This document shows, piece by piece, positions 1 to 64,000 of a DNA stretch of 64,000 nucleotides (positions are counted from its first letter, which is position 1; each line of letters begins with the position of its first letter). The translations under genes and the position numbers were made by a program. Below the pieces are notes generated by a model. It ran no database searches. It was not told the origin of the DNA and saw only the letters and a list, made by a program, of their open reading frames with translations. The stretch covers positions 75,946 to 139,945 of the forward strand of contig CALRFT010000001.1 in assembly GCA_943356745.1 (NCBI GenBank). Reading direction: 5' to 3'. The stretch is from Parcubacteria group bacterium (GTDB taxonomy: Bacteria; Patescibacteriota; Minisyncoccia; Phycocordibacterales; CSBR16-119).

Positions 1-1
1 T

Positions 2-469
2 TTCAATTTCAACCAGTATGGAGTCAATTTTAAACGACTGCAGAAAAAAATCTTTGAACTTGCTCGAGAAACCAACCCTAATCTTCTTTCGGGAGTCATT
101 AGTCTCTATGAACAAATTGAATCCATCACCAGAGAGTGGGAAGAGGATGTTCGTGAGTATGTAATGTTTATTGCCTTGGAACGTCTCTGTCTTATTTACA
201 ACAGCAAACTACACAGTCAGAAAATGCGGGAATACCCTCAATTTCTTGAATTAGAGAGAGATGAGGATTTCGAAATTCACACTATTCCATCGACATCATT
301 AGTACAAGACGTGATACACGACATAAATGGAGGACACGAAGGCATTATCTATCGTGTGAAAGATAATGAAATTCAATCATCATTCAGTTTCGCTGAAATG
401 GCAAGTATTACTGCAAAAAAAATCCTGAAACCTCAATCACAAGAAGTATATGCACAAATTGAGGAATAG
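2..469 (+). CDS. hypothetical protein, 5′-partial (frame open from window start, stop TAG at 467-469)
   Basis: Continuous frame from nt 2; followed by a hairpin terminator; no recognisable domain. Confidence 0.45.
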   Translation, partial: FNFNQYGVNFKRLQKKIFELARETNPNLLSGVISLYEQIESITREWEEDVREYVMFIALERLCLIYNSKLHSQKMREYPQFLELERDEDFEIHTIPSTSLVQDVIHDINGGHEGIIYRVKDNEIQSSFSFAEMASITAKKILKPQSQEVYAQIEE

Positions 470-485
470 GTTTTAAGTAGGAAAA

Positions 486-518
486 ATAAAAAGCCGCGAC
501 GAAGTCGCGGCTTTTTTA
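486..518. terminator. bidirectional intrinsic terminator (GCCGCGAC-GAA-GTCGCGGC + T-run) between convergent genes
   Basis: Perfect 8-bp GC stem flanked by A-run/T-run. Confidence 0.7.
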
Positions 519-1853
519 CTACACAATTTCACTTTTTGATTCTTTTGCTTGTGAATAACTTTGAGATAAAATTTTATATGTTTTTGAATTTCTCGCAAAC
601 AGTGTTGCAATAAGCCCAATAATTCCAGCTGTAATAAACACGAGCGCGATTCCTCGACTTGGTCCAGTCTCAAACCAAGAACCAATCAATTCAACTCCTT
701 TTCCATCTGTCATAAAAGGAATGAAAACATACTGAGCGATAGGACCGATAAGAAAAGCTGTCACTGGCGTTGCCATAGATTCAACACTTTGAGCAAAACC
801 AAATACTCTTCCCTGTTTCTCGTATGGAACGATTGTTTGAATCACAGTCTGTTCTGTTGCTTCTATAAAAGGAAACATAGTCATCCAAATAAGCATTCCA
901 AGTCCAAGAAGAATAATCGATGGTTGGATTACAAAAAATATACAAGTTGTCCAAGTAACAATATTAATCCCAAGCATGAGATTAAGTGGTCTTCCACCAA
1001 GTCCTTTCTTTGCAATGTATGTACTCCCGACAATAAATCCAAGACTCAGGATTGAAAGCATAATTCCCCACTTCTCAACAGCGATCAGTGAAAGTCCGTA
1101 AGCATCCATGAGAGCCATAAATACACCTCCAAGAAAATTATTGAAGGTGGTAAATAAAATCAAACCAAACAATCCAGGAACCGAGGAGATGATTTTAATT
1201 GCATTTGTAATACTAAAGTGAGAATGTTCTTCTTTGTGTTCTATATCTTTTTCTGGTTCATCAAAACGAATTAGAATTATTTGAATCAAAGCAATGAAGG
1301 TTGCAATTAATCCCAAGGTAAGTGCAAGACTCATTCCAGAAAGTCCAATTGCAAGACCACTCAAAACAGAAGTGAGCGAAAAACTAATTCCATTCACAGC
1401 ACCAATCATTCCGTTAGCTTTATCCCGCCCTTCCGGAAAAAGATAACTGACGGTTGTAGACATTGCGATTGTTCGAAGATTTCCCGCAACACTTCCGATC
1501 ATAAGAAAAATAACCAAAAACCAAAGCTGTGGCGAAGATACAGTTGTAAATACCTCGCTCGGCGTCGTAAAGAAAACAAAAGCACCTGCGCCGTAAGCAA
1601 TAAGAGAAACAAAACTTGAAAGAACCATTGCTGTTTTTTTCTTATGTTTATCGACAAAGCCACCAAAGAAAAATGCTCCAAGCATATTTGAAACTGCAAA
1701 GGTCCCAGCAATAAGCGAAGTTGTTAATACGGATTTTGTTTGAAGAAAAGCCCAAAAAGTCAAAGCAAACCAAATAAAATCGTTTGTTACTGAGGCAATA
1801 AAAAGGTTTGAAAGGAGTTTATAAAATATTTTTTTGTTTGTATCTGATTGCAT
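519..1853 (-). CDS. MFS transporter (12-TM, drug/macrolide-efflux-like)
   Basis: 444 aa, multiple hydrophobic helices, Gly-rich MFS-like segments (GAFFFGGFVDK). Confidence 0.75.
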   Translation of the reverse strand: MQSDTNKKIFYKLLSNLFIASVTNDFIWFALTFWAFLQTKSVLTTSLIAGTFAVSNMLGAFFFGGFVDKHKKKTAMVLSSFVSLIAYGAGAFVFFTTPSEVFTTVSSPQLWFLVIFLMIGSVAGNLRTIAMSTTVSYLFPEGRDKANGMIGAVNGISFSLTSVLSGLAIGLSGMSLALTLGLIATFIALIQIILIRFDEPEKDIEHKEEHSHFSITNAIKIISSVPGLFGLILFTTFNNFLGGVFMALMDAYGLSLIAVEKWGIMLSILSLGFIVGSTYIAKKGLGGRPLNLMLGINIVTWTTCIFFVIQPSIILLGLGMLIWMTMFPFIEATEQTVIQTIVPYEKQGRVFGFAQSVESMATPVTAFLIGPIAQYVFIPFMTDGKGVELIGSWFETGPSRGIALVFITAGIIGLIATLFARNSKTYKILSQSYSQAKESKSEIV

Positions 1854-1889
1854 ATATAAGAATAAGTATACATAAAAAGCCGGAATAAA

Positions 1890-1920
1890 AAATACCCTAC
1901 TAAAGTAGGGTATTTTTTAT
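1890..1920. terminator. intrinsic terminator (TACCCTAC-TAAA-GTAGGGTA + T6)
   Basis: Stem-loop plus T-run overlapping the cupin gene stop. Confidence 0.65.
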
Positions 1921-2318
1921 TCCGTTGTAAGACCATCAAAGTCTTCTTCGTTTTGCTGCGCCTCTTCTTTTGTAACTCGTTCTATTTTATCTTTATGATG
2001 TGGAGGTGTATATATAGTATACATTTTCAAATCTTCACCCTCACTTGTATTGATAATATTATGTTGAGAACCAGCAGGAATAATAACAACATCACCATCA
2101 GAAACTTTATACTCTGAATCATTTATAATAACTTTTCCGTTTCCAGATTCAAATCTAAAAAATTGGTCATTTTTATGATGAGTTTCAAGTCCGATTTCCT
2201 CCAAAGGCTTCAGTGACATGAGAACTAATTGAAGACTATGGCTTGTATATAAAACTTTTCGAAAATAATTATTTTCTTGTGTGAGATTTTCAATATTTTC
2301 TTTATATCCTTTTTTCAT
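1917..2318 (-). CDS. cupin-domain protein
   Basis: 133 aa; small beta-barrel cupin-like segment (GDVVIIPAGSQHNIINTSEGEDLKMYTIY). Confidence 0.6.
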   Translation of the reverse strand: MKKGYKENIENLTQENNYFRKVLYTSHSLQLVLMSLKPLEEIGLETHHKNDQFFRFESGNGKVIINDSEYKVSDGDVVIIPAGSQHNIINTSEGEDLKMYTIYTPPHHKDKIERVTKEEAQQNEEDFDGLTTE

Positions 2319-2359
2319 AATTTCATTGTATCAGATACAGATAACAATAGACACCTGAA

Positions 2360-4135
2360 CTAATTAATCTCTTCAAATAAATACAAGTATCCCCCATACC
2401 CTTGTGATTCCATTTCCTCCTTTGGAATAAAGAGAAGCGAGGCAGAGTTTGTACAAAAACGTTGTCCTCCCTCCTCCACGGGACCATCATTAAAAACATG
2501 TCCTACGTGACCTCCCTCACTACGTACTTCTGTGCGAGTCGTAGAAAGTGAGTTATCTTCATGAAGTGTTACGGAATTATCATCAATAGTTCTCCAAAAA
2601 CTTGGCCAACCTGTTCCTGAATCATATTTGTGGGTACTTGAAAAAATTGGTTTTTTTGTGACTATATCAACATAAATTCCGTCTGCTTTATTGTCCCAGT
2701 ATTTATTATTAAAAGGTGATTCAGTTCCACCTTCAGCAACAACATGATATGCAAGCGGATCGAGATTTTTAAGCATTTCAGCAATTTCTTCTTCTGTATA
2801 GTCGTAATCTTTTTTAATTTGTTTATCAGTAGTAGTTTGTTCAAGTTCTAAAAATTTAAGAGCAGCGTCCTTTGCCCAATTCTCTTCAACAAACCCACTT
2901 CTCCCAGATGCTTTTTTGTAATTCTCATAATAGTCAGGAGCTTTTTTGTAATAGTCCTGATGATATTCTTCAGCCTCAAAAAAACTTACAAATGGAATAA
3001 TTTGTGTTGCAACAGAGTCCTCGAAAAGGTTACTTTGTTCTAATCTATTCAAAGAATCAAGAGCAACTTCTTTTTGTTCATTGTCATGATAAAAAATTGC
3101 AGTTGTATATTGAAATCCCTTATCAGCAAACTGCCCCTCTGTATCTGTTGGGTCAATATGAGACCAATATATATCCAATATTTCTTCTGTTGAAATAATA
3201 TTTGGATCATATATTACTTGAACAGCTTCACGATGCCTGGTCGTACCTTTTGACACTTTTATATATGAAGCATCTTTTGAATCACCTCCAGAATATCCAG
3301 AAACTGCATCTATGACTCCAGGAACTTCTTGGAAATAAGCTTCTGTACACCAAAAACATCCACCTGCAAGTGTTATCACTTGGTATTCAGAAGACATTGT
3401 TTGAGGAGAAAATTTTTCTATCAAATTATCTTCGAATTTAATACTTGCACCGTAGCCAGAATCAAGAATAAACGACTCTAGTTTTTTGTCATAACCACTT
3501 ACGATTAGAATACCAACAACCATAATGAGAACTCCAAATACTTTTTTGATATCCCCAGCAGTTTGCATATGTGCTGTTATTTTATTAACTAGTTTTTGAC
3601 CAAAATACGCAACAAGCAGAAGTGACAATACTAGACCGAGAGTAAATCCAAGAAGATAAAACATACCCAGACCAAGACTTGCAGGAAGAGCTGTTGCAAT
3701 AATAAAAAGATATGTTGGAGAACATGTAGTAAAAACGGGCCCAAGAGCAAAACCGATAACCATATCACCTTTATAGCTCTTCTTTTGAAAACCGCTACCA
3801 ATAACCTTATTTCCAGCAATATTTATTTTTTGAACAAAAGGAATTCGTGTCCAAAGTGAAGGAAACGCAATAGCAATACCAACGAAAATAATTATTGAAC
3901 CGGAAATAATTGTCCAAAATGTTTGTGGGATTGAAATAAATAAAGTTGTTGCTTTCAAAAGCAAGGTGAACACAATAACCGAAATAGCAAGAGAGGTTAT
4001 TACAACAACTGCACGCTTTGAAACTTTGTTTTCACCAGCCTCTGAAGCACCAATAACAATCGGCAAGAGCGGAAGTATGCAAGGCGCAATCACCGTCAAC
4101 ATTCCAGCAATTATAGATATAAGAAAGAAAATCAT
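2360..4135 (-). CDS. msrAB: membrane-anchored CcdA/DsbD-like – MsrA – MsrB fusion (peptide methionine sulfoxide reductase A/B); alternative upstream start at 4186
   Basis: N-terminal 6-TM CcdA domain with Cys in TM1 (APCILPLLP) and TM4 (FTTCSPTY); MsrA motif GGCFWCTEA; MsrB motifs GTGWPSF and HVGHVFNDGP. Confidence 0.85.
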   Translation of the reverse strand: MIFFLISIIAGMLTVIAPCILPLLPIVIGASEAGENKVSKRAVVVITSLAISVIVFTLLLKATTLFISIPQTFWTIISGSIIIFVGIAIAFPSLWTRIPFVQKINIAGNKVIGSGFQKKSYKGDMVIGFALGPVFTTCSPTYLFIIATALPASLGLGMFYLLGFTLGLVLSLLLVAYFGQKLVNKITAHMQTAGDIKKVFGVLIMVVGILIVSGYDKKLESFILDSGYGASIKFEDNLIEKFSPQTMSSEYQVITLAGGCFWCTEAYFQEVPGVIDAVSGYSGGDSKDASYIKVSKGTTRHREAVQVIYDPNIISTEEILDIYWSHIDPTDTEGQFADKGFQYTTAIFYHDNEQKEVALDSLNRLEQSNLFEDSVATQIIPFVSFFEAEEYHQDYYKKAPDYYENYKKASGRSGFVEENWAKDAALKFLELEQTTTDKQIKKDYDYTEEEIAEMLKNLDPLAYHVVAEGGTESPFNNKYWDNKADGIYVDIVTKKPIFSSTHKYDSGTGWPSFWRTIDDNSVTLHEDNSLSTTRTEVRSEGGHVGHVFNDGPVEEGGQRFCTNSASLLFIPKEEMESQGYGGYLYLFEEIN

Positions 4136-4145
4136 ATATTCAATA

Positions 4146-4661
4146 TTATTGAATCTTTGAAAGAAGATTTTCCAGACTACCTCCACCGCTCCATTTTGTA
4201 ATCATATTACCTTGCGCATCAACTTGAACCAAAGTATGCTGTGTTGTTACTCCATATTTTTTCTTGAGTTCAGTCTCAGCATCATAGTCAACTTGTAAAA
4301 TAGAAACATTTTCTGGTATTTCACTCATGTTCTTTTTAATATCTGCGTCAAGTCCACGACATGAAGGACACCAAGATGCGTGGAAAAATAGGACAACGTC
4401 TCCAGATTCTGCTCGTGCTAGTTTTTCTGGAGCATATGATTCATATGATCCCACCATCATATCTTTTGTCATAGAATCATCCATTTTATTTTCCATATCT
4501 TTATCGTCCATCATTGTATCCATGTCTTTCTCAGACATCATTGATTCTTCTGAAGACATATCTTTCATTGCTGTATCCATATTTTTTTCCCCACCAGCAA
4601 ATACAGCTATTGCAATAATCACCAAAATAATTACTACTCCAATCACAAGTTTTTTATTCAT
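4146..4661 (-). CDS. membrane-anchored extracytoplasmic thioredoxin (WCPSC) with Met-rich linker
   Basis: N-terminal TM helix; ~42-aa stretch with 13 Met; thioredoxin fold CxxC motif WCPSC. Confidence 0.8.
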   Translation of the reverse strand: MNKKLVIGVVIILVIIAIAVFAGGEKNMDTAMKDMSSEESMMSEKDMDTMMDDKDMENKMDDSMTKDMMVGSYESYAPEKLARAESGDVVLFFHASWCPSCRGLDADIKKNMSEIPENVSILQVDYDAETELKKKYGVTTQHTLVQVDAQGNMITKWSGGGSLENLLSKIQ

Positions 4662-4751
4662 ACTAATATTTATTTATATTTAATAATACATACCAAGTAT
4701 AAACAAAAGAAAAATAAATGTAAAGTAAACTTTACATTTATTTTGGGGAAA

Positions 4752-5114
4752 CTATAAATTTTTATCACTCCAAATTCTTGTTATAAACTTTGTCACCACC
4801 ATACCAATCAAAGTAAATACAAGCCAAGGATCAACAGTGTGTGTATAACCTTGAATAATAATACCAAGCACTAAAATTCCAGACCCAACAAGAAAAGCGT
4901 TTCTTCCCGCAAGAGATTTGTGTTGATACTCTCTTTCGTCTAATGATGTTTCTCTCATAACGAAAGTTGCCAAAAGACCAAACAAGGCAAGAGCTGTTGC
5001 AAGCATACAAATCACTACCATATCCGGCATCCAAAAACCAAAAGGATTCAAAAGAAGCACAGCTATGAGAATAAGCGCCAAAGTAACAATAGATTCTTTA
5101 ATATTATTTTTCAT
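4752..5114 (-). CDS. small membrane protein (DUF2178-like, co-operonic with XRE regulator); alt start 5138
   Basis: Three or four hydrophobic helices; immediately downstream of the HTH gene. Confidence 0.5.
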
Positions 5115-5316
5115 ATGATATGTTAAATATTTTTTCAACTGGAACTTTGAAAAAATGTGAGATTTTTAATGCGAGTAAAATTGAAGGTGTATAATTCCCT
5201 TTTTCTAAAGCAATAATTGTTTGCCTACTTACACCCACAAACAAAGCAAGCTCTTCTTGTGTTGAGCCTTTGGCAATTCTGTATGTACTTACTTCATTGT
5301 GAATTTTTTCTTTCAT
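5104..5316 (-). CDS. XRE-family helix-turn-helix transcriptional regulator; alt start 5355
   Basis: HTH_3-like segment [36 protein letters not shown]. Confidence 0.7.
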
Positions 5317-5379
5317 ATAAGTTTGTTTTTGATTATACATATTGAAGTTATACATGTAAATAAATGTCTTTAAAAAGAT

Positions 5380-5409
5380 AAAAATCCTCTTTAAATAAGA
5401 GGATTTTTA
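5380..5409 (-). terminator. intrinsic terminator after surface-protein gene
   Basis: ATCCTCT-TAAATAAG-AGAGGAT hairpin + T-run. Confidence 0.6.
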
Positions 5410-7143
5410 TTACCACCACAAACCTGGTGTTTGAAGTGATTTCATTACACTTCGAGTAATTGGACCAAAATATCCAACAGATGGATTAATATTGTGTTTC
5501 TTTTGATATTCACTAAGCGCACTTTCTGTTTGATTTAAAAACAATCCTGTAGATCCTGCTGGTATTGAATATCCTTGCTGTATCAGAAGATTCTGGAGTT
5601 GTTTTACATCATCTCCTTTCATTCCATATTTTAAATCCCGAATATTTACCACTGGAGTTTTAGAAACATTTTGAACAGACTCATATTCACACAAATCTTG
5701 TTTATGAGCTGAAAATCTTTCATAGTTAACAGCTTTTGGATCTTTACATCCACGATATGTCCCCGAAGAAGAATTATTTGTCTCTTCTGAAATAGTTGTA
5801 AAATTCCAAGTTGTTGTATCTGAAATTCCAGCGAAACTGTTCCCTGCCTCATCATCAAAAGCTGTTGCGTCTATTTGGACATAATATGCGGTTCCTTTTT
5901 CAAGATTTTCTGAAATAGAAACAGTGATTATATTTGTTCCATCACCAGAAATCTGCCCACTTGTTACGTCTATTGATTCTATCAACACATTTTCCTGGGA
6001 AGAATACAGCAGTATGTTTCCGCTTTGAATAACAACATTCTCGCTAAATTCAATAGTGAGATCAGTATTAACACCAACATTAGTCGCGTTATCAGATGGA
6101 GAAAATGTTTCAATAATTGGGTTTGTAAATTCACCAGTTGTAAAATTCCAAGTTGTTGTATCTGAAATTCCAGCAAAACTGTTCCCTGCCTCATCATCAA
6201 AAGCTGTTGCGTCTATCTGAATATAATATTCTGTATTTTCATTTAAATTTTGAGAGGGGTTGATTGTAATCATATCGGTTCCCGTACCTGTCACTTGCCC
6301 ACTTGTTATATCTATTGATTCCACAAGGGAATCATTCAAGGTTGTGTATATATTCACATAACCCGTCTGAACTTCCACAGACTCAGAAAAAGAAATACTT
6401 AAATTTGAAGTTGTGGAAACACCAGTTGCATTGTTAGATGGAGAAAAAGTATCAGCTAGCGGATTAACAACATCAGCATCAAGATTAGTTATAGTAATAT
6501 CATCAATGTAATCAACACCTACAGAAGCTCCGTAGCCGGCTGTGTATTGGACCTTTCCAGATGTGTAAGTTGAGTCAGAAACAGTTGCGAGTGTCGTATA
6601 ATTCGTACCATCATCTGAGTATTCAAAAGTTAAATCAGTTCCTACAGCAGAAGCACGAAACCATCGAGGCTCTGCTTTTGAAAGACTCCCACTCCACAAA
6701 GCTGTATAACTTGAAGGACCAACCTCCCAAATATAGACAGAACCTGAAGAATAGACATGGAACAAATATCCTTGTCTTGCTCCAACTGAATTAATAACCC
6801 CTGTGTCAGTATCCTGAGCACGAAGAGTAAATCCTGAACGTCCTAAATTACTTGAATAAGATTGTTTCCAAACAATCTGCTGATCAGATGAAGTTCCGAA
6901 ATTATCAAAAATAGCTCCAGCGATAACACCAACCTGTGTTACAGCTCTCATTGACTTACCAAGAATATCGTCATTTTGAACATCAAAGGTTCCAGCGGTG
7001 ACAGTAATCCCCGCTGGAGTTGTTCCTATTGTGTCACTTTCGAAATTATAACTAGCATCAGCAAAAACGAAACCCGGCAACAGCAAAGAAAAAACAACAA
7101 ATAACACAAGTGGTTTTAAAAATTTATTGGAAATTTTAATCAT
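5410..7143 (-). CDS. secreted surface protein: N-terminal ~200-aa lectin-like domain (paralogous to next gene), two tandem Ig-like repeats, C-terminal peptidoglycan-binding (PG_binding_1-like) domain
   Basis: Signal peptide; internal ~110-aa direct repeats; C-terminal LKYGMKGDDVKQLQNLL…GYFGPITRS. Confidence 0.8.
   Translation of the reverse strand: MIKISNKFLKPLVLFVVFSLLLPGFVFADASYNFESDTIGTTPAGITVTAGTFDVQNDDILGKSMRAVTQVGVIAGAIFDNFGTSSDQQIVWKQSYSSNLGRSGFTLRAQDTDTGVINSVGARQGYLFHVYSSGSVYIWEVGPSSYTALWSGSLSKAEPRWFRASAVGTDLTFEYSDDGTNYTTLATVSDSTYTSGKVQYTAGYGASVGVDYIDDITITNLDADVVNPLADTFSPSNNATGVSTTSNLSISFSESVEVQTGYVNIYTTLNDSLVESIDITSGQVTGTGTDMITINPSQNLNENTEYYIQIDATAFDDEAGNSFAGISDTTTWNFTTGEFTNPIIETFSPSDNATNVGVNTDLTIEFSENVVIQSGNILLYSSQENVLIESIDVTSGQISGDGTNIITVSISENLEKGTAYYVQIDATAFDDEAGNSFAGISDTTTWNFTTISEETNNSSSGTYRGCKDPKAVNYERFSAHKQDLCEYESVQNVSKTPVVNIRDLKYGMKGDDVKQLQNLLIQQGYSIPAGSTGLFLNQTESALSEYQKKHNINPSVGYFGPITRSVMKSLQTPGLWW
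5805..6474 (-). repeat. tandem direct repeat (2 × ~335 bp) encoding two Ig-like domains inside the 5410..7143 gene
   Basis: Near-identical nucleotide blocks (e.g. gttgtatctgaaattccagc[g/a]aaactgttccctgcctcatcatcaaaagctgttgcgtctat) at ~5810-5890 and ~6150-6230. Confidence 0.8.
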
Positions 7144-7194
7144 AAAATAATTATACTTGGTATTTCAAAAATATTTACATATTCTGTGGAGAAC

Positions 7195-7351
7195 AAAAAA
7201 CCACCCGAAGTTTTGGGTGGTTTTAAAATAGCTTGTATATTTTATTATAAATATTAATATTTAGAAATTTTAAATTAACTTATGATTAATAATCTAAATT
7301 CTGTAAAGTTATATAATTCCTAGTGACCGGACCAAAATACCCATTAGCCGG
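7195..7351. repeat. ~157-bp segment (gene 3′ end + terminator hairpin AAAACCACCCGAAGTTTTGGGTGGTTTT) duplicated at 10216..10372
   Basis: Near-identical in both copies, including the C-terminal …NGYFGPVTRNYITLQNLDY codons. Confidence 0.85.
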
Positions 7352-9985
7352 ATTAATATTATTCATACTTTGGTATTTAGCCAGTGAGGCTTTAGTGAGA
7401 GGACCAAAATAGTCTGTTTCTCTTCCAGGTGAACCAGTTCCAACTTCAGTAAGTAAAGAACCATTTGTATTAAGAAATATCTGTAATGCTTTTACATCTT
7501 CACCTTTACTACCCAATGTCAGATCACGGATAAAAATATTCAAAGGTAATCCCACCGCCGGAGAATCTTGCACAACACCAGCTTCTTTTTGTAATGCTTG
7601 GAGCTGTAATTTAAGTTGATGTAATTGTTTTATAAGGCTTTCATATGACGGCAGAGGTACTTCTTTTTGACTACGAGACCCAGAACTTACAATAGTTGTT
7701 GGATAAATAACTTCTGAAGGTATTTCTTCAGCGACAGAAAATGAAATTATATAGTCTTCAGTATTTGGATTACCTACACTATCAGTACATTTAACATAAT
7801 ACGTATAACTATTACCATTTTCTAAGCTATTTACAACAACACTATGTGAAGTCCCTCCTGTTGTACTGAAAGTAACATCCATTGATGCATATGCCACAGC
7901 TGAAGTCGTATCATATTTACAAGTTGCTGTTTCGTTTGTAGTAAGAGATAGGGTTGTTGAAGTAGTATCAACTGAAAGTTCTGCTGAAGGAGCACCGGAA
8001 GAAAGAATTGGAGGGACGGCAGAAGAAACTATCTCATTAATAAATATTTCTGCCGGTAAATTATAGACACTACTGTCTGTTGGTACAACTAAACCGTTCG
8101 CAGTATCTCCATACCCTAACGAAACAGTAGCATCGCCACTCAGTGGTGAATTAAGTGTAATAGTAATTATATTATCAGATGTTCTCGCAACACTAGATAT
8201 TGCCACAGACACACCATTATCTTCCACCCTAAAACCTTGAATACCACTTGTTGGCAAAAGAGGTAGTGTGTTATCAGAAAACATAATAGCTATCTTATTT
8301 CTGGTGATATTTTCTTCTGAAATTAAATATTGAGGACCTCTTCCATCATCCCCGTTATAGAAATGATATTCTATCGCTGCCCACCAACGATTTGCTGCAA
8401 TTTCTATTTCTTCATTTGTTCTAAAATGAAGACCATCATTAGAGAGATTTACATCATATAAAGATGGACCAGCTAACACATTACTATTATCTTCCCAAGC
8501 ATCAAGTTGGGCTAGACGAATATTATTTAAATCCACAGCTGGTTCACCAGAAAATTCACCTATCTGTGCAACTACTGTTTTTAAACCAAAGTCATTATAT
8601 ATATTATTAACCATTGTATCTAAACTACTATTATAAGTAGTTCTTGAGGTTGCATTAGCAACATCAGTTTCGCCTTGCCAAAAAAGAACAGCTTTCATTT
8701 CCCCTATAGCATTTATACGACTTGCTAATGTTGTGTATAAACTTTGTCCTTTTTGCCACTGCGCAATACTTGTACCTCCCTGCGGTGGATCAGTAATGAA
8801 TGCAACAGGAACATCCTGACTTTCCATCAATCGAGTTGCGACAATTGGCCACACAGTTCCACCCACACCATCAGCTGGATCTGTAAGTTCAGCCCATGAA
8901 CCTGTAAACTTAGAGGCTTTCAGTGTAGGGTGAGAATAAACTTGATTACTAAGTCCTCTACCACTTGCATTACTTTGCCCAGCAATGGCATATATATCTC
9001 CCACACCGACATAAGCAGCAGAATCATTAACATCAGAATTATTACTAAACCTGACTTCTATACTTCCTTGACCAATATCTTGATTTTCTAAAACACCAGA
9101 GAATGTACCTCCACTTAAAGAAGCATCGATTGTGGTCCATGTACCGCCATTAAACCTAGCCTCTATTGCAACTGGTGAGCCAGTATATGTTCCACTTATA
9201 GAGATATCTGATTGATTATTATTATCTCTTTGAAAAACTTGATAATCAGAAGGACTTGTTATTGCTATAGCATCTGGTACAAAAGCCTGTGTTTCATAAA
9301 CAATATCATCTACATACATATCTCCCACACCTGAGCCATACCCAGCACTATATTGAACAAGACCTGAAGTGTAAGTACTATCAGTAACAGTGGTACCTAA
9401 TTGAGTATAATTAGTTCCATTATCAGAATAATAAAAACTAAGCTGGTTACCAGACACAGTTGCCTTAAACCACCGTGGGCTTTGAGCTGTTAGTGAAACT
9501 TCAGCAAGAATATCAAATGTGGTAGAGGTAACTTTATATACTCTTACCTTATTAGCACTCGCACTCGCGTCAGTATGATTAACCTGAAAAAGATAACCTT
9601 GTTTAAGTCCAGCGATTGCAGAATTACCCGATTGGGCACGCAAGGTAAAACCATGTCTACCACCCCCACTTTGATAAGCTTCTTTCCATGTCACCGTCTG
9701 ATCTGTATCCGAGGTAAAATTATTAAAAGTAATAGCAGCTGTATTTGCAGGTCCTGTGAGTCCAGTCGCTGTTAGTGAGTTACCTAACACAGCCTGATTG
9801 GCAACCTGAAATGTTCCAGTATTAGCTGTTGTATTAGCGGGAGTTTGACCAACAGTATCACTATTAAAGTTATAAGTTACTGTTGCGGCATATAAATTAA
9901 TAGTATTAAGTAAAAAAGTTATCAAAAAAAATACTAAACAAAGTAATATTTTTTTAGTTATTTTCAAAAATAAGTTATTGTACAT
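7286..9985 (-). CDS. surface-anchored carbohydrate esterase: lectin-like N-domain + SGNH/sialate-O-acetylesterase (DUF303/SASA)-family domain + Ig-like region + C-terminal peptidoglycan-binding domain
   Basis: Signal peptide; motifs AGQSNASGRG, FWQGETD, DGLHF typical of SASA/SGNH esterases; C-terminal PG_binding_1-like domain. Confidence 0.8.
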   Translation of the reverse strand: MYNNLFLKITKKILLCLVFFLITFLLNTINLYAATVTYNFNSDTVGQTPANTTANTGTFQVANQAVLGNSLTATGLTGPANTAAITFNNFTSDTDQTVTWKEAYQSGGGRHGFTLRAQSGNSAIAGLKQGYLFQVNHTDASASANKVRVYKVTSTTFDILAEVSLTAQSPRWFKATVSGNQLSFYYSDNGTNYTQLGTTVTDSTYTSGLVQYSAGYGSGVGDMYVDDIVYETQAFVPDAIAITSPSDYQVFQRDNNNQSDISISGTYTGSPVAIEARFNGGTWTTIDASLSGGTFSGVLENQDIGQGSIEVRFSNNSDVNDSAAYVGVGDIYAIAGQSNASGRGLSNQVYSHPTLKASKFTGSWAELTDPADGVGGTVWPIVATRLMESQDVPVAFITDPPQGGTSIAQWQKGQSLYTTLASRINAIGEMKAVLFWQGETDVANATSRTTYNSSLDTMVNNIYNDFGLKTVVAQIGEFSGEPAVDLNNIRLAQLDAWEDNSNVLAGPSLYDVNLSNDGLHFRTNEEIEIAANRWWAAIEYHFYNGDDGRGPQYLISEENITRNKIAIMFSDNTLPLLPTSGIQGFRVEDNGVSVAISSVARTSDNIITITLNSPLSGDATVSLGYGDTANGLVVPTDSSVYNLPAEIFINEIVSSAVPPILSSGAPSAELSVDTTSTTLSLTTNETATCKYDTTSAVAYASMDVTFSTTGGTSHSVVVNSLENGNSYTYYVKCTDSVGNPNTEDYIISFSVAEEIPSEVIYPTTIVSSGSRSQKEVPLPSYESLIKQLHQLKLQLQALQKEAGVVQDSPAVGLPLNIFIRDLTLGSKGEDVKALQIFLNTNGSLLTEVGTGSPGRETDYFGPLTKASLAKYQSMNNINPANGYFGPVTRNYITLQNLDY

Positions 9986-10215
9986 GTTTTATATTTTAAC
10001 TTAGATTTATAAATTTAAATAGTTAATTTAAATTAATATAAAAATATTACTTCTTGTCAACACAAACTCCGACCTATCATATTTTGCTTTGAGAAAGAAA
10101 TAAATAAAAAATGCAACAGACTCAACCAAAGTTTTAATTTTGTTTTATTGAAATAAATCCCACTACCGAACTACCTTTTTACAAAAGCTCTTTAATTTTT
10201 GACTTAGGAAGTATT

Positions 10216-10372
10216 AAAAACCACCCGAAGTTTTGGATGGTTTTTAAATAGCTTGTATATTTTATTATAAATATTAATATTTTAGAAATTTTAAATTAAC
10301 TTATGGTTAATAATCTAAATTCTGTAAAGTTATATAATTCCTAGTAACTAAACCAAAATATCCATTAGCCGG
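10216..10372. repeat. second copy of the ~157-bp 3′-end/terminator repeat (see 7195..7351)
   Basis: Sequence identity; differs by a few substitutions and one T indel. Confidence 0.85.
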
Positions 10373-13300
10373 AACTATACTGTTCGCTTTTTGATATGAA
10401 CTGAGTGCGTTTTTTGTTTGTTGTCCGAAGAATCCTGTTGCCCCTGCCGGGATTGAGTACCCTGCCTTAATCAGAAGTTCTTGAAGTTTCATAACATCAG
10501 CTCCACTCATTCCCAACTCTAGATCTCGTGAGTTTTGAGATGTTGCTGGTGAATTTGTATTTACGGCTGCTGAATTTTTGTTAATAAACGCTTTTGTGAT
10601 TGGTCCGAATACCCCAAGCGCTGGTGATATACCATTTGCTTTCTGGAATCGTGCAAGAGCTTGTCTTGTGAGTTCACCAAATGTATCTGTCTCATTATCA
10701 AGTGAGCCGGGACCGCTTAGCGCTACAGGGAAACCGTTTGTATTTAGGAAACGTTGCAGTTCGCGAGTAGTTGATACGTTCGGGCCAGCAGTGTTTGTAT
10801 TCGAGTTTGAAGTTTCTTGGTTCTCATCTTCATTTCCTCTTCTATCATCGTCATCATCTGAAACATCTTGTTTTTCTATTTTTCGAATTTGCTTCCTAGA
10901 CCCGCTTGAACTAATTCTATTTCTATTCACACTTGATATAGTTGCAGGATACGCATCTTCTCCTTCACCACTCCAATAATAAGTCCCAAGTGTGGTTTGA
11001 CTAAATGGACGATCCTCACCACTTTCAGCATATCCATTACCATTTGTGTCGATAATATTAAACACTGTCCAAGCACCTTCTCCATTCAATAGTCGATATG
11101 TGTTTCCTGAATCAGAATCATTAAAAACAACATTCTCAATATCTTCTGTATGGATCCATTGCTCTGCGTGAATATTATTTCCGATGAAACTACTGTCAGA
11201 AACAAAATATAAATCAATACCTTTTATAGAATCATAAACTTCTACTAATTCATATTCAGTACCTCCTGAAAAGTCAGCTCGGTATGAAGACGGTTCGTCA
11301 ATTTTAATACCTGCTCTGTATAAATCTCCAGCTTCAACATCATATGCACCAGTAAACATATCGTAGTAGTACCCTTGGAAATTCATTTCTATAAAGTTCC
11401 ATTGCACTTCTCCATCTGGATAGAGTACTACTTGAAAATGTATCGGGTACGTAGCTGAGTTATAATCAGATAAAGTTGACCCAAACCATTCGACTACCAC
11501 ATACTCATCATCTGGACTAAACACAGCAACATAATCCCCTTCAACAGATTCAGTTGTAAGTCCATCAAAACTTGCGAATAGCACATCTGCACTTAGGAAG
11601 TTTTTGTGATCACCATAGTCCGTGCAAATTGAACAAGATTCTGCTTCTTCAAGTAATTCAATAGATCCATTCACGTTGACTTCTATTGCGACAATATCGC
11701 GTCCTTGGAAATTGAAAGTGAATGGCAATGTGTGTGTAAATGAAGCATACGAAACACTATAGCTTTCATCAGCATCAAGAATATCAAGTGCTATAGATTC
11801 TGTATCAACTGATGGAATCTCAAGAAACTCACTTATCGTTGGCGTAATTGTGTTTTCACTAAATGTCACCTCTGAAGAGTCTCCAACATCAATACCGCTA
11901 CCGGAAACGTTTAACGTATTCCCTGTAATAATCGCACCGTCTGTATCAACTATTTCAATACCATTGTCGTTAATATTAGTTAGTACATTATCAGTAACTG
12001 TAATATCACTGTTTCGCCCTTCATCAGAATCAAAATCAATACCATCACCGTTTTCTACTCCATCAATTGTATTTTCAGAAATCAAAACATTCACACTATC
12101 TTCAAAATATATTCCATCACTATAAATATTAGTGAATGAGTTATTAGTTATCTCAGCATTCTCAACAACGTACATTGAAATACCGTCGTCATCTGTGTCT
12201 GATATCTCATTTTCTGTTACAACAAGATCGGTAATATAATCAAGATTCATACCGTGCCCTCCAGTACCTGACACAACAACATTTTGAATGACAATATCAC
12301 TGTTATAAATTTCTCCATCAAAACTATCATTGTAGGTTCTAAAAGTAAGACCGAAATCATAAGTATCAGCGATTGTACTATCTGAAATAGTCATTCCAGA
12401 TACGCCGCGTAACTCAATTCCGTCATCAGCCATATCACTAATGGTGACGTCTGTAATTATTGATGTACCTTGAGAATTATATAACTTAATTCCGTCATCA
12501 AATGCATCTAGAGTGATGTTTGAAATACTAATGCTATCATAACCAATACCAAAAATTGCATTCTCCCCATCTCCTATATTGCTACTTATCGTATGACCAG
12601 CACCATCAATAAATACATTGTCTGCTTCAATTGTAATACAATCTCCAAACACACCACTGATATCGTTTTGTAATTCATAATATCCAGATGCATCAACATC
12701 AAAACATTGCGTAACTTGGTATGGGTCTTCTGATGTTCCAGTTCCAAGCAATGGATCAAATGATTCCCATAAGAAACTTGGGTAGCCGTCATTTTCTGCA
12801 CTCATTTCCCAAATACTTGAAAAATTCCAAGAAACATCTGTATACGTACTTTGCGTTTTAGCTTGAACAGTAGTTACTTCATTCAATCCTAGACATGCGC
12901 CAGTCTGACACGCAACCTCTTGGGCAATTGATTCACTATCCCAGAATGAATTAGAAATTATCGTGTCTGTGGCATCTTTTGCAAAACCTCCAAAAAATGT
13001 TCCTCCATTATTTATGGTTAGCGCACCTCTTGAATACACGTTAGTAATGTTTGAGCTTGTAACATCAGATGCAAAGGACCCAGCCTGATCATTAGCTGTT
13101 ACTGAGCCGTCTGAGTAAGCATTCACAAACGTTGATACATTTCCATATCCCAAAAATCCTCCAACAACGTTGTTTCCCACAACATTTCCATGTGCAGCAA
13201 CTTGCGTAAATGTAGAACCAGGACCTTCGCATGCATCGTACCCAGTAAATCCTCCGACATAACTATTACCTGATTCCACATTTCCAGATGCAGACACTCT

Positions 13301-14506
13301 TAAAAACGAACTCTCACAAAATGAAGCTCCGACAAATCCCCCAGCATAACTTCCTATGGAAGTTACTTCTCCTGTAGCAATGGAATCTATAATTGTCGAA
13401 GTATAAATATTTCCAGCAAAACCTCCGACATACTCATTTCCAGAAACAATTCCACTTGCAGAACTGTCTGAAATTTGAGAGCTGCCTTGAACCTCTCCCG
13501 CAAATCCACCGGCATAATTTCCCTCAGCCGTTACTGATCCACTGGCTGTTGAGTCTTCGATTGTTGAACCATAAATTCTTCCAGCAAATCCTCCAGTATA
13601 AAAGCCATTCTTAGAGAAGAACTCAAGATATAAATCATCACCATCATTTGAAACGACATCTCCCGTGGCGTCAACATTATCAATACTAGAAGCTTCAACC
13701 TCCCCAAACGCACCTCCTACGTATTCACCTCCGTCAATATCTGCACTTGTACTACTGTTTGTGACAGTACTGTTATTTACTTCACCCACCAGTCCTCCAA
13801 TAACATTTCCAGATCCATGTACTGTACCACCAGTTACTGTGAGCTGTGTTGCTGTACTTCCATTAGCAATTTCTCCAGCAATACCTCCTCCATCGTAGGC
13901 CAAGTATGCTCGAACCATTCCTGTGTTATTTGTAAGGTTTTGTAGACCAACCCCTGAACCGTATCCCAGAAATCCCCCAGTACTTGATTGCCCAACAATT
14001 TGTGCATTGTCTAATATTACATTTTTAATTATTGCATTTGTCGCATAACCAATCAGACCTGCATAATCTTGATTTTTTCTAAATATCCACAAATTAGAGA
14101 TTGTGTGATTTTGACCATCAAGTGTTCCTGTAAAACCGTTTCCACTACCATTTAATGCATCATCTCGCCCAATCGGCTCAAATCCAAAGTATCCATTATT
14201 AACAACACCAACATATTCATCATCAATCAATGTTCCGCCCACCACACCGTCCACCCACTCATCAACATTTTCATTCCATGTCGCAGTTGCTGCACAGTCA
14301 ATGTCATTTCCAAGTTTATAGTACGCATCAAACTCCCCATTCATTTCCTGAAGTTGTGTACAGTTTGTGATAATAAATGCAGTTTCAATAGACAAACCAT
14401 CACCCGCACCTGAGAAAGCAAATATCTGATTTGCCGAAAATAATAATACTAATAAAAATAACCCTCTAAAAATTACTTGGTAAGATTTTTTGATTAAATG
14501 CACCAT
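10307..14506 (-). CDS. giant surface adhesin (1399 aa): signal peptide, GLUG-motif repeats, right-handed beta-helix (PbH1) repeats, acidic linker, two C-terminal peptidoglycan-binding domains
   Basis: Repeated (Y/V)xGGF(A/V/L)G motifs; NxxGxxxxxN beta-helix repeats; DDDDD linker; two PG_binding_1-like domains. Confidence 0.8.
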   Translation of the reverse strand: MVHLIKKSYQVIFRGLFLLVLLFSANQIFAFSGAGDGLSIETAFIITNCTQLQEMNGEFDAYYKLGNDIDCAATATWNENVDEWVDGVVGGTLIDDEYVGVVNNGYFGFEPIGRDDALNGSGNGFTGTLDGQNHTISNLWIFRKNQDYAGLIGYATNAIIKNVILDNAQIVGQSSTGGFLGYGSGVGLQNLTNNTGMVRAYLAYDGGGIAGEIANGSTATQLTVTGGTVHGSGNVIGGLVGEVNNSTVTNSSTSADIDGGEYVGGAFGEVEASSIDNVDATGDVVSNDGDDLYLEFFSKNGFYTGGFAGRIYGSTIEDSTASGSVTAEGNYAGGFAGEVQGSSQISDSSASGIVSGNEYVGGFAGNIYTSTIIDSIATGEVTSIGSYAGGFVGASFCESSFLRVSASGNVESGNSYVGGFTGYDACEGPGSTFTQVAAHGNVVGNNVVGGFLGYGNVSTFVNAYSDGSVTANDQAGSFASDVTSSNITNVYSRGALTINNGGTFFGGFAKDATDTIISNSFWDSESIAQEVACQTGACLGLNEVTTVQAKTQSTYTDVSWNFSSIWEMSAENDGYPSFLWESFDPLLGTGTSEDPYQVTQCFDVDASGYYELQNDISGVFGDCITIEADNVFIDGAGHTISSNIGDGENAIFGIGYDSISISNITLDAFDDGIKLYNSQGTSIITDVTISDMADDGIELRGVSGMTISDSTIADTYDFGLTFRTYNDSFDGEIYNSDIVIQNVVVSGTGGHGMNLDYITDLVVTENEISDTDDDGISMYVVENAEITNNSFTNIYSDGIYFEDSVNVLISENTIDGVENGDGIDFDSDEGRNSDITVTDNVLTNINDNGIEIVDTDGAIITGNTLNVSGSGIDVGDSSEVTFSENTITPTISEFLEIPSVDTESIALDILDADESYSVSYASFTHTLPFTFNFQGRDIVAIEVNVNGSIELLEEAESCSICTDYGDHKNFLSADVLFASFDGLTTESVEGDYVAVFSPDDEYVVVEWFGSTLSDYNSATYPIHFQVVLYPDGEVQWNFIEMNFQGYYYDMFTGAYDVEAGDLYRAGIKIDEPSSYRADFSGGTEYELVEVYDSIKGIDLYFVSDSSFIGNNIHAEQWIHTEDIENVVFNDSDSGNTYRLLNGEGAWTVFNIIDTNGNGYAESGEDRPFSQTTLGTYYWSGEGEDAYPATISSVNRNRISSSGSRKQIRKIEKQDVSDDDDDRRGNEDENQETSNSNTNTAGPNVSTTRELQRFLNTNGFPVALSGPGSLDNETDTFGELTRQALARFQKANGISPALGVFGPITKAFINKNSAAVNTNSPATSQNSRDLELGMSGADVMKLQELLIKAGYSIPAGATGFFGQQTKNALSSYQKANSIVPANGYFGLVTRNYITLQNLDY

Positions 14507-14594
14507 TCTTTAATAATAACTTAATTTAAAATATTGTAAAAATTTTTTTAAAATACCTGAATAACTTTTTATTTTTTATTCAACCTCAACAGTA

Positions 14595-14623
14595 AAACCA
14601 CCGATTGTACGATGGTTTTTTGT
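14595..14623 (-). terminator. intrinsic terminator
   Basis: AACCACCGATTGTACGATGGTTT hairpin + T-run. Confidence 0.6.
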
Positions 14624-14742
14624 TTTACTTTGATTTTTTATTTCTCTGAAATTTCTTTAAGTTTATCCAAAACTTTTGGCCACACGCAATCAAATAATTT
14701 ATCTTTTATATGAGAATATTTAATAAGCTAGCAAAACTATTT

Positions 14743-16500
14743 TTAAAAATAAGAAACTTGCCCTGTCTTAGAAATAGCTCCTCCAGAAATTGGAGAAAAT
14801 GTTTTTGGATTATCACTCTTATAAGCAGATCGGTCGATTGAAAGTATAGGTAATTCTGAACTGCCTCGAGCTATCCCGTCTTCATCACTGTGTCCATGAA
14901 TAACAAGATTTACTCCGAAAGATTTAAGTTTTGTCTCCAACTCCTTTTTTTGTTCCGCTGTAAGATTGGAATCTTCAGAGAAATTTATTCTTGATTTTGA
15001 ACTAGTCGAGATAAAGGTATCTCGCAATATATTAAAATTTGTAACCTGTGATGAACTTAAGGATTCTTGATTATCATCAAGATATGCTTCTAAGCAGTTT
15101 TGATAGAAAGTATTTATTTTAGTAATTGCATCTGAAATACTTTGACCTTCACTTATATTTTTCTCAATAATTCCCACCATTTCTTTTGTAAGATTTGTAT
15201 GAACATACAATGTGTCATCATACATTTGTATCAATTGTTGATTTTTGAGTGATTCTATTATTTCAGGCTGGGTTGTTCTTATATTTTCTTTAATTGAAGA
15301 TCTATTTTCTAAAATAGATGCACCTATTAGATTTTGAATACTACTTGGCATATGTTCAGACATCAACAGAATTTGCCTGATGCTAATTGGTGCAGAATCT
15401 ATATTTTCTATTAAGTTTTTATTAGTATTCAAGTCAGCTAACAAATTTTCTCGCGTTGAAATTTCTTTCGGGTCAAAATTATTTGTTTTCATGTGACGCA
15501 AGGTTCGCTCTTTTACTTGTATAACATTTTCCAACTCCTTAAGAATAATATCTTTTTTATTCACGACTTCAGAAATAATACTATCTCGTATTTGTTGTGG
15601 TAAAAATTCAGCAAGTTCAAGATTACCTGAATATTGAGTCAATCTGTCTTTCATATCTTTCTCAACAGGAGTTCCAAATTCAGTTGAAAAACCGCCAAGT
15701 ACAGCATTAAACATATTTTCATGATTACCAGAAAGCCAAACAACATCTCCTCCAGACTGCTCTGCAAGTTTTTTGAGCTTCAACAAATCAGAGTACACAC
15801 GCAAACCATCTGGAGTTCTGTCTCCGAGTATGTCTCCAACAAAAACAACTTTCTTATCTTGACCCGTCCAAGACATTTCACCATTTTCAAAAGTTGCCAA
15901 ATTTCTGTTTACTAAATGAGCAACAAAACTTTCATATGAACCATTCAGATCTCCTATTGGTTCTTGTTCGTGCTCACGGTATCTTTCTGGTAATTGAATA
16001 TTTTTTTCAAAACTAACTTTTTCTTCTAATTCCAAATTACTTTCCTGTACTGTTTCTACTGGTTCCGCCGTTGAAGTTTCTATTCCAATTTGTTTTTTAA
16101 GTTCTTGAATTTTTACTTCTTCCTCAACCTGAGCTGACATTTTTTGTTCTTTTTTATTCCAATCCAATTCACTAAAATGTAGTATCGCTTTTCTTATTCT
16201 TGCATTTTTAGCATTTTCTTCTTCACTTGTAGAAAGCGTTTGTTGAGCTAAAAAATCTTCCAATACGGGAAAATCAAAAGGATTATTTGTATTGTCCCGA
16301 CAGTTGTATGGAACAAGTCTGTATGCCTCTTGTTTCAAAGCATTAAAAACAGCCCCGTCTTCTCGTACTCCTTCAAGAATGTCTTCTATTGTTTGTTGTC
16401 CATTCTCAATTCTTTCAAAATATTCTTGTACTTTTAAAGAAAAAGGGTTTACCTGCTCTTTTTCATTTGTAGTTTCTGGTGTTTTTTTAGGATTTTCCAT
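14743..16500 (-). CDS. calcineurin-like metallophosphoesterase with ~230-aa insertion between metal-binding motifs
   Basis: GDILGDR (GDxxDR), LSGNHE (GNHE), VIHGHS (GH) motifs. Confidence 0.7.
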   Translation of the reverse strand: MENPKKTPETTNEKEQVNPFSLKVQEYFERIENGQQTIEDILEGVREDGAVFNALKQEAYRLVPYNCRDNTNNPFDFPVLEDFLAQQTLSTSEEENAKNARIRKAILHFSELDWNKKEQKMSAQVEEEVKIQELKKQIGIETSTAEPVETVQESNLELEEKVSFEKNIQLPERYREHEQEPIGDLNGSYESFVAHLVNRNLATFENGEMSWTGQDKKVVFVGDILGDRTPDGLRVYSDLLKLKKLAEQSGGDVVWLSGNHENMFNAVLGGFSTEFGTPVEKDMKDRLTQYSGNLELAEFLPQQIRDSIISEVVNKKDIILKELENVIQVKERTLRHMKTNNFDPKEISTRENLLADLNTNKNLIENIDSAPISIRQILLMSEHMPSSIQNLIGASILENRSSIKENIRTTQPEIIESLKNQQLIQMYDDTLYVHTNLTKEMVGIIEKNISEGQSISDAITKINTFYQNCLEAYLDDNQESLSSSQVTNFNILRDTFISTSSKSRINFSEDSNLTAEQKKELETKLKSFGVNLVIHGHSDEDGIARGSSELPILSIDRSAYKSDNPKTFSPISGGAISKTGQVSYF

Positions 16501-16538
16501 TTTTTTATTATAACAAATTTAGTCAATACAAAAAACAA

Positions 16539-16568
16539 AAAGCACCTGACGTTTCAGGTGCTTTTTAG
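16539..16568 (-). terminator. intrinsic terminator
   Basis: AGCACCTGA-CGTT-TCAGGTGCT + T-run. Confidence 0.7.
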
Positions 16569-16569
16569 A

Positions 16570-17667
16570 TTAGAAATCTCTTTTAAATCTTGGTGAATAT
16601 CGCTCCTCATCAAAATAACTAATCCACTCAGGAACGGAACGCTTTACTTCAGAATCTGCCGCCGCAAATATTTCTATATTTTCATAAAGTAATATTTGCT
16701 GGATCAAATTATAATCATTTTTAGAAAATTTACTCTGAAGATGCGGTATCTCTCTTTGAAAAGTTTCGTGAGACATCCAAAGTATCGGATTATTAATCGC
16801 CACACTTGTGTGATGACACATAACTCCTTGAGGCGCAATCGCAAAATGCATTTCATGTCCCAAAACTCCTTTTGCTTGTTGAATTAAAAATTTTTTATCA
16901 ATTCTTCTTTGAGAGTTTGAGATAATCCGATTAGTTACTTTTAAAGCATATTCATTCAATGTTCGAGCATAATATTCTGCAAATGACATAGAAAACTCTC
17001 CATTATCTGGAAGGTATTGAGTAAGTGATCCACGAAGACCTTTGCCATCTCCCTCGTTCCAAAAATCTCTGACCAAAGATCCCAAGTAAACTGAATTGTT
17101 TAATTCAATTTGTCCAATATCTCTCTCTAGGTTTTTTAAAGGAACAAGATTTGAACGTATCTCAAAAACAAATTCTCCTTTTTCCTCTAAAAGTTTTTTT
17201 ACAAAAACCCCACGTGCAATTTCAGAGATTAACATCTTCTCAAATTCTCCGACATACAATTGTTCAGGAACAATTGTCATTCGAAACGTTTGAAGTTTTT
17301 GAGAGAAAAAAGTAGTTAGGAACCATTCAATTCTTTCAACTGTCTCTAAAGCAAGCTCGTATACATTTGTATTACCACTACTTACCTTTGAAAGATTCAA
17401 CGCTCCAAACTCTTGCACCAAGCCATGGTTTTTCATTTGAGGAACAAGACCAAACGAAGATTGGTCATTTGGACCAGAATAGAAAAGTCTATACTGCTTT
17501 TTTCTTTGTCCAATAAATTTTTCAAAAGCCGAGAAAGATGCTTGCACATTTGGATCAATGATTAAACTTGTGGTTTTTTCTTCACGACGAGCCAATGGAC
17601 ACGGTGGACAACCTTGTTCGCAGCTTCGTTCAGCTGGGAAAATTTCTACAGTTGGTAGTGGTTTCAT
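16570..17667 (-). CDS. hypothetical protein with N-terminal CX3CX2C cysteine cluster and HEMHF (HExxH) motif; ORF-track extension to TTG at 17718 runs through the heptamer repeat
   Basis: ATG at 17665-17667 (MKPLPTV…); motifs CEQGCPPC and LGHEMHF. Confidence 0.55.
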   Translation of the reverse strand: MKPLPTVEIFPAERSCEQGCPPCPLARREEKTTSLIIDPNVQASFSAFEKFIGQRKKQYRLFYSGPNDQSSFGLVPQMKNHGLVQEFGALNLSKVSSGNTNVYELALETVERIEWFLTTFFSQKLQTFRMTIVPEQLYVGEFEKMLISEIARGVFVKKLLEEKGEFVFEIRSNLVPLKNLERDIGQIELNNSVYLGSLVRDFWNEGDGKGLRGSLTQYLPDNGEFSMSFAEYYARTLNEYALKVTNRIISNSQRRIDKKFLIQQAKGVLGHEMHFAIAPQGVMCHHTSVAINNPILWMSHETFQREIPHLQSKFSKNDYNLIQQILLYENIEIFAAADSEVKRSVPEWISYFDEERYSPRFKRDF

Positions 17668-17710
17668 TTGTATTTTGTATTTTGTATTTTGTATTTTGTA
17701 TTTTGTATTT
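17667..17710. repeat. heptanucleotide SSR (TTTGTAT)6 = (ATACAAA)6 on the gene strand, abutting the start codon of 16570..17667
   Basis: Six perfect 7-nt units read directly; followed by T5. Confidence 0.9.
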
Positions 17711-17755
17711 TTTCGCAATTTATCATTATATCCTTATTATGTCAATTTATTATAT

Positions 17756-17786
17756 AAAAACCACCCGGAACGTCAGGTGGTTTTTT
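17756..17786 (-). terminator. intrinsic terminator
   Basis: AACCACCCGGAACGTCAGGTGGTT + T-run. Confidence 0.7.
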
Positions 17787-17968
17787 GTTTTACATATTCT
17801 TAATATTATCTACAAGCTCATGGATCAGATAGATATCAATGAATTTGGTATTAAAGAAAAACTGAAAACAGAGGTTGAGAGATTCAAAAAGTTTCAGAAG
17901 TGTACCGTCCACGGGTGTTTGGTAAGTAAGTACAGTACTAATATTATTAATAATCTTGCCTTTTTTCA

Positions 17969-20362
17969 TTAGGTTTCTTGATTATCAATATCATGAATCA
18001 TATTTTTTATTTCTGAAGCATTATCAGGGTTTACAGCTTCAAAATAACTAATAGTGGACGAATCCTTATTTCTAGCTAAAAATTCTGCAAAGGTTTTTTC
18101 ATCTTTGTCTTCTAGATTGTCCGCTATTTGCATCCACGCTTTTCTTTGCTCTTCTTGTGGCTTGGTCTTTTCATAAACGGCCGGAACAAAGATAGACATA
18201 TTCGCATCAATTTTTTCCCCTACCATTTTTTCTAAAATTAGAACGTCTTTCATTTTCGCAACCTTCCTCAACTTCGGATTAAGTAAAAACTCCATCATCA
18301 AGTCATTATACTCACTTTCATATTTGCTATACCCATATTGACCATATTCAGCCTCGCTTATTATTATTGGCAAAGAGACATTCTTATTAGAATCTTTGTT
18401 ATATTTAATAATATTTTCATATATGCTTGTCGCCAGTTCATGACTGTGACAAGAGCCTAAAATTATTATAGGGGTGTCGTTTATCTTATTTTCAAATCTT
18501 TTAATCAAAGCCGAAGAAATTTGTTCTGGATCAATATATAAAGTATCATTCAAAGACATAGACTCAGGGGATCCGTGCCCAGAAAAAACTAAACACAAAT
18601 TAGAAGTGTCATCTATTTTTGCAAAAAAATCATCAACCGAATTTGTCTCATTTTTTCTAAAAACTTCAAGGCTTTTTGCATTTTGTAATCTAACACCATC
18701 TTCACATTTTTGATTAAAAAATCTTACAGAGTCAGCTTCTTGCCCAACACCTCTTTCTTCCATTGGAATAATTTCAGTATTTGCAATAACCATTACATTC
18801 CTATCTTTAAATAACGGGGTTTCTAAAAATATTTTATCTGTTCGAGCTTCTATTATTTTTTCAAACATCTTTTCAAAATCTTTTTCATCAAAATGTGCAT
18901 CTGGTGAATCAATGAGCAAGGACCGAGCAATCATAACCAACATCTCAGACTGCTCTTGCGAATCAAAATTTTCTAGAAAAACCGGAAGGTTTTTATGATA
19001 ATTGAATTTCTTTATCAAATCTATCGCTGGATCCTTTAAAAAAAGTTCGTATTTTGGATCAGCGTCTTTCCCGATAATGTCTTTGGACAACTTTCCTATA
19101 TCACTTTTTTCATTTATCAACTCGAAAGTATGTTCTGTTGAGCGCGGGCCTTTTGCTGACAAATTCTTGAGAACGCCAACCAAATCTTCCAGATCTTTAT
19201 TGTCATTTATATTATACAGAGTCTTAATTTGTTTAATTAGAGAGTAGTAATCCTCAACAAAATTAACTGACGGTCGCGATATCTTGGAAAGTTCACAAAG
19301 CATCTCTTTAAAAAGAGGGTTTTTAAGGGTTTCTAAATTAGGAATTTCATACCAATCTTTCTTATCTAAAATAAATTCATTAATATGCCCAATGTTGTAT
19401 CCTAATGATTTAAAATAAACAAACAAATCTTTTCCTTCCTTCTGTCCCAAAAATGCATTCAGTTCTTCGGAAGATTCTTGGGCGGTTGTCCCATCCAACA
19501 TCTGATATTCAGTGTTGAAAATAACTGACAAATCTTTTCCTGTTATGTAGTCTTGGGTTAGCGTCTGCTCCAGTATATTTGGTTGCTCCTCCATCAAATC
19601 TGGATGCCTCTCATACCTAAGAAAATCTCCATACACAACGACATCGCTTTCTTTAATTTTAGAAATTATTTCATCACTGAAATCAAAGCCCTCAACCGTG
19701 AAGACTTCTAAACTCTGCTTACTAAAAGTATCTTCATATTCACGATTAAATATAATCGGGAGCTCGGCGATTTTTTCTATATTTTCAAAATATAACTCTG
19801 TTGCTTCTTCTTTTATGGAAACCAGACTATTCGGCAAATACCCCATATCTGGTCTTTCGTGGCCTTTGGACTTTAATATCCAACTAACTCTTTGGACATT
19901 GTTTCTAACTTCTTCATCCTGTAAATCTTCAAAATAATTTTGCTCAAGAAGTGTGTTTAATATTTCTGGCGGAATATAAAAATTTTGGCCAAACCAAGAG
20001 GTCGATTCCAAAACATCCTCATTGTATAAAACTTCTAAAACACTACTATTGTTATCAAAAGCTTTAATATCATCCTCTGTCCAAATATCTCTGAAACATT
20101 TCTCTATTTTTTCTTTTTCCTCAGGATTCGGGGGTTTTATGTAATCTAATTTTGATATAGCTTTATTTTCTCCTAATACCTCTCGTGACTGAACCTTATT
20201 CTTTTCCAACATCTCTTTTTCAGATGGAGCTTTATCTCCTGAAATCAAAAGCGCTAAAGATCCTATAAGTAAAAGACGATTAAGGCCTTTTTTTGCTTTA
20301 GCTATTGTTTCGGTGCCAAAACCTTCTTTTTCTACTTTTTCTTTTTTTGGTATTCCTTCCAT
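17969..20362 (-). CDS. large hypothetical protein (797 aa), N-terminal TM anchor, C-terminal caspase-like (clan CD/CHAT-like) His–Cys dyad region
   Basis: LLLIGSLALLISG TM; VMVIAN…LVFSGHGSP…(45 aa)…IIILGSCHSH spacing typical of caspase-fold peptidases. Confidence 0.5.
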   Translation of the reverse strand: MEGIPKKEKVEKEGFGTETIAKAKKGLNRLLLIGSLALLISGDKAPSEKEMLEKNKVQSREVLGENKAISKLDYIKPPNPEEKEKIEKCFRDIWTEDDIKAFDNNSSVLEVLYNEDVLESTSWFGQNFYIPPEILNTLLEQNYFEDLQDEEVRNNVQRVSWILKSKGHERPDMGYLPNSLVSIKEEATELYFENIEKIAELPIIFNREYEDTFSKQSLEVFTVEGFDFSDEIISKIKESDVVVYGDFLRYERHPDLMEEQPNILEQTLTQDYITGKDLSVIFNTEYQMLDGTTAQESSEELNAFLGQKEGKDLFVYFKSLGYNIGHINEFILDKKDWYEIPNLETLKNPLFKEMLCELSKISRPSVNFVEDYYSLIKQIKTLYNINDNKDLEDLVGVLKNLSAKGPRSTEHTFELINEKSDIGKLSKDIIGKDADPKYELFLKDPAIDLIKKFNYHKNLPVFLENFDSQEQSEMLVMIARSLLIDSPDAHFDEKDFEKMFEKIIEARTDKIFLETPLFKDRNVMVIANTEIIPMEERGVGQEADSVRFFNQKCEDGVRLQNAKSLEVFRKNETNSVDDFFAKIDDTSNLCLVFSGHGSPESMSLNDTLYIDPEQISSALIKRFENKINDTPIIILGSCHSHELATSIYENIIKYNKDSNKNVSLPIIISEAEYGQYGYSKYESEYNDLMMEFLLNPKLRKVAKMKDVLILEKMVGEKIDANMSIFVPAVYEKTKPQEEQRKAWMQIADNLEDKDEKTFAEFLARNKDSSTISYFEAVNPDNASEIKNMIHDIDNQET

Positions 20363-20444
20363 GTCTCCATTATACCAAAAAATCCTTATGTTATATCTCT
20401 GAGTATTTTAATACTCGTCGGAGTCCGAACTCCGCTCGTGTTTG

Positions 20445-20515
20445 CTGCCCGACAAGGATTCGAACCTCGATACCTTGGACCAAAACCAAGTGTCCTACCT
20501 TTAGACGATCGGGCA
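20445..20515 (-). tRNA. tRNA-Gln (anticodon UUG)
   Basis: UGCCCGA/UCGGGCA acceptor stem, 3-bp D-stem, anticodon loop UUUUGGU, T-arm CGAGG-TTCGAAT-CCTTG. Confidence 0.8.
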
Positions 20516-20899
20516 ATATTTAATTTATATTCTTTAGAATATTTTCTTTTTCGGTACGTTTATTTTTTAAAAGTCTTTCGTATAAACGAGATTCTGTTTC
20601 AGAACTAAATTGTTTAGAGAAAACAAGAACAAAAGGTTTGAATCCTTTTGTTTATTGAACTTTTCCTGAATTATATTCAGACAATCTTCTTTCCAGAGAA
20701 TTAGTACTACCAACATAATACCACTCTCTTAAAAGACTTTTTATGATATAAACGTACCACATATTTGTTGACTACCATTAGACCTGCCTGCGCAGGCAGG
20801 CGATCGGGCAATAATATACTGTGTATATATTGCTTTTTGCAACGCTTTATATATTGCCCTATTTTACAAAAAAAATCAAGATTTTGTTTGGGTAAAGGT

Positions 20900-20931
20900 A
20901 AAAAGGGTCCGCCTTTGGCGGACCCTTTTTT
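20900..20931. terminator. intrinsic terminator (GGGTCCGCC-TTTG-GCGGACCC + T-run) overlapping sigma gene stop
   Basis: 9-bp GC stem. Confidence 0.75.
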
Positions 20932-21505
20932 AGAGATTAAACTTTTTTCTATTTTTTTCAAAATTAACACGAAAATATCTCATTCGACCTAAAACTGTAT
21001 TAACAGAAATCTTAAGATATTTTGCAATTTCTTGAAAAGATTTCCCTCTCGACATTCGAAGAAGATATACAACTTTTTGTTCTCTTGGTACACTCTTAAA
21101 AAAACGTTTAAAGTTTTCCTGATCTTCCTCTGAAAAAATTTCATTATATTGCGGTATTTGAATAGAAATATTTTTTCTTTCAAACTCCAAAATATTAATA
21201 GGTACCTTATTGTACTTTTTCTTGAGCCTCAAATAGTCAATACACAAGTTTCTGGTTATTTGCGATGCAAGACCATGAAGGCCCCCATCTCACTCTTCAA
21301 ATCTTTTATCAATATCAATAAGATACAACCAAAGCCTGATACAAACTTCTTGGAAGATATCTTTTTGATCATCAAGAGGTATTGTGTATTGATATATAAT
21401 ACCTACACATTTCCTTTGAATAGACCTAACAAGTTTTTCAAAAGCTTGCCCGTCTTGGTGTTCCATAACACGAGCAATAAGCTCTTTTTGTTCTTGTTTT
21501 TCCAT
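20930..21505 (-). pseudogene. sigma-70 family (ECF-type) RNA polymerase sigma factor interrupted by one in-frame TGA (plus 21290-21292); region 2 half = 21290..21505, region 4 half = 20930..21247
   Basis: Both ORFs share one frame, separated by a TGA and 14 sense codons; joined sequence KRFEE*DGGLHGLASQITRNLCIDYLRLKKK fits sigma region 2; C-terminal HTH region 4. Confidence 0.6.
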
Positions 21506-21673
21506 TTAAGTATAGGGTTTTAGTGGTACAAAAGTTCAAGTAAAGATTATAAACAAAAACAAACATTCAGCAAGAAAAATCCCCTCGAACAAATTCAAGG
21601 GGATTTTAGATGCAGGTTTGAAACAACATACTAAAACACTTTATTTTAAACTAACCTATTTGAAGTATATCAC

Positions 21674-21711
21674 AAAAAAAACAGGGCGCCGAAAGGCGCC
21701 CTGTTTTTTTT
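21674..21711 (-). terminator. intrinsic terminator after dnaX
   Basis: CAGGGCGCC-GAAA-GGCGCCCTG + T8. Confidence 0.8.
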
Positions 21712-21715
21712 GTGT

Positions 21716-22741
21716 TTATTCCATTATCTCAATTACTGCGAGCTCAAGTGGAAGAGTTTGAATAAAAGCCTTTCCTTGTCTTCCTTCTGCCCGAAGAAGT
21801 ATTTCAAGAGTTTTTGAGGTAATTCTTTTTGTATCATCCTTGAGAAGTTCCAGGTAAAAAGAAGTATCGTCACCAAGCTCAGCTTTAACCTCTTCTTTCA
21901 TATCGGGTGCATATCGAAGGAGTAGCATTTGCCTTGTATGTTTTATCAAAAGCTTAAGGAATATTTCCATATTCAAAGTGTGAACCTGTGCTTCACTGAT
22001 AATCTCAAATAATTTTGTAGTGTCGTCTGAAACTAATGCTTTCAAAAAATCTTGAATCAGTTTTTTTGGAGGAGCTCCGACAACTCGAGAAACTTCTCCG
22101 TGATCAAGTTTCTTATCTCCCGAATATGAAATGACTTTTTGCAAAATACTTTGAGAATCTCGAAATGAACCATTTGCCATAAATGCAATAAGTTCTGCGC
22201 TTTCAGTTGCCAAAATGTAACCTTCTTTTCCAGCGAGTTCTTTTAAATGCTCCGCAAGCATTTTTGCTGTTGGATCTTTGAATGTAAACACCTGACATCG
22301 TGAAAGAATCGTTTCTGGAATTTTATCAAGTTCTGTTGTCGCAAGAACAAAGATCACATGTCGAGGTGGCTCTTCGAGAGTTTTAAGAAGTGCATTAAAA
22401 GCTTCTTTGGTAAGCATGTGAACCTCGTCGATAATATACACTTTGTATTCAGAATCAAATGGAAGTGTGTGCACAGCTTCACGAAGTTCTCGAATATCGT
22501 CGATACCTCGATTTGAAGCAGCGTCAATCTCGATAGTGTCATTTGTCGAAACACCAAGACGTTTCGCAAGAATTCTTGCAACAGTCGTCTTCCCTGTTCC
22601 GCGTGAACCATAGAAAAGATAGGCGTGAGAGATTGTTCCTTGTTTAAGAGAACCTTGAAGAACATCAGTCACATGTCCTTGTCCTACCACATCTTTAAAA
22701 TCTGTTGGTCTATATTTTCGATAAAGCGCTTCGTGTGTCAT
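21716..22741 (-). CDS. dnaX: DNA polymerase III subunit gamma/tau
   Basis: Walker A GSRGTGKTT, clamp-loader AAA+ motifs; start at MTHEALYRKYRP (ORF-track upstream extension runs through a terminator). Confidence 0.85.
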   Translation of the reverse strand: MTHEALYRKYRPTDFKDVVGQGHVTDVLQGSLKQGTISHAYLFYGSRGTGKTTVARILAKRLGVSTNDTIEIDAASNRGIDDIRELREAVHTLPFDSEYKVYIIDEVHMLTKEAFNALLKTLEEPPRHVIFVLATTELDKIPETILSRCQVFTFKDPTAKMLAEHLKELAGKEGYILATESAELIAFMANGSFRDSQSILQKVISYSGDKKLDHGEVSRVVGAPPKKLIQDFLKALVSDDTTKLFEIISEAQVHTLNMEIFLKLLIKHTRQMLLLRYAPDMKEEVKAELGDDTSFYLELLKDDTKRITSKTLEILLRAEGRQGKAFIQTLPLELAVIEIME

Positions 22742-22755
22742 ATGAATATTGTAAC

Positions 22756-22786
22756 AAAAAACCGTCGCAAAAGCGACGGTTTTTTG
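22756..22786. terminator. intrinsic terminator between rimK and dnaX
   Basis: ACCGTCGC-AAAA-GCGACGGT + T-run. Confidence 0.75.
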
Positions 22787-22787
22787 T

Positions 22788-23741
22788 TTAGTTTTTTGTT
22801 GTCTTAAGAGCCTTTTTTTTCTTTGCTTTTTCTTTAAGTCTTGCTTTCTTTGCTCGTTTCTTTTCAATATCACGAATCAAAAAGTCGATAATCTTTCCAG
22901 CAACATCAACTTTTGTAACTCGCTCAATCCCCTGAAGTCCAGGAGATGAGTTAACTTCAAGAATAAGTGGACCACGCTTTGCTCGAAGAAGATCAACTCC
23001 AGCAACATTCAAATCGAGAAGTTTTGCAGCTTCAAGCGCTACAGAACACTCTTTTTTTGAAAGTTCTGTTGCTTCTGCTGTTCCACCTCGATGGAGATTT
23101 GAACGGAAGTCCCCCTCTTTTCCTTGTCGCTTCATAGAACCAACAATCTCTCCGTTTACGATAAACACTCGAATATCAGCACCATTTGCTTCTTCGATAA
23201 ATTCTTGAATGATAATACTTTTCTTGATTCCAGAAAATGCTTCGATGGTTGATTTTGCAGCGTTAATTGAATCCGCCTTGATCACCCCTTTTCCAAGTGA
23301 ACTTTCAAGAAGTTTCAAAATAACAGGTGCTCCTCCAACTTCGTTTACCAAAGCGGTCACATCGTCATCAAATGGAGACTTTGCAAACGCCGTTTTTGGA
23401 ATACCAATTCCAGATTTTGAAAGATGTTGAAAACTTCGAAGTTTATCTCTCGATCGAACAAGAGCAATTGAAGAAAGTGAAGACGGAACCCCCATTGCTT
23501 CAAAGTGACGAATTACCGCAGAACCGAAGTCTGTATAACTTGCAGCAATACGCGGAATAATTCCTTCGATATCATGAAGATCTTGTCCTCGATATCGGAT
23601 ACTCGGTTTTCCTTGTTCAATTATCAAGTTGCAGTGTCGGTAGTCTACCAAAACAGGTTCGTGTCCTCTTTCTCGAACAGCTTCGAGAAGTCTTTGTGTT
23701 GAGTAAAGCTTGTCACTCATTGAAAGAATAGCAATTTTCAT
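22788..23741 (-). CDS. rimK: RimK-family ATP-grasp ligase (ribosomal protein S6 glutamate ligase-like), Lys-rich C-tail
   Basis: ATP-grasp motifs; overall RimK-like sequence. Confidence 0.8.
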   Translation of the reverse strand: MKIAILSMSDKLYSTQRLLEAVRERGHEPVLVDYRHCNLIIEQGKPSIRYRGQDLHDIEGIIPRIAASYTDFGSAVIRHFEAMGVPSSLSSIALVRSRDKLRSFQHLSKSGIGIPKTAFAKSPFDDDVTALVNEVGGAPVILKLLESSLGKGVIKADSINAAKSTIEAFSGIKKSIIIQEFIEEANGADIRVFIVNGEIVGSMKRQGKEGDFRSNLHRGGTAEATELSKKECSVALEAAKLLDLNVAGVDLLRAKRGPLILEVNSSPGLQGIERVTKVDVAGKIIDFLIRDIEKKRAKKARLKEKAKKKKALKTTKN

Positions 23742-23752
23742 AAGCGTCTTTG

Positions 23753-24193
23753 TTAGTTAGTTCCTAATACAAATTTTCTCGCTGCATTAATGAGAAAATG
23801 TTTTTTAATGTTTCTTCTTCCAAGCAAAACAGGTCTTCGAAGTGCTTCTCTGTTTGAAAGACTAAAAAAAGAAATAAACTCTTGTCCTCCGAGTAAGAAT
23901 CGTACGGATATAATATACCTAATTTCCGATTCCCCGTTTGAGCTAATGATTTTTTTCTGACTATACTCTGTCGCAAAAAAATCTTTATCTTGATATTGCG
24001 GATGATCTTGGTCAATCAGACGAAATTTGAGAACCATCTTTCCATCTTTCTCAATTTCTTCAACAGAAGAAATATGAATTGATCCATTGTAGGCTCCAGT
24101 ATCTATTTTCGCCTCAATATTTTCAATTCCAAAATCAGGAAAAGAAATATATTCGAGTCGTCCGATGATTTTTTTATTGTATGTATTTTCCAT
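23753..24193 (-). CDS. RimK-associated retropepsin-like putative protease ("ATP-dependent zinc protease" family)
   Basis: 146 aa, DTGA aspartic-protease motif (KIDTGAYNGS); adjacent to rimK. Confidence 0.65.
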   Translation of the reverse strand: MENTYNKKIIGRLEYISFPDFGIENIEAKIDTGAYNGSIHISSVEEIEKDGKMVLKFRLIDQDHPQYQDKDFFATEYSQKKIISSNGESEIRYIISVRFLLGGQEFISFFSLSNREALRRPVLLGRRNIKKHFLINAARKFVLGTN

Positions 24194-24256
24194 TAATACG
24201 TAACTCCAAGCTTATAATGACTTGTACTCTACCACTATTATATCAATAAAATCAAT

Positions 24257-25327
24257 CTATTTTTGTAGAGTTTGTAAAAAATCCCTTGTAATTGCTTCTA
24301 TTTCTTCATACGAATTTGATTCCATCAACTTAATCCGAAGTTCTTTTGCGTAATCAAAACCGTTTACGTACGCCTTATAGTGCTTCTTCATTATGTTGAA
24401 ATTTTTCATTGGAAGAAGCTCTGTGTAGAGTTTTGTATGTTCAAGCATAATCTCAAGTTTTTCTTGAGTTGAAACTTCTTTTTTATTTTCATCAAAAAGC
24501 CAAGGGTTTCCGAAAATTCCACGACCAATCATCACTCCATCAGCGCCATGCTTCCTTGCGAGTATTCTTCCTTCTTCAAGAGTTTTTACATCTCCATTAC
24601 CAATCAAAATTGTATCTGGAGAAATTTGATCACGAAGTTCTTTGATTCTTTCCATTCGTTCCCATCTTGCAGGAACCAGCGACATTTCCTTTCGTGTTCT
24701 AAAATGAATAGTCAGTGCTGCAATTCCAGTTTGCAAAAGAGTTGGAATCCATGTTTCAACTTCATCTTTATTAAATCCAAGACGAGTTTTTACTGAGACA
24801 GGAATTTTTCCAGCAGTACCGCGCTGTACCGCACGAATTACTTCAACAGAATATTCTGGATTTCGAATTGCACCAGAACCACCTCCAGATTTCACAATAT
24901 TTTTTTCTGGGCAACCAAAATTGATATCAATTCCATCAAATCCCATTTCAACACAAAGCTTTGCTGTATCTTCAAGTTTTTGTAAGTTTGTTCCAAAAAT
25001 TTGCGCAATGATCGGGTGTTCGATTTCACTAAACTTCAAATCCACAATCAATGCATCTCGCCCTGGAGACATGAGACCATCAGCAGAAACAAACTCTGTC
25101 CACAAAACGTCCGGTCCACCATTTTCTTGTCCATGTCTTGAGTATTTTGCAACAATTCTTCGAAATACTTGGTCTGTCACATCCGCCATTGGCGCCAATG
25201 CAAAAAAAGGCTTTTTTGTTTCAGAAAGCCTTTTCCAAAATCCAAGTGAAATACTACCCTTCGGTACTGGTGTTATCTTCTGTTTCGTCTTGAATATCTG
25301 AATTAGTTTGTTCAATAATTTCTTCAT
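24257..25327 (-). CDS. dus: tRNA-dihydrouridine synthase
   Basis: FALAPMADVTD, TIM-barrel Dus motifs, catalytic Cys region GCPEKNI. Confidence 0.85.
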   Translation of the reverse strand: MKKLLNKLIQIFKTKQKITPVPKGSISLGFWKRLSETKKPFFALAPMADVTDQVFRRIVAKYSRHGQENGGPDVLWTEFVSADGLMSPGRDALIVDLKFSEIEHPIIAQIFGTNLQKLEDTAKLCVEMGFDGIDINFGCPEKNIVKSGGGSGAIRNPEYSVEVIRAVQRGTAGKIPVSVKTRLGFNKDEVETWIPTLLQTGIAALTIHFRTRKEMSLVPARWERMERIKELRDQISPDTILIGNGDVKTLEEGRILARKHGADGVMIGRGIFGNPWLFDENKKEVSTQEKLEIMLEHTKLYTELLPMKNFNIMKKHYKAYVNGFDYAKELRIKLMESNSYEEIEAITRDFLQTLQK

Positions 25328-26201
25328 TTTGTATCTGTTCGTTTACTTGCGCCACTCGAAATTTATAGACCATTTGGTTTTTAAACCGAGCATCAAGATA
25401 CTCCAATGTACCATAATTGTTCGTAATATCAAGGAAGACTGGATCTTGCCTTAAGGCTGCTTGAATATTCTGAAGAACAACTTCTTCATTGTTTGGAATA
25501 TAGTGTTTGAGTCTTGGTGCTAGTGGAATTTCATTGTTTGAAACAAGAATAAATTCAAGTTGTTCATCATCCCGGAGATAAATAGCCTGGATAGGCATTT
25601 CAAAATCAGACATCAGATTTTCAAAATTTTCATATGAGGTAAAAATATAATCGGGAAAAGCCTGACTTCCCACAATTTCCGGAGAAACCTCACCTCCGTA
25701 TAAACGAAGATAGGTTGTACCAGAAAAATACGGAGCAATGTCGAAAATAAATCCTGTCTTGTCAGCAAAGTAACACAATAAATCGACGGATACTGGAGCT
25801 GGCTCATTTCCACACCAAAGATAGACCCCTTCTCTTTCTTCACCGTACACTGAAAACGAACCAGAAGATGAAGATACTTTTACGTGAGTAATTCTTGGAA
25901 ATTGTTTTTCAATATAATGCTCTGCTTTTTTTTCTGAAAACCATAAACGATTACTCTTTGGATATAAGAAACGTGTATGTAAATATTCATCTAGTGAAGT
26001 TGTTATCTTGTCAGTATCTGTAACAATAATATTTTCATATCCTGAAACCTTTGTTTGAAGTCCTGAGATTCTTGCAAGTAAACCAAAACCAACATAAACC
26101 ACAGCAATAAGTATAAACCAGAGAAAAGGCCGACCAAGCAAGCTTGGTCGGCTCTTTTTCTTTGGAAGGTTTTTAATTGGTAGTCCGTTTCTTGGAATCA
26201 T
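25254..26201 (-). CDS. hypothetical membrane-anchored protein with acidic C-terminal tail
   Basis: N-terminal TM helix; no recognised domain. Confidence 0.5.
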   Translation of the reverse strand: MIPRNGLPIKNLPKKKSRPSLLGRPFLWFILIAVVYVGFGLLARISGLQTKVSGYENIIVTDTDKITTSLDEYLHTRFLYPKSNRLWFSEKKAEHYIEKQFPRITHVKVSSSSGSFSVYGEEREGVYLWCGNEPAPVSVDLLCYFADKTGFIFDIAPYFSGTTYLRLYGGEVSPEIVGSQAFPDYIFTSYENFENLMSDFEMPIQAIYLRDDEQLEFILVSNNEIPLAPRLKHYIPNNEEVVLQNIQAALRQDPVFLDITNNYGTLEYLDARFKNQMVYKFRVAQVNEQIQNEEIIEQTNSDIQDETEDNTSTEG

Positions 26202-26220
26202 GTACCATTATTTTACCATC

Positions 26221-27489
26221 TTATTTCTTTCGAATTTCTGTTTTCCCCAAATATGGAATGAGGACTTCTGGAATCTTAATAGTTCCGTCTGCTTGTTGGA
26301 AATTTTCAACCAAAGACACAAGGATTCTCGGTGTTGGAATAGCTGTTGAATTGAGAGAGTGAACAAAACGTTTTGTTCCTTCCTTGTCTTTGTAAGAAAT
26401 ATTAAATCTTCGGGCTTGAAAATCATGGAAATAACTTGCTGAAGAAATTTCTCGATACTTCTGCTCCATCGGAACCCAAAGTTCGATATCATATTTCTTT
26501 ACTTGCCCAAGTCCAAGATCTCCTCCACAGTTCATTACTGTATGATACGGAATCCCAAGACTTTCGATAAACTCTTCAGTGTTTCGATTGAGTTCCTCAT
26601 GCCACTTTACAGATTCAGCGTGAGAAGCCTCACAGAGCACAACTTGTTCAAGTTTGTAAAATTCGTGGACACGAATCAAACCTTTCGTATCTTTTCCGTA
26701 TGAACCAGCTTCTCGTCTATAGCATGGTGAAAAAGAAAGATATTTTTTAGGAAGCTCTTCCACAGCAAGTGTCTCTCCACTGTGATATCCCATTGTTGGA
26801 ACCTCTGCCGTTCCAGCAAGATAATCTTTATCTTGTGTTTCGTACAAATCTTCTGCATCACCTGGCAAATGACCTGTTCCGTAAAAATGTTCTGGTCTTG
26901 CAATAATTGGAGTAATCATATGTTCAAACTCTCTCTTTCCAAAAAAGTCACGTGCGTAGTTCCAAATTGCCCATGAAAGTAGCGCTCCGTCGCCTTTCAA
27001 AAAGTATCCTCGAAATCCATGAACCTTTGTACCTCTTTCAAAATCTACCATTCCAAGGTTTGTCATAATTTCAATATGATCTTTTGGTTCGAAAGAAAAG
27101 TTTGGTTTTTCTCCCCACACTTTTACTTCAACATTATCAGCATCTGTATCTCCGTCTGGAACAGAAATATCTGGGACGTTTGGAACTTGAAGCATTATCT
27201 TTCTCCACTCCTCCATAATCTCTCGGAAATCATCTTCAAGTTTTTTCAAATCTTCCTTATGAAGACCCATAGAACGAATCAATTCTGCTTTTTCAGCATC
27301 ATTAGTCATTTCAGGAATTCTCTTGGAAACCATGTTTTGTTTTGTTCGAATTTCATCAATTTGTTGTTGAAGACTGATTCGTTGATTATCAAGATCAATA
27401 AGCCGAGCAAGGTCAACTTTGACATGCTTTTTTAGAGCGGCCATTTTTACAAGTTCTGTATTTTCTCGAATAAATTTTATATCTAACAT
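26221..27489 (-). CDS. serS: serine–tRNA ligase
   Basis: N-terminal coiled-coil arm, class II aaRS core motifs. Confidence 0.9.
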   Translation of the reverse strand: MLDIKFIRENTELVKMAALKKHVKVDLARLIDLDNQRISLQQQIDEIRTKQNMVSKRIPEMTNDAEKAELIRSMGLHKEDLKKLEDDFREIMEEWRKIMLQVPNVPDISVPDGDTDADNVEVKVWGEKPNFSFEPKDHIEIMTNLGMVDFERGTKVHGFRGYFLKGDGALLSWAIWNYARDFFGKREFEHMITPIIARPEHFYGTGHLPGDAEDLYETQDKDYLAGTAEVPTMGYHSGETLAVEELPKKYLSFSPCYRREAGSYGKDTKGLIRVHEFYKLEQVVLCEASHAESVKWHEELNRNTEEFIESLGIPYHTVMNCGGDLGLGQVKKYDIELWVPMEQKYREISSASYFHDFQARRFNISYKDKEGTKRFVHSLNSTAIPTPRILVSLVENFQQADGTIKIPEVLIPYLGKTEIRKK

Positions 27490-27541
27490 GGTTTTTTAGA
27501 TTACCTGAATAATAGGGCTATTATAGCGGAAATAGGCAAAT

Positions 27542-27572
27542 AAAAAAAGCCTCTCCTTGAGAGACTTTTTTA
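27542..27572 (-). terminator. intrinsic terminator
   Basis: GCCTCTC-CTTGA-GAGAGACT + T-run. Confidence 0.6.
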
Positions 27573-27579
27573 CTACAAA

Positions 27580-27927
27580 CTATTTTATTCCTGAGTAAAA
27601 AACATTATCTCGTTCTTTTCTCAAGCTATCATTCTTATGAATAATAGAATTAAGCTCTTGCGACATCTCTTCATAACGAACAGAAGTAGTATTAATCCAA
27701 TTAGAAGACAGTTCTTTCCGAATAGCATTGTTGATTGAATCTGATTTTATATGCAATTCTAATATTTCTTGACCTAACTGCTTTAACCGCATTTTTCTAG
27801 TTCTGTTATTACTTTCAAGCTCATACACAAGATAACTTCCGCCCATAATGACAACCAGACAAAATAATACGTAAATATAGTCTTTTTTCTCATTGTACTT
27901 GTTTTTTAATTTAAATTTATAATACAT
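27580..27927 (-). CDS. hypothetical small membrane/coiled-coil protein
   Basis: N-terminal TM helix followed by coiled-coil-like region. Confidence 0.45.
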   Translation of the reverse strand: MYYKFKLKNKYNEKKDYIYVLFCLVVIMGGSYLVYELESNNRTRKMRLKQLGQEILELHIKSDSINNAIRKELSSNWINTTSVRYEEMSQELNSIIHKNDSLRKERDNVFYSGIK

Positions 27928-27978
27928 TATATTTATTAAAAAGTCAATAGTATCAAAATCTGTGCTACAATTTTATAC

Positions 27979-28848
27979 ATGAATGCAAAGCTCTATAAAA
28001 TTTCTCCGGAAAAATTCCCTGCCAAACTCCAAGAAATTCCAGATCTTCCAAAACATCTCTATATTGAAGGAAATCTTCCCGATCCAAACACTCATATATA
28101 TCTTGCAGTGGTTGGTTCACGAAAACATACAGATTACGGGAAGCGAGCCTGCGAAGATTTGATTCGTGGACTCCAAGGACAACCAATTGTAATTGTTTCT
28201 GGGCTCGCACTTGGTATGGATACCATTGCACACAAAACAGCTCTTGAGGTTGGACTCGCCACAATCGCAGTTCCAGGATCTGGACTCGCACCAGACGCAA
28301 TATATCCAAAAAGTAACTGGAGACTTGCAAGAGATATTGTTGAATCTGGAGGAGCTCTGGTATCTGAATTTGAACCAGAATTTCAAGCGGCTCCATGGAG
28401 CTTTCCAAAACGAAATAGAATTGTCGCTGGATTATGCGACGCTGTACTTGTGGTTGAAGCTCATGAAAAATCAGGAGCACTGATTACAGCAAAGCTTGCT
28501 TTAGGATACAATCGCGACGTGTTAGCAGTACCCGGTTCTATTTACATTGATCAATGCAAAGGAACAAACAGTCTCATTGCTCGTGGAGCATATGCAATCA
28601 CAAGCGCGCAAGATATCATTTCTCATTTCAATCTTGAACAAAAAGAAAAAGATATCACCCAACCAAGCTTTGAAATGTTTAACGATCAAGAAATCGCAGT
28701 ACTCAGACTTCTGAAAGAACCTCAAACAAAAAACTACATTTACGAACACTCAGGACTTTCAATTTCTGATTCAAGTATCATCCTCAGCACCCTTGAATTG
28801 AAAGGGGTTATCAAAGAAGAATATGGCAAAATCTACAAGGTGATTTAA
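27979..28848 (+). CDS. dprA: DNA processing protein DprA/Smf
   Basis: Rossmann-like DprA core (IVSGLALGMDTIAH…GSGL…), C-terminal wHTH. Confidence 0.85.
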   Translation: MNAKLYKISPEKFPAKLQEIPDLPKHLYIEGNLPDPNTHIYLAVVGSRKHTDYGKRACEDLIRGLQGQPIVIVSGLALGMDTIAHKTALEVGLATIAVPGSGLAPDAIYPKSNWRLARDIVESGGALVSEFEPEFQAAPWSFPKRNRIVAGLCDAVLVVEAHEKSGALITAKLALGYNRDVLAVPGSIYIDQCKGTNSLIARGAYAITSAQDIISHFNLEQKEKDITQPSFEMFNDQEIAVLRLLKEPQTKNYIYEHSGLSISDSSIILSTLELKGVIKEEYGKIYKVI

Positions 28849-28921
28849 ACAGCCTATTTGCTTTTTTTTCTTATTCATAGTATTACTTTATTCGTTTTAT
28901 TCGTATCGATACATATAATAT

Positions 28922-31294
28922 ATGAGCAAACTTGTTATTGTGGAGTCTCCAGCGAAAGCAAAGACTATAGAAAAATATCTCGGGAAAGATTATACCGTTC
29001 GCGCGTCGATCGGGCATATTCGTGATCTTCCTAAAACAAATAAAGATGCGGTTGACATTGAACATGGTTTCAAGCCACGATACGAAATCCCAGCAACAAA
29101 AAAGAAGGTTGTTTCTGAACTCAAAAAAATTGCTCAAAAATCTGATGAAGTAATTCTTGCAACCGACCTCGACCGAGAAGGTGAAGCTATTGCTTGGCAC
29201 CTCTCGGAAGCACTCGGACTTACAAAACCAAAAAGAATCACTTTCAATGAAATTACTAAGGATGCAATCCAGGAAGCAATAAAGCATCCGAGAGAGATTG
29301 ATATGGAATTGAAAGAAGCGCAAGAAGCACGTCGAGTTCTCGACAGACTTTTTGGATATGAACTTTCTGGGCTCATTTGGAAAAAGGTTCGATATGGACT
29401 TTCCGCAGGACGAGTGCAATCTCCCGCTCTTCGAATTCTCATGGAACGAGAAAGAGAGATTCGTGCTTTTACCCCAGAGCAATATTTTGTACTATCAGGG
29501 CTTTTCAAAAAAGAAAAAGATTCTTTCAATCTTGTATGCGACAAAGAAATTTGGAACAAAGAAGAAGCGGAGCATATTGAAACAATTGCAAAACAAGAAT
29601 CTTGGAAAATTGTTTCAGTGAAAGAATCTGAAGGAAAACGAAATGCAAGGCCTCCATTCACTACATCAACCCTACAACAAAGCGCGTCAACACGACTTGG
29701 CTTTTCACCAAGTAGAACAATGGGAATCGCACAAAAACTGTATGAAAAAGGATTCATTACCTACATGCGTACAGACTCACGAAATCTTTCAAAAGACGCA
29801 CAAGCAAAAATGCTTTCATATGTAGAAAAGAATTTTGGAAAGCAATATGCAAAGGCTCAAGTCTATGGAAAGGTTTCAAAAAATGCACAAGAAGCCCACG
29901 AGGCGATCAGACCAACTGATCCAATGAAAGATCATGCAGGAACAACGGAAGAAGAAAAAAGACTCTATAGACTCATTTGGGAACGAGCGATTGCATCTCA
30001 AATGGCAGAAGCAAAGGTCATGAAGACAAAAGTTTCTGCAAATGTTTCTCGAGGAGATATTCCAAACTTTTCAATGAACGGATCACGACTTCTCTTTCCT
30101 GGATGGCTTGCTGTAGACAAAGGTGCTCGAGGTGAAGATGTTGAGCTTCCTCTTCTGAAAGAAGGAGATCCAATTGAAACAATTTCAATCTCAAATGAAG
30201 CAAAAGAAACCACCCCGCCAAACAGATATACAGAAGCTGGTTTGATTAAAGAACTTGAAAAGCGAGAAATCGGAAGACCTTCAACATATGCATCAACAAT
30301 CAAAACACTTGTTGATCGGGCATATGTTACAAAGGAAGGAAAAACTTTGATTCCAACAGACACAGGAGATCTTGTTTCAACCTTTGTTGAAGACAACTTC
30401 AAAGACTATATTTCTGATACTTTTACTGCAACCATGGAACAAGCACTCGACGATATTGCTTTTGGAAAAAATACCTACATCAAAACTCTTTCAAATTTTT
30501 ACACTGTATTTAAAAATGCAGTTGATGCAAAAGAAGATATTCCAAAACTTACAAACCTTGGAGAAGCACCAAAAGAATTTACCTGTCCAAAGTGTGGAAG
30601 TCACATGGTATACAAACTTGGAAGAACTGGAAAATTTATGTCTTGCGCGCGATATCCAGACTGTGATGGCGCACGAACATTTGATGGAAATGTAATTGAT
30701 GAAGAAACCCCAAAATGGATAGACGACAAAACAGGAGAACCAATCTTTGTCCTAGATGGACCATATGGACCATATGTTCAAATGGGAAAAAATCCACCGA
30801 AGATTGAAAAAGGAATGACCAAAGAACAAAAAGCTGAAATTAAAGCATTCCCAAAACCAAGACGAGCAAGTCTTTTAGCAGGAATGACAATTTCTTCACT
30901 CACAAAAGAAGAAGCTTTGAAGCTCCTTACTCTTCCCCGAGTTCTTGGACAAGATCCAAAAACAGGAGAAGATGTCATCGCAAACATTGGAAGATTTGGA
31001 CCATATGTTGGAGTGGGACGAGAATTCCGATCTATTAAAAAATCTTCTGGACTTGATCCGTATACGATTAGTCTTGATGAAGCTCTAAAACTTTTGAGTG
31101 AAGCGAAAGCACTTCCAAAAGGAACTGAACTTGCAAAAAATCTTGGAAAACATCCAAAAACAGGAAAAGAGATTCAGGTTTTAAAAAGTAAATCAGGATA
31201 CTTTTTGAAAAAGGGACTCAAACGAATTTTCCTTCCTGATAATACAAACATGGAAACATTTTCGATTGAAGATGCGGTTGAATTACTGAAATAA
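28922..31294 (+). CDS. topA: DNA topoisomerase I
   Basis: TOPRIM (SKLVIVESPAKAKTI…), catalytic Tyr region, C-terminal Zn-ribbon CPKCG…C..C and Topo_C repeats. Confidence 0.9.
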   Translation: MSKLVIVESPAKAKTIEKYLGKDYTVRASIGHIRDLPKTNKDAVDIEHGFKPRYEIPATKKKVVSELKKIAQKSDEVILATDLDREGEAIAWHLSEALGLTKPKRITFNEITKDAIQEAIKHPREIDMELKEAQEARRVLDRLFGYELSGLIWKKVRYGLSAGRVQSPALRILMEREREIRAFTPEQYFVLSGLFKKEKDSFNLVCDKEIWNKEEAEHIETIAKQESWKIVSVKESEGKRNARPPFTTSTLQQSASTRLGFSPSRTMGIAQKLYEKGFITYMRTDSRNLSKDAQAKMLSYVEKNFGKQYAKAQVYGKVSKNAQEAHEAIRPTDPMKDHAGTTEEEKRLYRLIWERAIASQMAEAKVMKTKVSANVSRGDIPNFSMNGSRLLFPGWLAVDKGARGEDVELPLLKEGDPIETISISNEAKETTPPNRYTEAGLIKELEKREIGRPSTYASTIKTLVDRAYVTKEGKTLIPTDTGDLVSTFVEDNFKDYISDTFTATMEQALDDIAFGKNTYIKTLSNFYTVFKNAVDAKEDIPKLTNLGEAPKEFTCPKCGSHMVYKLGRTGKFMSCARYPDCDGARTFDGNVIDEETPKWIDDKTGEPIFVLDGPYGPYVQMGKNPPKIEKGMTKEQKAEIKAFPKPRRASLLAGMTISSLTKEEALKLLTLPRVLGQDPKTGEDVIANIGRFGPYVGVGREFRSIKKSSGLDPYTISLDEALKLLSEAKALPKGTELAKNLGKHPKTGKEIQVLKSKSGYFLKKGLKRIFLPDNTNMETFSIEDAVELLK

Positions 31295-31306
31295 ATATCA
31301 AGCAAC

Positions 31307-31340
31307 AAAAAAGCGATTCCTTACGGAATCGTTTTTTTTT
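31307..31340. terminator. bidirectional intrinsic terminator
   Basis: GCGATTCC-TTAC-GGAATCG + T10. Confidence 0.7.
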
Positions 31341-31710
31341 TAAAAACTTCTTTCATAACATCAAAAACATCAGAATCATAGCCAGTATTTTTAAAAAGAC
31401 TCCAGGCTTTTTTTATATTGCAATCAGGACGTCTTATGATCCCAGCAACAATTTCCCAATTCCAATCTTGCTGTCTTGCAAATGTAATCGCATCAACAAG
31501 AGATACTGGAAAGTGCTGGACAATATAGGCTCCAACTCTTGCGTTATAACTTGCAAATTCCCAAAGTTCCCAAGCTTTTTCAAGAGTGCACTTCGGGTGT
31601 TTTACAACCTTCATAACAAGATCAACATCCCAGTCATTTTTCTTGGCATCTTGTAATAGTTTCTTGAAATAAACTTTTGTTATGCCTTTATTCTTATTAG
31701 AATTACTCAT
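31321..31710 (-). CDS. hypothetical protein with two internal ~45-aa repeats (KxPxC…KAWxL(W/F))
   Basis: Internal repeat seen in translation. Confidence 0.45.
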   Translation of the reverse strand: MSNSNKNKGITKVYFKKLLQDAKKNDWDVDLVMKVVKHPKCTLEKAWELWEFASYNARVGAYIVQHFPVSLVDAITFARQQDWNWEIVAGIIRRPDCNIKKAWSLFKNTGYDSDVFDVMKEVFKKKTIP

Positions 31711-31806
31711 TTTGTATTTAATTTATATTTTATAGTACAAGTTAACATAAAACATACATTTATCAAAATCTATTTACAAACCTTAAAATCACGATATACT
31801 AAAATC

Positions 31807-33285
31807 ATGAAAGGAACAAAAGAACCAAAGGTTACTGATATTTTTTCTCTTATGAGAACAAGTCCTTCTCCAGAAGAACAAGCTCTTATTTCTCGTGCTT
31901 TTGATTTTGCTCAAAAAGCCCACGAAGGACAAATGAGAAAATCAGGTGTTCCCTATTTCTACCACGTGGTTGAAGTTGCAAAGAATCTTGCCCTATTCGG
32001 ACTTGACGCAACAACAATCGCTGCGGGACTTCTTCACGATACAGTCGAAGACACATCTGTTACAAAAGAAGATCTTGAGCAAGAATTTGGAAAAGAAATT
32101 GAACATCTTGTTGCAGGAGTTACAAAAATTGGACAAGTGAAATACAAAGGAGAAGAAAGATACCTTGAAAACTGGAGGAAGTTTATCATCACTATGGCAG
32201 ATGATGTGCGAGTCATTATGATTAAACTTGCTGACCGACTTCACAATGCAAGTACACTTGCCTATCTTCGTCCCGATAAAGCAAAACGAATCGCTCTTGA
32301 GACGATTGAGATTCATGCAAATATAGCAGACCGACTCGGAATGTGGAAACTCAAGAAAGATTTAGAAGATGAATCGTTTCCCTATGCTTTTCCAAAGGAT
32401 TATGAAAAGATGAAAAAGCTCTTGAAACAGCATGCGAAAAATGCAGAGAAGGATTTAGATCAAGTATACAAAAGTTTGCGAACAGAACTTGCGAAAAATA
32501 ATATTGAGGTTTTGGAAACAAGTTATCGAGTCAAGGGAATGTATAGTCTCTATAAAAAACTTCTCAAAAAAGATATGAATATTGAGAAAGTGTATGACAT
32601 CGTAGCACTTCGAGTAATTGTCCCGACAGTTGAAGCATGTTATCAAACGCTCGGAATCATTCATAGTCACTGGCGGCCATTTCCTGGAAGAATCAAAGAC
32701 TATATTGCTCTTCCAAAACCAAATGGGTACCAAAGTATTCACACGACAATATTTACCGGAAATGGTTCGATTGCAGAAATCCAAATCAGAAACCAAGAAA
32801 TGCACGACCATGCAGAATACGGAATTGCTGCCCACTTTGCATACAAGGGAATGACACCGAAAGAAAAAGAAGAGCATTTAAAATGGCTTGAAGATATGCA
32901 ACATTCTGATATTAAAGAAAAGTCATCTCCGAAAGATTTTTTTACAGCACTCAAGGGTGATTTCTTCCAAAAAAGAATTTTCGTCTTTACTCCACAAGGT
33001 GATGTGATCAATCTTCCTGAAGACGCCTCAGCGATTGATTTTGCTTTTGCGATTCACTCTGATATTGGAAGACAACTTCAAGGTGTTGAGATAAATGGAA
33101 AACATAACTCTATTTATACCAAACTCAAAAATGGAGATATTGTAAAAGCACTTACACATAAAACAAGTAACCCAAGTTCAAAATGGCTTGATTATACAAA
33201 GACTTCCCATGCACGAAAACAGATTAGTAAGTATGTTGAAGAAAATAGTCTTGTAACTAAATTTATGAATCGTTTTAGAAATTAA
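31807..33285 (+). CDS. rel: RelA/SpoT-family (p)ppGpp synthetase/hydrolase, short form (HD + synthetase + TGS; no C-terminal regulatory domains)
   Basis: HD motif (HD…), RelA_SpoT synthetase region, TGS domain at C-terminus; 492 aa. Confidence 0.85.
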   Translation: MKGTKEPKVTDIFSLMRTSPSPEEQALISRAFDFAQKAHEGQMRKSGVPYFYHVVEVAKNLALFGLDATTIAAGLLHDTVEDTSVTKEDLEQEFGKEIEHLVAGVTKIGQVKYKGEERYLENWRKFIITMADDVRVIMIKLADRLHNASTLAYLRPDKAKRIALETIEIHANIADRLGMWKLKKDLEDESFPYAFPKDYEKMKKLLKQHAKNAEKDLDQVYKSLRTELAKNNIEVLETSYRVKGMYSLYKKLLKKDMNIEKVYDIVALRVIVPTVEACYQTLGIIHSHWRPFPGRIKDYIALPKPNGYQSIHTTIFTGNGSIAEIQIRNQEMHDHAEYGIAAHFAYKGMTPKEKEEHLKWLEDMQHSDIKEKSSPKDFFTALKGDFFQKRIFVFTPQGDVINLPEDASAIDFAFAIHSDIGRQLQGVEINGKHNSIYTKLKNGDIVKALTHKTSNPSSKWLDYTKTSHARKQISKYVEENSLVTKFMNRFRN

Positions 33286-33313
33286 AAAATCCCCTTACGG
33301 GGATTTTTTAATT
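33286..33313. terminator. bidirectional intrinsic terminator
   Basis: AATCCCC-TTAC-GGGGATT flanked by A/T runs. Confidence 0.75.
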
Positions 33314-34412
33314 ATAAAGAAAAGTTTTTGATATTATACAAATCATCATCAATAGTCTCATCAATATCTTTTTTTTCAAACATATCTTCATCTTCTCGTG
33401 ATGAGTCGTCAAGAAAGTCAGGATTGTTTTCAAGTTCTTCGACAGCCTCGTTATAATCTGTTTCTTCTACTGTCTGAACAGGTGAATTCTCTCGCGCAAT
33501 TTCCTGTGAAGATATTTGGTTTGACTCTTCAAATTTTTGAAGAAGAGCATGGGGATTATTCATTCTTTCTTGCTCCCCTTTCAGAATTTTCATAATCGTT
33601 TCAAGGTCATCATTTGAAAAGAAGTCAATCGCAATACTTCCTCCTTTTTCTTTTCGTGTGATTCGCACTCTTGTTCCAAGTGCATCTTGAAGATCATGTT
33701 CAATTCTTTCTGTGATTGGATCTTGGAGTAATTCTTTTTTACGAGCTTTGTCTTTAGCAATATTTCGAGCTAAATGCTCTGCTTCACGTACTGTAATTTT
33801 TTTATAGAGAATTTCTTTATACAAAACCATTTGCTCTTCAGGTCTGTCATTGAGCATGAGAAGTGGTCTTGTGTGCCCTTCTGAAATCCGCTTAGTTTCT
33901 ACCGCTTCAAGAATCTCTTGTGGCATTTGAAGAATACGAAGAGAGTTTGAAACATACACTCGACTCTTTCCAACTTTTTTTCCAATTGCTTCATGAGAGA
34001 AACTAAATTCCTCAGCAAGACGGAGAAATGCACGTGCTCTGTCAACTGGATTCAAATCTTCACGTTGCAAGTTTTCAATAATCGCAAGCTCGAGCTTTAT
34101 CATAGGGTCTTGCTCTTTTCGAATCACAGCCGGAACCTGCGTGAGACCAGCAAGTTTTGATGCTCTGAGGCGTCTTTCTCCTGCAATGAGTTCATATTTT
34201 ACTCGAAGCCCTCCAGTTTCATCCTCTTCCTCAATTCGAGAAACAACAAGGGGTTGCAAAACTCCATATTGGCGAATTGATTCAGAAAGCTCTCTTAGTC
34301 TTGCTTCATCAAATTCACGTCTTGGTTGATATGGATTTGGGACAATTTTTTCAACTTCTATAAAGTATATTGAGTCAGTAAACAGCTCATTTTTCATTGC
34401 TTCAGTGTTCAT
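33312..34412 (-). CDS. parB: ParB/Spo0J-family partition protein with acidic C-terminal extension
   Basis: ParB box GERRLRASKLAGL, HTH region. Confidence 0.8.
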   Translation of the reverse strand: MNTEAMKNELFTDSIYFIEVEKIVPNPYQPRREFDEARLRELSESIRQYGVLQPLVVSRIEEEDETGGLRVKYELIAGERRLRASKLAGLTQVPAVIRKEQDPMIKLELAIIENLQREDLNPVDRARAFLRLAEEFSFSHEAIGKKVGKSRVYVSNSLRILQMPQEILEAVETKRISEGHTRPLLMLNDRPEEQMVLYKEILYKKITVREAEHLARNIAKDKARKKELLQDPITERIEHDLQDALGTRVRITRKEKGGSIAIDFFSNDDLETIMKILKGEQERMNNPHALLQKFEESNQISSQEIARENSPVQTVEETDYNEAVEELENNPDFLDDSSREDEDMFEKKDIDETIDDDLYNIKNFSL

Positions 34413-34518
34413 ATATTGGATTATAACACAAAGAAAAAATGAAACTCTATGTGAAAAACCTGAAAAAACTTGCGTTTTTTCTTATTTATCGTAGACTAGA
34501 GTACGTATCAAAATATAT

Positions 34519-34600
34519 GCCGGAATGGCGGAATTGGTAGACGCGCACGACTCAAAATCGTGTTCCGAAAGGAGTGGAGGTTCGATTCCTCTTTCCGGCA
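34519..34600 (+). tRNA. tRNA-Leu (anticodon CAA)
   Basis: GCCGGAA/TTCCGGC acceptor, anticodon loop CUCAAAA, long variable arm, T-arm GGAGG-TTCGATT-CCTCT. Confidence 0.85.
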
Positions 34601-34608
34601 CAATTAAA

Positions 34609-34641
34609 TAAAACACCCAGATTTTCTCTGGGTGTTTTATT
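34609..34641 (+). terminator. intrinsic terminator after tRNA-Leu
   Basis: ACACCCAGA-TTTTCT-CTGGGTGT + T-run. Confidence 0.75.
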
Positions 34642-34687
34642 TGACTTGGTTTTATTTTTATACTATTCTTCAAAAAAATGAATAATT

Positions 34688-35182
34688 ATGAGAATACAAC
34701 CAAATCCGATTCAGCAAGAACATATTAATCTTGCTGATTCATTACATGATCTTGTACCAATAGCTGAAGAGATTCTTGGTTTGCAAGAAGATAAATCCTT
34801 AGTTATTGTATGTGGTTCTATAAGTACCGGAGGTAGAAGTGTTGAAGAAAACTTAGTAGTATTTGAAAAAAGCATAGCTGCTATGTCACACTATGGATAC
34901 TTAGTTTTTGATCAAATGCCCTGGGAAAAGAAAATTGAATTTTTTCACTATTTGTTTTATAAAACAAATGATCCAAATGTGTATCACTGGGACATACTAG
35001 AAGTTTTCTACAAACCAATTTTCTCTTCAAAAAAAATCAAAACTGCATTTTTTCTTCCTGGTTGGAAACGGTCAACAGGAGCTTCATGGGAACATGAAAA
35101 ATGTAAAGAACTTGGTATTGAAATTATATACCTTCCAAAAAAATGGGTTTTGGATTTTGACCCAGAAAAATTATTTAAATAA
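34688..35182 (+). CDS. hypothetical protein
   Basis: 164 aa; no confidently recognised domain. Confidence 0.45.
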   Translation: MRIQPNPIQQEHINLADSLHDLVPIAEEILGLQEDKSLVIVCGSISTGGRSVEENLVVFEKSIAAMSHYGYLVFDQMPWEKKIEFFHYLFYKTNDPNVYHWDILEVFYKPIFSSKKIKTAFFLPGWKRSTGASWEHEKCKELGIEIIYLPKKWVLDFDPEKLFK

Positions 35183-35398
35183 ACAAAAAAAACGCTGAAA
35201 TTATTCAGCGTTTTTTCATTAGTTGTGTTAAGGTTTTGTAGTTCCAAAATCAAGCGGTCAAAGTCCCTTACACTTTGAGGTAACCATCTCCGTGTAGTTG
35301 CGGAAGCACATTTTGTGATTATGGTACAAAAGGACACAAAAATCTAATTACTCATGATTATATTCTAAAAAATAAAACCCCTCAAGGGGTTTTATTTT

Positions 35399-37687
35399 TT
35401 AGAAATTTTCTTGAATAAATTGACGTGTAAAGTAATCAAGATACCCTGAAGCTTTTTGGAAGCTTGTAGGTGCCACAATCGAGTCTTGATAGAACGTCTG
35501 GAAATTTTTCAAAGCGCTAAAAGTCCTATCTCCAAAATAAGCAGTTTCCCTACCTGGTGAACCAGGCCCTGACTCAGCAAGAATAAATCCTTCTTCATTA
35601 AGAAACTTTTGTAAGCTAATTACATCAAAATGAGCTGTTCCATACCATAGGTCTTGATTAAATTCTCTGATTGTTATTTTTTCTTCTGAAGAATCATCTT
35701 TATTTTTATCGTTTTCTATTTCTGTTTTTAATTCGTCAGACAATATTACCAATGATTCTTTTGTTGTATTTGATATAGACTTACCATTACTTGAGCTACT
35801 TGAAACCGAATTATCTGAGTTAGATACCTGTAAATTTGTTTGATCAACATAGACTCCCGTACTAATTGTTACACTATTTCCACTAGCATTTTCTCCGAAC
35901 AATCCGAATATTGAGAAACTATTTGTATTACATGAAATTTCTCCAAGTCCTGTTTTAGGATTATAACTATTTACACACTGATTAAGTTTTCTCCATCCAA
36001 TCTCTTCTTCGTAGTGATGAATAACCAAAGTATTTAAATCAATATCTTTAATGTCTTCTCGTGTATATTCAATAGTAACAGTAATTGGTTGATCGAAGTT
36101 ATTTACCTCTTGTTCAGATGTTGCACTATAAGCAGCAAGATTATATACGTGTTCTCCTACCCATACAACTTTTTGTTCCGGTAGTCCAATCTCTTCTTTT
36201 GTTGTGAGTTTTTCTAGAAGTTTTACCTGAAATACCACTTCAGATTCTCCAGCTTTTAAATTTTGAGGAATTTCAAGCTTTGTTTTTACATCTGCGTCAG
36301 CAAAATCAATAATTCCTCCAACTGTTGTATCAATAACCCCTTCTTTAACTTTTTGAATTTCAGCTGTTGTAACACAACCTGTTGTTGTAAACTTCTGTTC
36401 TCCCCCAATTGCAACCTGAGAGAGGGAATCGTATGACTTCACAGTAAATGAGTAAGTTGTACATGGCAACAAATCAACAATAGTAACACTGTGCTCCATC
36501 ACTCTCGTATTTTTATTATATTCAGGTGTTGAAGTTTTTGTACTAAGAAGACCAAAATCAACACGCGTTGAAGTATTTTTATTTGTTGACCAACTAATAA
36601 CCGCGGAAGTATCACTTACAACTACGGTCGCAAGTCCAACAATTGATGGTGCAATATTTTTATCTGGTGAACCTTTCACCTCAACAGAATACTCTCCAGA
36701 CCCTACAGCATTGACAGCTCGCACTGCTACAGTGTAAGACATTCCATTTATAAGACCTGTAAGAATATGGCTCGTTTTTGATTGATTAACAGAAACCACA
36801 GAATTCACACCTTTAGCATCTGTATAAGAAATATTATATTCTGTAAGCGAAGACCCTCCGTTACTTGGAGCTGTCCAAGAAACAGAAAGTGTTGAATCAC
36901 CAGGTGTAAGAGTAATTCCGGAAGGAGTTTCAGGAACTGTTGCTACTATCTTCGCACTTGGAGTTGCCTCAATAGGATCAGAATATGTCCCAATGCCGAC
37001 AGAGTTTTCTGCAGCAACCTTAATAACATACTTAGTATTATTTGTTAGTTTATCTAAAAGATACCCTGTGTTTGTTGACTTAAGATCAATAATAGTCTCT
37101 CTACCATTAACTGTTACCGAGAGAATATAGTTTAGAATCATATCTCCCCCATCCTCTACAGGTTCCAGCCATGAGAGTTCAATTGACCCATCTCCAGGAG
37201 TTCCCTCGAGATTCAAAACTTCACTTGGTTCCACAGACTGCTTAGCAATAGCTGGTGTTGCAGAAACCAAAGATGATTGTTCACTAGTTCCGACAGCGTT
37301 AGAAGCAGCGATAATAAAACCATATTCCGTATCATTTTTTAAACCAGTTACAGTATAATTAGTATCTCCACTTTTTGTAGATATTGTATTTGATAATTTA
37401 CCCGCTGAATAAACTCCGATACGGTGGTCTGTTAAAGGCGATCCTCCATCTGATTCAACTTCCCAAGAAAGTTCAACTTGTGCATCGCCTGGAGTGGCAA
37501 CCACAGAGATAGGAGATGAAGGTGCTGTCGCTCCACCCTTTCCGACTTGCGCTCCAAGAAAAACATTTTGTGTTGGTTGATTGAATCCAACTAATACAAA
37601 CGCAGCAAGTCCAATTATTGCTAGCAAACTAAATGCTATATTTCCTTTCATGAAGGAAATTTTATTTTGTAAGTTTATTATAGACAT
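35399..37687 (-). CDS. surface protein with multiple fibronectin type III-like repeats and C-terminal peptidoglycan-binding domain
   Basis: N-terminal TM/signal; several FN3-like modules (…VELSWEV…YTVTGLKNDTEYGF…); C-terminal PG_binding_1-like domain (SLQKFLNEEGF…GYFG). Confidence 0.75.
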   Translation of the reverse strand: MSIINLQNKISFMKGNIAFSLLAIIGLAAFVLVGFNQPTQNVFLGAQVGKGGATAPSSPISVVATPGDAQVELSWEVESDGGSPLTDHRIGVYSAGKLSNTISTKSGDTNYTVTGLKNDTEYGFIIAASNAVGTSEQSSLVSATPAIAKQSVEPSEVLNLEGTPGDGSIELSWLEPVEDGGDMILNYILSVTVNGRETIIDLKSTNTGYLLDKLTNNTKYVIKVAAENSVGIGTYSDPIEATPSAKIVATVPETPSGITLTPGDSTLSVSWTAPSNGGSSLTEYNISYTDAKGVNSVVSVNQSKTSHILTGLINGMSYTVAVRAVNAVGSGEYSVEVKGSPDKNIAPSIVGLATVVVSDTSAVISWSTNKNTSTRVDFGLLSTKTSTPEYNKNTRVMEHSVTIVDLLPCTTYSFTVKSYDSLSQVAIGGEQKFTTTGCVTTAEIQKVKEGVIDTTVGGIIDFADADVKTKLEIPQNLKAGESEVVFQVKLLEKLTTKEEIGLPEQKVVWVGEHVYNLAAYSATSEQEVNNFDQPITVTIEYTREDIKDIDLNTLVIHHYEEEIGWRKLNQCVNSYNPKTGLGEISCNTNSFSIFGLFGENASGNSVTISTGVYVDQTNLQVSNSDNSVSSSSSNGKSISNTTKESLVILSDELKTEIENDKNKDDSSEEKITIREFNQDLWYGTAHFDVISLQKFLNEEGFILAESGPGSPGRETAYFGDRTFSALKNFQTFYQDSIVAPTSFQKASGYLDYFTRQFIQENF

Positions 37688-37802
37688 TGAAATGTAGTAT
37701 GAGATTAAACTAATAATTTAGATATGTTTTTATTTTACCACACCCAAATCAAGGTTTTTTAACAATTTTGAAAAAAGTATATTTTGACGTATAGTACAAA
37801 CC

Positions 37803-38699
37803 ATGAAATCAAAAGTTATAGTCATACTTGGCCAAACAGCGGTTGGAAAAACAAGTCTGGCTATTTCTCTTGCACAAAAATACAATGGCGAAGTTATCTC
37901 TGCAGATTCAAGACAAATATATAAAGGAATGAATCTTGGAACAGGAAAAGTAACAGAAGAAGAAGCACAAGGTATTCCACATCATTTGATTGATATTAAA
38001 AATCCAAATGATGATTATTCTGCTGAAGAATTTCAACGTGATGCTTTTCAAAAAATACAAGAAATCATCTCTCGAGGAAAAATACCAATCATCTGTGGTG
38101 GAACAGGATTTTATATCCAAGCAATTGTGGACAATATTTCATTTCAAAATGTTCCAGCAAACAAAAAACTTCGAGAAGAACTTGAAGAAAAAAGTATTGA
38201 AGAACTCCAAAACATTCTTGCAAATATTCCACAAGAAGAAGGTGTAAAAACAGACACGGAAAACAAGCGTCGTTTGATTCGTGCGATTGAAATTGGGACA
38301 TATTTTGGAAAGCTTTCTTGTGTACAAGCACAAGAATCAGAATATGATTTTTTACAAATCGGACTGAAACTTCCCCAAGAAACTCTTGAGCAAAAAATCA
38401 AAACAAGGCTCGAGGACCGTTTTAAAGAAGGAATGATCGAAGAGGTTGAAAGACTACACAAAGAAGAAATATCTTGGCAAAGACTCGAAAGTCTTGGTTT
38501 GGAATATAAACATATCGCACTGTATCTTCAAAAAGAAATCAAAACTTTTGAGGAGCTTAAAGAAATCCTTTTTATAAAAATTCGCCAGTATGCAAAACGT
38601 CAAATGACTTGGTTTAAGCGAGATGAAAGAATTGTTTGGTTTTCTCCAAATCAAATATCTTCCATCAAAACGCTTGTTTCGGAGTATTTGCAAAAGTAG
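37803..38699 (+). CDS. miaA: tRNA dimethylallyltransferase
   Basis: P-loop GQTAVGKTSLAI, SADSRQIYKGMNLGTGK. Confidence 0.9.
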   Translation: MKSKVIVILGQTAVGKTSLAISLAQKYNGEVISADSRQIYKGMNLGTGKVTEEEAQGIPHHLIDIKNPNDDYSAEEFQRDAFQKIQEIISRGKIPIICGGTGFYIQAIVDNISFQNVPANKKLREELEEKSIEELQNILANIPQEEGVKTDTENKRRLIRAIEIGTYFGKLSCVQAQESEYDFLQIGLKLPQETLEQKIKTRLEDRFKEGMIEEVERLHKEEISWQRLESLGLEYKHIALYLQKEIKTFEELKEILFIKIRQYAKRQMTWFKRDERIVWFSPNQISSIKTLVSEYLQK

Positions 38700-38888
38700 G
38701 GTTTTTTGTGTATTCTTCTGTTCATAACGATTAGCAAAAGTTTTGTCTTTACGATATACTTTTCTTGGCGTTGTTCCTTTATATACTGCACAAATCTTTG
38801 TGCACAATATAATTTTCTCTCATTCCACATCAGGTCGTTGACCTTCATGTGCGGGAGAAAAGTGTGGCGAAATAGTTTCGCCACTACT

Positions 38889-38962
38889 GGGCCTATAGTT
38901 CAGTGGTAGAATAGCGGTCTCCAAAACCGTTGACCGAGGTTCGAATCCTCGTGGGCCCGCCA
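38889..38962 (+). tRNA. tRNA-Trp (anticodon CCA), CCA encoded
   Basis: GGGCCUA/UGGGCCC acceptor, anticodon loop CUCCAAA, T-arm GAGG-TTCGAAT-CCTC. Confidence 0.85.
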
Positions 38963-38971
38963 AGGTAAAAT

Positions 38972-39766
38972 ATGAAAAGAAAAAATTTAACGATATTTTT
39001 AGCTATTTTAGGATTATTAATTGCCTTTATTAGTTTATATTATGATCATTTCAAGAAACAAATCCCCGAGATAGAAATAAAAGAATACATTTTTGGCAAC
39101 AAATATTTTTGGCTTCAAATTATAACAGACCAAAACAATAAAACTTTAGCTTATGGAGTTACAACTAGAGTCTCTGATTTCAACCCAGAATTTGAAATAC
39201 CAGTATGTTCTTATAACAACAAAAAGGATGACTGTATCCCCTACAATAAGGTCATTCTAGGAAAAACAAAGTTTTCAGATATACCAATAGAGCCAGAGTC
39301 AGCATATGCATTTCAAGGGGTTAATCGAATTTATTATGATGAAGAGTATTGGTTTGGTAACCCTGGATATTATCAATCTTACTTCATTGGACTAAATGAC
39401 AGTGGTTATATATCAAAATATCCTATATTATTTGATTTTATACAGTCAAAACCTGGACCAGCGAGTTATTTAGACTTATCTAATCAAAATCTCCAAATAA
39501 AAAGAGGCGACATGATTGTAAATACTTTTTTTGTAACTTCACCTTCTGTAAAATATACCCATGAAATTATTAATTCAATCGCAATAGGACCCAATTTAAG
39601 CGATGTGAGGGTTTTGCCAGAAAACTTAATAAATACAAACACAAAACAGGAGTCCATTGAAATGTTGAAGAAATTATCTTCAAATTTAAACATTGACTCA
39701 ATAAAAGTTATTTTTGGTGAACCCTTGCTTGTAAACGAAGGATCATGGTACAAAAAAGAAAAATAA
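38972..39766 (+). CDS. hypothetical membrane-anchored protein
   Basis: N-terminal TM; no recognised domain. Confidence 0.45.
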   Translation: MKRKNLTIFLAILGLLIAFISLYYDHFKKQIPEIEIKEYIFGNKYFWLQIITDQNNKTLAYGVTTRVSDFNPEFEIPVCSYNNKKDDCIPYNKVILGKTKFSDIPIEPESAYAFQGVNRIYYDEEYWFGNPGYYQSYFIGLNDSGYISKYPILFDFIQSKPGPASYLDLSNQNLQIKRGDMIVNTFFVTSPSVKYTHEIINSIAIGPNLSDVRVLPENLINTNTKQESIEMLKKLSSNLNIDSIKVIFGEPLLVNEGSWYKKEK

Positions 39767-39874
39767 TAAAAACCCATCTCAGAAATGAGATCGGTTTTTT
39801 ATTATACGAAACTCTCTGTGACTCAAAAAAAACACTCAGCTTTAAATTAACACTTTCTAACTAATATCGGACTT

Positions 39875-40240
39875 TTATTTTATAAAAATAAAAGACAAAA
39901 AACCGAATAATATTATTAATCCTAATATTATCAAAAAGGATTTTATAAAAATTTTAAAAAATTTACTTTGTGATTTTTTTTCTAGATTATTTTCTTTTTC
40001 AATTTTTTTTATATCTTTAGAAAGAAGGAATGCGGCAATAAAAAATGGAATATAGAGACTAGAGTAAACACCAATTACTAAAAATGTGACATCTTTCGAT
40101 AAAAAAGAGTCTAGAAAAGGATATAAAATATGACTAGCAATAAAAGGTATTTGCCCTTTAAAAATTATTTCAAGAAATGATAGTAAGCCTATTATTAACA
40201 ATATATGATAATATAGCTTTAATTTTTTATATTTATCCAT
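39875..40240 (-). CDS. hypothetical small integral membrane protein
   Basis: Four hydrophobic helices. Confidence 0.45.
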   Translation of the reverse strand: MDKYKKLKLYYHILLIIGLLSFLEIIFKGQIPFIASHILYPFLDSFLSKDVTFLVIGVYSSLYIPFFIAAFLLSKDIKKIEKENNLEKKSQSKFFKIFIKSFLIILGLIILFGFLSFIFIK

Positions 40241-40312
40241 AGAAATAAAATTTAACCCAAATAATTAAGTACTATAAAAAACATACATACATCATACTGT
40301 GAAGGCTTAGAA

Positions 40313-40349
40313 AAAACCACCCGAAGCGAAGCTTCGGGTGGTTTTTTGT
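40313..40349 (-). terminator. intrinsic terminator after rpmG
   Basis: ACCACCCGAAGC-GAAG-CTTCGGGTGGT + T-run. Confidence 0.8.
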
Positions 40350-40353
40350 TTTA

Positions 40354-40515
40354 TTATTTCTTTGATTCTACGAATTCCACATGTTGTCGAATTTTCTTGT
40401 CGAATTTTCGAATTTTCATCTTGTCTGGGTTTTGCTTTTTGTTCTTAAAAGTCTTAATAACAGTCCCAGTTTTTGGATTTCGCAAATTTATAATGTGATC
40501 TTGTGTTTTAGACAT
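40354..40515 (-). CDS. rpmG: 50S ribosomal protein L33
   Basis: Not in the ORF track (53 aa): MSKTQDHIINLRNPKTGTVIKTFKNKKQNPDKMKIRKFDKKIRQHVEFVESKK matches L33 (…TKNKRN.PD.L.L.KFDP..R.HV.F.E.K). Confidence 0.8.
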   Translation of the reverse strand: MSKTQDHIINLRNPKTGTVIKTFKNKKQNPDKMKIRKFDKKIRQHVEFVESKK

Positions 40516-40579
40516 ACGTATTTCTATTACTGATTAGTTTAATCAATGAATTTGATATTACCATAAGGCGTCAAATTCA

Positions 40580-41338
40580 TCAAGCCCCAGTTTGCCGTTT
40601 CCATTCATAGACCAAAAGTGCGGCTGAGACTGAAGCATTGAGCGATTCCACCCCTTCTTCCATAGGAATTGAAAGGATATAATCACAACGCTTTTTGGTC
40701 AAATCTCGAAGCCCGTGACCCTCATTTCCGACCACAAAGACCATTGGTCCCGTTAGATCTTGTTGCCAATAGCTCACGCTTCCTTCCATCGCAAGTCCTG
40801 CAACCCAGAAACCTTTTTCTTTGAGTTGAAGCAAGGTCGTGGCGATGTTTGATACTTGAATAATGGGAACTCGCGCCAGTGCTCCAGCTGATGTTTTGAA
40901 TACTGTTCCTGTAATTCCAGCTTGATTGTTTTTTGCAACGATAATGCCCGAAACTCCTGCCGCTGCAGCACTTCGGATGATCGCTCCGTAGTTATGCGGA
41001 TCTTGGATTTCGTCAAGAACAAGAAAGGCTGGATTTGCGTTGATATCGACTTTTGCCAAAACATCACTCATATCCTCAAGTGGATACTCTTTGATTTCAG
41101 CAACAAAACCTTGGTGAGAAACTCCAGGAGCAAGTTGTCCGAGTTTCTTTTCTGGAACCTTTACAAAAGGAATCTTGTGCTTTTTGAGGTACGGCAAAAG
41201 AACAGAAAGTTCAAATTCTGGAATACCCTCTTTTGCATATACTCGAACCACCAAAGAAGGCTTTTTTATCAAAATTTCTTCGATTGGGTTTTTGCCGAAA
41301 ATATAGACAAACTTGTTTTGTGCTGAGTCCTTTTTCAT
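40580..41338 (-). CDS. rlmB: TrmH/SpoU-family RNA 2′-O-methyltransferase (RlmB-like)
   Basis: SpoU_sub_bind N-domain + SPOUT motifs (LVLDEIQDPHNYGAIIRSA, VVGNEGHGL, LNASVSAAL); ends in tandem TGA TGA. Confidence 0.8.
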   Translation of the reverse strand: MKKDSAQNKFVYIFGKNPIEEILIKKPSLVVRVYAKEGIPEFELSVLLPYLKKHKIPFVKVPEKKLGQLAPGVSHQGFVAEIKEYPLEDMSDVLAKVDINANPAFLVLDEIQDPHNYGAIIRSAAAAGVSGIIVAKNNQAGITGTVFKTSAGALARVPIIQVSNIATTLLQLKEKGFWVAGLAMEGSVSYWQQDLTGPMVFVVGNEGHGLRDLTKKRCDYILSIPMEEGVESLNASVSAALLVYEWKRQTGA

Positions 41339-41440
41339 ACAAGGATAGATTACCCTGTTTTGACATTTATTGCAAAGGTTATCTTGTAAAATGAATGTGT
41401 CTATGCTATTCTATTCAGTGTTCGAAAAACGAATATATAT

Positions 41441-41523
41441 GCGTCGGTGGTAGAGCGGTCAATTACAACAGACTGTAAATCTGTCGCCAGTAGGCTACGA
41501 AGGTTCGAATCCTTCCCGGCGCA
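41441..41523 (+). tRNA. tRNA-Tyr (anticodon GUA)
   Basis: GCGUCGG/CCGGCGC acceptor, anticodon loop CUGUAAA, long variable arm, T-arm GAAGG-TTCGAAT-CCTTC. Confidence 0.8.
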
Positions 41524-41619
41524 CATCGAAATAAAAATACTCCAGAAAAACTGGAGTATTTTTATTTCGGTACACACAAAAAAACACTACTTTTTAAATT
41601 TAAAAGTAGTGTTTTAAAA

Positions 41620-42084
41620 CTAACATTCATCCTTAATAGAGATGCAATATTGTTCAATACCTGAATCTTTTATGAGCTGTTTTACCCATTCATCCATTTG
41701 TTTGACTAATTCTTCTCGATCAACTTTTTGTCTTACAGGCGCAATTTTTCCAATTAAAGATTCAAGTTTTTGACAAAAATCATCATTATCAAAAGTTGCT
41801 TGTTCAATCTGTAATAGATAACTAAGCCCGTCAACATAAAGTCGAATAGCCATTGTTGTATCGGAAATATTCATTTCTTCAATATCAGACCCGGAAGGTG
41901 ATGGGTCATCTATCTCAATTACTGTTTCAACTTCAATGTCTTCAAGGGACACAGACGAAATCGACAAAGTGGCTAAGGAATGGTTTTGTTGATATACAAC
42001 ATGATGTAGTGGAAACTTACTTTTAAGAATGCGATATAACTCTGTAAAAGCATAAAAATTTAAATCAGCTATTTTTCTCATCAT
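41620..42084 (-). CDS. hypothetical protein
   Basis: 154 aa acidic protein; no recognised domain. Confidence 0.45.
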   Translation of the reverse strand: MMRKIADLNFYAFTELYRILKSKFPLHHVVYQQNHSLATLSISSVSLEDIEVETVIEIDDPSPSGSDIEEMNISDTTMAIRLYVDGLSYLLQIEQATFDNDDFCQKLESLIGKIAPVRQKVDREELVKQMDEWVKQLIKDSGIEQYCISIKDEC

Positions 42085-42199
42085 TTATACTGTTTTAGTT
42101 TGTGAAAGAATTTTGATAAAATACTACATTTAAAAATGACTCATGTCAAACTTATCTCTTTGAACAGATTTTTACTTTTCTTTCTGCTACAATAAATCC

Positions 42200-42991
42200 A
42201 TGAATGAAATATTAGGTTCAATAATCTTAGGAATTGTCGAAGGGATTACAGAGTTTCTTCCAATTTCTTCTACAGGACATCTTATCATCATCAATGAATG
42301 GTTTTCTTTTGGAGAACCCTTCACAACAATGTTTAATGTTGTAATTCAGCTTGGCGCAATCCTTGCAGTGGTTGCTTTATATTTCAAACGTCTGTCCCCT
42401 TTTAATAAAACAGAAAGTGAACAAAAGAAGACTTTGAATCTTTGGAGAAAAGCAATCATCGGTGTGATACCAGCGCTTATTCTTGGTTTTATATTCGCAG
42501 ACTTTATAGAAACCCATCTTTTCAATCCACTCACTGTTTCGATAATGCTTATCATTGGAGGAATCTTTTTGATAGCAACACACCACAAAGAACACAAACC
42601 AAAATATGAATCAGTAGATTCTCTCCCTATTTCAAAAGTTATCTGGATTGGATTTATTCAATGTCTCGCAATGATTCCAGGAACATCACGGTCAGCTGCG
42701 AGCATTGTCGGTGCGTCATTTCTGGGAGCAAGTCGAACAGCTGCTGTTGAATTTTCTTTTTTTCTTGCAATCCCAACAATGCTCGCAGCGAGCTCTTACA
42801 GTCTTCTGACTTATTCAGGAACAATTGAAAGTCATGAATGGTTTGTACTCACTGTTGGATTCATCACTTCTTTTATCGTCGCAATGCTTGTGATTAAATT
42901 CTTTATTCATTACATTCAAAAACACAGCTTCCTTGCTTTTGGATACTATCGCATTCTCCTTGGAACACTGTTACTTATGTACATCATATAA
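42200..42991 (+). CDS. uppP: undecaprenyl-diphosphate phosphatase
   Basis: BacA motifs EFLPISSTGHL, SRSAASIVGA. Confidence 0.9.
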   Translation: MNEILGSIILGIVEGITEFLPISSTGHLIIINEWFSFGEPFTTMFNVVIQLGAILAVVALYFKRLSPFNKTESEQKKTLNLWRKAIIGVIPALILGFIFADFIETHLFNPLTVSIMLIIGGIFLIATHHKEHKPKYESVDSLPISKVIWIGFIQCLAMIPGTSRSAASIVGASFLGASRTAAVEFSFFLAIPTMLAASSYSLLTYSGTIESHEWFVLTVGFITSFIVAMLVIKFFIHYIQKHSFLAFGYYRILLGTLLLMYII

Positions 42992-43020
42992 AAATCCCGC
43001 ACTATGCGGGATTTTTATAT
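42992..43020. terminator. bidirectional intrinsic terminator
   Basis: ATCCCGCA-CTAT-GCGGGAT flanked by A/T runs. Confidence 0.75.
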
Positions 43021-45698
43021 TATACAAGCACCTTTCGTGCTCGTGATGTTTTCGGAGAGTTTTTCTTTGTGATAACAAGTGAACCATTTTTCATAGTTAC
43101 AGACACAGAGTCACCTTCTCCTATTTCATTTCCAATTATCATTTCTGCAATTGGATTTAATATTTCTGTTTGAATCAAACGATTAAGCGGACGCGCTCCA
43201 TACTGTGGATCGTATCCTTTTTCAGCAAGATACTGAAGTGCTTTATCATCCACAAGAAGCTTAATTCCCTTATCTTTCATTCGTTCTTCAACCAAAGATA
43301 CTCGGAGCTTTACAATTCCTTGTAATGCTTCTGGCGGAAGAATATCAAAGACCACAACTTCATCAAGACGATTCAAAAATTCTGGTCGGAAGAAATCCTT
43401 GAGAGATTCCAAAACTTTTTCTTTTGTATGAACATACTCTTCTTCGTTTGAATGATTTGAAAATCCAATTGTTTGCATTTTTTGGATAAACTGAGAACCA
43501 ATATTTGAAGTAAGAATAATCACTGTATTTTTAAAGTTTATCTTTCTCCCTTTTGCATCTGTGAGTTGTCCTTCATCCAGAACCTGAAGTAGTACATTAA
43601 ACACTTCTGGATGAGCTTTTTCAACCTCATCAAACAAAATAACAGAATATGGACGATGTCTTACAGCTTCAGTCAGCTGTCCTGAATCTTCATGGCCAAC
43701 ATATCCTGGGGGTGAACCAATGAGCTTTGAAACACTGTGTCGTTCCATGTATTCACTCATATCAACTCGGACAAGTGCTTTTTCATCATTGAAGAGAAAC
43801 TCAGCAAGTGTTTTTGTAAGTTCTGTTTTTCCAACTCCTGTTGGACCAAGAAAAATGAATGAGCCGATTGGACGAGAAGGATCTGAAACCCCAGCTCGAG
43901 ATCTTCGAATCACACTTGAGATTTTCTTAAGAGCTTCATCTTGTCCTACGACTCGCCCTTTGAGCTCTTCTTCCATTCGATTAAGTTTTGATCGTTCCTC
44001 TTCCATCATTTTTGAAAGTGGAATTCCTGTCCACCTAGCAACAACTTCCGCAATATCTTCTTCTGTAATTTCTTCTTTCAAGATTCTTCGTTCTTGTTGA
44101 AGTTTTTTCAAACGTCGAACTTCAGAAGAAAGTTGTTTTTCAAGAAGTGGAATTTTTCCATAGCGAATTTCTGCTGCACGCCCAAGGTCTGCTTGATTTT
44201 CAGCAGAGTCAGCTTCGAAACGAAATTGTTCAAGTTGTTTTTTAATATCTTTAATTGCAACAAGTGTATTTTTTTCGTTTTTCCATTTGAGCTCAAGTTC
44301 GCTTGTTTCTTCTCGAAGGTTTCCAATCTCTTGATTAATTTCTTTTAGTCGTTCTTTTGTATGAGACTTGTTCACCACCTCACTTGTTTCAAGCTCTTTT
44401 GTTAATGCTTCTTTTTCAATCTCAAGTCGCATTATTTTTCTGTGAGCCTCTTCAAGTTTTACCGGCTTATTTTCAAGCGCCATTCGAAGTGCTGAAGATG
44501 CTTCGTCAATGAGATCAACTGCTTTATCCGGCAAGAATCGACTTGTCAGATAGCGTCTTGAAAGTTCCACCGCAGAAACAATTGCATCATCTGTAATTCG
44601 CACACCGTGATAGAGTTCGTATTTTTCTTTCAGCCCTCGCAAAATAGCAATTGCATCTTCTTTGTTTGGTTCATCAACATATACAGGTTGAAAACGTCGT
44701 GCAAGCGCTGCATCTTTCTCCATGTGCTTTTGATACTCTTTCAAAGTTGTCGCTCCGATTGCTCGAAGTTCACCTCGCGCAAGCGCTGGTTTCAAAAGGT
44801 TTGCAGCGTCCACTGTTCCTTCAGCAGCTCCAGCTCCAACAATCATGTGAATTTCATCAATAAAGAGAACAATTTTTCCATCCGCTTTTTCAATCTCTTT
44901 CATAATTCCTCGAAGACGTTCTTCAAATTCCCCCCGATATTTTGTTCCAGCTAAAAGTGAACCGAGATCGAGAGAAACAATTTCTTTATCTTTCAAAGAA
45001 TCAGTAACGTCACCACGTGCAATTCGAGACGCAAGTCCTTCAACCACAGCAGTTTTTCCAACACCAGGTTCACCAATCAAAATTGGATTATTTTTTGTAC
45101 GACGTGAAAGAATTTGCATGATTCGCATGATTTCAGAATCACGCCCGATTACAGGATCGAGTTTATCTTCACGAGCAAGCTGTGTGAGGTTTCGAGTATA
45201 TTTTGGTAAAAGCCTAAACTGATTTTTTACATTTCCAACACGCGCATTTTCTCGAACCTCAAGAAGTGCTTTTTCAACTGCTTTTTTATCAATTGAAAAT
45301 CGAGAAATAATTTCTCCGGTTTCTCCTTGATGATTAAGAACAGCCAAAAAGAGATGTTCTGTTGAAACAAATTCATCATTCATCTTTTTTGCAATTTTAA
45401 TTGACTCGTCGATAACCTGTGCCAAGTCTGGAGTCAGAAAGAGTTGGAAGGTAGAAGAAAGAGTTCGATCTGTTGTGCCAACATCAATAGCATCAACAAC
45501 AGTATCTGTCAGAAGTATTGTATCAACTTCAAGTTTTTCAAGAATAGACATAACCATCGATTCATCTTGAAGAATAAGAGCTGCAAGAAGGTGTACAGAA
45601 TTAACATGGTTTTGCCCACGTTCAATCGCAAGCTCGTGCGCTCGTCTGATCGCATCTTTTGCCTTTGTTGTGAAATTATTGAATGGTCCTTGTTGCAT
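43020..45698 (-). CDS. clpB: ATP-dependent chaperone ClpB
   Basis: Clp_N repeats, two AAA+ modules ([16 protein letters not shown]), long coiled-coil M-domain. Confidence 0.9.
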
Positions 45699-45773
45699 AT
45701 AATTTGTGTTAATTTACTTAATTTTTACGTTCGTAAAATATATGTAGAATAATATACTATTTTATTTTTTTTC

Positions 45774-47012
45774 TCAAGATATTTTATGTTGTGCATAAAA
45801 ATCTTGATATTTTTTGAGAATCTGACCAAATGCTTCTATAAATTTTCTGAGTTCTTTTTCTGTTGTATATCTCCCAATACTTACTCTCACCGTCCCAGCT
45901 TCTTCATCCACAGAATCCCCTTTCATTGCTTTCAGTACGTAGGATTCGTTCGGATCATCAAATTTACACGCTGTTTTTGAAGAAACCTCAATATCATGAG
46001 CATCAAGTTCAAGAACCAGCAAGTCACTTTCAATTCCAGGATATGAGAAATTTACAACTCCAGGAATTTTTGAAAGTAAGGATCCGTGGATTTCAACTTG
46101 TGGGAATTTTGTCTGGAGTTCAAGAATAAGATAATCATGAAGTTTTGAAACACGAGCTCGTTCTTTTTCTTTCATATCCACTGCATCTTGAAGCGCTGTT
46201 ACCATACCAGCAATAAGTGGAAGTGCATGAGTTCCCGGACGGAAACCAAACTCTTGGTTTCCCCCGTGGAAAATAGACTGAAGTGGAACTCTTTGTTTTT
46301 TAACCAAAATCCCAACTCCCTTTGGTCCATATATTTTTCCAGCATTACACGAAAGCATATCAACTCCGAGTTTTTCCATAGAAACATCTTCGTATAAAAG
46401 AGCTTGAGATGCATCAGTGTGGATAAGAGGATACACAGCATGTATATTTTGCAAAGTATGTTTCTTAAAATGACGAACTGTTTTTGCAATTTCATGAATT
46501 GGTTGAATAGATCCAATTTCATTATTAACATACATAATAGAAACCAAAACTGTTTCTGGTGTAAGCATTTTTTTAAATTCATCAATCATAACAACCCCTG
46601 TTTCGTCTACAGGAATATAAGACACTCTTGCTTCTTTTGTTTCTTCCAAAAAATGTGCAACTTCAAGAACAGCGGGGTGTTCAATAGAACTCACAATAAC
46701 ATGAGGCAAACTATTTGGATTATTTCTCTTATATGCAAATACAGAGCCGAGCATTGCAAGATTGTCGCTTTCTGTTCCACCTGAAGTAAAAATAGTTTCT
46801 TGACTTGAAACCTTAAAACATTTTGCTGCTTGGGTTCTTAAATCTTCTAGTTTTTGTTTTGCTTGTACGGAACCAGTATGAAGTCCGTTTGGATTATGGA
46901 AAAATTTTGACCAAAATGGGTTCATTGCCCTCTTGACGTTGTCTGATACTGGAGTTGTACTTGCGTAATCAAGATATATTCTCTTGTTGCTTGATAAAAA
47001 ATTCATGTACAA
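45774..47012 (-). CDS. cysteine desulfurase (aminotransferase class V; IscS/NifS-like)
   Basis: PLP-binding region, SCNAGKIYGPKGVG; ends in TGA. Confidence 0.8.
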   Translation of the reverse strand: MYMNFLSSNKRIYLDYASTTPVSDNVKRAMNPFWSKFFHNPNGLHTGSVQAKQKLEDLRTQAAKCFKVSSQETIFTSGGTESDNLAMLGSVFAYKRNNPNSLPHVIVSSIEHPAVLEVAHFLEETKEARVSYIPVDETGVVMIDEFKKMLTPETVLVSIMYVNNEIGSIQPIHEIAKTVRHFKKHTLQNIHAVYPLIHTDASQALLYEDVSMEKLGVDMLSCNAGKIYGPKGVGILVKKQRVPLQSIFHGGNQEFGFRPGTHALPLIAGMVTALQDAVDMKEKERARVSKLHDYLILELQTKFPQVEIHGSLLSKIPGVVNFSYPGIESDLLVLELDAHDIEVSSKTACKFDDPNESYVLKAMKGDSVDEEAGTVRVSIGRYTTEKELRKFIEAFGQILKKYQDFYAQHKIS

Positions 47013-47058
47013 TGATTATATCTTTTTTACAAAATTTTAACAGCAAACTATTCATCAT

Positions 47059-47511
47059 ATGACACCATATCTTATTGGAATAATTATACTTGGTATTCTT
47101 GTTATCGCTCTTTCATATCTTGTCTTCCTTCTCAATAAAAGAATTACAATTCTTTTACGAGGAAAAAATGGAAAAGATCTAGAAGAAAGTATCAAAAAAA
47201 TAACTGAAGAATTGGAAGATATATACGGAAGACTTCATCAACACAGCGATACCCTCAAAAATCACAATACTCGAATCAGTAATTCCATCAAAAAAGTTCC
47301 AACCATTCGTTTCAATCCTTTTTCAGATTCTGGGGGAAATCAAAGCTTTGCTTCTGCTTTCATCACAGAAGATGGAAACGGGGTTGTGATTTCAAGTCTC
47401 TATTCTCGAGAAAAGACATCAGTCTTTGCAAAACCAATTAAAGGATTTAGTTCTACCTTTGAACTAACAAACGAAGAAAAAGACGTGCTTGAACAAGCAA
47501 AGAAACAGTAA
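47059..47511 (+). CDS. DUF4446-like membrane-anchored protein
   Basis: N-terminal TM, coiled-coil, C-terminal region resembling the DUF4446 family. Confidence 0.5.
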   Translation: MTPYLIGIIILGILVIALSYLVFLLNKRITILLRGKNGKDLEESIKKITEELEDIYGRLHQHSDTLKNHNTRISNSIKKVPTIRFNPFSDSGGNQSFASAFITEDGNGVVISSLYSREKTSVFAKPIKGFSSTFELTNEEKDVLEQAKKQ

Positions 47512-47545
47512 AAAGAGGCGGCCTTCGGCCGCCTCTTTTCATTTC
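47512..47545 (+). terminator. intrinsic terminator
   Basis: GAGGCGGCC-TTC-GGCCGCCTC + T-run. Confidence 0.8.
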
Positions 47546-47590
47546 CAAAAAACATTGCGTTATAAGCGTTTTTCGTATACACTGGCAGGT

Positions 47591-49087
47591 ATGAATAACT
47601 CCAAAGTTCAAAGAGCGCCAATAGTTGCAATCATGGGACACGTAGACCACGGAAAGTCTACGCTTTTGGACTTTATCCGAAAAACAAACGTTGTTGCAGG
47701 AGAAGCTGGAGGAATTACACAGCATATTTCAGCATACGAAGTTCATCACAAAGATGAGGAAGGAAATGAACGGAAGATTACCTTTCTTGATACCCCGGGA
47801 CATGAGGCATTTACAAAAATGCGTATTCGAGGAGCAGAAATTGCAGATATTGCGATTTTGGTTGTATCAGCAGAAGATGGAGTAAAACAACAAACTATCG
47901 AAGCGTACGAAACAATCAAACAAGCAAATATTCCTTTTATTGTTGCGATTAACAAAATTGATAAACCTGGAGCAAATATTGATCAAACTAAAGCAAATCT
48001 CTCTGAACATGGAATCTATGTAGAAGGTTTCGGAGGAACGATTCCTTTTGTTCCAATTTCAGCAAAACAAGGAACAAATATTCCTGAACTTTTGAGTACA
48101 ATTATTCTTGTGTCTGATCTTGAAGAATTTCATGGTAATCCAAACTTACCAGCAGAAGGAATTGTGATCGAATCTCACACTGACGCAAAGGCAGGAATTT
48201 CAGCAACTCTCATCATTAAAAACGGAAAAATTTCTCGTGGACAATTTGTAGTAGCTGGAAATACTGTTTGTCCAACACGAATGCTTACAGACTTTCTTGG
48301 GAAAGCTATAGAATCAGCAGAATTCTCTTCCCCAGTACAAGTGACTGGGTGGTCAGCTGTTCCTCCAGTTGGGTCTGTTTTTCAAGTTTTTGATACAAAA
48401 AAAGAAGCTGAGAAAGCTCTAGAAAATAGTAAAGAAAATGAATGTGACATTCTTTCGAGTTTGAATGAAATAGCAACAAGTGAAACAAAACTTATTCCTC
48501 TCATTATCAGAACAGATGTTGTTGGAACATTTGATGCGCTCGATAAGCAAATTTCAAAACTACAAAGACCAGAAGTGGCGTACAAATTAGTCAGTCGAGG
48601 TGTTGGAAATATTTCTGAAGGAGATATTACATTTGCACAAGCTGATAAGGACGTAATTATCATTGGGTTTAATGTTGGTATGGATAAAAACGCAACAGAA
48701 CTCAACATGCAAGTAAATGCCACAATGAAAATTTCAAATGTTATCTACGAAATCACCGAATGGCTCGAAATAGAAATGGAAAAAAGACGCCCTCGAAAAT
48801 CTGTAGCTGATATCACAGGGTCTCTCAAAGTACTGAAAATATTTAGTGCGATGAAAGACAAACAAGTAATCGGCGGCGAAATTTTAGAAGGTGTGTTTGT
48901 AATCAACAAACAAGGAAGACTTGTTCGAAAAGGAGAAATCATCGCACACGGAACTGTTCGAAATCTACAACAAAACAAAATTGAGGCCAAGGAGGTAAAA
49001 GAAGGTCAATGTGGTCTTATGTTTGAAACAAAAGAATCTATTGAACCAGGAGACATTATTGAGCTTTTCACAATGATTGAAAAATAA
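47591..49087 (+). CDS. infB: translation initiation factor IF-2, short form lacking N-terminal domains
   Basis: G-domain (GHVDHGKST, DTPGH, NKID), domain II and C2; start taken at MNNSKVQRAPIV after the terminator. Confidence 0.85.
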   Translation: MNNSKVQRAPIVAIMGHVDHGKSTLLDFIRKTNVVAGEAGGITQHISAYEVHHKDEEGNERKITFLDTPGHEAFTKMRIRGAEIADIAILVVSAEDGVKQQTIEAYETIKQANIPFIVAINKIDKPGANIDQTKANLSEHGIYVEGFGGTIPFVPISAKQGTNIPELLSTIILVSDLEEFHGNPNLPAEGIVIESHTDAKAGISATLIIKNGKISRGQFVVAGNTVCPTRMLTDFLGKAIESAEFSSPVQVTGWSAVPPVGSVFQVFDTKKEAEKALENSKENECDILSSLNEIATSETKLIPLIIRTDVVGTFDALDKQISKLQRPEVAYKLVSRGVGNISEGDITFAQADKDVIIIGFNVGMDKNATELNMQVNATMKISNVIYEITEWLEIEMEKRRPRKSVADITGSLKVLKIFSAMKDKQVIGGEILEGVFVINKQGRLVRKGEIIAHGTVRNLQQNKIEAKEVKEGQCGLMFETKESIEPGDIIELFTMIEK

Positions 49088-49090
49088 TAT

Positions 49091-49432
49091 ATGGCAAGTG
49101 AACGACAACTAAAAATGAGTGAACTTATCCGAAAACACGCGGCTAGTTTTATTGAGCGTGAAAGTACACCTCAGTCCTTAATTACAGTTACCAATGTTTC
49201 TATTTCTCCCGACTTTAAAAATACAACAATATTTTTTACAACCATTCCCGAAAAAGAACAAAACACCGCCCTTCTCTTTCTCCAAAGAAAACGAAGTGAC
49301 TTACGAGATTATTTGAAAAAACAAATGAAAACTCGTATAATTCCTTTTGTTGATATAAAAATCGACGAAGGAGAAAGAAATAGACAAAAAATAGATCAAC
49401 TTCTTTTTGAAGAAAATCACAAAGAAGATTAA
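49091..49432 (+). CDS. rbfA: ribosome-binding factor A
   Basis: 113 aa, RbfA KH-like fold pattern; directly downstream of infB. Confidence 0.8.
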   Translation: MASERQLKMSELIRKHAASFIERESTPQSLITVTNVSISPDFKNTTIFFTTIPEKEQNTALLFLQRKRSDLRDYLKKQMKTRIIPFVDIKIDEGERNRQKIDQLLFEENHKED

Positions 49433-49443
49433 TCCTTTCTTGC

Positions 49444-49527
49444 GCCCGGATGGTGGAATTGGTAGACACGCAAGACTTAAAATTTTGTGGCTTTATAGCC
49501 GTGCGGGTTCGATTCCCGCTCCGGGCA
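49444..49527 (+). tRNA. tRNA-Leu (anticodon UAA)
   Basis: GCCCGGA/TCCGGGC acceptor, anticodon loop CUUAAAA, long variable arm. Confidence 0.8.
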
Positions 49528-49576
49528 CAAATTAAAAGAGTGGAACGCAAAGCGTCCACTCTTTTAATTTAAACAT

Positions 49577-49649
49577 GAGGCGTAGGCGGGAATCGAACCC
49601 GCGCATGGCGGTTTTGCAGACCGCAGCGTTACCACTTCGCCACTACGCC
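49577..49649 (-). tRNA. tRNA-Cys (anticodon GCA)
   Basis: GGCGUAG/CUACGCC acceptor, anticodon loop CUGCAAA, T-arm GCGGG-TTCGATT-CCCGC. Confidence 0.8.
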
Positions 49650-49752
49650 TTAAAATAGGACTTACAGAGTGTATCACTTTTCAAACATTTTTACCAGTAA
49701 AATATAGACAAATTTTCTTTTATGTGATACCTTTTTAAGGTGGAAATAAAAA

Positions 49753-49825
49753 CCCTCCGTAGCTCAGATGGTAGAGCAGCTCCCTCTTAAGGAGACGGTC
49801 CTAGGTTCGATCCCTAGCGGGGGGA
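49753..49825 (+). tRNA. tRNA-Lys (anticodon CUU)
   Basis: Canonical D-arm GCTCAGATGGTAGAGC, anticodon loop CUCUUAA, T-arm CTAGG-TTCGATC-CCTAG. Confidence 0.8.
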
Positions 49826-49864
49826 CAAAAACATTACGGTAATGTTTTTAAATAAACAATATAT

Positions 49865-49949
49865 GCGGATGTGGTGAAATTGGTATACACGTTAGTCTTA
49901 GGAACTAATGCCTTACGGCGTGGAGGTTCAAGTCCTCTCATCCGCACCA
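49865..49949 (+). tRNA. tRNA-Leu (anticodon UAG), CCA encoded
   Basis: GCGGATG/CATCCGC acceptor, anticodon loop CUUAGGA, long variable arm; followed by a 15-bp-stem hairpin. Confidence 0.8.
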
Positions 49950-50074
49950 AACATACAAAAAAGTCTTTTCGAAGAGGCTTTTTTGTATGTTTGGTGCTTT
50001 TATTGCAATACTTGACAAAATATATATAAATGTTATATAATATGTGAAAATAACAAACAAAATTCTTTGAAAAC

Positions 50075-51034
50075 ATGAACAATACAATTCGCCAACGCAC
50101 AGAAACAAATGGTAGAGTTGTCATTAGCCCTATTACCTCTCAACTTGCTGGTATTTTTATTTCAGCCTCTCTCTTTCTTGTTGTCTTCATTATTTTTGAA
50201 GACACCATCGCAGAATCAACTCGCGGCTTTTTTCGCTGGTTACTCAGAATCGTGATATATTATTTTACTGCAAGACTTGCTATAAAATTTTTTAAAGCAG
50301 GACTTGGTGAAATTATTCCGATTGGTTCCTATGGTATTCCAAGGATATTTGGTAAACCTCAAGAAGGTTATCTGTATGGCCCTGGACGCTACTGGGATTT
50401 TCCTGGAAAAGGAAACAAGTCTGTTATTGTTGATATGAGATCAGAAAGTATTGATCTCAAAATTACAGTAACCACCTTTGATAATCTCAAGATGATTTGT
50501 CTACTTTATCTTAACTACTATGTATACAATCCCAATGTGTATGCTGAAGTAAAAGATTTTAAAAAGACTCTTGAATCAATGCTGAGTCAAGCCTTTCTTG
50601 ATTTATCATCAACAACAATCGCAGCAGACATGCTTCAGTTAAAAAAAGCAGATATCCGAGAAAAAATCGTGGAAGCCATCAGGGATATCGAGGGGCCTGG
50701 TTTCAAAATTGAAGATTTTGGAATTGAGATCCAGCAAGCAACAATCTCTGTCGGTGACGGTTTTGATTTTGTTGACCAAAAAACACGAGATGCTTTTGAG
50801 GCTGTAACCCGCGAAGAAAAACAAAGAGACTCTGAAATAACTGAGAAAAACCATTTCTCAAAACTTGCACAAGAATTAGTCGATGAAAGTAAGGGGAAAA
50901 TGACTTACAACGAAGCTTTTCTTCGTATTCAGCAACTTTACGGACGAAACGCACCTAAAGAAACAGTGGTTCGTATTCCCGGTCTCACAGAAGAAGCAGT
51001 TGGGAATGTTTTGAGTAAAATTTTTAAACCTTAA
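50075..51034 (+). CDS. SPFH/band-7-like membrane protein
   Basis: N-terminal TM helices followed by an SPFH-like core (…RYWDFPGKG…VDMRSESIDLKITVTTFDNL…GIEIQQATIS). Confidence 0.55.
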   Translation: MNNTIRQRTETNGRVVISPITSQLAGIFISASLFLVVFIIFEDTIAESTRGFFRWLLRIVIYYFTARLAIKFFKAGLGEIIPIGSYGIPRIFGKPQEGYLYGPGRYWDFPGKGNKSVIVDMRSESIDLKITVTTFDNLKMICLLYLNYYVYNPNVYAEVKDFKKTLESMLSQAFLDLSSTTIAADMLQLKKADIREKIVEAIRDIEGPGFKIEDFGIEIQQATISVGDGFDFVDQKTRDAFEAVTREEKQRDSEITEKNHFSKLAQELVDESKGKMTYNEAFLRIQQLYGRNAPKETVVRIPGLTEEAVGNVLSKIFKP

Positions 51035-51039
51035 AAATT

Positions 51040-51471
51040 ATGGCAAGCAGATTCACAAAAATGTGGCAATGGTGCATTAACCATGCAATCTTTTTAGGGA
51101 CATCACTTCTTTTTGTAACACTTCTTATTATTGCCATATATTCTTTTACACCAAGTAACACGAGTGACAAGAGAATGGCAAAAAATGAAGAAAGTATCCA
51201 AGAAGAACAAAAGGAAGGTTTTGTAAAAACCGAAGATGGGTACATAATCTATGACGCAATGGAGAATGTAACCATGCAAAAAGGTGAAATTCGAACTTTT
51301 CGAGTTCCTCTTGGAGTACAGATCAGAAGAAAACATACTGAAGGAGTGATTGAAAAACATTCAACCTCCCGAGGACACAAATATGTTCTCGTTGCAAAAA
51401 CAAATGCAACATTTGATCTTGTGTGGGTTATAGAGAAAGGTTTTGAACATAAAGTCAAACCAAAATCATAA
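51040..51471 (+). CDS. hypothetical membrane-anchored protein (possible NfeD-like partner of the SPFH protein)
   Basis: N-terminal TM; C-terminal beta-rich segment; position downstream of the SPFH gene. Confidence 0.4.
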   Translation: MASRFTKMWQWCINHAIFLGTSLLFVTLLIIAIYSFTPSNTSDKRMAKNEESIQEEQKEGFVKTEDGYIIYDAMENVTMQKGEIRTFRVPLGVQIRRKHTEGVIEKHSTSRGHKYVLVAKTNATFDLVWVIEKGFEHKVKPKS

Positions 51472-51571
51472 ACCAAAAAGCTCTTTAAAACCCTGCAAAC
51501 ATGCAGGGTTTTTCTTTTGTCTTTTTTAAAAAATTCCAAATTAAAAAACTCGCCGAGATGGCGAGTTTTTA

Positions 51572-51928
51572 TTATTGAACCTGAACTTCTCCAGTATCAA
51601 CATTGATTGTGTTTGTATTTTCATTAATCTGCACTTCATCGATACCAAGAGTCGATGTAAGAATTCTGAGAATAAAAAATACTGAAGTCATTATTGCAAG
51701 TCCTACTAGACCCCACATGATATGATCTCTTCCCTTTATTTTTGCGTCAGCACTATCTTTATTGAGAGTATATTCAATAATACCCCAGATAAAGATAATG
51801 AAAGCGAGAGCGAAAAGTATACGGATTATTGGGTTTACAATGTAGTAGTTTATCTTAAGCAGAGCCTGGTCAAGATTCATTGCATATGCTGTTTTAGCAA
51901 AAAGCTCAAGCATATATAATACTAACAA
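51572..51928 (-). CDS. two-TM VirB2/TrbC-like (T4SS-pilin-like) small protein, paralog 1; alt start 51913
   Basis: Hydrophobic helix – basic/acidic loop (NKDSADAKIKGRD) – hydrophobic helix – C-terminal …LTSTLGID motif shared with neighbours. Confidence 0.6.
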   Translation of the reverse strand: MLVLYMLELFAKTAYAMNLDQALLKINYYIVNPIIRILFALAFIIFIWGIIEYTLNKDSADAKIKGRDHIMWGLVGLAIMTSVFFILRILTSTLGIDEVQINENTNTINVDTGEVQVQ

Positions 51929-52284
51929 CCGCCTTCAACCTGCGGAATTCCTTGAATACAAGGCACATCTTGAATTTGTATTTGGTTGCTATCATCAAGA
52001 CCAAAAGTATTTTGCACAATTCGGATGATTCCCCAGAAAGCAACAATCACAAAGAGTCCTATGAGACCATTTACAATTTCTTCACTCTTACCCTTCCCCA
52101 TAATGTACTTTACAACCGTATAGATAAAGTACGCAATAGCAGCAATGATAAGAATAGTAATGATTGTGTTAATAAGATCAATAATGGTAGTTAAAACACC
52201 TTGTGCATTTTGAGCAAATGCCGCAATTGGTGCAAGTGACAAAACTCCTAACACAGCAGCAAATAATGAGAAACTTTTTTTCAT
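51922..52284 (-). CDS. two-TM VirB2/TrbC-like (T4SS-pilin-like) small protein, paralog 2
   Basis: Signal peptide MKKSFSLFAAVLGVLSLAPIAAFA, TM1, loop KYIMGKGKSEEI, TM2, C-terminal IRIVQNTFGLD. Confidence 0.65.
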   Translation of the reverse strand: MKKSFSLFAAVLGVLSLAPIAAFAQNAQGVLTTIIDLINTIITILIIAAIAYFIYTVVKYIMGKGKSEEIVNGLIGLFVIVAFWGIIRIVQNTFGLDDSNQIQIQDVPCIQGIPQVEGGC

Positions 52285-52402
52285 AATTATGTAAATTAAT
52301 TTAATAAATTTATATATAAATATCGTCTTTCAACGCTTGGTTAGATTATATCACGCAAAAACCCCTATTTTTAAAAGTAAAAATAGGGGTGTGGAAATCA
52401 AA

Positions 52403-52822
52403 CTATTGGGTTTCTGGGAGAAGTGGAATACCACCGCCTGAAATTCCAAAAGTATTTCGAATAATTTCAATAAGGCCAGAAATTGAAAACAAGACAAACA
52501 TACCAATTAAAGCACCGATAATATAAGATCTTGCTTCTTCTCTTTTCTTTGCATTATCAGGATTGAGAAAGAATTGAATAACTCCATAAATAAACACAGC
52601 GAGCGCAATTATATACAAAAGAGGTACTATTGATTTAATAACCAGACAGGTAGCGTAGTCTATAATATCTTTAAAAGTATTAATACTTCCCCCAAACAAC
52701 GCATCGCAAGCTGGTGCCGAAGAAGATGGAGTTGTTTGCCCAAAAGAAACTAATGGAATAACTAGAAAAGAAAATATAACACTATGTACTATTATTGAAC
52801 TTAATTTTTTTTTGATTTGCAT
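52403..52822 (-). CDS. two-TM VirB2/TrbC-like (T4SS-pilin-like) small protein, paralog 3; ORF-track start 52870
   Basis: Signal peptide, TM1, loop NPDNAKKREEARS, TM2, C-terminal IEIIRNTFGIS. Confidence 0.6.
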   Translation of the reverse strand: MQIKKKLSSIIVHSVIFSFLVIPLVSFGQTTPSSSAPACDALFGGSINTFKDIIDYATCLVIKSIVPLLYIIALAVFIYGVIQFFLNPDNAKKREEARSYIIGALIGMFVLFSISGLIEIIRNTFGISGGGIPLLPETQ

Positions 52823-52826
52823 ATAG

Positions 52827-53822
52827 TTACGAAACAATAAGATTGATAGTGTTTGTAAGGATTGTTGCAATAGTCCAAGCTCCGAGAACTACCGCTGAAC
52901 CGATAATTGTATACAAGAGTAGTTTTTTCGCATCAGCGATTTTTGTTGGATTTCCACGAGCTGCTACAAATCTAAATCCTGTATACACGAGAGCAAGGAC
53001 AATAATTGGTATTCCAGCTCGCATGATTATTCCTAGTAAAGATTCTACAAATTGTGGAAGACTACTTCCATCTCCAAGTGGATTTTCAATACAGGAGGTT
53101 TGTCCATCAGTCTGACAGTTAAGAGTTTCGGGTGTATATTGAGCATTTGATTGTGAATCATCATCTGGAGCTGTTCCAGATTGTGAATCATCATCTGGAG
53201 CTGTTCCGGATTGTGAATCATTAATATTTTGATTATTTGGATCATTTGGACTTATATATGCCCCAGGAACATAACCAGGAGTTGAGGACCAGACAGTGCC
53301 AATATATGACCACAATTGATTTCCATTACAATTATCATCACACTCATAAGCAAAACTGAGTGTATTACTTCCTTGAAAATCAATGTCTGTTTGCCCAGAT
53401 TCAAAAGCAAGATAAAAATTACATTCAGTTACCAATTCACATTCTTCACCTCCAGCCCGAAAGACTAAAGTCTGAACAAGTGATGAAGCTTGAACAATAT
53501 AACTAGCACTAATTACTTCGTCATCGAAAACATCTCCAGTAACAATTATCTCATCATCCTCTTCCATAATTGAAAGTGTGACTTGTTGTCCTGCACAGTC
53601 TTGATTAAACTCAACATCAAGATATACGTATGGCTGGGAGTTGTTTTCAGCAAAAGCGTCAGTATACCAATTGTCATCAAATGTAATTCCTTCAGCGTGA
53701 CGAAATAATCCAGATGTAATTTGACAAGCGGCCAGAGTTTTATTTGGAAATGAGAAGACTATCAAACCAAAGAAAACCAGAAGACTATATTGAATTATTT
53801 TTTTACTTAAAAAATATTTCAT
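52827..53822 (-). CDS. pilin-like protein with Cys-rich ~250-aa N-terminal ectodomain fused to C-terminal two-TM pilin module; ORF-track start 53897
   Basis: Signal peptide MKYFLSKKIIQYSLLVFFGLIVFSFPNKTLA; ectodomain with about 12 Cys and DSQSGTAPDD repeats; C-terminal GIPIIVLALVYTGFRFVAARGNPTKIADAKK…TM2; ATG 2 nt after the upstream gene stop. Confidence 0.65.
   Translation of the reverse strand: MKYFLSKKIIQYSLLVFFGLIVFSFPNKTLAACQITSGLFRHAEGITFDDNWYTDAFAENNSQPYVYLDVEFNQDCAGQQVTLSIMEEDDEIIVTGDVFDDEVISASYIVQASSLVQTLVFRAGGEECELVTECNFYLAFESGQTDIDFQGSNTLSFAYECDDNCNGNQLWSYIGTVWSSTPGYVPGAYISPNDPNNQNINDSQSGTAPDDDSQSGTAPDDDSQSNAQYTPETLNCQTDGQTSCIENPLGDGSSLPQFVESLLGIIMRAGIPIIVLALVYTGFRFVAARGNPTKIADAKKLLLYTIIGSAVVLGAWTIATILTNTINLIVS
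53151..53222 (-). repeat. 30-bp tandem repeat (~2.4 copies) encoding DSQSGTAPDD units in the pilin-ectodomain gene
   Basis: ttgtgaatcatcatctggagctgttcc[a/g]ga repeated in tandem. Confidence 0.85.
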
Positions 53823-53824
53823 GA

Positions 53825-54613
53825 TTATACGAAAAAGATAATAATAGACGCTGTAAGATCGATAAGAGTGGAATGAATAAGTTGTGCCAAAGCCCACGCT
53901 GCAAGGAGAATCGCACCACCAATAAGAGTATACAGAAACATATCATGAGCTTTTTTAATTTCACCTGGATTACCTCGAGCAAAGAGATAAAGCCATCCTG
54001 AGTATACAATCATTACAACAAGAAGTGGTATTCCTATTTTAAGTAAGCCTTCAAAAACTTTCTGAATTAATTCTGGAATTGAATTTATAGAAATAGGATT
54101 TTCAATTTCAACCTGTGTCACTTCTGGAGTTTGAGATAATGTAGAACCAGACCCAGAAGATGTTGACAAATTTGTATTTACTCCCGCACTTGAGCAAGAT
54201 GAACTATTTACTATTTCTGAAATAATATTTGATTGACTTACTGTTTGACCACCTGCCGCAGTTTTTTCCTGAACGATAAACTGATAATTACCATTTCCAA
54301 TGAAAGCAGATCCTATGAAAGGCTCATTATCAAGAACTCCATCAAGTGGGATTGATACAATATTATCATTATTATTTTGAACTATATTATTGTCTTCAAT
54401 TTCATTGATAACTAATACAAAATAATTTCCGTTTGTAAAAGTGCTTGGGTTAATTGATAGACTAAAAGTTCCATTCAACTGACAAGAACTATTCAACGAT
54501 GGATTTACCGAAAAAGTTTGAAACTGAGCAACCGCAAACATCTCTTGAGGCGTAAACACACAGATGATTAAAGTTACATAAAAAACGATTATTGTAAAAA
54601 ATTTTGTTTTCAT
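53825..54613 (-). CDS. pilin-like protein with Ser/Asn-rich ~180-aa N-terminal ectodomain fused to two-TM pilin module; ORF-track start 54661
   Basis: Signal peptide MKTKFFTIIVFYVTLIICVFTPQEMFA; C-terminal GIPLLVVMIVYSGWLYLFARGNPGEIKKAHD…TM2. Confidence 0.65.
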   Translation of the reverse strand: MKTKFFTIIVFYVTLIICVFTPQEMFAVAQFQTFSVNPSLNSSCQLNGTFSLSINPSTFTNGNYFVLVINEIEDNNIVQNNNDNIVSIPLDGVLDNEPFIGSAFIGNGNYQFIVQEKTAAGGQTVSQSNIISEIVNSSSCSSAGVNTNLSTSSGSGSTLSQTPEVTQVEIENPISINSIPELIQKVFEGLLKIGIPLLVVMIVYSGWLYLFARGNPGEIKKAHDMFLYTLIGGAILLAAWALAQLIHSTLIDLTASIIIFFV

Positions 54614-54623
54614 TTTATTATGT

Positions 54624-55937
54624 TTATATTCCAAGAATTTGAGTAATAACCCCACTTGCATCAGTGTAGCCGAGAATAACGAGAATAAATTTTACGATCA
54701 CCCAAGCCCCCATCGCAAACACAATTCCGAGTAAGACTTGACCAAACAAACTTTTTGCTTCAGAAAGAGCCGCTTGTTTTCCTTGTGATCTTGCGATAAT
54801 AAGCTTAATACCTGACCAAGCAAACATAATCGCAGCAAGAGGAAGAATGATCACATATAACATAAACTTAATAATCCTATCTATCGTTTCAAGAAGTTGA
54901 TTAAAGTCACAATCATATATTTCCCCATAGCCACATTGAGTAAAGCCTTGTTCTATGTTTTCCCCCTGCAATTCTGACACACCAAACGTGCCATCAATAT
55001 TTATATTTATGGTACCCGCTACACCTGAACCTGTAATACCATTTGATCCTGCCCCATTTCCATTACTCTGAACGCCGGTAGTAAAAGATTCATATGGAAG
55101 ATTTGAATCAGTATTAATAATAATAGAACCACCACTATTCATAATAGTAAGGTAGTATGTTGTATTGTTTTGTAATCCAGATATTTCAAGTGGGACATTG
55201 CCTCCATTTGTTGTAAACAAGAGTGTTTGAACTGGTCCTGTAAAATTAGGATTTACAACTTGAGAATTAGAAGAATACACCACAGGAAAAGTTAAACCTG
55301 AATCTAAGCTTGAAGTATCAACAACAAAACTAACGCTATTTTGACTTGGTAAAATATTTTCAATACTTGCTGTTCCAGGAATATTTTGACCACTTGTCTG
55401 CAAGGCTTGATTTACACCTGTTGGACTACAGTTTGAAACTACTGGAGTACTTGGCTGACAAGATGAACTAATTGTTCCATCTGCATTAGGTGTGCAGATT
55501 GTAGTTATATCATCTGTTTGGTTTTGTGGTGTGATAATGTGATAAGTTCCATCTGAAGCAACTTCGACAAATTGAACAATATATTTTGTTGCAGGTTGTA
55601 AATTATTCCCAATTGACATATTGATAGCAGTCTCAAGAGGTTCCACACTTGGAGTATGTGTACCGTATGTCCAAACAGGATTATCAATAGTACTGTAAGG
55701 AGCTGTTCTAGCACGAACGTTAGTTGGTGTTGTTGAGTAAAAAGTTGCAAGCAGACACATGCCGGGTGTATTACCACTCACAAAACCAGAGTAAGCATTA
55801 AACTCTACAACTTCGCCAATATGAAGAGCTTCGGTTGATACTTGAGCCTCGGAATAAAAAGGTAAAAATAAAAATAGCAATATCCCTAATAAGATATTAT
55901 GTAATATTTTTTTAATTGTAATATTAGAAAGCGTCAT
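54624..55937 (-). CDS. pilin-like protein with ~330-aa N-terminal ectodomain fused to two-TM pilin module
   Basis: Signal peptide; Thr/Ser/Asn-rich beta-rich ectodomain; C-terminal …IILPLAAIMFAWSGIKLIIARSQGKQAALSEAKS…TM2. Confidence 0.65.
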   Translation of the reverse strand: MTLSNITIKKILHNILLGILLFLFLPFYSEAQVSTEALHIGEVVEFNAYSGFVSGNTPGMCLLATFYSTTPTNVRARTAPYSTIDNPVWTYGTHTPSVEPLETAINMSIGNNLQPATKYIVQFVEVASDGTYHIITPQNQTDDITTICTPNADGTISSSCQPSTPVVSNCSPTGVNQALQTSGQNIPGTASIENILPSQNSVSFVVDTSSLDSGLTFPVVYSSNSQVVNPNFTGPVQTLLFTTNGGNVPLEISGLQNNTTYYLTIMNSGGSIIINTDSNLPYESFTTGVQSNGNGAGSNGITGSGVAGTININIDGTFGVSELQGENIEQGFTQCGYGEIYDCDFNQLLETIDRIIKFMLYVIILPLAAIMFAWSGIKLIIARSQGKQAALSEAKSLFGQVLLGIVFAMGAWVIVKFILVILGYTDASGVITQILGI

Positions 55938-57261
55938 TTATTTTTTCACTCGCCTCATTAACAGCCCTGGTTGGGTTTAATCTACCCGAAGTAACATTTG
56001 AAACCATATCTGCAAAAATATTATCTAAGATTCTAGGGTTAGGTGTTATCCACCCACGTGCAATTATTGCAGAATCAAAAAATATTTTTTGATATGGGTT
56101 TGGTGGTTTAATTGCTAGTAAATCTTTTCTTACAGGCTGAAGTCCAACAGCAGACAAAAATGATGCTGTGTAAGAGCCATTTGCGATAGCACCAGAAACA
56201 GAGAATGCACCTGTTGTATTCTTACTAATTTTAGGTACTGCTAAAGCATAAAAGTTACCGTATGTGAGACTCTTATTCAATTCTTCAATTTGAGGAACTT
56301 GAACAACATCAAAGTTCAAGTTTGGATTTTTTCTTTGTATTTCAAGTAATTCTGAGGCAAAACCAAAATATAATGCAGTTTTTCCAGCAGAAAATGCGTC
56401 TCTCGCTTCTGGCATGTCATTATTCCAAGAATAATTCTCATGTGAAGGATTTGAAAAGTTTGTGAAATATTCAAGTGAAGAAGATACCGGTGCATTTGTA
56501 ACAAGTGAAGACTCTGTAAGTAATGATTGAAAACCAGCTTCACTTTCTGTAGTCATAAGACTGCCTAACTGCATTGCAAGAGTTGATATAATCGGAATAG
56601 AATGTTTAATATTTGAAGTTTCACCCAGAGGGACGGCGGACAGATTTATTTCTATATCATTATCAGGTTTTTTAGTAATTGTTTGAGAAAAAGTAATAAA
56701 ATCTCCGTTCCAAAATGAAGGCGGGTTTACAAATCCAGCAGACTCTATAATATCTCGATTGTAGTACATAACTAAAGAATCAACCCCAATAGGAAGCCCA
56801 ACTGTCCCTTGTCTTATTTTAAATATTTCAGAACCTTGAGAATAAATGTCTCTAAAATTTCTTACCGGAAACGTTACCTCATCAAGAAGGATTAGCTTAT
56901 CTGAATATCTTGAAATAAGAGTGTGGGGTAAAATAACTATATCTGGTACATTCCCTCTGGCAAATGCCTCAAGGAGTTCTTCGTCGTAGGTTTCCGGATT
57001 TATTGGAACATAAGAAAGAACACTATTTTTATTTTCTCCATTAAAATTATTTACAAATTCAGACATGTAAATACTAGGAAATGGACCCCACATAGTAATA
57101 TTTCCTGTTGCAACAACAACACCTTCACCGCCTCTTTGTGGTGTTTTTATAAAACCAGAAAAAATCATAAGACCAAGTACTAGTCCAACACCAAGAATTG
57201 CAAGTAGGATTGTTTGAAATTTTTTTGTTTTTTGATCCATAGAATACTTTAATTGTAACAC
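55924..57261 (-). CDS. membrane-anchored extracellular solute-binding-protein (SBP family 1)-like protein; alt start 57240
   Basis: N-terminal TM anchor; SBP-like segments (…EAFARGNVPDIVIL…, …GKTALYFGFASEL…); no ABC permease/ATPase genes nearby. Confidence 0.5.
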   Translation of the reverse strand: MLQLKYSMDQKTKKFQTILLAILGVGLVLGLMIFSGFIKTPQRGGEGVVVATGNITMWGPFPSIYMSEFVNNFNGENKNSVLSYVPINPETYDEELLEAFARGNVPDIVILPHTLISRYSDKLILLDEVTFPVRNFRDIYSQGSEIFKIRQGTVGLPIGVDSLVMYYNRDIIESAGFVNPPSFWNGDFITFSQTITKKPDNDIEINLSAVPLGETSNIKHSIPIISTLAMQLGSLMTTESEAGFQSLLTESSLVTNAPVSSSLEYFTNFSNPSHENYSWNNDMPEARDAFSAGKTALYFGFASELLEIQRKNPNLNFDVVQVPQIEELNKSLTYGNFYALAVPKISKNTTGAFSVSGAIANGSYTASFLSAVGLQPVRKDLLAIKPPNPYQKIFFDSAIIARGWITPNPRILDNIFADMVSNVTSGRLNPTRAVNEASEKINDAF

Positions 57262-57285
57262 TAAAAGAAAAGATTTTATGGGGAT

Positions 57286-57819
57286 TTATTCAACATGTCG
57301 AAAAATCAAACCGTAATGATGTGGACCAGCCTCAAATCTTTTTTCTAAAACAAAACCATTATTCTCAAATAGACTCCGAGCTATTTCTTCTGAAACAACA
57401 TGAAGAGAATCAGGACCAAGTCCCGCAAAAGATTCTGACCAGTCAACAATAACAACTTTTCCATTTTTCTTCAGAATTCTTTTTACTTCATTTACTAATC
57501 CGCTTTTACTTTCTGTTTGGAATAATACATTTGAAATCAAGACAATATCAACAGCCTCACTTTTTAGTTTTGTTCCGCCAATATTTTCAGCATCACCCCA
57601 CATGGCATGTATATTTAATATATTTTTTTCTGCTGCCTGCTTAACAAGTTTTTCAAGGAGATCTTTTTGAATATCAATAGCATACACTGAACCCTCCTGG
57701 CCCACTAAAGGTGAAATAAGGAAACTATAGTGGCCAATCCCCGCTCCAATATCAGCAACAGACTTTCCAGCTGAAAGTCCGAGGTATTTTATTACTTCTT
57801 CTGGTTTAATGAAAGACAT
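57286..57819 (-). CDS. class I SAM-dependent methyltransferase
   Basis: SAM-binding motif VADIGAGIGHYS, …VYAIDI…. Confidence 0.75.
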   Translation of the reverse strand: MSFIKPEEVIKYLGLSAGKSVADIGAGIGHYSFLISPLVGQEGSVYAIDIQKDLLEKLVKQAAEKNILNIHAMWGDAENIGGTKLKSEAVDIVLISNVLFQTESKSGLVNEVKRILKKNGKVVIVDWSESFAGLGPDSLHVVSEEIARSLFENNGFVLEKRFEAGPHHYGLIFRHVE

Positions 57820-57837
57820 ATATTATATTGTAGCAAA

Positions 57838-57874
57838 TAAAAATACACATCATTATACAAATGATGTGTATTTT
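57838..57874 (-). terminator. intrinsic terminator after gyrA
   Basis: ATACACATCATT-TGTATA-ATGATGTGTAT + T-run. Confidence 0.65.
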
Positions 57875-57878
57875 TATT

Positions 57879-60347
57879 TTATAGAAGTGTCGCTGATGCA
57901 AGTTCGTCACCTTCACGAAGTTTCATCACCCTAACACCTTGTGTATCTCGTCCAAGTGTTGGAATAGTTTCGATTTCCATCTTTATCACTTGTCCTTTCT
58001 TTGAAACTACAATGAGTTCACTTGATTCTGGTGTTACAAGATTTGCAGAAATAAGCGGACCTGTTTTTGTCGTGATTTTTGCAGTTCGAACCCCAGAACC
58101 TCCTCGTCCTTGAATTTTAAATTCAGAAAGCTCTGTTTGCTTACCATAACCATTTCCCATAATCACAAGCCATGTTGCTGTTTTTGATGCTTCTTTTGTG
58201 ACAACAGACGCACCCACAACAGTGTCATTTTTCTTGAGTTTAATTCCTCGAACACCAGCAGCGCCTCGTCCCATTTCGCGAACATCCTCATCCTTGAAAC
58301 GAATAGCTTGCCCTTGCTTTGTTGCAATAATAACCTCACTATCTTTTTGCAAGAAACATGCAGAATATAGTTCATCTTCTGGAGCAAGCTTGATTGCAAT
58401 CAAACCACTTCGCCTTACATCTTTAAAGCTTTCAGCAGAAACTTTTTTAGTTGTTCCCTGTTTTGTTACAAAGATAAGATATGGAGCAGTTTCATTTTTA
58501 TTTTTCTCCATAGCAACAATTGAAGTGATGTATTCTTCGGCCTCAAGTTGCAAAAAGTTCATGATTGATTTTCCTTTTGTGGCACGTCGTCCTTCTGGAA
58601 TTTCATACATTTTAATTTGATATGCTTTTCCTTTATTTGAGAAGAAAAGCAGGTCAGCATGAGTACTTGCATTCAAAAGATGAGTTACAATATCCTCTTC
58701 TTTTGTTGAAATATCAACCACTCCAACACCTCCACGCTTTTGTGTTCTGTATTCGCTTGGATCTGTTCTTTTTACATATCCACCTTGTGTAAATACCAGT
58801 ACACTTTCTTTCTCTGGAATCAAATCTTCTTGAGAAATGTTTTTTACTCCACCCTTAATGATTTTCGTTCGGCGAGTATCATTATATTTCTCTTTGATTT
58901 CTTTCAATTCATCTGAAATTACTTTCAAGATTTTTGCACGAGAAGCGAGAAGTGCTTTCAATCCTTTAATGATAGCTTGTTTTTCTTTTAGCTCATCTTC
59001 GATTGCCTTTCTTTCCAATCCAGCCAATCTTTGAAGTCTCATATCAAGAATCGCCTGTGCTTGAATGTCTGTAAATTTAAATCTCTTAATCAAATTTACC
59101 TTTGCTTCATCTTTATCTTTTGACTTTCGAATCAAAGTGATGATTTCATCAATATGATCAAGTGCTTGCTTGAGACCGAGAAGAATATGCTCTCTTGCTT
59201 CAGCCTTATCAAGATCAAATTTTGTTCTTCGAACAACAACCTCTTCTCTGTGCTTAATAAACTCTACCAAAAAATCTTTAAGTGAAAGAGTTTGAGGAAC
59301 ACCATCAACAAGAGCAACAAGGTTGAAGTTAAAGTTCTGCTCAAGCTGAGTATTTTTATATAAAAAGTTCAAAACCTTTTGAGGAAAAGCTCCAGATTTA
59401 AGCTCTATTACAATTCGAATATCGTCTGTTGATTCATCTCGAAGATCTTTAATCCCTTCTAGTTTCTTTTCATGAACAAGATCAGCGATACTTGTCACCA
59501 GATTTGCTTTGACAACACGGTATGGAATTGAAGTAATGATAATTTCAAATTGTCCTGCTTTTGTTTCAACAATTTCAGCTTCTCCACGAGTAACAACCCC
59601 TCCACGTCCTGTTGCATAGGCTTGAAGAATATCTTTTTGGTTATAGATAAGTCCTCCTGTTGGAAAATCTGGAGCTTGAACAAATTGAACCAAATCTTCT
59701 GTGGTCGCGTCTGGGTTTTCAATCAAATGAAGTGTTCCATCAATAACCTCACCAAGATGATGCGGTGGGATATTTGTCGCCATACCAACCGCAATACCAA
59801 GTGTTCCATTCAAAAGAAGAGATGGAACAGCCGCTGGAAGAACCATTGGCTCAGTTTGACTTCCGTCATAGTTTGGACGAAAATCGACTGTATTTTTTTC
59901 AATATCACGCAGAAGCTCTGCGGCAACCTTACTCATTTTTGCTTCGGTATAACGCATCGCCGCTGCTGAGTCTCCGTCGATTGACCCAAAGTTTCCCTGT
60001 CCAATTACGAGTGGATATCTGAAAGAAAAAGTTTGTGCAGTGTTTACCATGGCGTCATACACAGCAGTGTCACCGTGTGGGTGATATTTTCCGATTACGT
60101 CTCCCACAATACGTGCAGACTTTACGAATTTTGAAGAAGGAGTAATTCCCATTTTATGCATCGCATACAAGATACGTCGATGTACAGGCTTAAGACCGTC
60201 TCGAATATCTGGAAGCGCCCGCTGTGTAATAACAGACATCGCATAAGCCAAATACGATTCTCGCATTTCTTGAACAATACTCGTAGGAAGGATTGATTCA
60301 CTTGGAACCGGTTGTCCTTCTATTTTTTCATTTGTTTTCTTTGCCAT
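57879..60347 (-). CDS. gyrA: DNA gyrase subunit A
   Basis: AAAMRYTEA active-site Tyr region, GyrA beta-pinwheel C-terminal repeats; 822 aa. Confidence 0.9.
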
Positions 60348-60397
60348 GGCTAAAAATCAGAATTTATTAATACCTTTACATTATATCATTTTCAAAC

Positions 60398-60679
60398 CTA
60401 ATTTTGGCTTGATAAATCTGTATTTTGTTGTGTGAAATATTGGTCGATCGGCTCAACAAATTCGTCAGCTTCACTTCGTGCACCCGAAAAGATATTTTTA
60501 AAATACTGCGGCTTAATGAGTGTGTACTCAGTTCGAGATTGTTTTTTATATGGAGCCTCATACACAAACCAACCAATCAACAAAATAATGAGGACGAAAA
60601 AACCAGAAATACCAGCAACAATCATGTTTCTGGTTTTTTCTGGTTTATTTCTTATTGTTTCAATAAGAGACATTTGCAA
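60398..60679 (-). CDS. hypothetical small membrane protein
   Basis: Single TM helix (IVAGISGFFVLIILLIGWFV). Confidence 0.45.
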   Translation of the reverse strand: MQMSLIETIRNKPEKTRNMIVAGISGFFVLIILLIGWFVYEAPYKKQSRTEYTLIKPQYFKNIFSGARSEADEFVEPIDQYFTQQNTDLSSQN

Positions 60680-60685
60680 AATTAG

Positions 60686-61300
60686 CTACTTGAGAACAAT
60701 TACATTTCCTTTCATTTCTGCAAAATCTTTTTTCTTGAGTGTTGCCTTTTCTGTCGGTTCAACATTTTCTCCTGATTCCTTCAAAAACTGCGCAAGGTTT
60801 GCTTTATCAAAATCCATTGGAACTACAGCCTTTGCCTCAAGTGAATTTGCAAGCTTGTGAGCTTTGACTGGGTCAATTGTATTGTTTCCATTGATTGGAA
60901 CAAACAAAAGATCGGGTTCCACAATTTGCTCTTTGATTTTTGGATCAAGATCAGAAGAAATATTTCCACAAAAAACAATTACCATTTCTTCAAAACGAAT
61001 TTTATATACTGTGTTGTAGTATTCTTTTCCATCAATTACAGACTTTGTTTCAAATCCTGTAATGAAAATATCACTGATTTCATATTCTCCAGGACCTTCC
61101 ACAACAAAAGGTTCATTGTCTCCATATGTCGCGTTTTCAATACCATTGAAATCTGGATGGTTTGTTGTTACAAGAACAATATTTGATCCAAACTTTACCT
61201 TGTTAAATTCTTTTGAATCTTTACTGATAGGATTGATAGCGATGACTGTGTCGCCTTGCTGAATTTTGAAAAATTGTTTTCCGTGGTTTGTGATTATCAT
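60686..61300 (-). CDS. MBL-fold (UPF0173-like) metal-dependent hydrolase-like protein, degenerate metal motif
   Basis: Overall pattern resembles YtkL/UPF0173 (MIITNHGKQFFKIQ…LVTTNHPDFNG…) but the HxHxDH motif is not intact. Confidence 0.45.
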   Translation of the reverse strand: MIITNHGKQFFKIQQGDTVIAINPISKDSKEFNKVKFGSNIVLVTTNHPDFNGIENATYGDNEPFVVEGPGEYEISDIFITGFETKSVIDGKEYYNTVYKIRFEEMVIVFCGNISSDLDPKIKEQIVEPDLLFVPINGNNTIDPVKAHKLANSLEAKAVVPMDFDKANLAQFLKESGENVEPTEKATLKKKDFAEMKGNVIVLK

Positions 61301-61373
61301 GGGTCTAGTATATCACAATGAGAATAAAGAAAAAAAGTCACCCAAAGGATGACTTTTATGCATATTTGCATTA

Positions 61374-61709
61374 TTAAACTAATTTCAATTTTTTACCTGC
61401 AACAACTATCGAACCTTTACGGGTTTTTGTGTTGTAGTAAAAAGCTCGCTTTTCACTTTTACCGGCATCTATAGATCCAGGCAAACCTTGAATGAAAAAT
61501 TCTCCAATCCAAGAATCACTTGAACCGTCCTCAGGACCAGCAAAGTGGATAGAGACATTAAATTTTTTACCGATATCCATTGTACCGCGAACGTTACTGG
61601 TATTAATTGAAAACTCAACTATTTTTTTATCAAAGAGACTTGCTTGAAAGTCATACTTTGAAGGTCCGTTTGTGATATTACAAACTCCAGAAGGCAGAAG
61701 ATTTTCCAT
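61374..61709 (-). CDS. hypothetical protein
   Basis: 111 aa; no recognised domain. Confidence 0.4.
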   Translation of the reverse strand: MENLLPSGVCNITNGPSKYDFQASLFDKKIVEFSINTSNVRGTMDIGKKFNVSIHFAGPEDGSSDSWIGEFFIQGLPGSIDAGKSEKRAFYYNTKTRKGSIVVAGKKLKLV

Positions 61710-61959
61710 AACGAAAAATATTAGTTTTATTGAAGAACATTGAGGTATACGGCCCTCTTTTTACGTTGCTGAATAACTCAGTCTTAAACATAATATACAC
61801 TATATATAACTTTTTGTCAATAGATTCAATATCGCCAAAAAAAACACGGGGTTTTCCGTGTTTTTTAGGTTTCTGCACCATAAACTCAATTTACCTCACG
61901 TCGACCCGAGCGGAGCCTCCGCCGGGTGATTGAATTTATGATATACAAACTCAGGAGTT

Positions 61960-63072
61960 CTATACCATAAACTCAATCACATCCCCGTCCTTCACAATAT
62001 ATTCCTTTCCTTCAATTCGAAGTTGTCCTGTTTCCCTTGCTTTTGCGAATGAACCAAGTTCAAGGAGTGTATTCCACGCAATCACTTGTGCACGAATAAA
62101 TCTTTGTTCAAAGTCAGTGTGAATTGCTCGTCCTGCACGTGGTGCACTTGAACCCACAGGAACAGTCCATCCACGTGTTTCTTCTGGACCAGTTGTGAAA
62201 TATGTCATAAGTCCCAAAACCTTGTAAGCTTCTTGGATAAGCTTGTCGATTCCATCATCTGTGTGATCAACTCCAAAATCTTTTTTAATTTCTTCTTTTT
62301 CAGCCTTTTCCAAATCCTTCAAATCTTCTTCTGTCTTTGCATCAATCACAATATATCCCGCTCCCATACTTTCAATATGTTCCAAAACTTTTTTGAAATC
62401 TTCCGGGTGAGATTCGTCCATATTGGAAACTCCACTTCGACGATTAAGCCCATAGATAAATTTCTTTCGAGTGAGAAGATTGAAATGCTTTGCGTATTCT
62501 TCTTCCTCTTTTGAAAGTTCCACAGTGTTTGCCATTTTTTCTTCTTGAAGCACTATCAAAAACTTTTGCAAAACTTCTGTTTCTTCAACAGCTTGCTTGT
62601 CTCCTCGTTTTGCATCACGCGAAAGTCTTTCGATTCTTTTCTCCACACTCGCCAAGTCTGCTAGGATAAGTTCCATATTGATCACCTTAATATCTCGAAG
62701 CGGATCAACACTTCCATACACATGAGTAATACTTTCCCCGCCACCAACAATTGGGAAGATTCGCACCATTTCCAAAATAGCATCTACTTCTCGAATATGT
62801 GAGAGGAATTGATTTCCAAGCCCTTCACCTTTATTTGCGCCTTCTACAAGTCCGGCAATATCCACAAACTCGATTGCTGCTGGAAGAATTTTTTTTGAAC
62901 CAGAAAATTCTGCAAGCTTTGAAAGTCGCTCATCAGGCACAGCAACCACCCCGACAGATGGATCGATTGTTGCAAAAGGATAGTTCGCAGCCAAAACACT
63001 CTTTTTTGTAAGAGCGTTGAAGAGAGTTGATTTTCCTACGTTTGGTAGACCTACGATTCCGATACTAAGCAT
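61960..63072 (-). CDS. ychF: ribosome-binding ATPase YchF (Obg-family)
   Basis: P-loop GIVGLPNVGKSTLFNALT, G-domain, coiled-coil insert, C-terminal TGS-like domain. Confidence 0.9.
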   Translation of the reverse strand: MLSIGIVGLPNVGKSTLFNALTKKSVLAANYPFATIDPSVGVVAVPDERLSKLAEFSGSKKILPAAIEFVDIAGLVEGANKGEGLGNQFLSHIREVDAILEMVRIFPIVGGGESITHVYGSVDPLRDIKVINMELILADLASVEKRIERLSRDAKRGDKQAVEETEVLQKFLIVLQEEKMANTVELSKEEEEYAKHFNLLTRKKFIYGLNRRSGVSNMDESHPEDFKKVLEHIESMGAGYIVIDAKTEEDLKDLEKAEKEEIKKDFGVDHTDDGIDKLIQEAYKVLGLMTYFTTGPEETRGWTVPVGSSAPRAGRAIHTDFEQRFIRAQVIAWNTLLELGSFAKARETGQLRIEGKEYIVKDGDVIEFMV

Positions 63073-63073
63073 A

Positions 63074-63313
63074 TTATTTTCCGAGCATTATTTTTTGAAG
63101 TTCGCCCTGGTGTTTTCGCATAACTTCCATCATTGCAGCCTGTTGATTCATTCCTTGTTTTTCCAAAACCTGTGCTTCTTTTGCAATTTTTTCAAAAAAT
63201 TGAGGATTCTTAAGAACAGCTTCGATAATCATATCTTGCTGTTGTTGCGGAAGACCTGTTTTTTTAAGTTGGTTTTGAAGTAATTTCTTTACAAAAAAAT
63301 CTTTAATTCCCAT
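63074..63313 (-). CDS. hypothetical small protein
   Basis: 79 aa, Gln-rich helical. Confidence 0.4.
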   Translation of the reverse strand: MGIKDFFVKKLLQNQLKKTGLPQQQQDMIIEAVLKNPQFFEKIAKEAQVLEKQGMNQQAAMMEVMRKHQGELQKIMLGK

Positions 63314-63430
63314 GATATTAAAATATTATTTATAGTCTTTTGATACTAGCAAAAATTAAGGAAATAAACAAAAACAAGAAGTATTTACATCAAATGTAAT
63401 TTATGTTATAAAAAACAAAAATAAATAACA

Positions 63431-63709
63431 ATGGAAACACGATTTATTGTAGAGGGCTTGATTGGTATAACCTGTCTATTCATGTTTATTGATTTAATGA
63501 AACCAAAACCCGTATTTGGAATTCAATACAAAATCAAAGAAATACGAGCGAAAAATGTAGTCCTAGAAAATGTTAACACAAGAGAAAGATTGAAAGTTAC
63601 AAAATCTTTTCTTTACGAACAGGAAACTTTCTCAACGGGAGACATTGTTCAGATGCAAAGTATTTGGATTTATGGTGGTAAAACGCATCAAAAACTAAGA
63701 AGGATTTAA
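63431..63709 (+). CDS. hypothetical small membrane protein
   Basis: 92 aa, one TM helix; followed by a hairpin terminator at ~63727-63757. Confidence 0.4.
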   Translation: METRFIVEGLIGITCLFMFIDLMKPKPVFGIQYKIKEIRAKNVVLENVNTRERLKVTKSFLYEQETFSTGDIVQMQSIWIYGGKTHQKLRRI

Positions 63710-63813
63710 ACTCTTGTTCTTATTTACAAAATCACCTTCGGGTGATTTTTCTTTTTCATCAATGGAAAAAGAATAGGCTTTTTTCTTTATAAAAAATTCT
63801 TTATACTAAACCT

Positions 63814-64000
63814 ATGACCCTCGAAGAACTCCATCAAAAAAATCATGAACTTTGCACTTGTAGCCTCAAAGAAACTGCAACCCAGCCAGTTTTTGGAAAT
63901 GGGAATGAAAAGGCTGAAATTGTATTTATTGGCGAAGCGCCGGGAAAAGATGAGGATAAAACAGGGGTTCCCTTTGTTGGGCGAGCAGGACAATTTTTGA
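63814..64000 (+). CDS. uracil-DNA glycosylase family 4 (3′-truncated by window end)
   Basis: [61 protein letters not shown] – Cys cluster plus GEAPG…PFVG.AG motif of family-4 UDGs. Confidence 0.7.

What the first reader, a model, noticed from the sequence alone, without database searches (positions are those of the whole stretch)
2360..4661. Self-contained extracytoplasmic Met-oxidation repair module: Met-rich anchored thioredoxin + CcdA–MsrA–MsrB single-chain fusion
Two co-directional, nearly abutting genes encode (i) a membrane-anchored thioredoxin (WCPSC) whose linker holds 13 Met in ~42 residues (MDTAMKDMSSEESMMSEKDMDTMMDDKDMENKMDDSMTKDMM) and (ii) one polypeptide fusing a 6-TM CcdA/DsbD electron conduit (Cys in TM1 and TM4) to MsrA (GGCFWCTEA) and MsrB (GTGWPSF, HVGHVFNDGP). 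CcdA + extracytoplasmic Trx + MsrAB are known as separate proteins in Streptococcus pneumoniae, and Trx-MsrA-MsrB as PilB in Neisseria. Fusing the membrane electron transporter directly to MsrAB is unusual. The Met-rich linker could be a sacrificial oxidant sink that the neighbouring reductase regenerates, analogous to Met-rich proteins encoded next to msrPQ. This would matter for an obligate surface-associated bacterium lacking cytoplasmic redox capacity.
Basis: partly seen in the sequence, partly recalled or inferred. Interest (0 to 1): 0.6.

Follow-up and report, generated by a model that had tools for sequence, protein, structure and literature searches.

The report
Membrane-tethered methionine repair module in Paceibacteria
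Two adjacent genes in an uncultured ultra-small bacterium encode a cell-surface system that repairs oxidised methionine; it is a new fused arrangement of a pathway already known from streptococci, and its thioredoxin sits on a methionine-rich tether that may also mop up oxidants.

Summary
On the minus strand lie an anchored thioredoxin (4146..4661, WCPSC, 13 Met in 42 residues) and, 10 nt downstream, one ORF (2360..4135; the true start is ATG 4135, not GTG 4186) joining a 6-TM CcdA, MsrA and MsrB. It is not an assembly artefact: the fusion is intact in over 120 protein clusters, about 38 species genomes and four independently assembled 98.5%-identical strains. All five Cys are invariant, and K/R counts place MsrAB outside.

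The fusion was seen only in Patescibacteria (Paceibacteria-type). Its CcdA subfamily often carries C-terminal extracytoplasmic domains (DipZ-like), and one relative (L037) keeps MsrAB, Trx and CcdA-DipZ as separate genes.

The Trx gene abuts the fusion in all 36 loci where it could be scored. Its linker is unconserved in sequence and predicted disordered. Its composition matches the hypochlorite scavenger MrpX, and its Met spacing argues against copper motifs. Five of 36 orthologues are not Met-rich.

Verdict: a new variant of the known CcdA–Etrx–MsrAB pathway. The oxidant-sink idea is plausible but untested. "Self-contained" and "lacking cytoplasmic redox capacity" are unsupported.

Extras: a conserved HTH/DUF2178 pair, a conserved palindrome at the trx promoter, and a Trx with His replacing the cis-Pro.

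The parts
2360..4135 (-). ccdA-msrA-msrB single ORF (591 aa plus stop). The true start is ATG 4135; the ORF list extends it to GTG 4186.
   Evidence: Homologue ORFs start at the residue equivalent to M1, 1-10 nt after the trx stop.
3386..4135 (-). CcdA/DsbD-type 6-TM thiol:disulfide transporter domain (residues 1-250). C19 lies in TM1 and C138 in TM4. A conserved post-TM6 helix (about 215-245) belongs to this module.
   Evidence: Pfam DsbD_TM and DsbD_2 above cut-off. Hydropathy and K/R counts. Both Cys invariant in 121 sequences. The post-TM6 segment is shared with the DipZ-like relative in L037.
2921..3385 (-). MsrA domain (residues 251-405). GCFWC holds C260 (catalytic) and C263.
   Evidence: PF01625 E 1e-57; TIGR00401 172.8 bits against a cut-off of 108. 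PDB MsrAB hits. Cys invariant.
2771..2920 (-). MsrA-MsrB interdomain linker (residues 406-455).
   Evidence: Lies between the two HMM matches. 73% mean identity across homologues.
2363..2770 (-). MsrB domain (residues 456-591). Catalytic C561 sits in RFCTNS. Thr508 occupies the recycling-Cys position and there are no Zn-binding CxxC pairs.
   Evidence: PF01641 E 3e-40; TIGR00357 165 bits against a cut-off of 113. T508 invariant in 121 sequences.
4146..4661 (-). Membrane-anchored thioredoxin (171 aa).
   Evidence: PF00085 47.5 bits against a cut-off of 23.5. The AF2 Trx domain has pLDDT of at least 95. Foldseek best hits are thioredoxins. The gene abuts the fusion in 36 of 36 loci where it could be scored.
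4593..4649 (-). N-terminal signal anchor of the Trx (residues 5-23, preceded by MNKK). It may be cleavable after AVFA, which is undecided.
   Evidence: Hydropathy 3.3 and K/R on the N-terminal side.
4452..4592 (-). Met-rich, charged, predicted-disordered linker (residues 24-70; 13 Met).
4359..4373 (-). Trx active site W97-C98-P-S-C101.
   Evidence: translation. W97, C98, P99 and C101 invariant and S100 nearly invariant in 67 sequences.
4711..4744 (-). Conserved palindrome/hairpin with a 15-bp stem and 4-nt loop. The invariant core ATGTAAAG-N4-CTTTACAT lies at 4718..4737 and a T-tract follows at 4700..4710. It probably terminates the HTH-DUF2178 unit and/or acts as an operator.
   Evidence: RNA dG is -13.1 kcal/mol (z -5.5). 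Outer stem positions covary in 29 loci.
4696..4724 (-). Promoter-like site for trx-ccdA/msrAB: TTTACA, 17 nt, TATACT. The -35 lies inside the right arm of the palindrome.
   Evidence: 10 of 12 matches. The -10 TATACT/TACACT is conserved at a fixed distance in 29 loci.
4752..5114 (-). DUF2178 4-TM membrane protein (120 aa), conserved immediately upstream. A possible sensor partner of the HTH; this is an inference.
   Evidence: Precomputed PF09946 on homologues, all 120 aa. Synteny in about 25 loci. Conserved motifs.
5104..5355 (-). XRE-type HTH_3 regulator. This is the maximal ORF; the probable start is ATG 5316 (70 aa). A promoter-like site lies at 5360..5332.
   Evidence: PF01381 E 1e-12. Synteny. 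Conservation begins at M 5316. Promoter scan gives 11 of 12 matches.

Best explanation
This is an extracytoplasmic, thiol-based methionine-sulfoxide repair relay of the CcdA–Etrx–MsrAB type, rebuilt so that the membrane electron conduit and the reductase form one polypeptide.

Inferred electron path: cytoplasmic NADPH, thioredoxin reductase and cytoplasmic thioredoxin (none encoded here) reduce the C19/C138 pair of the CcdA domain. That pair reduces the C98/C101 pair of the membrane-anchored thioredoxin outside the cell. The thioredoxin swings on a roughly 47-residue disordered tether and regenerates MsrA (C260–C263 disulfide) and MsrB (C561 sulfenic acid, with no resolving Cys), which hang from the outward-facing C-terminus of CcdA. 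The enzymes reduce Met-S-SO and Met-R-SO in surface proteins.

What is shown and what is inferred: the domain identities, invariant cysteines, outward topology (by charge bias and homology), strict gene pairing and conservation are shown. The direction and partners of electron transfer are inferred from the characterised S. pneumoniae, S. gordonii and F. nucleatum systems.

Secondary claim (about 0.4): the Met/Lys/Asp/Glu-rich tether is an MrpX-like sacrificial oxidant sink that the neighbouring MsrAB regenerates in cis.

Tertiary claim (about 0.35): the conserved upstream XRE-HTH/DUF2178 pair controls the trx promoter through the conserved palindrome.
For: - **Domains:** all domains score above curated cut-offs. 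The closest solved structures are MsrAB fusion enzymes.
- **Cysteines:** five Cys are invariant in 121 sequences and no other conserved Cys exists.
- **Topology:** K+R averages 3.5, 5.7 and 3.4 in loops 1, 3 and 5, against 0, 1.0 and 0 in the N-terminus and loops 2 and 4. The closest CcdA relatives carry C-terminal Redoxin+Thioredoxin_10 (DipZ-type) or DUF3179 domains.
- **Gene pairing:** the Trx gene abuts the fusion in all 36 loci where it could be scored.
- **Not an artefact:** the fusion is intact in over 120 clusters at 70-94% identity, in about 38 species genomes and in four independently assembled 98.5%-identical strains.
- **Unfused relative:** L037 has anchor-MsrAB, a Met-rich Trx and CcdA-DipZ as three genes.
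- **Linker composition:** Met is a median 16.5% in 36 synteny-defined orthologues. In 112 homologues the linker is 19.4% Met and about 44% charged, against 20% Met and 44% charged in MrpX.
- **Linker pattern and specificity:** one orthologue's linker hits TIGR02953 penta_MxKDx at E 2e-6. Met spacing is non-random, with MM and a 6-7 residue period enriched. The linker has pLDDT below 50. Met-richness is specific to the Trx; the MsrAB anchor linker in L037 is Thr/Glu-rich.
- **Regulation:** the HTH/DUF2178 synteny and the conserved palindrome overlapping the -35 are.
Against: - No experiment exists on any member of the clade.
- The donor (TrxA/TrxB) is not in the window, and its presence in the genome was not checked.
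- Topology rests on the charge rule and homology, not on a dedicated predictor or assay. The AF2 model of the fusion was unusable (mean pLDDT 53).
- Direct CcdA-to-Msr transfer that bypasses the Trx cannot be excluded.
- For the sink idea: 5 of 36 orthologous linkers have background Met content, so Met-richness is dispensable for the relay. The window's own linker gave no TIGR02953 hit, and the one orthologue that did is below that model's cut-off of 41 bits. The 112-sequence sample is biased towards Met-rich sequences by word-based retrieval.
- The Trx is atypical: His at the cis-Pro position, Phe at the buried Asp, and His at Trp28. Its redox behaviour cannot be assumed to be Trx-like.
- The palindrome may be only a terminator.
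Confidence: 0.72

Rival explanations
1. The relay works as described, but the Met-rich segment is only a flexible hydrophilic spacer. Its Met content is a lineage-specific compositional quirk with no antioxidant role.
For: The linker sequence is not conserved and its length varies from 31 to 80 residues. Five of 36 orthologues have 0-4% Met yet keep the Trx and the fusion. The linker is predicted disordered.
Against: Met enrichment is 8-14 times background. It persists through complete sequence turnover, in the unfused L037 arrangement and in the inter-domain linker of double-Trx variants. Met spacing is strongly ordered: z is +5 at distances 1, 6 and 7 and about -7 at distances 2-4. No other ORF in the window and no neighbouring anchor linker shares the trait. 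The composition matches a proven scavenger.
Confidence: 0.3
2. The Trx-like protein handles a metal (Cu(I), Ag(I), Zn or an Fe-S cluster). The Met-rich tail captures soft metal ions, and Cys98, Cys101, His142 and His94 form a binding site made possible by loss of the cis-Pro.
For: Invariant His142 replaces the cis-Pro, and invariant His94 flanks the CxxC. From established knowledge, not tested here: the cis-Pro prevents metal binding by Trx active-site thiolates, and Met-rich segments are common in periplasmic copper proteins.
Against: Across 36 linkers there is one His and no Cys. The MxM, MxxM and MxxxM spacings typical of Cu(I) sites are depleted about 5- to 9-fold (z about -7). No copper-resistance genes lie nearby. 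The invariant partner is a CcdA-MsrAB.
Confidence: 0.08
3. The main role is nutritional. Surface MsrAB reduces free methionine sulfoxide from the environment so that a methionine-auxotrophic cell can import Met. This is not exclusive of protein repair.
For: In S. pneumoniae the same pathway is needed for growth with free MetSO (PMC3914529). CPR bacteria are generally amino-acid auxotrophs (background knowledge). An MFS transporter lies downstream in this strain.
Against: The MFS gene is not conserved next to the module in the wider clade. MsrB enzymes act poorly on free Met-R-SO (PMC13488963), yet the MsrB domain is the most conserved part, at 86% identity. This model does not explain a Met-rich tether.
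Confidence: 0.1
4. The fusion is an assembly or frameshift artefact, or a pseudogene.
For: None found.
Against: The ORF is uninterrupted in the window, in over 120 clusters, in about 38 species genomes and in four separately assembled strains. All catalytic residues are invariant.
Confidence: 0.01

Closest known systems
Streptococcus pneumoniae CcdA1–Etrx1–MsrAB2 surface system (also S. gordonii, and F. nucleatum Trx–CcdA–MsrAB–ModRS)
   Same: It has the same three components in one locus: a CcdA membrane conduit, a membrane-tethered extracytoplasmic thioredoxin and an MsrA–MsrB fusion exposed outside the membrane. The inferred electron path from cytoplasmic Trx is the same. As in F. nucleatum, a regulator is genetically linked.
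   Different: Here CcdA and MsrAB are a single polypeptide, with CcdA replacing the MsrAB membrane anchor. The Trx is held by an uncleaved-type anchor plus a Met-rich disordered tether rather than a lipid anchor. It is a classical-Trx-like domain, not TlpA-like, with WCPSC and His at the cis-Pro position. The linked regulator is an XRE-HTH/DUF2178 pair, not a two-component system.
Neisseria PilB (Trx–MsrA–MsrB, reduced by DsbD)
   Same: Both fuse relay components with MsrA-MsrB in the cell envelope. The MsrA and MsrB domains are homologous (PDB 3bqe and 1l1d families).
   Different: PilB fuses the thioredoxin, not the membrane transporter, to MsrAB. Here the Trx stays a separate protein and the transporter is the fused part.
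DipZ-type proteins (CcdA TM domain plus C-terminal Trx-like plus Thioredoxin_10, e.g. M. tuberculosis DipZ) and E. coli DsbD
   Same: The closest CcdA relatives have exactly this architecture. They share the same 6-TM core, the post-TM6 helix and a C-terminal extracytoplasmic fusion point.
   Different: The fused client is the terminal enzyme (MsrAB) instead of a Trx-like carrier.
MrpX / BcrX methionine-rich MXKDX-repeat peptides with MsrPQ (YedYZ)
   Same: The composition is nearly identical, about 20% Met and about 44% charged residues. Both are extracytoplasmic and encoded next to a methionine sulfoxide reductase. One orthologue's linker gives a weak TIGR02953 hit.
   Different: Here it is not a free peptide but the tether of a thioredoxin. 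Its partner is thiol-based MsrAB rather than molybdenum MsrP. The window's own linker does not match the family model, and no oxidation data exist.

Membership tests
CcdA/DsbD transmembrane thiol:disulfide transporter (Pfam DsbD_TM PF02683 / DsbD_2 PF13386) | Profile match above the curated cut-off | tested here: met
   DsbD_TM 35.9 bits against 27.1; DsbD_2 28.3 bits against 24.9.
CcdA/DsbD transmembrane thiol:disulfide transporter (Pfam DsbD_TM PF02683 / DsbD_2 PF13386) | Six TM helices with one essential Cys in TM1 and one in TM4 (Pro-Cys context) | tested here: met
   Six hydrophobic segments. C19 lies in APCILP and C138 in TTCSPT, both invariant in 121 sequences.
CcdA/DsbD transmembrane thiol:disulfide transporter (Pfam DsbD_TM PF02683 / DsbD_2 PF13386) | N- and C-termini on the extracytoplasmic side | tested here: met
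   Charge bias is 12.6 against 1.0 K+R. Relatives carry C-terminal Trx-like domains. No dedicated topology predictor or assay was available.
CcdA/DsbD transmembrane thiol:disulfide transporter (Pfam DsbD_TM PF02683 / DsbD_2 PF13386) | Accepts electrons from cytoplasmic thioredoxin and reduces an extracytoplasmic Trx-fold protein | not testable with these tools
   Supported only by strict adjacency of a Trx gene in 36 of 36 scored loci.
MsrA (PF01625 / TIGR00401) | Profile match above cut-off and a catalytic Cys in GCFWC | tested here: met
   172.8 bits against 108.1. C260 and C263 invariant.
MsrB (PF01641 / TIGR00357) | Profile match above cut-off and a catalytic Cys in RxCxN | tested here: met
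   165.3 bits against 113.05. C561 invariant.
MsrB (PF01641 / TIGR00357) | Recycling Cys in the CGWPSF motif (2-Cys subclass only) | tested here: not met
   Thr508 is invariant. The same is true of 30 of 40 nearest exported MsrABs in other phyla. This is therefore a 1-Cys MsrB, which is still a member of the family.
Thioredoxin (PF00085) | Profile match above cut-off, Trx fold and a WCxxC active site | tested here: met
   47.5 bits against 23.5. Model pLDDT is at least 95 and the best Foldseek hits are thioredoxins with TMt 0.72-0.76. WCPSC is conserved (W97, C98, P99, C101 invariant; S100 nearly invariant).
Thioredoxin (PF00085) | Conserved cis-Pro (E. coli P76) and buried Asp26 | tested here: not met
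   His142 and Phe92 occupy these positions. His142 is invariant in 67 sequences. The equivalog model TIGR01068 scores 37.7 bits against a cut-off of 96.8. The protein is a Trx-fold protein but not a canonical thioredoxin.
MrpX / pentapeptide MXKDX repeat protein (TIGR02953) | Profile match above cut-off (41 bits) | tested here: not met
   The window linker gives no hit. Orthologue P0289 scores 27.5 bits at E 2e-6.
MrpX / pentapeptide MXKDX repeat protein (TIGR02953) | Exported, about 20% Met plus about 44% charged residues, encoded next to a MetSO reductase | tested here: met
   This shows resemblance in kind, not homology.
MrpX / pentapeptide MXKDX repeat protein (TIGR02953) | Rapid oxidation by HOCl and re-reduction by the partner reductase | not testable with these tools
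   Requires biochemistry.

The most novel reading that the evidence does not exclude
Paceibacteria carry an inducible, self-regenerating antioxidant device on the cell surface. A disordered MrpX-like methionine 'brush' is built into the tether of an atypical thioredoxin (cis-Pro replaced by His). It scavenges HOCl and peroxide catalytically. A CcdA–MsrAB single chain recycles it in cis using cytoplasmic NADPH. The whole unit is switched by an XRE-HTH/DUF2178 membrane sensor pair acting on a conserved palindromic operator that doubles as the upstream terminator.
Probability: 0.3. Interest if true: 0.65.

Novelty: new variant of a known kind. Interest (0 to 1): 0.5.

Why it matters
Extracytoplasmic Met-SO repair has been studied almost only in pathogens. 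This locus shows that a large clade of ultra-small, uncultured bacteria keeps the pathway and compacts it.

The transporter is fused to the terminal enzyme. That gives a natural 1:1 CcdA:client construct for studying how CcdA hands electrons outward.

If the Met-rich tether is a sacrificial sink, it would be the first link between the MrpX-type scavenging idea, so far tied to molybdenum MsrPQ, and the thiol-based MsrAB pathway. It would also be the first case where the sink is part of the electron carrier itself.

The invariant His at the thioredoxin cis-Pro position is a testable oddity in a very well studied fold.

None of this overturns current understanding. It extends a known system.

Tried and rejected
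- **AF2 model of the fusion.** The alignment of 68 sequences at 71-94% identity was too shallow. Mean pLDDT was 53 and pTM 0.36, so I used the model for nothing.
- **Rfam scan.** The whole window yields only tRNAs and no riboswitch or known leader near the locus.
- **NCBIfam on the isolated linker.** No family matched at E up to 10.
- **PDB sequence search for the CcdA domain.** Nothing matched at E up to 1e-5; only the Msr domains hit.
- **Literature searches.** Patescibacteria plus methionine sulfoxide reductase returned nothing relevant. CcdA plus MsrAB plus fusion found no described CcdA–MsrAB fusion. A CcdA topology search returned nothing useful.
- **Copper-binding reading of the linker.** Rejected on the scarcity of His (one in 36 linkers), the absence of Cys, and depletion of MxM, MxxM and MxxxM spacings.
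- **Artefact or frameshift.** Rejected.
- **Cupin and MFS genes as part of the module.** Rejected. Neither is syntenic in the wider clade. The cupin gene lies on a 475-bp segment that 98.5%-identical strains lack.
- **Motif scan for CcdA or Trx genes near exported MsrABs of other phyla.** The regex was too crude to use.
- **Independent CcdA–Msr fusions built on distant CcdA families in other phyla.** I could not test this, because only the best-scoring hits are listed by the search tools.
Full report
**1. What is there**

Both genes lie on the minus strand.

The thioredoxin ORF is 4146..4661 (171 aa). It reads MNKK, then a 19-residue hydrophobic segment, then the Met-rich stretch, then a domain with WCPSC.

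The second ORF is listed from GTG 4186 and would overlap the Trx gene by 41 nt. The sequence, the 120 closest homologues, 36 syntenic loci and independent gene calls in near-identical strains all point instead to ATG 4135. That start gives 591 aa and lies 10 nt after the Trx stop.

Domain matches are clear.
- Pfam gives DsbD_TM and DsbD_2 (both above gathering score), PMSR (E 1e-57) and SelR (E 3e-40) on the long ORF.
- Pfam gives Thioredoxin (E 2e-12) on the short ORF.
- NCBIfam msrA and msrB domain models are well above their cut-offs.
- The best solved relatives are the MsrAB fusion enzymes 7e43, 5fa9 and 3e0m.

The quoted Met-rich string holds 13 Met in 42 residues.
- Window ORFs average 2.0% Met, and the next-richest 42-residue window anywhere has 5 Met.
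- The binomial probability is about 1e-12, or about 2e-8 after correcting for all windows.

**2. Not an artefact, and how widespread it is**

- The 120 best protein clusters (70-94% identity, about 600 aa) all have the length and MsrA/MsrB domains of the fusion, and nearly all carry a precomputed CcdA-domain hit. Named sources are Parcubacteria, Paceibacterota and Patescibacteria MAGs.
- A scan of one genome per species found full-length matches (query residues 1 to about 587) in about 38 species. All were Patescibacteria by record title.
- Four contigs from four different samples are 98.5% identical to the window and carry the intact fusion with the same neighbours.
- In an alignment of 121 sequences, five cysteines are invariant and no other column is Cys-rich. 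They are C19 and C138 (CcdA), C260 and C263 (MsrA GCFWC) and C561 (MsrB RFCTNS).
- The MsrB position that holds the recycling Cys in many enzymes is invariantly Thr (GTGWPSF), so this is a 1-Cys MsrB. The same Thr is found in 30 of 40 of the nearest exported MsrABs from other phyla. It is therefore a trait of that exported MsrAB clade, not of the fusion.

**3. Topology**

Hydropathy gives six membrane segments. TM4, which bears a Cys, is less hydrophobic than the rest.

Averaged over 121 sequences, K+R counts are as follows.
- Loops 1, 3 and 5: 3.5, 5.7 and 3.4.
- N-terminus, loop 2 and loop 4: 0, 1.0 and 0.

The positive-inside rule therefore puts the N-terminus and the C-terminal MsrAB outside.

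This agrees with two further points.
- From established knowledge, the CcdA/DsbD core has both ends extracytoplasmic.
- The closest relatives of this CcdA carry C-terminal Redoxin+Thioredoxin_10 (DipZ-type) or DUF3179 domains.

The Trx has K/R on the N-terminal side of its single hydrophobic segment, giving an N-in, C-out orientation. Whether that segment is cleaved after AVFA cannot be decided here.

I had no dedicated topology predictor, and the AF2 model of the fusion was too poor to use.

**4. Origin of the fusion**

I searched 1.84 billion cluster representatives with the CcdA domain alone.
- The subfamily is small: 1207 hits at E up to 1e-3.
- Among the best 150, about 87 are stand-alone proteins of about 240 aa.
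- About 40 are 500-616 aa proteins.
- Only one full-length representative (P0124) plus three fragments carry the MsrA motif. P0124 has both PMSR and SelR domains.
- The other long relatives carry CINC or CPLC motifs. The six I scanned carry Redoxin+Thioredoxin_10 (DipZ-type), Redoxin alone, or DUF3179 domains.

This fits a single, tight clade and probably one fusion event.

Outside that clade, the nearest MsrAB sequences have a signal peptide or a single anchor instead of CcdA. They share about 50% identity and come from Bacillaceae, Vibrio, Desulfobacterota, Omnitrophota, DPANN archaea and others.

One Paceibacterota genome (L037) shows the unfused state in the order below.
- Anchor–MsrAB (418 aa, with a Thr/Glu-rich linker).
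- A Met-rich anchored Trx (191 aa).
- CcdA–Redoxin–Thioredoxin_10 (574 aa).

Its CcdA part, including the conserved helix after TM6, is clearly the same module as in the window. The simplest reading is that MsrAB replaced the DipZ-type C-terminal module and lost its own anchor.

**5. The thioredoxin and its tether**

A WCPSC Trx gene abuts the fusion in all 36 loci where it could be scored, usually 1-4 nt upstream.

The AF2 model gives pLDDT of at least 95 for residues 70-171. For most of residues 19-68 it gives pLDDT below 50 with no secondary structure. Foldseek places the domain among classical thioredoxins.

In the 36 synteny-defined orthologues the linker behaves as follows.
- It is 31-80 residues long and not alignable.
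- Median Met content is 16.5%, with a range of 0-28%. The window has the highest value.
- 21 of 36 reach at least 15% Met, and 5 of 36 are below 8%.
- Across the 36 linkers there is one His and no Cys.

In 112 homologues from the protein search, the composition is M 19.4%, K 17%, E 13% and D 13%. That sample is biased towards Met-rich sequences by word-based retrieval.

This matches the description of MrpX, the hypochlorite-scavenging periplasmic peptide recycled by YedY/MsrP: 20% Met and 44% charged residues (PMC4436054).
- One orthologue's linker hits that model (TIGR02953) at E 2e-6, but below its cut-off.
- The window's own linker does not hit it.

Met spacing is far from random.
- Distances 1 (MM) and 6-7 are enriched, with z about +5.
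- Distances 2, 3 and 4 are depleted 5- to 9-fold, with z about -7.

The scarcity of His, the absence of Cys and the scarcity of MxM and MxxM argue against a copper-type Met motif.

Met-richness is specific to this protein. No other ORF in the window shares it, and the MsrAB anchor linker in L037 does not either. In double-Trx variants the Met-rich stretch again precedes the CPSC domain.

**6. Mechanism**

The best-supported reading is the pathway demonstrated in S. pneumoniae: cytoplasmic TrxB/TrxA, then CcdA, then surface Etrx, then MsrAB2 (PMC3914529). [quoted passage not shown]

Here the conduit and the terminal enzyme form one chain. The carrier Trx is tethered beside them by a flexible arm roughly 47 residues long.

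From established knowledge:
- MsrA with GCFWC can form the C260–C263 disulfide.
- A 1-Cys MsrB needs its sulfenic acid reduced directly by the thioredoxin.

The strict retention of a separate Trx gene argues that CcdA does not reduce the Msr domains directly.

The steps of electron transfer are inferred. The parts list, residues, orientation and linkage are shown.

The system is not self-contained. It needs a cytoplasmic thioredoxin system, which is not in the 64-kb window and which I could not look for in a whole genome.

The tether as a sacrificial sink regenerated in cis is attractive, for the reasons in section 5. It is unproven, and some orthologues lack Met-richness. I put it at about 0.4.

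**7. Things found outside the given coordinates**

(a) An XRE-type HTH gene and a 120-aa DUF2178 membrane protein gene sit directly upstream of trx in about 25 loci at 57-81% and 45-80% identity. They are the conserved neighbours. The downstream cupin and MFS genes are not.

(b) The 90-nt spacer before trx holds a palindrome, found in 29 loci.
- The core ATGTAAAG-N4-CTTTACAT is invariant and unique in the window.
- The outer stem positions covary, with 3-4 Watson-Crick pair types per position and 22-27 of 29 loci paired.
- The RNA hairpin has dG -13.1 kcal/mol and z -5.5, and a T-tract follows.
- The right arm contains the -35 TTTACA of a promoter-like site whose -10 (TATACT or TACACT) keeps a fixed distance.

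So a terminator for the HTH-DUF2178 unit and the trx promoter overlap. The invariant 8-bp half-sites could also be the operator of the HTH. A TTATCCAC motif, the same sequence as the DnaA-box consensus, is conserved just upstream in most loci but is degenerate in the window.

(c) The Trx is atypical.
- Invariant His142 aligns with the cis-Pro76 of E. coli thioredoxin.
- Phe92 aligns with the buried Asp26.
- Invariant His94 aligns with Trp28.

The cis-Pro is described as highly conserved in thioredoxins (PMC9529593). I have no explanation for the replacement. It keeps a small probability alive for a metal-related function.

**8. Novelty and verdict**

All components and the pathway are known. 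The following are new as far as the tools and the searchable literature show.
- The CcdA–MsrAB single chain. It is not among the fusion types tabulated in a 2026 review (PMC13488963), and no paper in the library links Patescibacteria with Msr.
- An MrpX-like Met-rich tether on the thioredoxin of a thiol-based Msr system.
- The cis-Pro-to-His thioredoxin.
- The conserved regulatory architecture.

I could not rule out independent CcdA–Msr fusions on distant CcdA families in other phyla.

I file it as a new variant of a known kind, of moderate interest (0.5).

Noticed in passing
window 4696..4752 (minus strand); the same region upstream of trx in L001-L046: A conserved cis-architecture occurs in 29 loci. 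It consists of a TTATCCAC motif (identical to the DnaA-box consensus, degenerate in the window), a hairpin with invariant core ATGTAAAG-N4-CTTTACAT and covarying outer stem, a T-tract, and a -35/-10 promoter whose -35 lies inside the hairpin's right arm. The terminator and promoter overlap, and the site may also be an operator for the adjacent HTH.
   Followed up: partly
window 4752..5355 (minus strand): An XRE-type HTH_3 regulator (about 70 aa, probable start 5316) overlaps by 11 nt a 120-aa DUF2178 membrane protein. That protein has conserved motifs LLLNPFxFWMPD, DER...H..LAGRNAFL and VDPWLV. The pair is syntenic with trx-ccdA/msrAB in about 25 species and may be a sensor/regulator pair for the module.
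   Followed up: partly
window 4146..4661, residues F92, H94, H142: The thioredoxin lacks the canonical cis-Pro (invariant His142 in a QHT motif), the buried Asp26 (Phe92) and Trp28 (invariant His94). It is still modelled as a classical Trx fold. The functional meaning is unknown.
   Followed up: partly
window 1899..2373: A 475-bp segment carries the cupin gene (1917..2318) and the last codons of msrAB. In four 98.5%-identical strains (L081-L084) it is replaced by 33 bp. It is a strain-specific indel whose left boundary falls inside the strong terminator hairpin at 1881..1924.
   Followed up: partly
L037 3947..7578: A Paceibacterota genome has the unfused arrangement: anchor-MsrAB (418 aa), a Met-rich anchored Trx (191 aa), and CcdA-Redoxin-Thioredoxin_10 (DipZ-like, 574 aa, CINC). 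It is a likely picture of the pre-fusion state.
   Followed up: yes
proteins P0125-P0265 (relatives of the CcdA domain): The same small CcdA subfamily is repeatedly fused at its C-terminus to DUF3179 (CPLC motif) or to Redoxin+Thioredoxin_10. The CcdA-DUF3179 fusion suggests that DUF3179 is an extracytoplasmic redox client.
   Followed up: partly
proteins P0272, P0273, P0276, P0278, P0294, P0302: These are tandem double-thioredoxin variants (270-295 aa), several with lipoprotein-like signal sequences. In P0294 and P0302 the Met-rich stretch lies between the two Trx domains, directly before the CPSC domain.
   Followed up: no
window 5410..7143 and 7286..9985 (minus strand): Two large secreted proteins share an N-terminal domain and a C-terminal PG_binding_1-like repeat. 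The first contains an internal duplication (5794-5887 against 6136-6229, about 96% identical between copies in related strains).
   Followed up: no
L038 (CAYGGQ010000168.1, 1851 bp): This contig is labelled 'uncultured Gammaproteobacteria' but encodes a MsrB end 79% identical to the Paceibacteria fusion. It is probably a mis-binned contig. Several 'Candidatus Saccharibacteria' titles on fusion-bearing MAGs may likewise be automatic labels.
   Followed up: no
L081 12502..13897: An ECF-type sigma factor gene overlaps a 275-aa ORF with no Pfam hit (a possible anti-sigma factor). It lies about 2.7 kb downstream of the module in near-identical strains, beyond the left end of the window.
   Followed up: no

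What the first reader, a model, noticed from the sequence alone, without database searches (positions are those of the whole stretch)
5410..14506. Tandem array of three paralogous giant surface proteins, all anchored by C-terminal peptidoglycan-binding domains, including a surface SGNH/sialate-O-acetylesterase-family enzyme
Three consecutive minus-strand genes (577, 899, 1399 aa) each have a signal peptide and end in PG_binding_1-like domains. The 1399-aa protein has two such domains. Genes 1 and 2 share a ~200-aa lectin-like N-domain. Gene 2 carries a DUF303/SASA esterase core (GQSNASGRG, FWQGETD, DGLHF). Gene 3 combines GLUG repeats with pectate-lyase-like beta-helix repeats. In an episymbiotic/CPR-like cell this looks like a host- or glycan-attachment toolkit: lectin-like binding, O-acetyl-sugar esterase, beta-helix adhesin. 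A wall-anchored O-acetylesterase could remodel host peptidoglycan or capsule acetylation.
Basis: partly seen in the sequence, partly recalled or inferred. Interest (0 to 1): 0.6.

Follow-up and report, generated by a model that had tools for sequence, protein, structure and literature searches.

The report
Wall-tethered secreted glycan-binding proteins, strain-variable esterase
Three neighbouring genes of an ultrasmall (CPR/Paceibacteria) bacterium encode secreted sugar-binding or sugar-modifying proteins with peptidoglycan-binding tails. This is an ordinary kind of surface protein for this group, but the esterase gene is a strain-specific cassette bounded by 130-bp repeats.

Summary
ORFs 5410-7143, 7286-9985 and 10307-14506 (minus strand; 577, 899 and 1399 aa) are real genes. 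Each has a signal-peptide-like N-terminus and a C-terminal PG_binding_1 domain, two in the largest. The SASA, GLUG, Beta_helix and Big_5 calls all pass Pfam cut-offs. The esterase keeps Ser338, His520 and Asp517, and its AlphaFold model is confident (pLDDT 95.6).

"Paralogous" is true only for two modules: the lectin-like N-domain (genes 1 and 2, 45% identity) and the tail (all three). The genes are large but not giant.

New findings:
- The window is Paceibacteria-like (Patescibacteria).
- The N-domain has a CBM66/legume-lectin fold.
- The esterase core is a beta-sandwich-flanked SGNH domain related to CE6 and CE20. It occurs in many phyla. It carries the peptidoglycan-binding tail only in Patescibacteria and a T9SS tail in Flavobacteriia.
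- Gene 3 is a double beta-helix conserved across the clade.
- The esterase gene is absent from four contigs of a sister strain (DNA 96-98% identical in the flanking blocks) and is bracketed by 130-bp direct repeats.

Substrate, host role and what the tail binds are untested. Peptidoglycan-binding extracellular proteins of Paceibacteria are already published. Verdict: new member of a known kind, modest interest.

The parts
5410..7143 (-). G1, 577 aa. Signal peptide aa 1-28 (7060-7143). ConA/CBM66-like N-domain aa 29-222 (6478-7059). Two Big_5 Ig-like domains (6136-6465 and 5794-6123; a 342-nt tandem repeat). Cys-bracketed linker. PG_binding_1 tail aa 506-572 (5428-5628).
7286..9985 (-). G2, 899 aa. 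Signal peptide (9887-9985). ConA/CBM66-like N-domain aa 34-235 (9281-9886). Ig-like beta-sandwich aa 236-325 (9011-9280). SASA-type SGNH esterase aa 326-545 (8351-9010) with Ser338, Gln437 and Asp517-x-x-His520. Second beta-sandwich (SWM_repeat-like) aa 546-650 (8036-8350). FN3-like domain aa 651-760 (7706-8035). Helical/low-complexity linker. PG_binding_1 aa 818-899 (7289-7534).
10307..14506 (-). G3, 1399 aa. Signal peptide. N-terminal cap. GLUG-repeat beta-helix about aa 126-530 (12917-14131). Second, PbH1/NosD-type right-handed beta-helix about aa 601-890 (11837-12706). Two Pfam-unassigned beta-rich modules about aa 915-1195. Acidic linker. Two PG_binding_1 domains, aa 1240-1312 (10571-10789) and aa 1326-1399 (10310-10531).
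10216..10345 (-). Upstream copy of the 130-bp direct repeat. It covers the last 13 codons of G3 (TRNYITLQNLDY, stop), the 3' UTR and a terminator-like hairpin.
7196..7324 (-). Downstream copy of the direct repeat, 96.9% identical to the upstream copy. It covers the last 13 codons of G2, the 3' UTR and the terminator hairpin AAAACCACCCAAAACTTCGGGTGGTTTT (7224-7197). Together the two copies bracket the 3,021-bp G2 cassette, which is missing from the sister strain.
5378..5410 (-). Terminator-like hairpin immediately after G1.
35399..37687 (-). A fourth secreted protein elsewhere in the window with the same kind of C-terminal tail: fn3 x3 plus a PG_binding_1-like domain at aa 687-762. It shows that the tail is a general module in this genome and not specific to the array.

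Best explanation
The locus is a small, variable island of separately transcribed genes in a Paceibacteria-like (Patescibacteria/CPR) genome. The genes encode Sec-exported, multi-domain, glycan-directed proteins. Each most likely stays on the cell's own wall through non-covalent C-terminal PG_binding_1 domains.

- G1 is a lectin/CBM-like head on a stalk of two Ig-like domains.
- G2 carries the same kind of head in front of an SGNH carbohydrate O-acetylesterase of the SASA type (CE6/CE20-related). The catalytic domain is flanked by beta-sandwiches and keeps an intact Ser-His-Asp triad. It should remove O-acetyl groups from a polysaccharide or glycoconjugate that the head binds.
- G3 is a double right-handed beta-helix, the fold of polysaccharide lyases, epimerases, tailspikes and many adhesins. 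It has two wall-binding domains. It binds and possibly cleaves or modifies a polysaccharide.

G3 is a conserved core surface protein of the clade. G1 is shared by the two strains compared and is not found next to G3 in four more distant relatives. G2 is a strain-specific accessory cassette, gained or lost by homologous recombination between 130-bp direct repeats made of the anchor's last codons plus the terminator.

Shown here: genes, domains, folds, catalytic residues, taxonomic distribution, and the indel with its repeats.
Inferred: export, wall retention, acetylesterase activity, and a glycan target.
For: Genes and domains.

Modular relatedness.

Catalytic residues. In 56 aligned homologues, GQSN (Ser338) and His520 are invariant. 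Gln437-Gly-Glu-x-Asp441 and Asp517 are conserved in at least 90%. The alignment to the esterase 2apj covers the DxxH block.

G2 model and fold matches. The model has pLDDT 95.6. Foldseek finds:
- XAC1771 (CE20), 4e-23.
- Mammalian SIAE, 2e-19.
- 2apj and 1zmb, about 1e-10 to 1e-9.
- For the N-domain, CBM66 and the legume-lectin/ERGIC-53 folds.
A profile search against PDB sequences ranks 2apj first, at 5.7e-24.

Tandem heads. Flavobacterial homologues carry 1-4 copies of the N-domain ahead of the esterase core, as carbohydrate-binding modules often do.

Anchor swapping. The esterase core carries a PG_binding_1 tail only in Patescibacteria-labelled loci (10 loci). It carries a Por_Secre_tail in Flavobacteriia, including the cultured Winogradskyella rapida and Lutibacter citreus.

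Own peptidoglycan. Loci of clade relatives encode PBP transpeptidases, a Mur ligase, Ddl, FemAB and sortase, so the clade makes its own peptidoglycan.

G3. The model has pLDDT 84.6 and shows two beta-helices. The fold matches PL6 lyases, AlgG/AlgE6 epimerases, RbmB and phage tailspikes. Full-length orthologues at 49-72% identity keep the same architecture.

G2 indel.
- Four sister-strain contigs have G3 followed directly by G1.
- Flanking DNA is 96.4% and 98.6% identical, and the two blocks overlap by 158 bp in the sister strain.
- The 130-bp repeats are 96.9% identical, against about 50-57% in the adjacent domain-coding DNA.
- The crossover maps inside the terminator.
- G2 has no relative above 63% identity in 5.8 billion clusters.

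Prior art: Paceibacteria that parasitise methanogens highly express extracellular proteins with peptidoglycan-binding domains (PMC10936435).
Against: - No experiment of any kind supports export, wall binding, esterase activity or a substrate.
- The signal peptides were judged heuristically only.
- PG_binding_1 is a 'putative' binding domain and could bind something other than the cell's own wall.
- Gene context of flavobacterial homologues gave no substrate clue.
- The beta-helix fold matches for G3 are generic, with E-values of 1e-7 to 1e-4 and low TM scores over the whole chain.
- The direction of the G2 indel is unresolved. Outgroups have no conserved synteny downstream of G3. The compositional signal in G2 is weak (lowest GC3, 0.181, and a high RSCU distance).
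Confidence: 0.7

Rival explanations
1. The PG_binding_1 tails do not retain the proteins on the producer. Instead they target the peptidoglycan of a bacterial host, so the array is an attachment or attack toolkit in which the tail is the host-binding end.
For: The authors of PMC10936435 propose host attachment for peptidoglycan-binding extracellular proteins of Paceibacteria. From general knowledge, PG_binding_1 occurs in lytic enzymes and endolysins that bind foreign walls. NCBIfam gives weak SleB-like matches to the tails.
Against: - In Flavobacteriia the same esterase core ends in a T9SS sorting domain. That is a producer-side secretion and attachment signal, which suggests the C-terminal position holds the producer's retention module.
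- The tail is found on at least four unrelated secreted proteins in 64 kb, as expected of a generic anchor.
- The hosts in PMC10936435 are archaea without murein.
- The clade has its own peptidoglycan synthesis genes.
Confidence: 0.2
2. G2 is specifically a sialate 9-O-acetylesterase or a peptidoglycan (MurNAc 6-O) acetylesterase that remodels a host surface.
For: - The Pfam family name is SASA.
- There is a fold match to mammalian SIAE at 2e-19.
- Depositors named several bacterial relatives 'sialate O-acetylesterase'.
Against: - The family also contains xylan and xyloglucan acetylesterases of CE6 and CE20 (PMC12313940).
- The best sequence relative, 2apj, is a plant esterase of unknown substrate.
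- Identity to SIAE is only about 15%.
- No peptidoglycan O-acetylesterase appears in the sequence hits at E<=0.001 or in the 50 best fold matches listed.
- No sialic acid or peptidoglycan-remodelling genes lie nearby.
Confidence: 0.12
3. The proteins form a nutrient-scavenging kit for free environmental polysaccharides and have no role in cell-cell attachment. G2 deacetylates, G3 depolymerises, and G1/G2 provide CBM-like binding.
For: - The esterase core is widespread in free-living polysaccharide degraders and soil phyla: Flavobacteriia, Thermoleophilia, Abditibacteria and Acidobacteriota.
- G3's fold neighbours are polysaccharide lyases and depolymerases.
- A sugar-type solute-binding protein is encoded in the window.
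Against: - No glycoside hydrolases or obvious uptake genes lie next to the array.
- From general knowledge, CPR genomes have very limited carbohydrate catabolism.
- The esterase is dispensable in sister strains.
Confidence: 0.3
4. The absence of G2 from the sister contigs is an assembly artefact: a collapse across the 130-bp repeat, not a real strain difference.
For: The junction lies exactly in a repeat longer than the k-mer implied by the contig names (k141), which is the situation in which assemblers can skip a segment.
Against: - Four contigs from different samples, three in ENA and one in JGI, show the same G3-G1 junction.
- No G2-like protein above 63% identity exists anywhere else in the protein collection, so there is no orphan G2 contig from those samples.
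- The two repeat copies differ at four positions. The sister copy is a clean chimera of them.
Confidence: 0.05

Closest known systems
SASA-type SGNH carbohydrate O-acetylesterases (Pfam PF03629). This includes 2apj (Arabidopsis At4g34215) and 1zmb (C. acetobutylicum), which I recall as CE6 members, and CAZy CE20 members (XacXaeA 7kmm, Fl8CE20_II 9h4u, PpCE20_II 9ega, mammalian SIAE 8f9o-r).
   Same: - GQSN block I with the nucleophile Ser.
- Gln in place of the SGNH Asn (QGExD), as reported for CE6 and CE20 (PMC12313940).
- His in block V.
- An SGNH alpha/beta/alpha fold.
[quoted passage not shown]
   Different: [quoted passage not shown]
- Block V is the classical DxxH, not the DxH with a water-mediated triad of CE20.
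- G2 has added modules: a CBM66-like head, an FN3-like domain and a PG_binding_1 tail.
- Identity to any solved structure is at most 24%.
- The substrate is unknown.
Extracellular peptidoglycan-binding-domain proteins that are highly expressed by archaea-parasitising Paceibacteria (Kuroda et al., mBio 2024, PMC10936435).
   Same: Same bacterial class. They are secreted multi-domain proteins with Ig-like or sugar-binding modules and a peptidoglycan-binding domain. T4SS-pilin genes occur in the same genomes.
   Different: That paper does not describe an esterase, a GLUG/beta-helix protein or strain-level cassette variation.
CBM66 (Bacillus subtilis levanase SacC module, 4azz/4b1m) and legume-lectin/ERGIC-53-type ConA-like domains.
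   Same: The N-domain shares the beta-sandwich jelly-roll fold (TM 0.76-0.81 normalised to CBM66). It sits N-terminal to a carbohydrate-active catalytic domain and occurs in tandem copies in homologues.
   Different: Only 17-18% identity. No Pfam family reaches its cut-off; DUF1349 and GH43_C2 score 13-17 bits. The ligand is unknown.
Right-handed parallel beta-helix polysaccharide-active proteins (PL6 alginate lyases, AlgG/AlgE epimerases, RbmB, phage tailspike depolymerases) and GLUG-repeat proteins (3n6z, 'IgA1 protease-like').
   Same: G3 contains two consecutive beta-helices. One is built of GLUG repeats and one of PbH1/NosD repeats.
   Different: No catalytic residues could be assigned. 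The fold matches are generic. The two C-terminal modules and the double PG_binding_1 tail are not features of those enzymes.
Non-covalent wall-anchoring modules of monoderm bacteria (LysM, SH3b, SLH, choline-binding repeats) and T9SS C-terminal sorting domains of Bacteroidota.
   Same: A C-terminal module is appended to many unrelated secreted proteins. It is exchanged between lineages while the functional core is kept.
   Different: The module here is PG_binding_1. Its binding target in Patescibacteria has not been tested.

Membership tests
Pfam SASA (PF03629) / SGNH hydrolase superfamily | Profile match above the curated cut-off | tested here: met
   78 bits against a cut-off of 24.8, aa 329-530.
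Pfam SASA (PF03629) / SGNH hydrolase superfamily | Block I GQSN with the nucleophile Ser, block III Gln/Gly (QGExD), and block V Asp/His | tested here: met
   G336, Q337, S338, N339 and H520 are invariant. Q437, E439, D441 and D517 are conserved in at least 90% of 56 homologues. Motif positions are given.
Pfam SASA (PF03629) / SGNH hydrolase superfamily | SGNH alpha/beta/alpha fold | tested here: met
   AF2 model with pLDDT 95.6. Foldseek probability 1.00 to 7kmm, 8f9q, 2apj and 1zmb.
Pfam SASA (PF03629) / SGNH hydrolase superfamily | O-acetylesterase activity | not testable with these tools
   Needs an enzyme assay.
CAZy CE20 | [quoted passage not shown] | tested here: met
   In the model, beta-sandwiches at aa 236-325 and 546-650 flank the SGNH domain.
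CAZy CE20 | Bacterial clusters only: an ancillary beta-sandwich inserted into the SGNH domain, and a DxH block V with a water-mediated triad | tested here: not met
   The SGNH domain is contiguous. Block V is D517-G-L-H520, that is DxxH.
CAZy CE20 | Closest sequence relatives are CE20 members | tested here: not met
   The profile search ranks 2apj first at 5.7e-24. CE20 members score 8e-12 to 3e-4, and only partially.
CAZy CE6 | Sequence relatedness to CE6 structures (2apj and 1zmb, whose CE6 membership I recall from memory) | tested here: inconclusive
   They are the best PDB sequence hits, at 19-24% identity. No CAZy/dbCAN model was available to assign the family.
Sialate O-acetylesterase (NanS/SIAE function) | Activity on 9-O-acetyl sialic acid | not testable with these tools
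   Only a fold resemblance to SIAE at about 15% identity.
Peptidoglycan O-acetylesterase (Ape-type) | Sequence or fold relatedness to Ape enzymes | tested here: not met
   No such protein appears among the PDB sequence hits at E<=0.001 or the 50 best fold matches listed. That Ape1 structures exist in the PDB is from memory.
Pfam PG_binding_1 (PF01471) | Profile match above the cut-off at the C-terminus | tested here: met
   G1 39.9 bits, G2 35.6 bits, G3 66.9 bits (two copies), against a cut-off of 23.
Pfam PG_binding_1 (PF01471) | Binding to peptidoglycan | not testable with these tools
   Needs a sacculus pull-down.
Pfam Glug (PF07581) and Beta_helix (PF13229)/NosD | Profile matches above the cut-offs, and a right-handed beta-helix fold | tested here: met
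   Glug 39 bits against 20.5. Beta_helix 76.6 bits against 25.9. The model shows two beta-helices.
CBM66 / ConA-like lectin domain | Jelly-roll beta-sandwich fold | tested here: met
   TM 0.76-0.81 to 4azz/4b1m. There are also ERGIC-53 and peanut lectin matches.
CBM66 / ConA-like lectin domain | Sequence-family membership and sugar binding | tested here: not met
   No Pfam ConA-like family reaches its cut-off. Sugar binding is not testable here.
Sortase-anchored (LPXTG) surface proteins | C-terminal LPXTG followed by a hydrophobic segment and a charged tail | tested here: not met
   There is no C-terminal LPXTG and no C-terminal hydrophobic segment.

The most novel reading that the evidence does not exclude
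The conserved beta-helix protein and the interchangeable lectin and esterase genes next to it might form a wall-tethered apparatus. An ultrasmall Paceibacteria cell would use it to recognise and strip acetyl groups from a partner's surface polysaccharide. Gain or loss of cassettes by recombination at the shared 'anchor tail plus terminator' repeat would then switch host or substrate range between strains.
Probability: 0.1. Interest if true: 0.6.

Novelty: new member of a known kind. Interest (0 to 1): 0.3.

Why it matters
Little is known about how cells of the candidate phyla radiation hold on to partners or feed on them. Secreted proteins with peptidoglycan-binding domains are among the few candidates, and one transcriptome study supports them.

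This locus gives three concrete test objects:
- A confidently modelled, apparently active acetylesterase.
- A lectin-like module that recurs on several such proteins.
- A clade-conserved double beta-helix protein.

It also shows that the repertoire differs between strains whose flanking DNA is 96-98% identical, through a clean repeat-mediated indel.

The contrast between anchors is a useful annotation rule for envelope-specific surface display. The same esterase core carries a peptidoglycan-binding tail in Patescibacteria and a T9SS tail in Flavobacteriia.

None of this changes current understanding, and the components are all known kinds.

Tried and rejected
1. General 'recombination handle'. 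I tested whether adjacent tail-bearing genes in other loci (L019, L085/86 and the sister strain) also share near-identical 3' ends running past the stop codon. They do not. Identity is only about 70-72% inside the domain-coding DNA. The 130-bp repeat is therefore a single recent event, and the general hypothesis is rejected for lack of support.

2. Polarity of the G2 indel by outgroup. Four G3 orthologue loci at 58-72% identity have unrelated downstream genes, so they do not resolve it. The C-terminal motif NYITLQNLDY is unique to G3 and G2 of this species. It is absent from G3 orthologues and from G2 homologues. So the repeat arose by copying within this lineage, but insertion and deletion remain equally compatible. 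Codon usage gives only a weak hint of foreign origin.

3. Substrate from gene context. In cultured Flavobacteriia the neighbours are housekeeping genes, with no polysaccharide utilisation locus.

4. Sequence searches of G1 and G3 against PDB sequences found nothing.

6. Literature searches returned nothing for Patescibacteria with 'peptidoglycan-binding' and 'surface proteins', for Patescibacteria with PG_binding_1, and for GLUG with beta-helix and adhesin.

7. A sortase-anchoring reading was rejected because there is no C-terminal LPXTG.

8. A single-operon reading was rejected as unlikely. Terminator-like hairpins follow G2 and G1, and a near-identical copy follows G3.

Full report
**1. Observation**

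The window holds three consecutive minus-strand ORFs at 5410-7143 (G1, 577 aa), 7286-9985 (G2, 899 aa) and 10307-14506 (G3, 1399 aa).

- G1: two Big_5 Ig-like domains and a C-terminal PG_binding_1.
- G2: SASA (78 bits against a cut-off of 24.8) and a C-terminal PG_binding_1.
- G3: three Glug stretches, Beta_helix/NosD, and two PG_binding_1 copies.

The quoted G2 motifs sit at aa 336-344 (GQSNASGRG), 435-441 (FWQGETD) and 517-521 (DGLHF).

All three proteins start with a K/R-rich segment, a strongly hydrophobic stretch and a small-residue site. None has a further membrane segment or a C-terminal LPXTG. This check is heuristic, because no signal-peptide predictor was available.

Relatedness between the three is modular:
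- The G1 and G2 N-domains are 45% identical over 226 aa (E=3e-51).
- All three tails are 45-59% identical.
- The central parts are unrelated.

Terminator-like hairpins follow G2 and G1, and a near-identical copy of the G2 hairpin follows G3. The three genes are therefore probably not one operon.

**2. Organism**

The window matches an ENA metagenome contig of 518,649 bp. GC is about 35%.

Topoisomerase I from the window has its best named relatives in Candidatus Parcubacteria, Pacebacteria, Paceibacteria and 'Patescibacteria group', at 62-67% identity. The CPR assignment is supported. An episymbiotic lifestyle is not shown by anything here.

Loci of clade relatives encode PBP transpeptidases, a Mur ligase, D-Ala-D-Ala ligase, FemAB and sortase. 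The clade therefore builds its own peptidoglycan.

**3. The esterase (G2)**

Catalytic residues. I aligned G2 aa 34-650 with 55 homologues.
- GQSN (Ser338) and His520 are invariant.
- Gln437, Glu439, Asp441 and Asp517 are conserved in at least 90%.
- Block V is therefore the classical DxxH.
- The SGNH Asn is replaced by Gln, as reported for CE6 and CE20 enzymes (PMC12313940).

Model. The AlphaFold model is very confident, with mean pLDDT 95.6. It shows an N-terminal jelly-roll, a beta-sandwich, the SGNH domain and a second beta-sandwich.

Fold matches from Foldseek against the PDB:
- Xanthomonas XAC1771, the founding CE20 acetylesterase: 4e-23.
- Mammalian sialic acid esterases: about 2e-19.
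- Two bacterial CE20 enzymes.
- 2apj and 1zmb.
- For the N-domain alone: CBM66 (TM 0.76-0.81), ERGIC-53 and legume lectins.

Sequence matches. By profile the order differs. 2apj comes first at 5.7e-24 across the whole SGNH domain. CE20 members are weaker and partial.

Comparison with CE20. The CE20 paper describes the family as an SGNH domain flanked by beta-sandwiches. [quoted passage not shown] G2 has the flanking sandwiches. It lacks the insertion and has DxxH.

Conclusion. I file G2 under the SASA-type SGNH acetylesterases, related to CE6 and CE20, without assigning a CAZy family. The substrate cannot be read from sequence. The nearest relatives include xylan, xyloglucan and sialic-acid esterases. 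No peptidoglycan O-acetylesterase appears among the hits.

**4. Distribution of the G2 family and the meaning of the tail**

The module 'beta-sandwich + SASA + beta-sandwich' is present in 115 of the 120 best database hits. The N-domain is present in 39 of them, including several non-esterase proteins that also end in PG_binding_1.

A scan of one genome per species returned the 80 best of 326 matching loci. They come from Patescibacteria, Flavobacteriia (including the cultured Winogradskyella rapida and Lutibacter citreus), Thermoleophilia, Abditibacteria, Acidobacteriota and other phyla.

Using module HMMs on those loci:
- The PG_binding_1 tail accompanies the esterase core only in Patescibacteria-labelled loci (10 loci).
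- Flavobacterial versions carry 1-4 tandem N-domains and end in a T9SS Por_Secre_tail.

A fourth secreted protein in the window (35399-37687, fn3 x3) carries the same kind of tail.

My inference is that the C-terminal position holds the lineage's own surface-retention or secretion module. In this wall-bearing Patescibacterium that module is PG_binding_1. This favours self-anchoring over host-wall targeting but does not prove it.

Peptidoglycan-binding extracellular proteins have already been reported as highly expressed in Paceibacteria that parasitise methanogens. The authors suggested host attachment (PMC10936435).

**5. G3 and G1**

G3 has full-length orthologues at 49-72% identity on long contigs, up to about 800 kb. 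All share the same architecture: GLUG helix, PbH1 helix, two unassigned modules and two tails.

The AlphaFold model (pLDDT 84.6) shows two consecutive right-handed beta-helices followed by less confident beta-rich modules. The fold neighbours are PL6 alginate lyases, AlgG/AlgE6 epimerases, RbmB, inulin lyases and phage tailspikes. E-values are modest, from 1e-7 to 1e-4. 'Adhesin' and 'polysaccharide-processing enzyme' both remain open.

The region aa 895-1200 has no Pfam family. It consists of two modules that occur separately, sometimes many times, in only 227 of 1.84 billion representative clusters.

G1 is a lectin-like head on two Ig-like domains with a tail. It has no catalytic domain.

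**6. Strain variation (new)**

The indel.
- Four contigs of a sister strain, from three ENA samples and one JGI sample, carry G3 (96.6% protein identity to the window's G3) followed directly by G1 (98.4%). They have no G2.
- DNA upstream of the gap is 96.4% identical between the strains, and DNA downstream is 98.6% identical.
- The two alignment blocks overlap by 158 bp in the sister strain.

The repeats.
- In the window, the 3,021-bp G2 cassette is bracketed by direct repeats at 10216-10345 and 7196-7324.
- The repeats are 96.9% identical. The adjacent domain-coding DNA is only about 50-57% identical.
- Each repeat covers the last 13 codons (TRNYITLQNLDY), the stop codon, the 3' UTR and the terminator hairpin.
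- The single sister copy is a clean chimera. It follows the G3 copy up to the terminator and the G2 copy from there on.

Origin and direction.
- The NYITLQNLDY ending is unique to G3 and G2 of this species. It is absent from G3 orthologues and from G2 homologues. The repeat therefore arose by copying within this lineage.
- Two routes fit equally: deletion in the sister by recombination between the repeats, or insertion here with duplication of the G3 3' end.
- Outgroups are uninformative, because the genes downstream of G3 differ in every lineage. In one lineage they include other tail-bearing proteins.
- G2 has no relative above 63% identity in the protein collection. It also has the lowest GC3 of 26 window genes. 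These are weak hints of acquisition.

Generality. Other adjacent tail-bearing genes do not share such extended 3' identity. There is therefore no evidence for a general cassette-exchange mechanism.

**7. Verdict**

The functional story (host attachment, remodelling of host peptidoglycan or capsule) is plausible but untested, and its peptidoglycan and sialic-acid specifics are unsupported.

All components belong to known kinds, and the class of protein has been noted in Paceibacteria before. What this analysis adds:
- A confident structural description.
- The lineage-specific anchor swap.
- The conservation ranking: G3 is shared across the clade, G1 by the two strains compared, and G2 by the window's strain only.
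- A clean repeat-bounded indel of the esterase gene.

Interest is modest, at 0.3. Novelty: new member of a known kind.

Noticed in passing
window 35399-37687 (-): A fourth secreted protein (762 aa, three fn3 domains) ends in a PG_binding_1-like domain. My HMM built from the array's tails detects it at 2.4e-16. Pfam at E<=1e-5 did not list it.
   Followed up: partly
window 52827-53897 and 53825-54661 (-): Two adjacent ORFs have C-terminal T4SS_pilin domains. The same kind of gene is reported as highly expressed in parasitic Paceibacteria (PMC10936435).
   Followed up: no
window 2360-5355 (-): Directly downstream of the array lie an HTH_3 regulator with a DUF2178 membrane protein, a thioredoxin with an N-terminal hydrophobic segment, and a DsbD_TM-MsrA-MsrB fusion. 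Together they look like an extracytoplasmic methionine-sulfoxide repair set.
   Followed up: no
window ~1918-2373, and 20444-20515 (tRNA-Gln): There are two further differences from the sister strain. A Cupin_2 gene present here is absent there. Synteny also breaks exactly at tRNA-Gln: the sister has about 4 kb with a ParB_N/N6_N4 methyltransferase gene and a haem-oxygenase-like gene that has no match in the window. That could be an integrated element.
   Followed up: partly
window 14140-14345 (G3 aa 55-60 and 113-123): Amino-acid differences between the two strains' G3 proteins cluster in two short patches of the N-terminal cap and are scattered elsewhere. This could be a small recombination tract or local diversification.
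   Followed up: no
G2 aa ~767-773 (window ~7667-7687) and G3 aa ~1197-1204 (window ~10895-10918): A shared 'SSGSR.Q' motif sits just before the linker that leads to the tail in both G2 and G3. Its meaning is unknown.
   Followed up: no
G1 aa 465-485 (window ~5689-5751); C-termini of G1, P0253 and P0254: The G1 linker has a Cys-bracketed 'GCKDPKAVNYE...C' motif. G1 and two distant G3 orthologues end in 'GLWW', a recurrent C-terminal ending of tail-bearing proteins in this clade.
   Followed up: no
window 10907-11824 (G3 aa 895-1200): There are two Pfam-unassigned beta-rich modules (A about aa 920-1085, B about aa 1095-1195). They occur separately or repeated, up to 11 matched stretches in a 7434-aa protein. 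They are found in only 227 of 1.84 billion representative clusters.
   Followed up: partly
window 16570-17718 (-) and 14743-16500 (-): The two ORFs upstream of G3 have no family match or only a weak Metallophos match. They are the most diverged between the strains, at 91.5% and 95.4% protein identity against 98-100% for the other neighbouring genes.
   Followed up: no
L085 5600-16659: In a relative whose G3 is 72% identical, the G3 orthologue sits in a different cluster of tail-bearing genes. A Laminin_G_3 protein lies upstream, separated from it by a DUF1761 gene. A Peptidase_M26_N/GLUG protein follows directly downstream.
   Followed up: partly

What the first reader, a model, noticed from the sequence alone, without database searches (positions are those of the whole stretch)
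14743..20362. Three-gene block next to tRNA-Gln: split-motif metallophosphoesterase + CX3CX2C/HExxH protein + 797-aa caspase-like membrane protein — candidate uncharacterised system
Gene 1 has calcineurin-like motifs GDxxDR / GNHE / GH with a ~230-aa insertion. Gene 2 has a radical-SAM-like CX3CX2C cluster (CEQGCPPC) near its N-terminus and an HEMHF zincin motif, and is preceded by a slippage-prone heptamer repeat. Gene 3 has a TM anchor and a C-terminal VMVIAN…SGHG…(45 aa)…GSCHS arrangement typical of caspase/CHAT-fold peptidases. All three are co-directional with short gaps and abut a tRNA gene and an odd non-coding region. A phosphoesterase and a caspase-like protease are the kind of components seen in signalling or abortive-infection/defence modules, but this combination matches no system I can name.
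Basis: inference. Interest (0 to 1): 0.6.

Follow-up and report, generated by a model that had tools for sequence, protein, structure and literature searches.

The report
Three unrelated neighbouring genes, not a system
The three genes are real and two of the predicted enzyme folds hold up (an exported caspase/legumain-like protease and a protein-phosphatase-like enzyme, plus an unknown cysteine-cluster protein), but they are neighbours only in this one species, so they look like ordinary independent genes of a tiny symbiotic-type bacterium, not a new signalling or defence system.

Summary
The three minus-strand ORFs exist exactly as described: g3 797 aa (20362..17969), g2 365 aa from its conserved ATG (17667..16570), g1 585 aa (16500..14743), with tRNA-Gln just upstream.

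- g3 is an exported clan-CD (legumain/caspase/gingipain-like) cysteine peptidase. It belongs to a family that no Pfam model detects above threshold. His596 and Cys638 are invariant in 77/77 relatives, and the AlphaFold model matches legumain, PIGK and caspase-7.
- g1 is a Metallophos/PPP-like (Shewanella-phosphatase-like) enzyme. It has a family-wide GDxNG variant of motif I and a long insertion.
- g2 belongs to a small uncharacterised family with a conserved N-terminal CX3CX2C on an alternating beta/alpha fold. A radical-SAM-like Fe-S enzyme is possible but unproven. Its HExxH motif is not conserved.

The "system" reading fails. Profile HMMs find the three families together only in contigs of the same species (~96% nt identity), and never in 12 g1, 7 g2 or 4 g3 loci from other organisms. 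No family has a conserved neighbour. Each gene is followed by a hairpin plus T-run and preceded by its own -10 element. PADLOC gives nothing significant. The whole 27-kb region is co-directional anyway. Base composition is not island-like. Strain variation starts at the tRNA, outside the block. Interest is low.

The parts
20444..20515 (-). tRNA-Gln (anticodon UUG). Synteny with sister-strain contigs ends exactly at its 3' end.
   Evidence: ARAGORN; Rfam tRNA 57.5 bits; the blastn alignment to L006/L009 stops at window 20447.
17969..20362 (-). g3: 797-aa exported clan-CD (legumain/caspase/gingipain-like) cysteine peptidase with a long helical N-terminal region.
   Evidence: ORF. 77 relatives by full phmmer. 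AlphaFold2 mean pLDDT 76, about 85-97 across aa 440-720. Foldseek PDB top hits are legumain 4n6o (E 3e-4, TM 0.55 on target), PIGK 7wld and caspase-7. dN/dS 0.33 against the sister strain.
20237..20284 (-). g3 aa 27-42 (LNRLLLIGSLALLISG): signal anchor or signal peptide preceded by KAKKG.
   Evidence: Hydropathy 1.56. Model helix 18-40. Close homologues have the same kind of segment or a lipobox-like LxxC. One family member carries PG_binding_1.
18128..18820 (-). g3 peptidase domain (aa ~515-745). His596 is at codon 18575-18577 (SGHG) and Cys638 at codon 18449-18451 (GSCHS). SEAEYGQ (aa 669-675) carries the near-invariant E672 and Q675.
   Evidence: H596 77/77, G597 75/77, C638 77/77, E672 75/77, Q675 72/77. 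His follows model strand 589-594 and Cys follows strand 632-636, as in clan CD (PMC4357240).
17756..17785 (-). Terminator-like hairpin plus U-run after g3.
   Evidence: RNAfold -16.8 kcal/mol, z = -3.75, 0 of 200 shuffles as stable.
17717..17745 (-). Promoter-like TTGACA-17-TAAATT upstream of g2.
   Evidence: Consensus scan, 10 of 12 matches. This is a consensus match only.
17667..17711 (-). Perfect heptamer microsatellite (AAATACA/TTTGTAT, 6.4 copies) in the g2 5' leader, abutting the ATG.
   Evidence: TRF, 100% matches. The sister strains are about 22 nt shorter here and lack the array.
16570..17667 (-). g2: 365-aa protein of an uncharacterised family. CEQGCPPC lies at 17599-17622 and the invariant IAPQGVM..H..S..I.N...W..H block starts at 16819-16839.
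   Evidence: 15 proteins found by the search, this gene's own included. 14 of them aligned; invariant columns. AlphaFold2 pLDDT 83, pTM 0.85, alternating beta/alpha. No Pfam, NCBIfam or PDB sequence hit. dN/dS 0.24.
16536..16567 (-). Strong intrinsic-terminator-like hairpin between g2 and g1.
   Evidence: 14-bp stem plus T-run. RNAfold -19.3 kcal/mol, z = -6.17.
14743..16500 (-). g1: 585-aa Metallophos/PPP-like phosphoesterase. Motifs: GDLNG 15940-15954, GDILGDR 15817-15837, GNHE 15718-15729, YVHTN 15193-15207, HGH 14890-14898, SIDRS 14827-14841.
   Evidence: Pfam PF00149 24.5 bits, above the 21.5 cutoff. Family profile hits Shewanella cold-active phosphatase 1v73/2z72 at E 9e-8. Invariant motif columns in 17 sequences. 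dN/dS 0.12.
14594..14621 (-). Hairpin plus T-run after g1, ahead of the promoter-like site of the 1399-aa gene.
   Evidence: Read from the sequence. Promoter-like TTTACA-16-TATTAT at 14540..14513.
10307..14506 (-). Downstream neighbour: 1399-aa surface protein (GLUG, beta-helix/NosD, two PG_binding_1). It is not part of a system with the block.
   Evidence: Pfam. It is absent next to g1, g2 or g3 homologues elsewhere.

Best explanation
The interval holds three independent, separately transcribed genes of a small-genome Patescibacteria (CPR, Paceibacteria-like) bacterium. Their adjacency is a feature of this species' gene order only.

(1) g3 is made with an N-terminal signal anchor and exposed outside the cytoplasmic membrane. 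Its C-terminal caspase/haemoglobinase-fold domain uses a His596/Cys638 dyad to cleave peptide bonds. The near-invariant Glu672 next to the active-site region suggests a basic P1 preference (inferred). Its likely role is processing or degrading envelope or host-surface proteins. This fits the run of peptidoglycan-binding surface proteins downstream.

(2) g2 is a cytoplasmic enzyme. Its loop after the first beta-strand carries three conserved cysteines (CX3CX2C), most likely ligating an Fe-S cluster on an alternating beta/alpha fold, as in a radical-SAM enzyme (inferred; about 40% likely).

(3) g1 is a cytoplasmic binuclear-metal phosphoesterase of the PPP/Shewanella-like branch. Asn replaces the motif-I His, and it has a family-specific helical insertion and N-terminal extension. 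It most likely dephosphorylates proteins or dinucleoside polyphosphates (inferred).

Shown: the folds and motifs, their conservation, and the lack of co-conservation. Inferred: substrates, cellular location and monocistronic transcription.
For: No co-conservation:
- HMMs of the three families were searched against all ORFs of 11 genome loci with g1 homologues (37-56% identity, L010-L020), against the g2 loci L001-L005, L028 and L029, and against g3 loci L021-L025. The families co-occur only in the same-species contigs L006-L009, L026 and L027.
- All-vs-all clustering finds no recurrent neighbour for any family.
- The nearest relatives split the pair. L032 reads EamA-g1(70%)-179aa-large protein. 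L005 reads g2(66%)-179aa-large protein, with the large protein 86% identical.
- g3 homologues sit after ribosomal protein L2, next to pyrG, def/hisS or gatB.
- g2 homologues sit next to ftsI/mraZ, MFS, CAP or recombinase genes.

Separate transcription signals:
- Hairpin plus U-run after g3 (-16.8 kcal/mol, z -3.75) and after g2 (-19.3, z -6.2), and after g1.
- TGnTATAAT lies 6-7 nt before the ATG of g3 and of g1.

Different evolutionary history:
- dS against the sister strain is 0.02 for g3 and 0.20 for g2 and g1. The identity step falls in the g3-g2 spacer.

Folds:
- See parts.

Not a defence system or island:
- Best PADLOC hit E 0.044.
- No g2 relatives in viral contigs.
- GC 0.32-0.34, like the flanks.
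- All large ORFs from 519 to 27489 are co-directional.
Against: - Within the species the order g3-g2-g1-1399aa is fully conserved, so the genes could be co-regulated there.
- g1 and g2 occupy the same genomic slot in two related organisms. This could reflect an ancestral g2-g1 pair.
- The sample of independent contexts is small, especially for g3 (4 loci). Many contigs are short, so a partner more than 3-8 kb away would be missed.
- Genome-wide co-occurrence was not tested.
- Terminators and promoters are sequence predictions only.
- The function of g2 is unknown, so a functional link cannot be excluded on biochemical grounds.
Confidence: 0.7

Rival explanations
1. One reading: the phosphoesterase, the Cys-cluster protein and the caspase-like protease act together as one signalling, abortive-infection or defence module inserted next to tRNA-Gln.
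For: The genes are adjacent and co-directional, and the order is conserved within the species. They sit next to a tRNA at which strain synteny breaks, and next to decayed GIY-YIG and sigma-factor genes. Caspase-like proteases and phosphoesterases do occur in defence systems (general knowledge).
Against: - The families do not co-occur in any locus from another organism.
- PADLOC gives no significant hit.
- Each gene has its own terminator.
- g3 carries an export signal, and its close relatives include lipobox-type forms. A protease outside the cell is hard to reconcile with an intracellular abortive-infection effector.
- The block lies on the conserved side of the tRNA breakpoint and has ordinary base composition.
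- g3 has a different divergence history from g2 and g1.
Confidence: 0.05
2. Only g2 and g1 are functionally linked, as an Fe-S enzyme plus a phosphoesterase. g3 is unrelated.
For: The spacer between them is only 69 nt. They have the same synonymous divergence against the sister strain (dS 0.198 and 0.196), unlike g3. In two related organisms g1 or g2 sits immediately upstream of the same 179-aa gene and large-protein gene, which is compatible with an ancestral g2-g1 pair.
Against: - Those same two loci each carry one gene without the other at that position.
- None of 12 g1 loci has g2, and none of 7 g2 loci has g1.
- The strongest terminator-like hairpin of the region lies between them.
Confidence: 0.1
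3. g3 is a legumain/GPI8/PorU-style transpeptidase ('sortase-like') that matures the peptidoglycan-binding surface proteins encoded just downstream (1399 aa, 899 aa, 577 aa).
For: The structural matches include the GPI transamidase subunit PIGK and plant asparaginyl ligases. g3 appears to be exported. The downstream genes encode PG_binding_1 surface proteins. One g3 relative itself carries PG_binding_1.
Against: g3 homologues elsewhere are flanked by housekeeping genes, not surface-protein genes. There is no evidence for a sorting signal in the neighbours. Hydrolysis is the default activity of clan CD enzymes.
Confidence: 0.1

Closest known systems
Clan CD cysteine peptidases: legumain/GPI8 (C13), gingipain/PorU (C25), caspases (C14)
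   Same: The predicted alpha/beta sandwich of g3 matches legumain, PIGK and caspase-7. The His-Gly comes at the end of one strand and the small residue plus Cys at the end of the next, as described for the clan (PMC4357240). There are weak Pfam hits to C25 for g3 and to C13 for 5 of 39 relatives.
   Different: No Pfam clan-CD model reaches its gathering score (C25 20.3 vs 23 bits). Sequence identity to solved structures is about 10%. A roughly 430-aa helical region precedes the domain, in place of a C-terminal prodomain (legumain) or Ig-like domains (gingipain). The conserved D444, R480, R622, E672 and Q675 are family-specific. The loci of relatives examined look like Patescibacteria-type small genomes.
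Shewanella-like (Shelph) / bacterial PPP-family phosphatases, e.g. cold-active protein-tyrosine phosphatase 1v73/2z72; PrpE/ApaH
   Same: g1 has the Metallophos domain. GDxxDR, GNHE, the motif-IV His and the GH motifs align to 1v73. There is a weak NCBIfam hit to PrpE.
   Different: Motif I is GDxNG in all 17 family members, not GDxHG. About 120 extra residues lie between GNHE and the motif-IV His. There is a conserved 170-aa N-terminal extension. The protein is about 585 aa against about 340 aa.
Radical SAM superfamily (e.g. MoaA)
   Same: In g2 the CX3CX2C motif immediately follows the first beta-strand of an alternating beta/alpha fold. The highest-TM structural hits in two libraries are MoaA (prob 0.80, TM 0.32-0.35) and a phage 'Fe-S oxidoreductase' (TM 0.33).
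   Different: None of the 14 members hits Radical_SAM or any related Pfam model at E <= 10. There is no PDB sequence hit. hhalign against MoaA aligns only the Cys motif. There is no aromatic residue before the third Cys and no conserved GGE-type motif. One member lacks the third Cys.
Caspase/CHAT-containing defence systems (PADLOC 'caspase' models, CRISPR-associated CHAT proteases)
   Same: The protease fold class is shared.
   Different: The best PADLOC hit has E 0.044 at 11 bits. There is no sensor or partner domain and no conserved neighbourhood. The protease appears to be exported.

Membership tests
Clan CD cysteine peptidase (caspase/haemoglobinase fold), for g3 | Alpha/beta/alpha fold built on a central, mostly parallel beta-sheet | tested here: met
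   The AlphaFold2 model has pLDDT about 85-97 over aa 440-720. The Foldseek PDB top 50 hits are almost all legumain, PIGK or caspases; the best has E 3e-4 and TM 0.55-0.59 on the target. This rests on a predicted, not a solved, structure.
Clan CD cysteine peptidase, for g3 | His/Cys catalytic dyad at the C-terminal ends of consecutive strands (His-Gly ... small residue-Cys) | tested here: met
   H596 77/77, G597 75/77 and C638 77/77. The dyad residues follow strands 589-594 and 632-636. Criterion from PMC4357240.
Pfam Peptidase_C25 / C13 / C14 / CHAT, for g3 | Score at or above the family's gathering threshold | tested here: not met
   C25 scores 20.3 bits against a 23-bit cutoff. There is no C13, C14 or CHAT hit for g3. 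5 of 39 relatives hit C13 weakly.
Clan CD cysteine peptidase, for g3 | Proteolytic activity dependent on the Cys | not testable with these tools
   Needs an enzyme assay with a C638A control.
Metallophos (PF00149) superfamily, for g1 | Pfam gathering score and the five metal/phosphate motifs | tested here: met
   24.5 bits against 21.5. GDxNG, GDxxDR, GNHE, H434 and HGH are invariant in 17 sequences.
PPP / Shewanella-like phosphatases, for g1 | Canonical GDxHG motif I | tested here: not met
   All 17 family members have Asn (N186) in place of His. The profile is nevertheless most similar to 1v73/2z72 (E 9e-8 over 94 residues).
Radical SAM superfamily, for g2 | CX3CX2C in the loop after beta-1 of a partial TIM barrel | tested here: met
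   C16 and C20 are invariant and C23 is present in 13 of 14 members. The motif lies between strand 6-9 and helix 39-54 of an alternating beta/alpha model.
Radical SAM superfamily, for g2 | Detectable sequence or structure homology to known members (PF04055 and related; solved structures); SAM-binding motifs | tested here: inconclusive
Zincin metallopeptidase (HExxH), for g2 | Conserved HExxH | tested here: not met
   HEMHF (aa 271-275) is present only in this species. It is not conserved in 13 homologues.
Multi-gene system or operon (g3+g2+g1) | Co-occurrence of the genes in the genomes of other organisms | tested here: not met
   Zero co-occurrence in 12 g1, 7 g2 and 4 g3 independent loci. 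No conserved neighbours.
Known anti-phage defence systems (PADLOC-DB) | Significant match of any component | tested here: not met
   The only hit is g3 to the 'caspase' model at E 0.044, 11 bits.
tRNA-associated genomic island | Variable presence between strains, atypical composition, integrase or att repeats | tested here: not met
   The block is present in all same-species contigs shown. GC equals that of the flanks. The variable DNA lies on the other side of the tRNA.

The most novel reading that the evidence does not exclude
g3 may found a Patescibacteria-centred family of exported legumain/GPI8-like clan-CD enzymes. In this reading they work as surface-protein transpeptidases or host-directed proteases of episymbiotic bacteria. 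Independently, g2 may found a new, highly divergent radical-SAM-like Fe-S enzyme family. The three-gene 'system' itself remains possible only if the partners act in trans and are scattered in other genomes.
Probability: 0.12. Interest if true: 0.5.

Novelty: new member of a known kind. Interest (0 to 1): 0.2.

Why it matters
As a candidate system it does not matter, because the combination is an accident of gene order in one species. The by-products are modestly useful for annotating 'dark' Patescibacteria proteins:
- a protease family that no Pfam model detects above threshold, with a clear clan-CD dyad and an export signal, relevant to how these episymbionts remodel their own or their host's surface;
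- a PPP-like phosphatase lineage with an Asn-for-His motif I;
- a rare CX3CX2C protein family with no detectable relatives among described families.

Tried and rejected
- The word-indexed protein search for g3 found only the query itself. The exhaustive phmmer search was needed to find the family.
- The search for related loci with g3 alignments failed twice because no stretch was conserved enough. g3 contexts therefore rest on 4 independent look-ups.
- The single metagenome scan went to g2 and added only two new contexts.
- The viral-contig scan for g2 found nothing.
This is treated as no evidence.
- Zincin reading of g2: rejected.
- TTG start of g2 at 17718: rejected.
- The small ORF overlapping the g3 stop (47 aa in sister strains): rejected as a gene, because a 1-nt indel shifts its frame between strains.
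- Island reading of the block: rejected.
- Rfam scan of 14000-22000: only the tRNA is above threshold. The other hits are terminator look-alikes below their gathering scores.
- Code-25 (TGA = Gly) reading of the sigma-factor stop: rejected, because the long Gly-rich ORFs nearby are uninterrupted under table 11.

Full report
**1. What is there**

Table-11 ORF calling gives three minus-strand ORFs at the reported coordinates:
- g3: 20362..17969, 797 aa.
- g2: 17718..16570 from a TTG start.
- g1: 16500..14743, 585 aa.

tRNA-Gln(UUG) lies at 20515..20444 on the same strand. Downstream is a 1399-aa GLUG/beta-helix/PG-binding surface protein. Every large ORF between 519 and 27489 is on the minus strand, so co-directionality is the local norm. 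GC content is 0.32-0.34 in the block and in its flanks. All three genes are under purifying selection against a sister strain, with dN/dS of 0.33, 0.24 and 0.12. They are real genes.

**2. g3**

The word-indexed search found only the query itself. An exhaustive phmmer search of 1.8 billion representatives found 77 relatives, with the conserved part at aa ~430-790.
- Conservation across all 77: H596 and C638 are invariant. G597 is present in 75, E672 in 75, and D444, R480, R622 and Q675 in nearly all (alignment blocks).
- Structure: an AlphaFold2 model built on 39 sequences has pLDDT about 85-97 over aa 440-720. His596 lies just after strand 589-594 and Cys638 just after strand 632-636.
- Fold search: the Foldseek PDB list is almost entirely legumain, the GPI-transamidase subunit PIGK and caspases (best 4n6o, E 3e-4, TM 0.55 on the target).
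- This is the clan-CD arrangement as reviewed in PMC4357240.
- Pfam models stay under threshold: C25 gives 20.3 bits against 23 for g3, and C13 hits 5 of 39 relatives weakly.
- Export: g3 has a basic stretch followed by LNRLLLIGSLALLISG (aa 27-42). Close relatives have an equivalent anchor or a lipobox-like LxxC, and one carries PG_binding_1. The protease is probably displayed outside the membrane.

**3. g1**

- g1 passes the Pfam Metallophos cutoff.
- It has 26 homologues at 33-95% identity.
- In a 17-sequence alignment the following are invariant: GDxNG(S), GDILGDR, GNHENMF, YxHT(N), HGHxDE and SxDR.
- The family profile hits only the Shewanella cold-active protein-tyrosine phosphatase among solved structures (1v73/2z72, E about 1e-7). 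The later motifs line up as well.
- g1 is therefore a PPP/Shelph-like phosphoesterase with three family-wide peculiarities: Asn for His in motif I, about 120 extra residues after GNHE, and a 170-aa N-terminal extension.

**4. g2**

- The true start is the ATG at 17667. Sister strains lack the heptamer array but keep the ATG and everything after it.
- The search found 15 proteins, g2's own sequence included. In the 14-sequence alignment, C16 and C20 are invariant and C23 is present in 13 of 14. Also conserved are E8, Q18, G19, RSNL (171-174), NR (246-247) and a long IAPxGVMxxHxSxxIxNxxxWxxH block.
- HEMHF is not conserved, so the zincin idea is rejected.
- The AlphaFold2 model is confident (pLDDT 83, pTM 0.85) and alternates beta and alpha elements, with the Cys loop after strand 1. 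This matches the radical-SAM layout.
- Nothing confirms homology, however. There is no Pfam hit in any member at E <= 10 and no PDB sequence hit. Foldseek gives only weak matches, although the best by TM score are MoaA and a phage Fe-S oxidoreductase. hhalign against MoaA aligns only the motif.
- I rate 'Fe-S, radical-SAM-like enzyme' at about 40%.

**5. Is it a system?**

No, on five independent lines of evidence.

(a) Co-conservation.
- HMMs of the three families were run on all ORFs of the context loci: 11 GTDB genome loci with g1 homologues plus L032, seven g2 loci, and four independent g3 loci. They detect the queried family each time and never a second one.
- The only exceptions are L006-L009, L026 and L027. 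These are about 96% identical to the window at the DNA level and therefore the same species.
- No family has any recurrent neighbour.
- The closest non-conspecific relatives are telling. L032 has EamA-g1-179aa-large protein. L005 has g2-179aa-large protein, with the large protein 86% identical. Each gene occurs there without the other.
- g3 relatives lie among ribosomal-protein, pyrG/ftsEX, def/hisS or gatB genes.
- g2 relatives lie among dcw-cluster, MFS, CAP-domain or recombinase genes.

(b) Transcription signals.
- There is a hairpin plus U-run after g3 (-16.8 kcal/mol, z -3.75), after g2 (-19.3 kcal/mol, z -6.2) and after g1.
- TGnTATAAT lies 6-7 nt upstream of the g3 and g1 start codons, and a TTGACA-type site lies upstream of g2.

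(c) Compartment. g3 appears to be exported, whereas g1 and g2 have no export signal.

(d) No defence signature. PADLOC gives nothing significant, and no g2 relative occurs in viral contigs.

(e) History. dS against the sister strain is 0.02 for g3 and 0.20 for g2 and g1. The identity step falls in the g3-g2 spacer. Recombination has treated them as separate units.

**6. Island question**

The block is present in all the same-species contigs shown. What varies is the DNA on the far side of tRNA-Gln. Homology to the sister contigs ends at the tRNA's 3' end (window 20447). Those contigs carry, at that position, a haem-oxygenase-like gene, a ParB-methylase, an SNase-domain gene and no tRNA. Beyond it lies an ECF sigma-factor gene with an in-frame TGA.

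**7. Verdict**

What remains is three individually interesting but ordinary 'hypothetical proteins' of a Patescibacteria genome:
- a new clan-CD protease family;
- a variant PPP-like phosphatase;
- an unknown CX3CX2C protein.

Interest is 0.2. The novelty class is new members of known kinds, with g2 left unassigned.

Noticed in passing
window 17667-17711: A perfect 7-nt microsatellite (6.4 copies) sits in the g2 leader. It is expanded only in this strain; the sister strains are about 22 nt shorter and lack the array. It could modulate g2 expression by slippage.
   Followed up: partly
window 20930-21505 (-), TGA at 21290-21292: An ECF-type sigma-70 gene (regions 2 and 4 detected across the join) is interrupted by a single in-frame TGA. 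It is either a pseudogene or a read-through/recoding site. The long ORFs nearby argue against genetic code 25.
   Followed up: partly
window 20520-20762 (-), TAA at 20652-20654; repeat 20798-20813 vs 20503-20518: A GIY-YIG nuclease gene (Pfam E 1.6e-15) has one in-frame stop and lies directly upstream of tRNA-Gln. It is preceded by a 16-nt copy (15/16) of the tRNA's 5' end plus a GC-rich palindrome. It may be a remnant of a mobile or homing element.
   Followed up: partly
window 20447 / L006 1-6076: Synteny with same-species contigs breaks exactly at the 3' end of tRNA-Gln. The sister strains carry, at that position, a haem-oxygenase-like gene, a ParB-N6/N4 methylase, an SNase-domain gene and small ORFs, with no tRNA within 6 kb. 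This is a possible integrated element or a rearrangement.
   Followed up: partly
window 7352-10216: The 899-aa SASA-esterase/PG_binding_1 gene is absent from sister contig L006. It is an indel within the run of surface-protein genes.
   Followed up: no
window 10216-20447 vs L006: Divergence between the strains is mosaic. g3 is about 99% identical (dS 0.02), while g2 and g1 are 89-96% identical (dS 0.20), and the 1399-aa gene alternates between 89% and 99.6%. This is a signature of homologous recombination between strains.
   Followed up: partly
L005 and L032 (also L001): In related organisms either g2 or g1, but not both, sits immediately upstream of a homologous 179-aa gene and a large protein that is 86% identical between the two. 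This suggests a variable slot next to a large surface-protein gene.
   Followed up: partly
L003 and the contig of P0011: Two distant g2 homologues lie beside or inside the division/cell-wall cluster (mraZ-rsmH-ftsL-...-ftsI). Other homologues do not, so the link is weak.
   Followed up: no
window 20359-20379 and 16497-16516 (-): Extended -10 elements (TGnTATAAT) lie only 6-7 nt upstream of the ATG of g3 and of g1. This suggests leaderless or near-leaderless mRNAs.
   Followed up: no
window 17790-17969 (-): A small ORF overlaps the g3 stop codon (TAATG) and is called as a 47-aa gene in the sister contigs. Its frame differs between the strains because of a 1-nt indel, so it is probably not coding.
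   Followed up: yes
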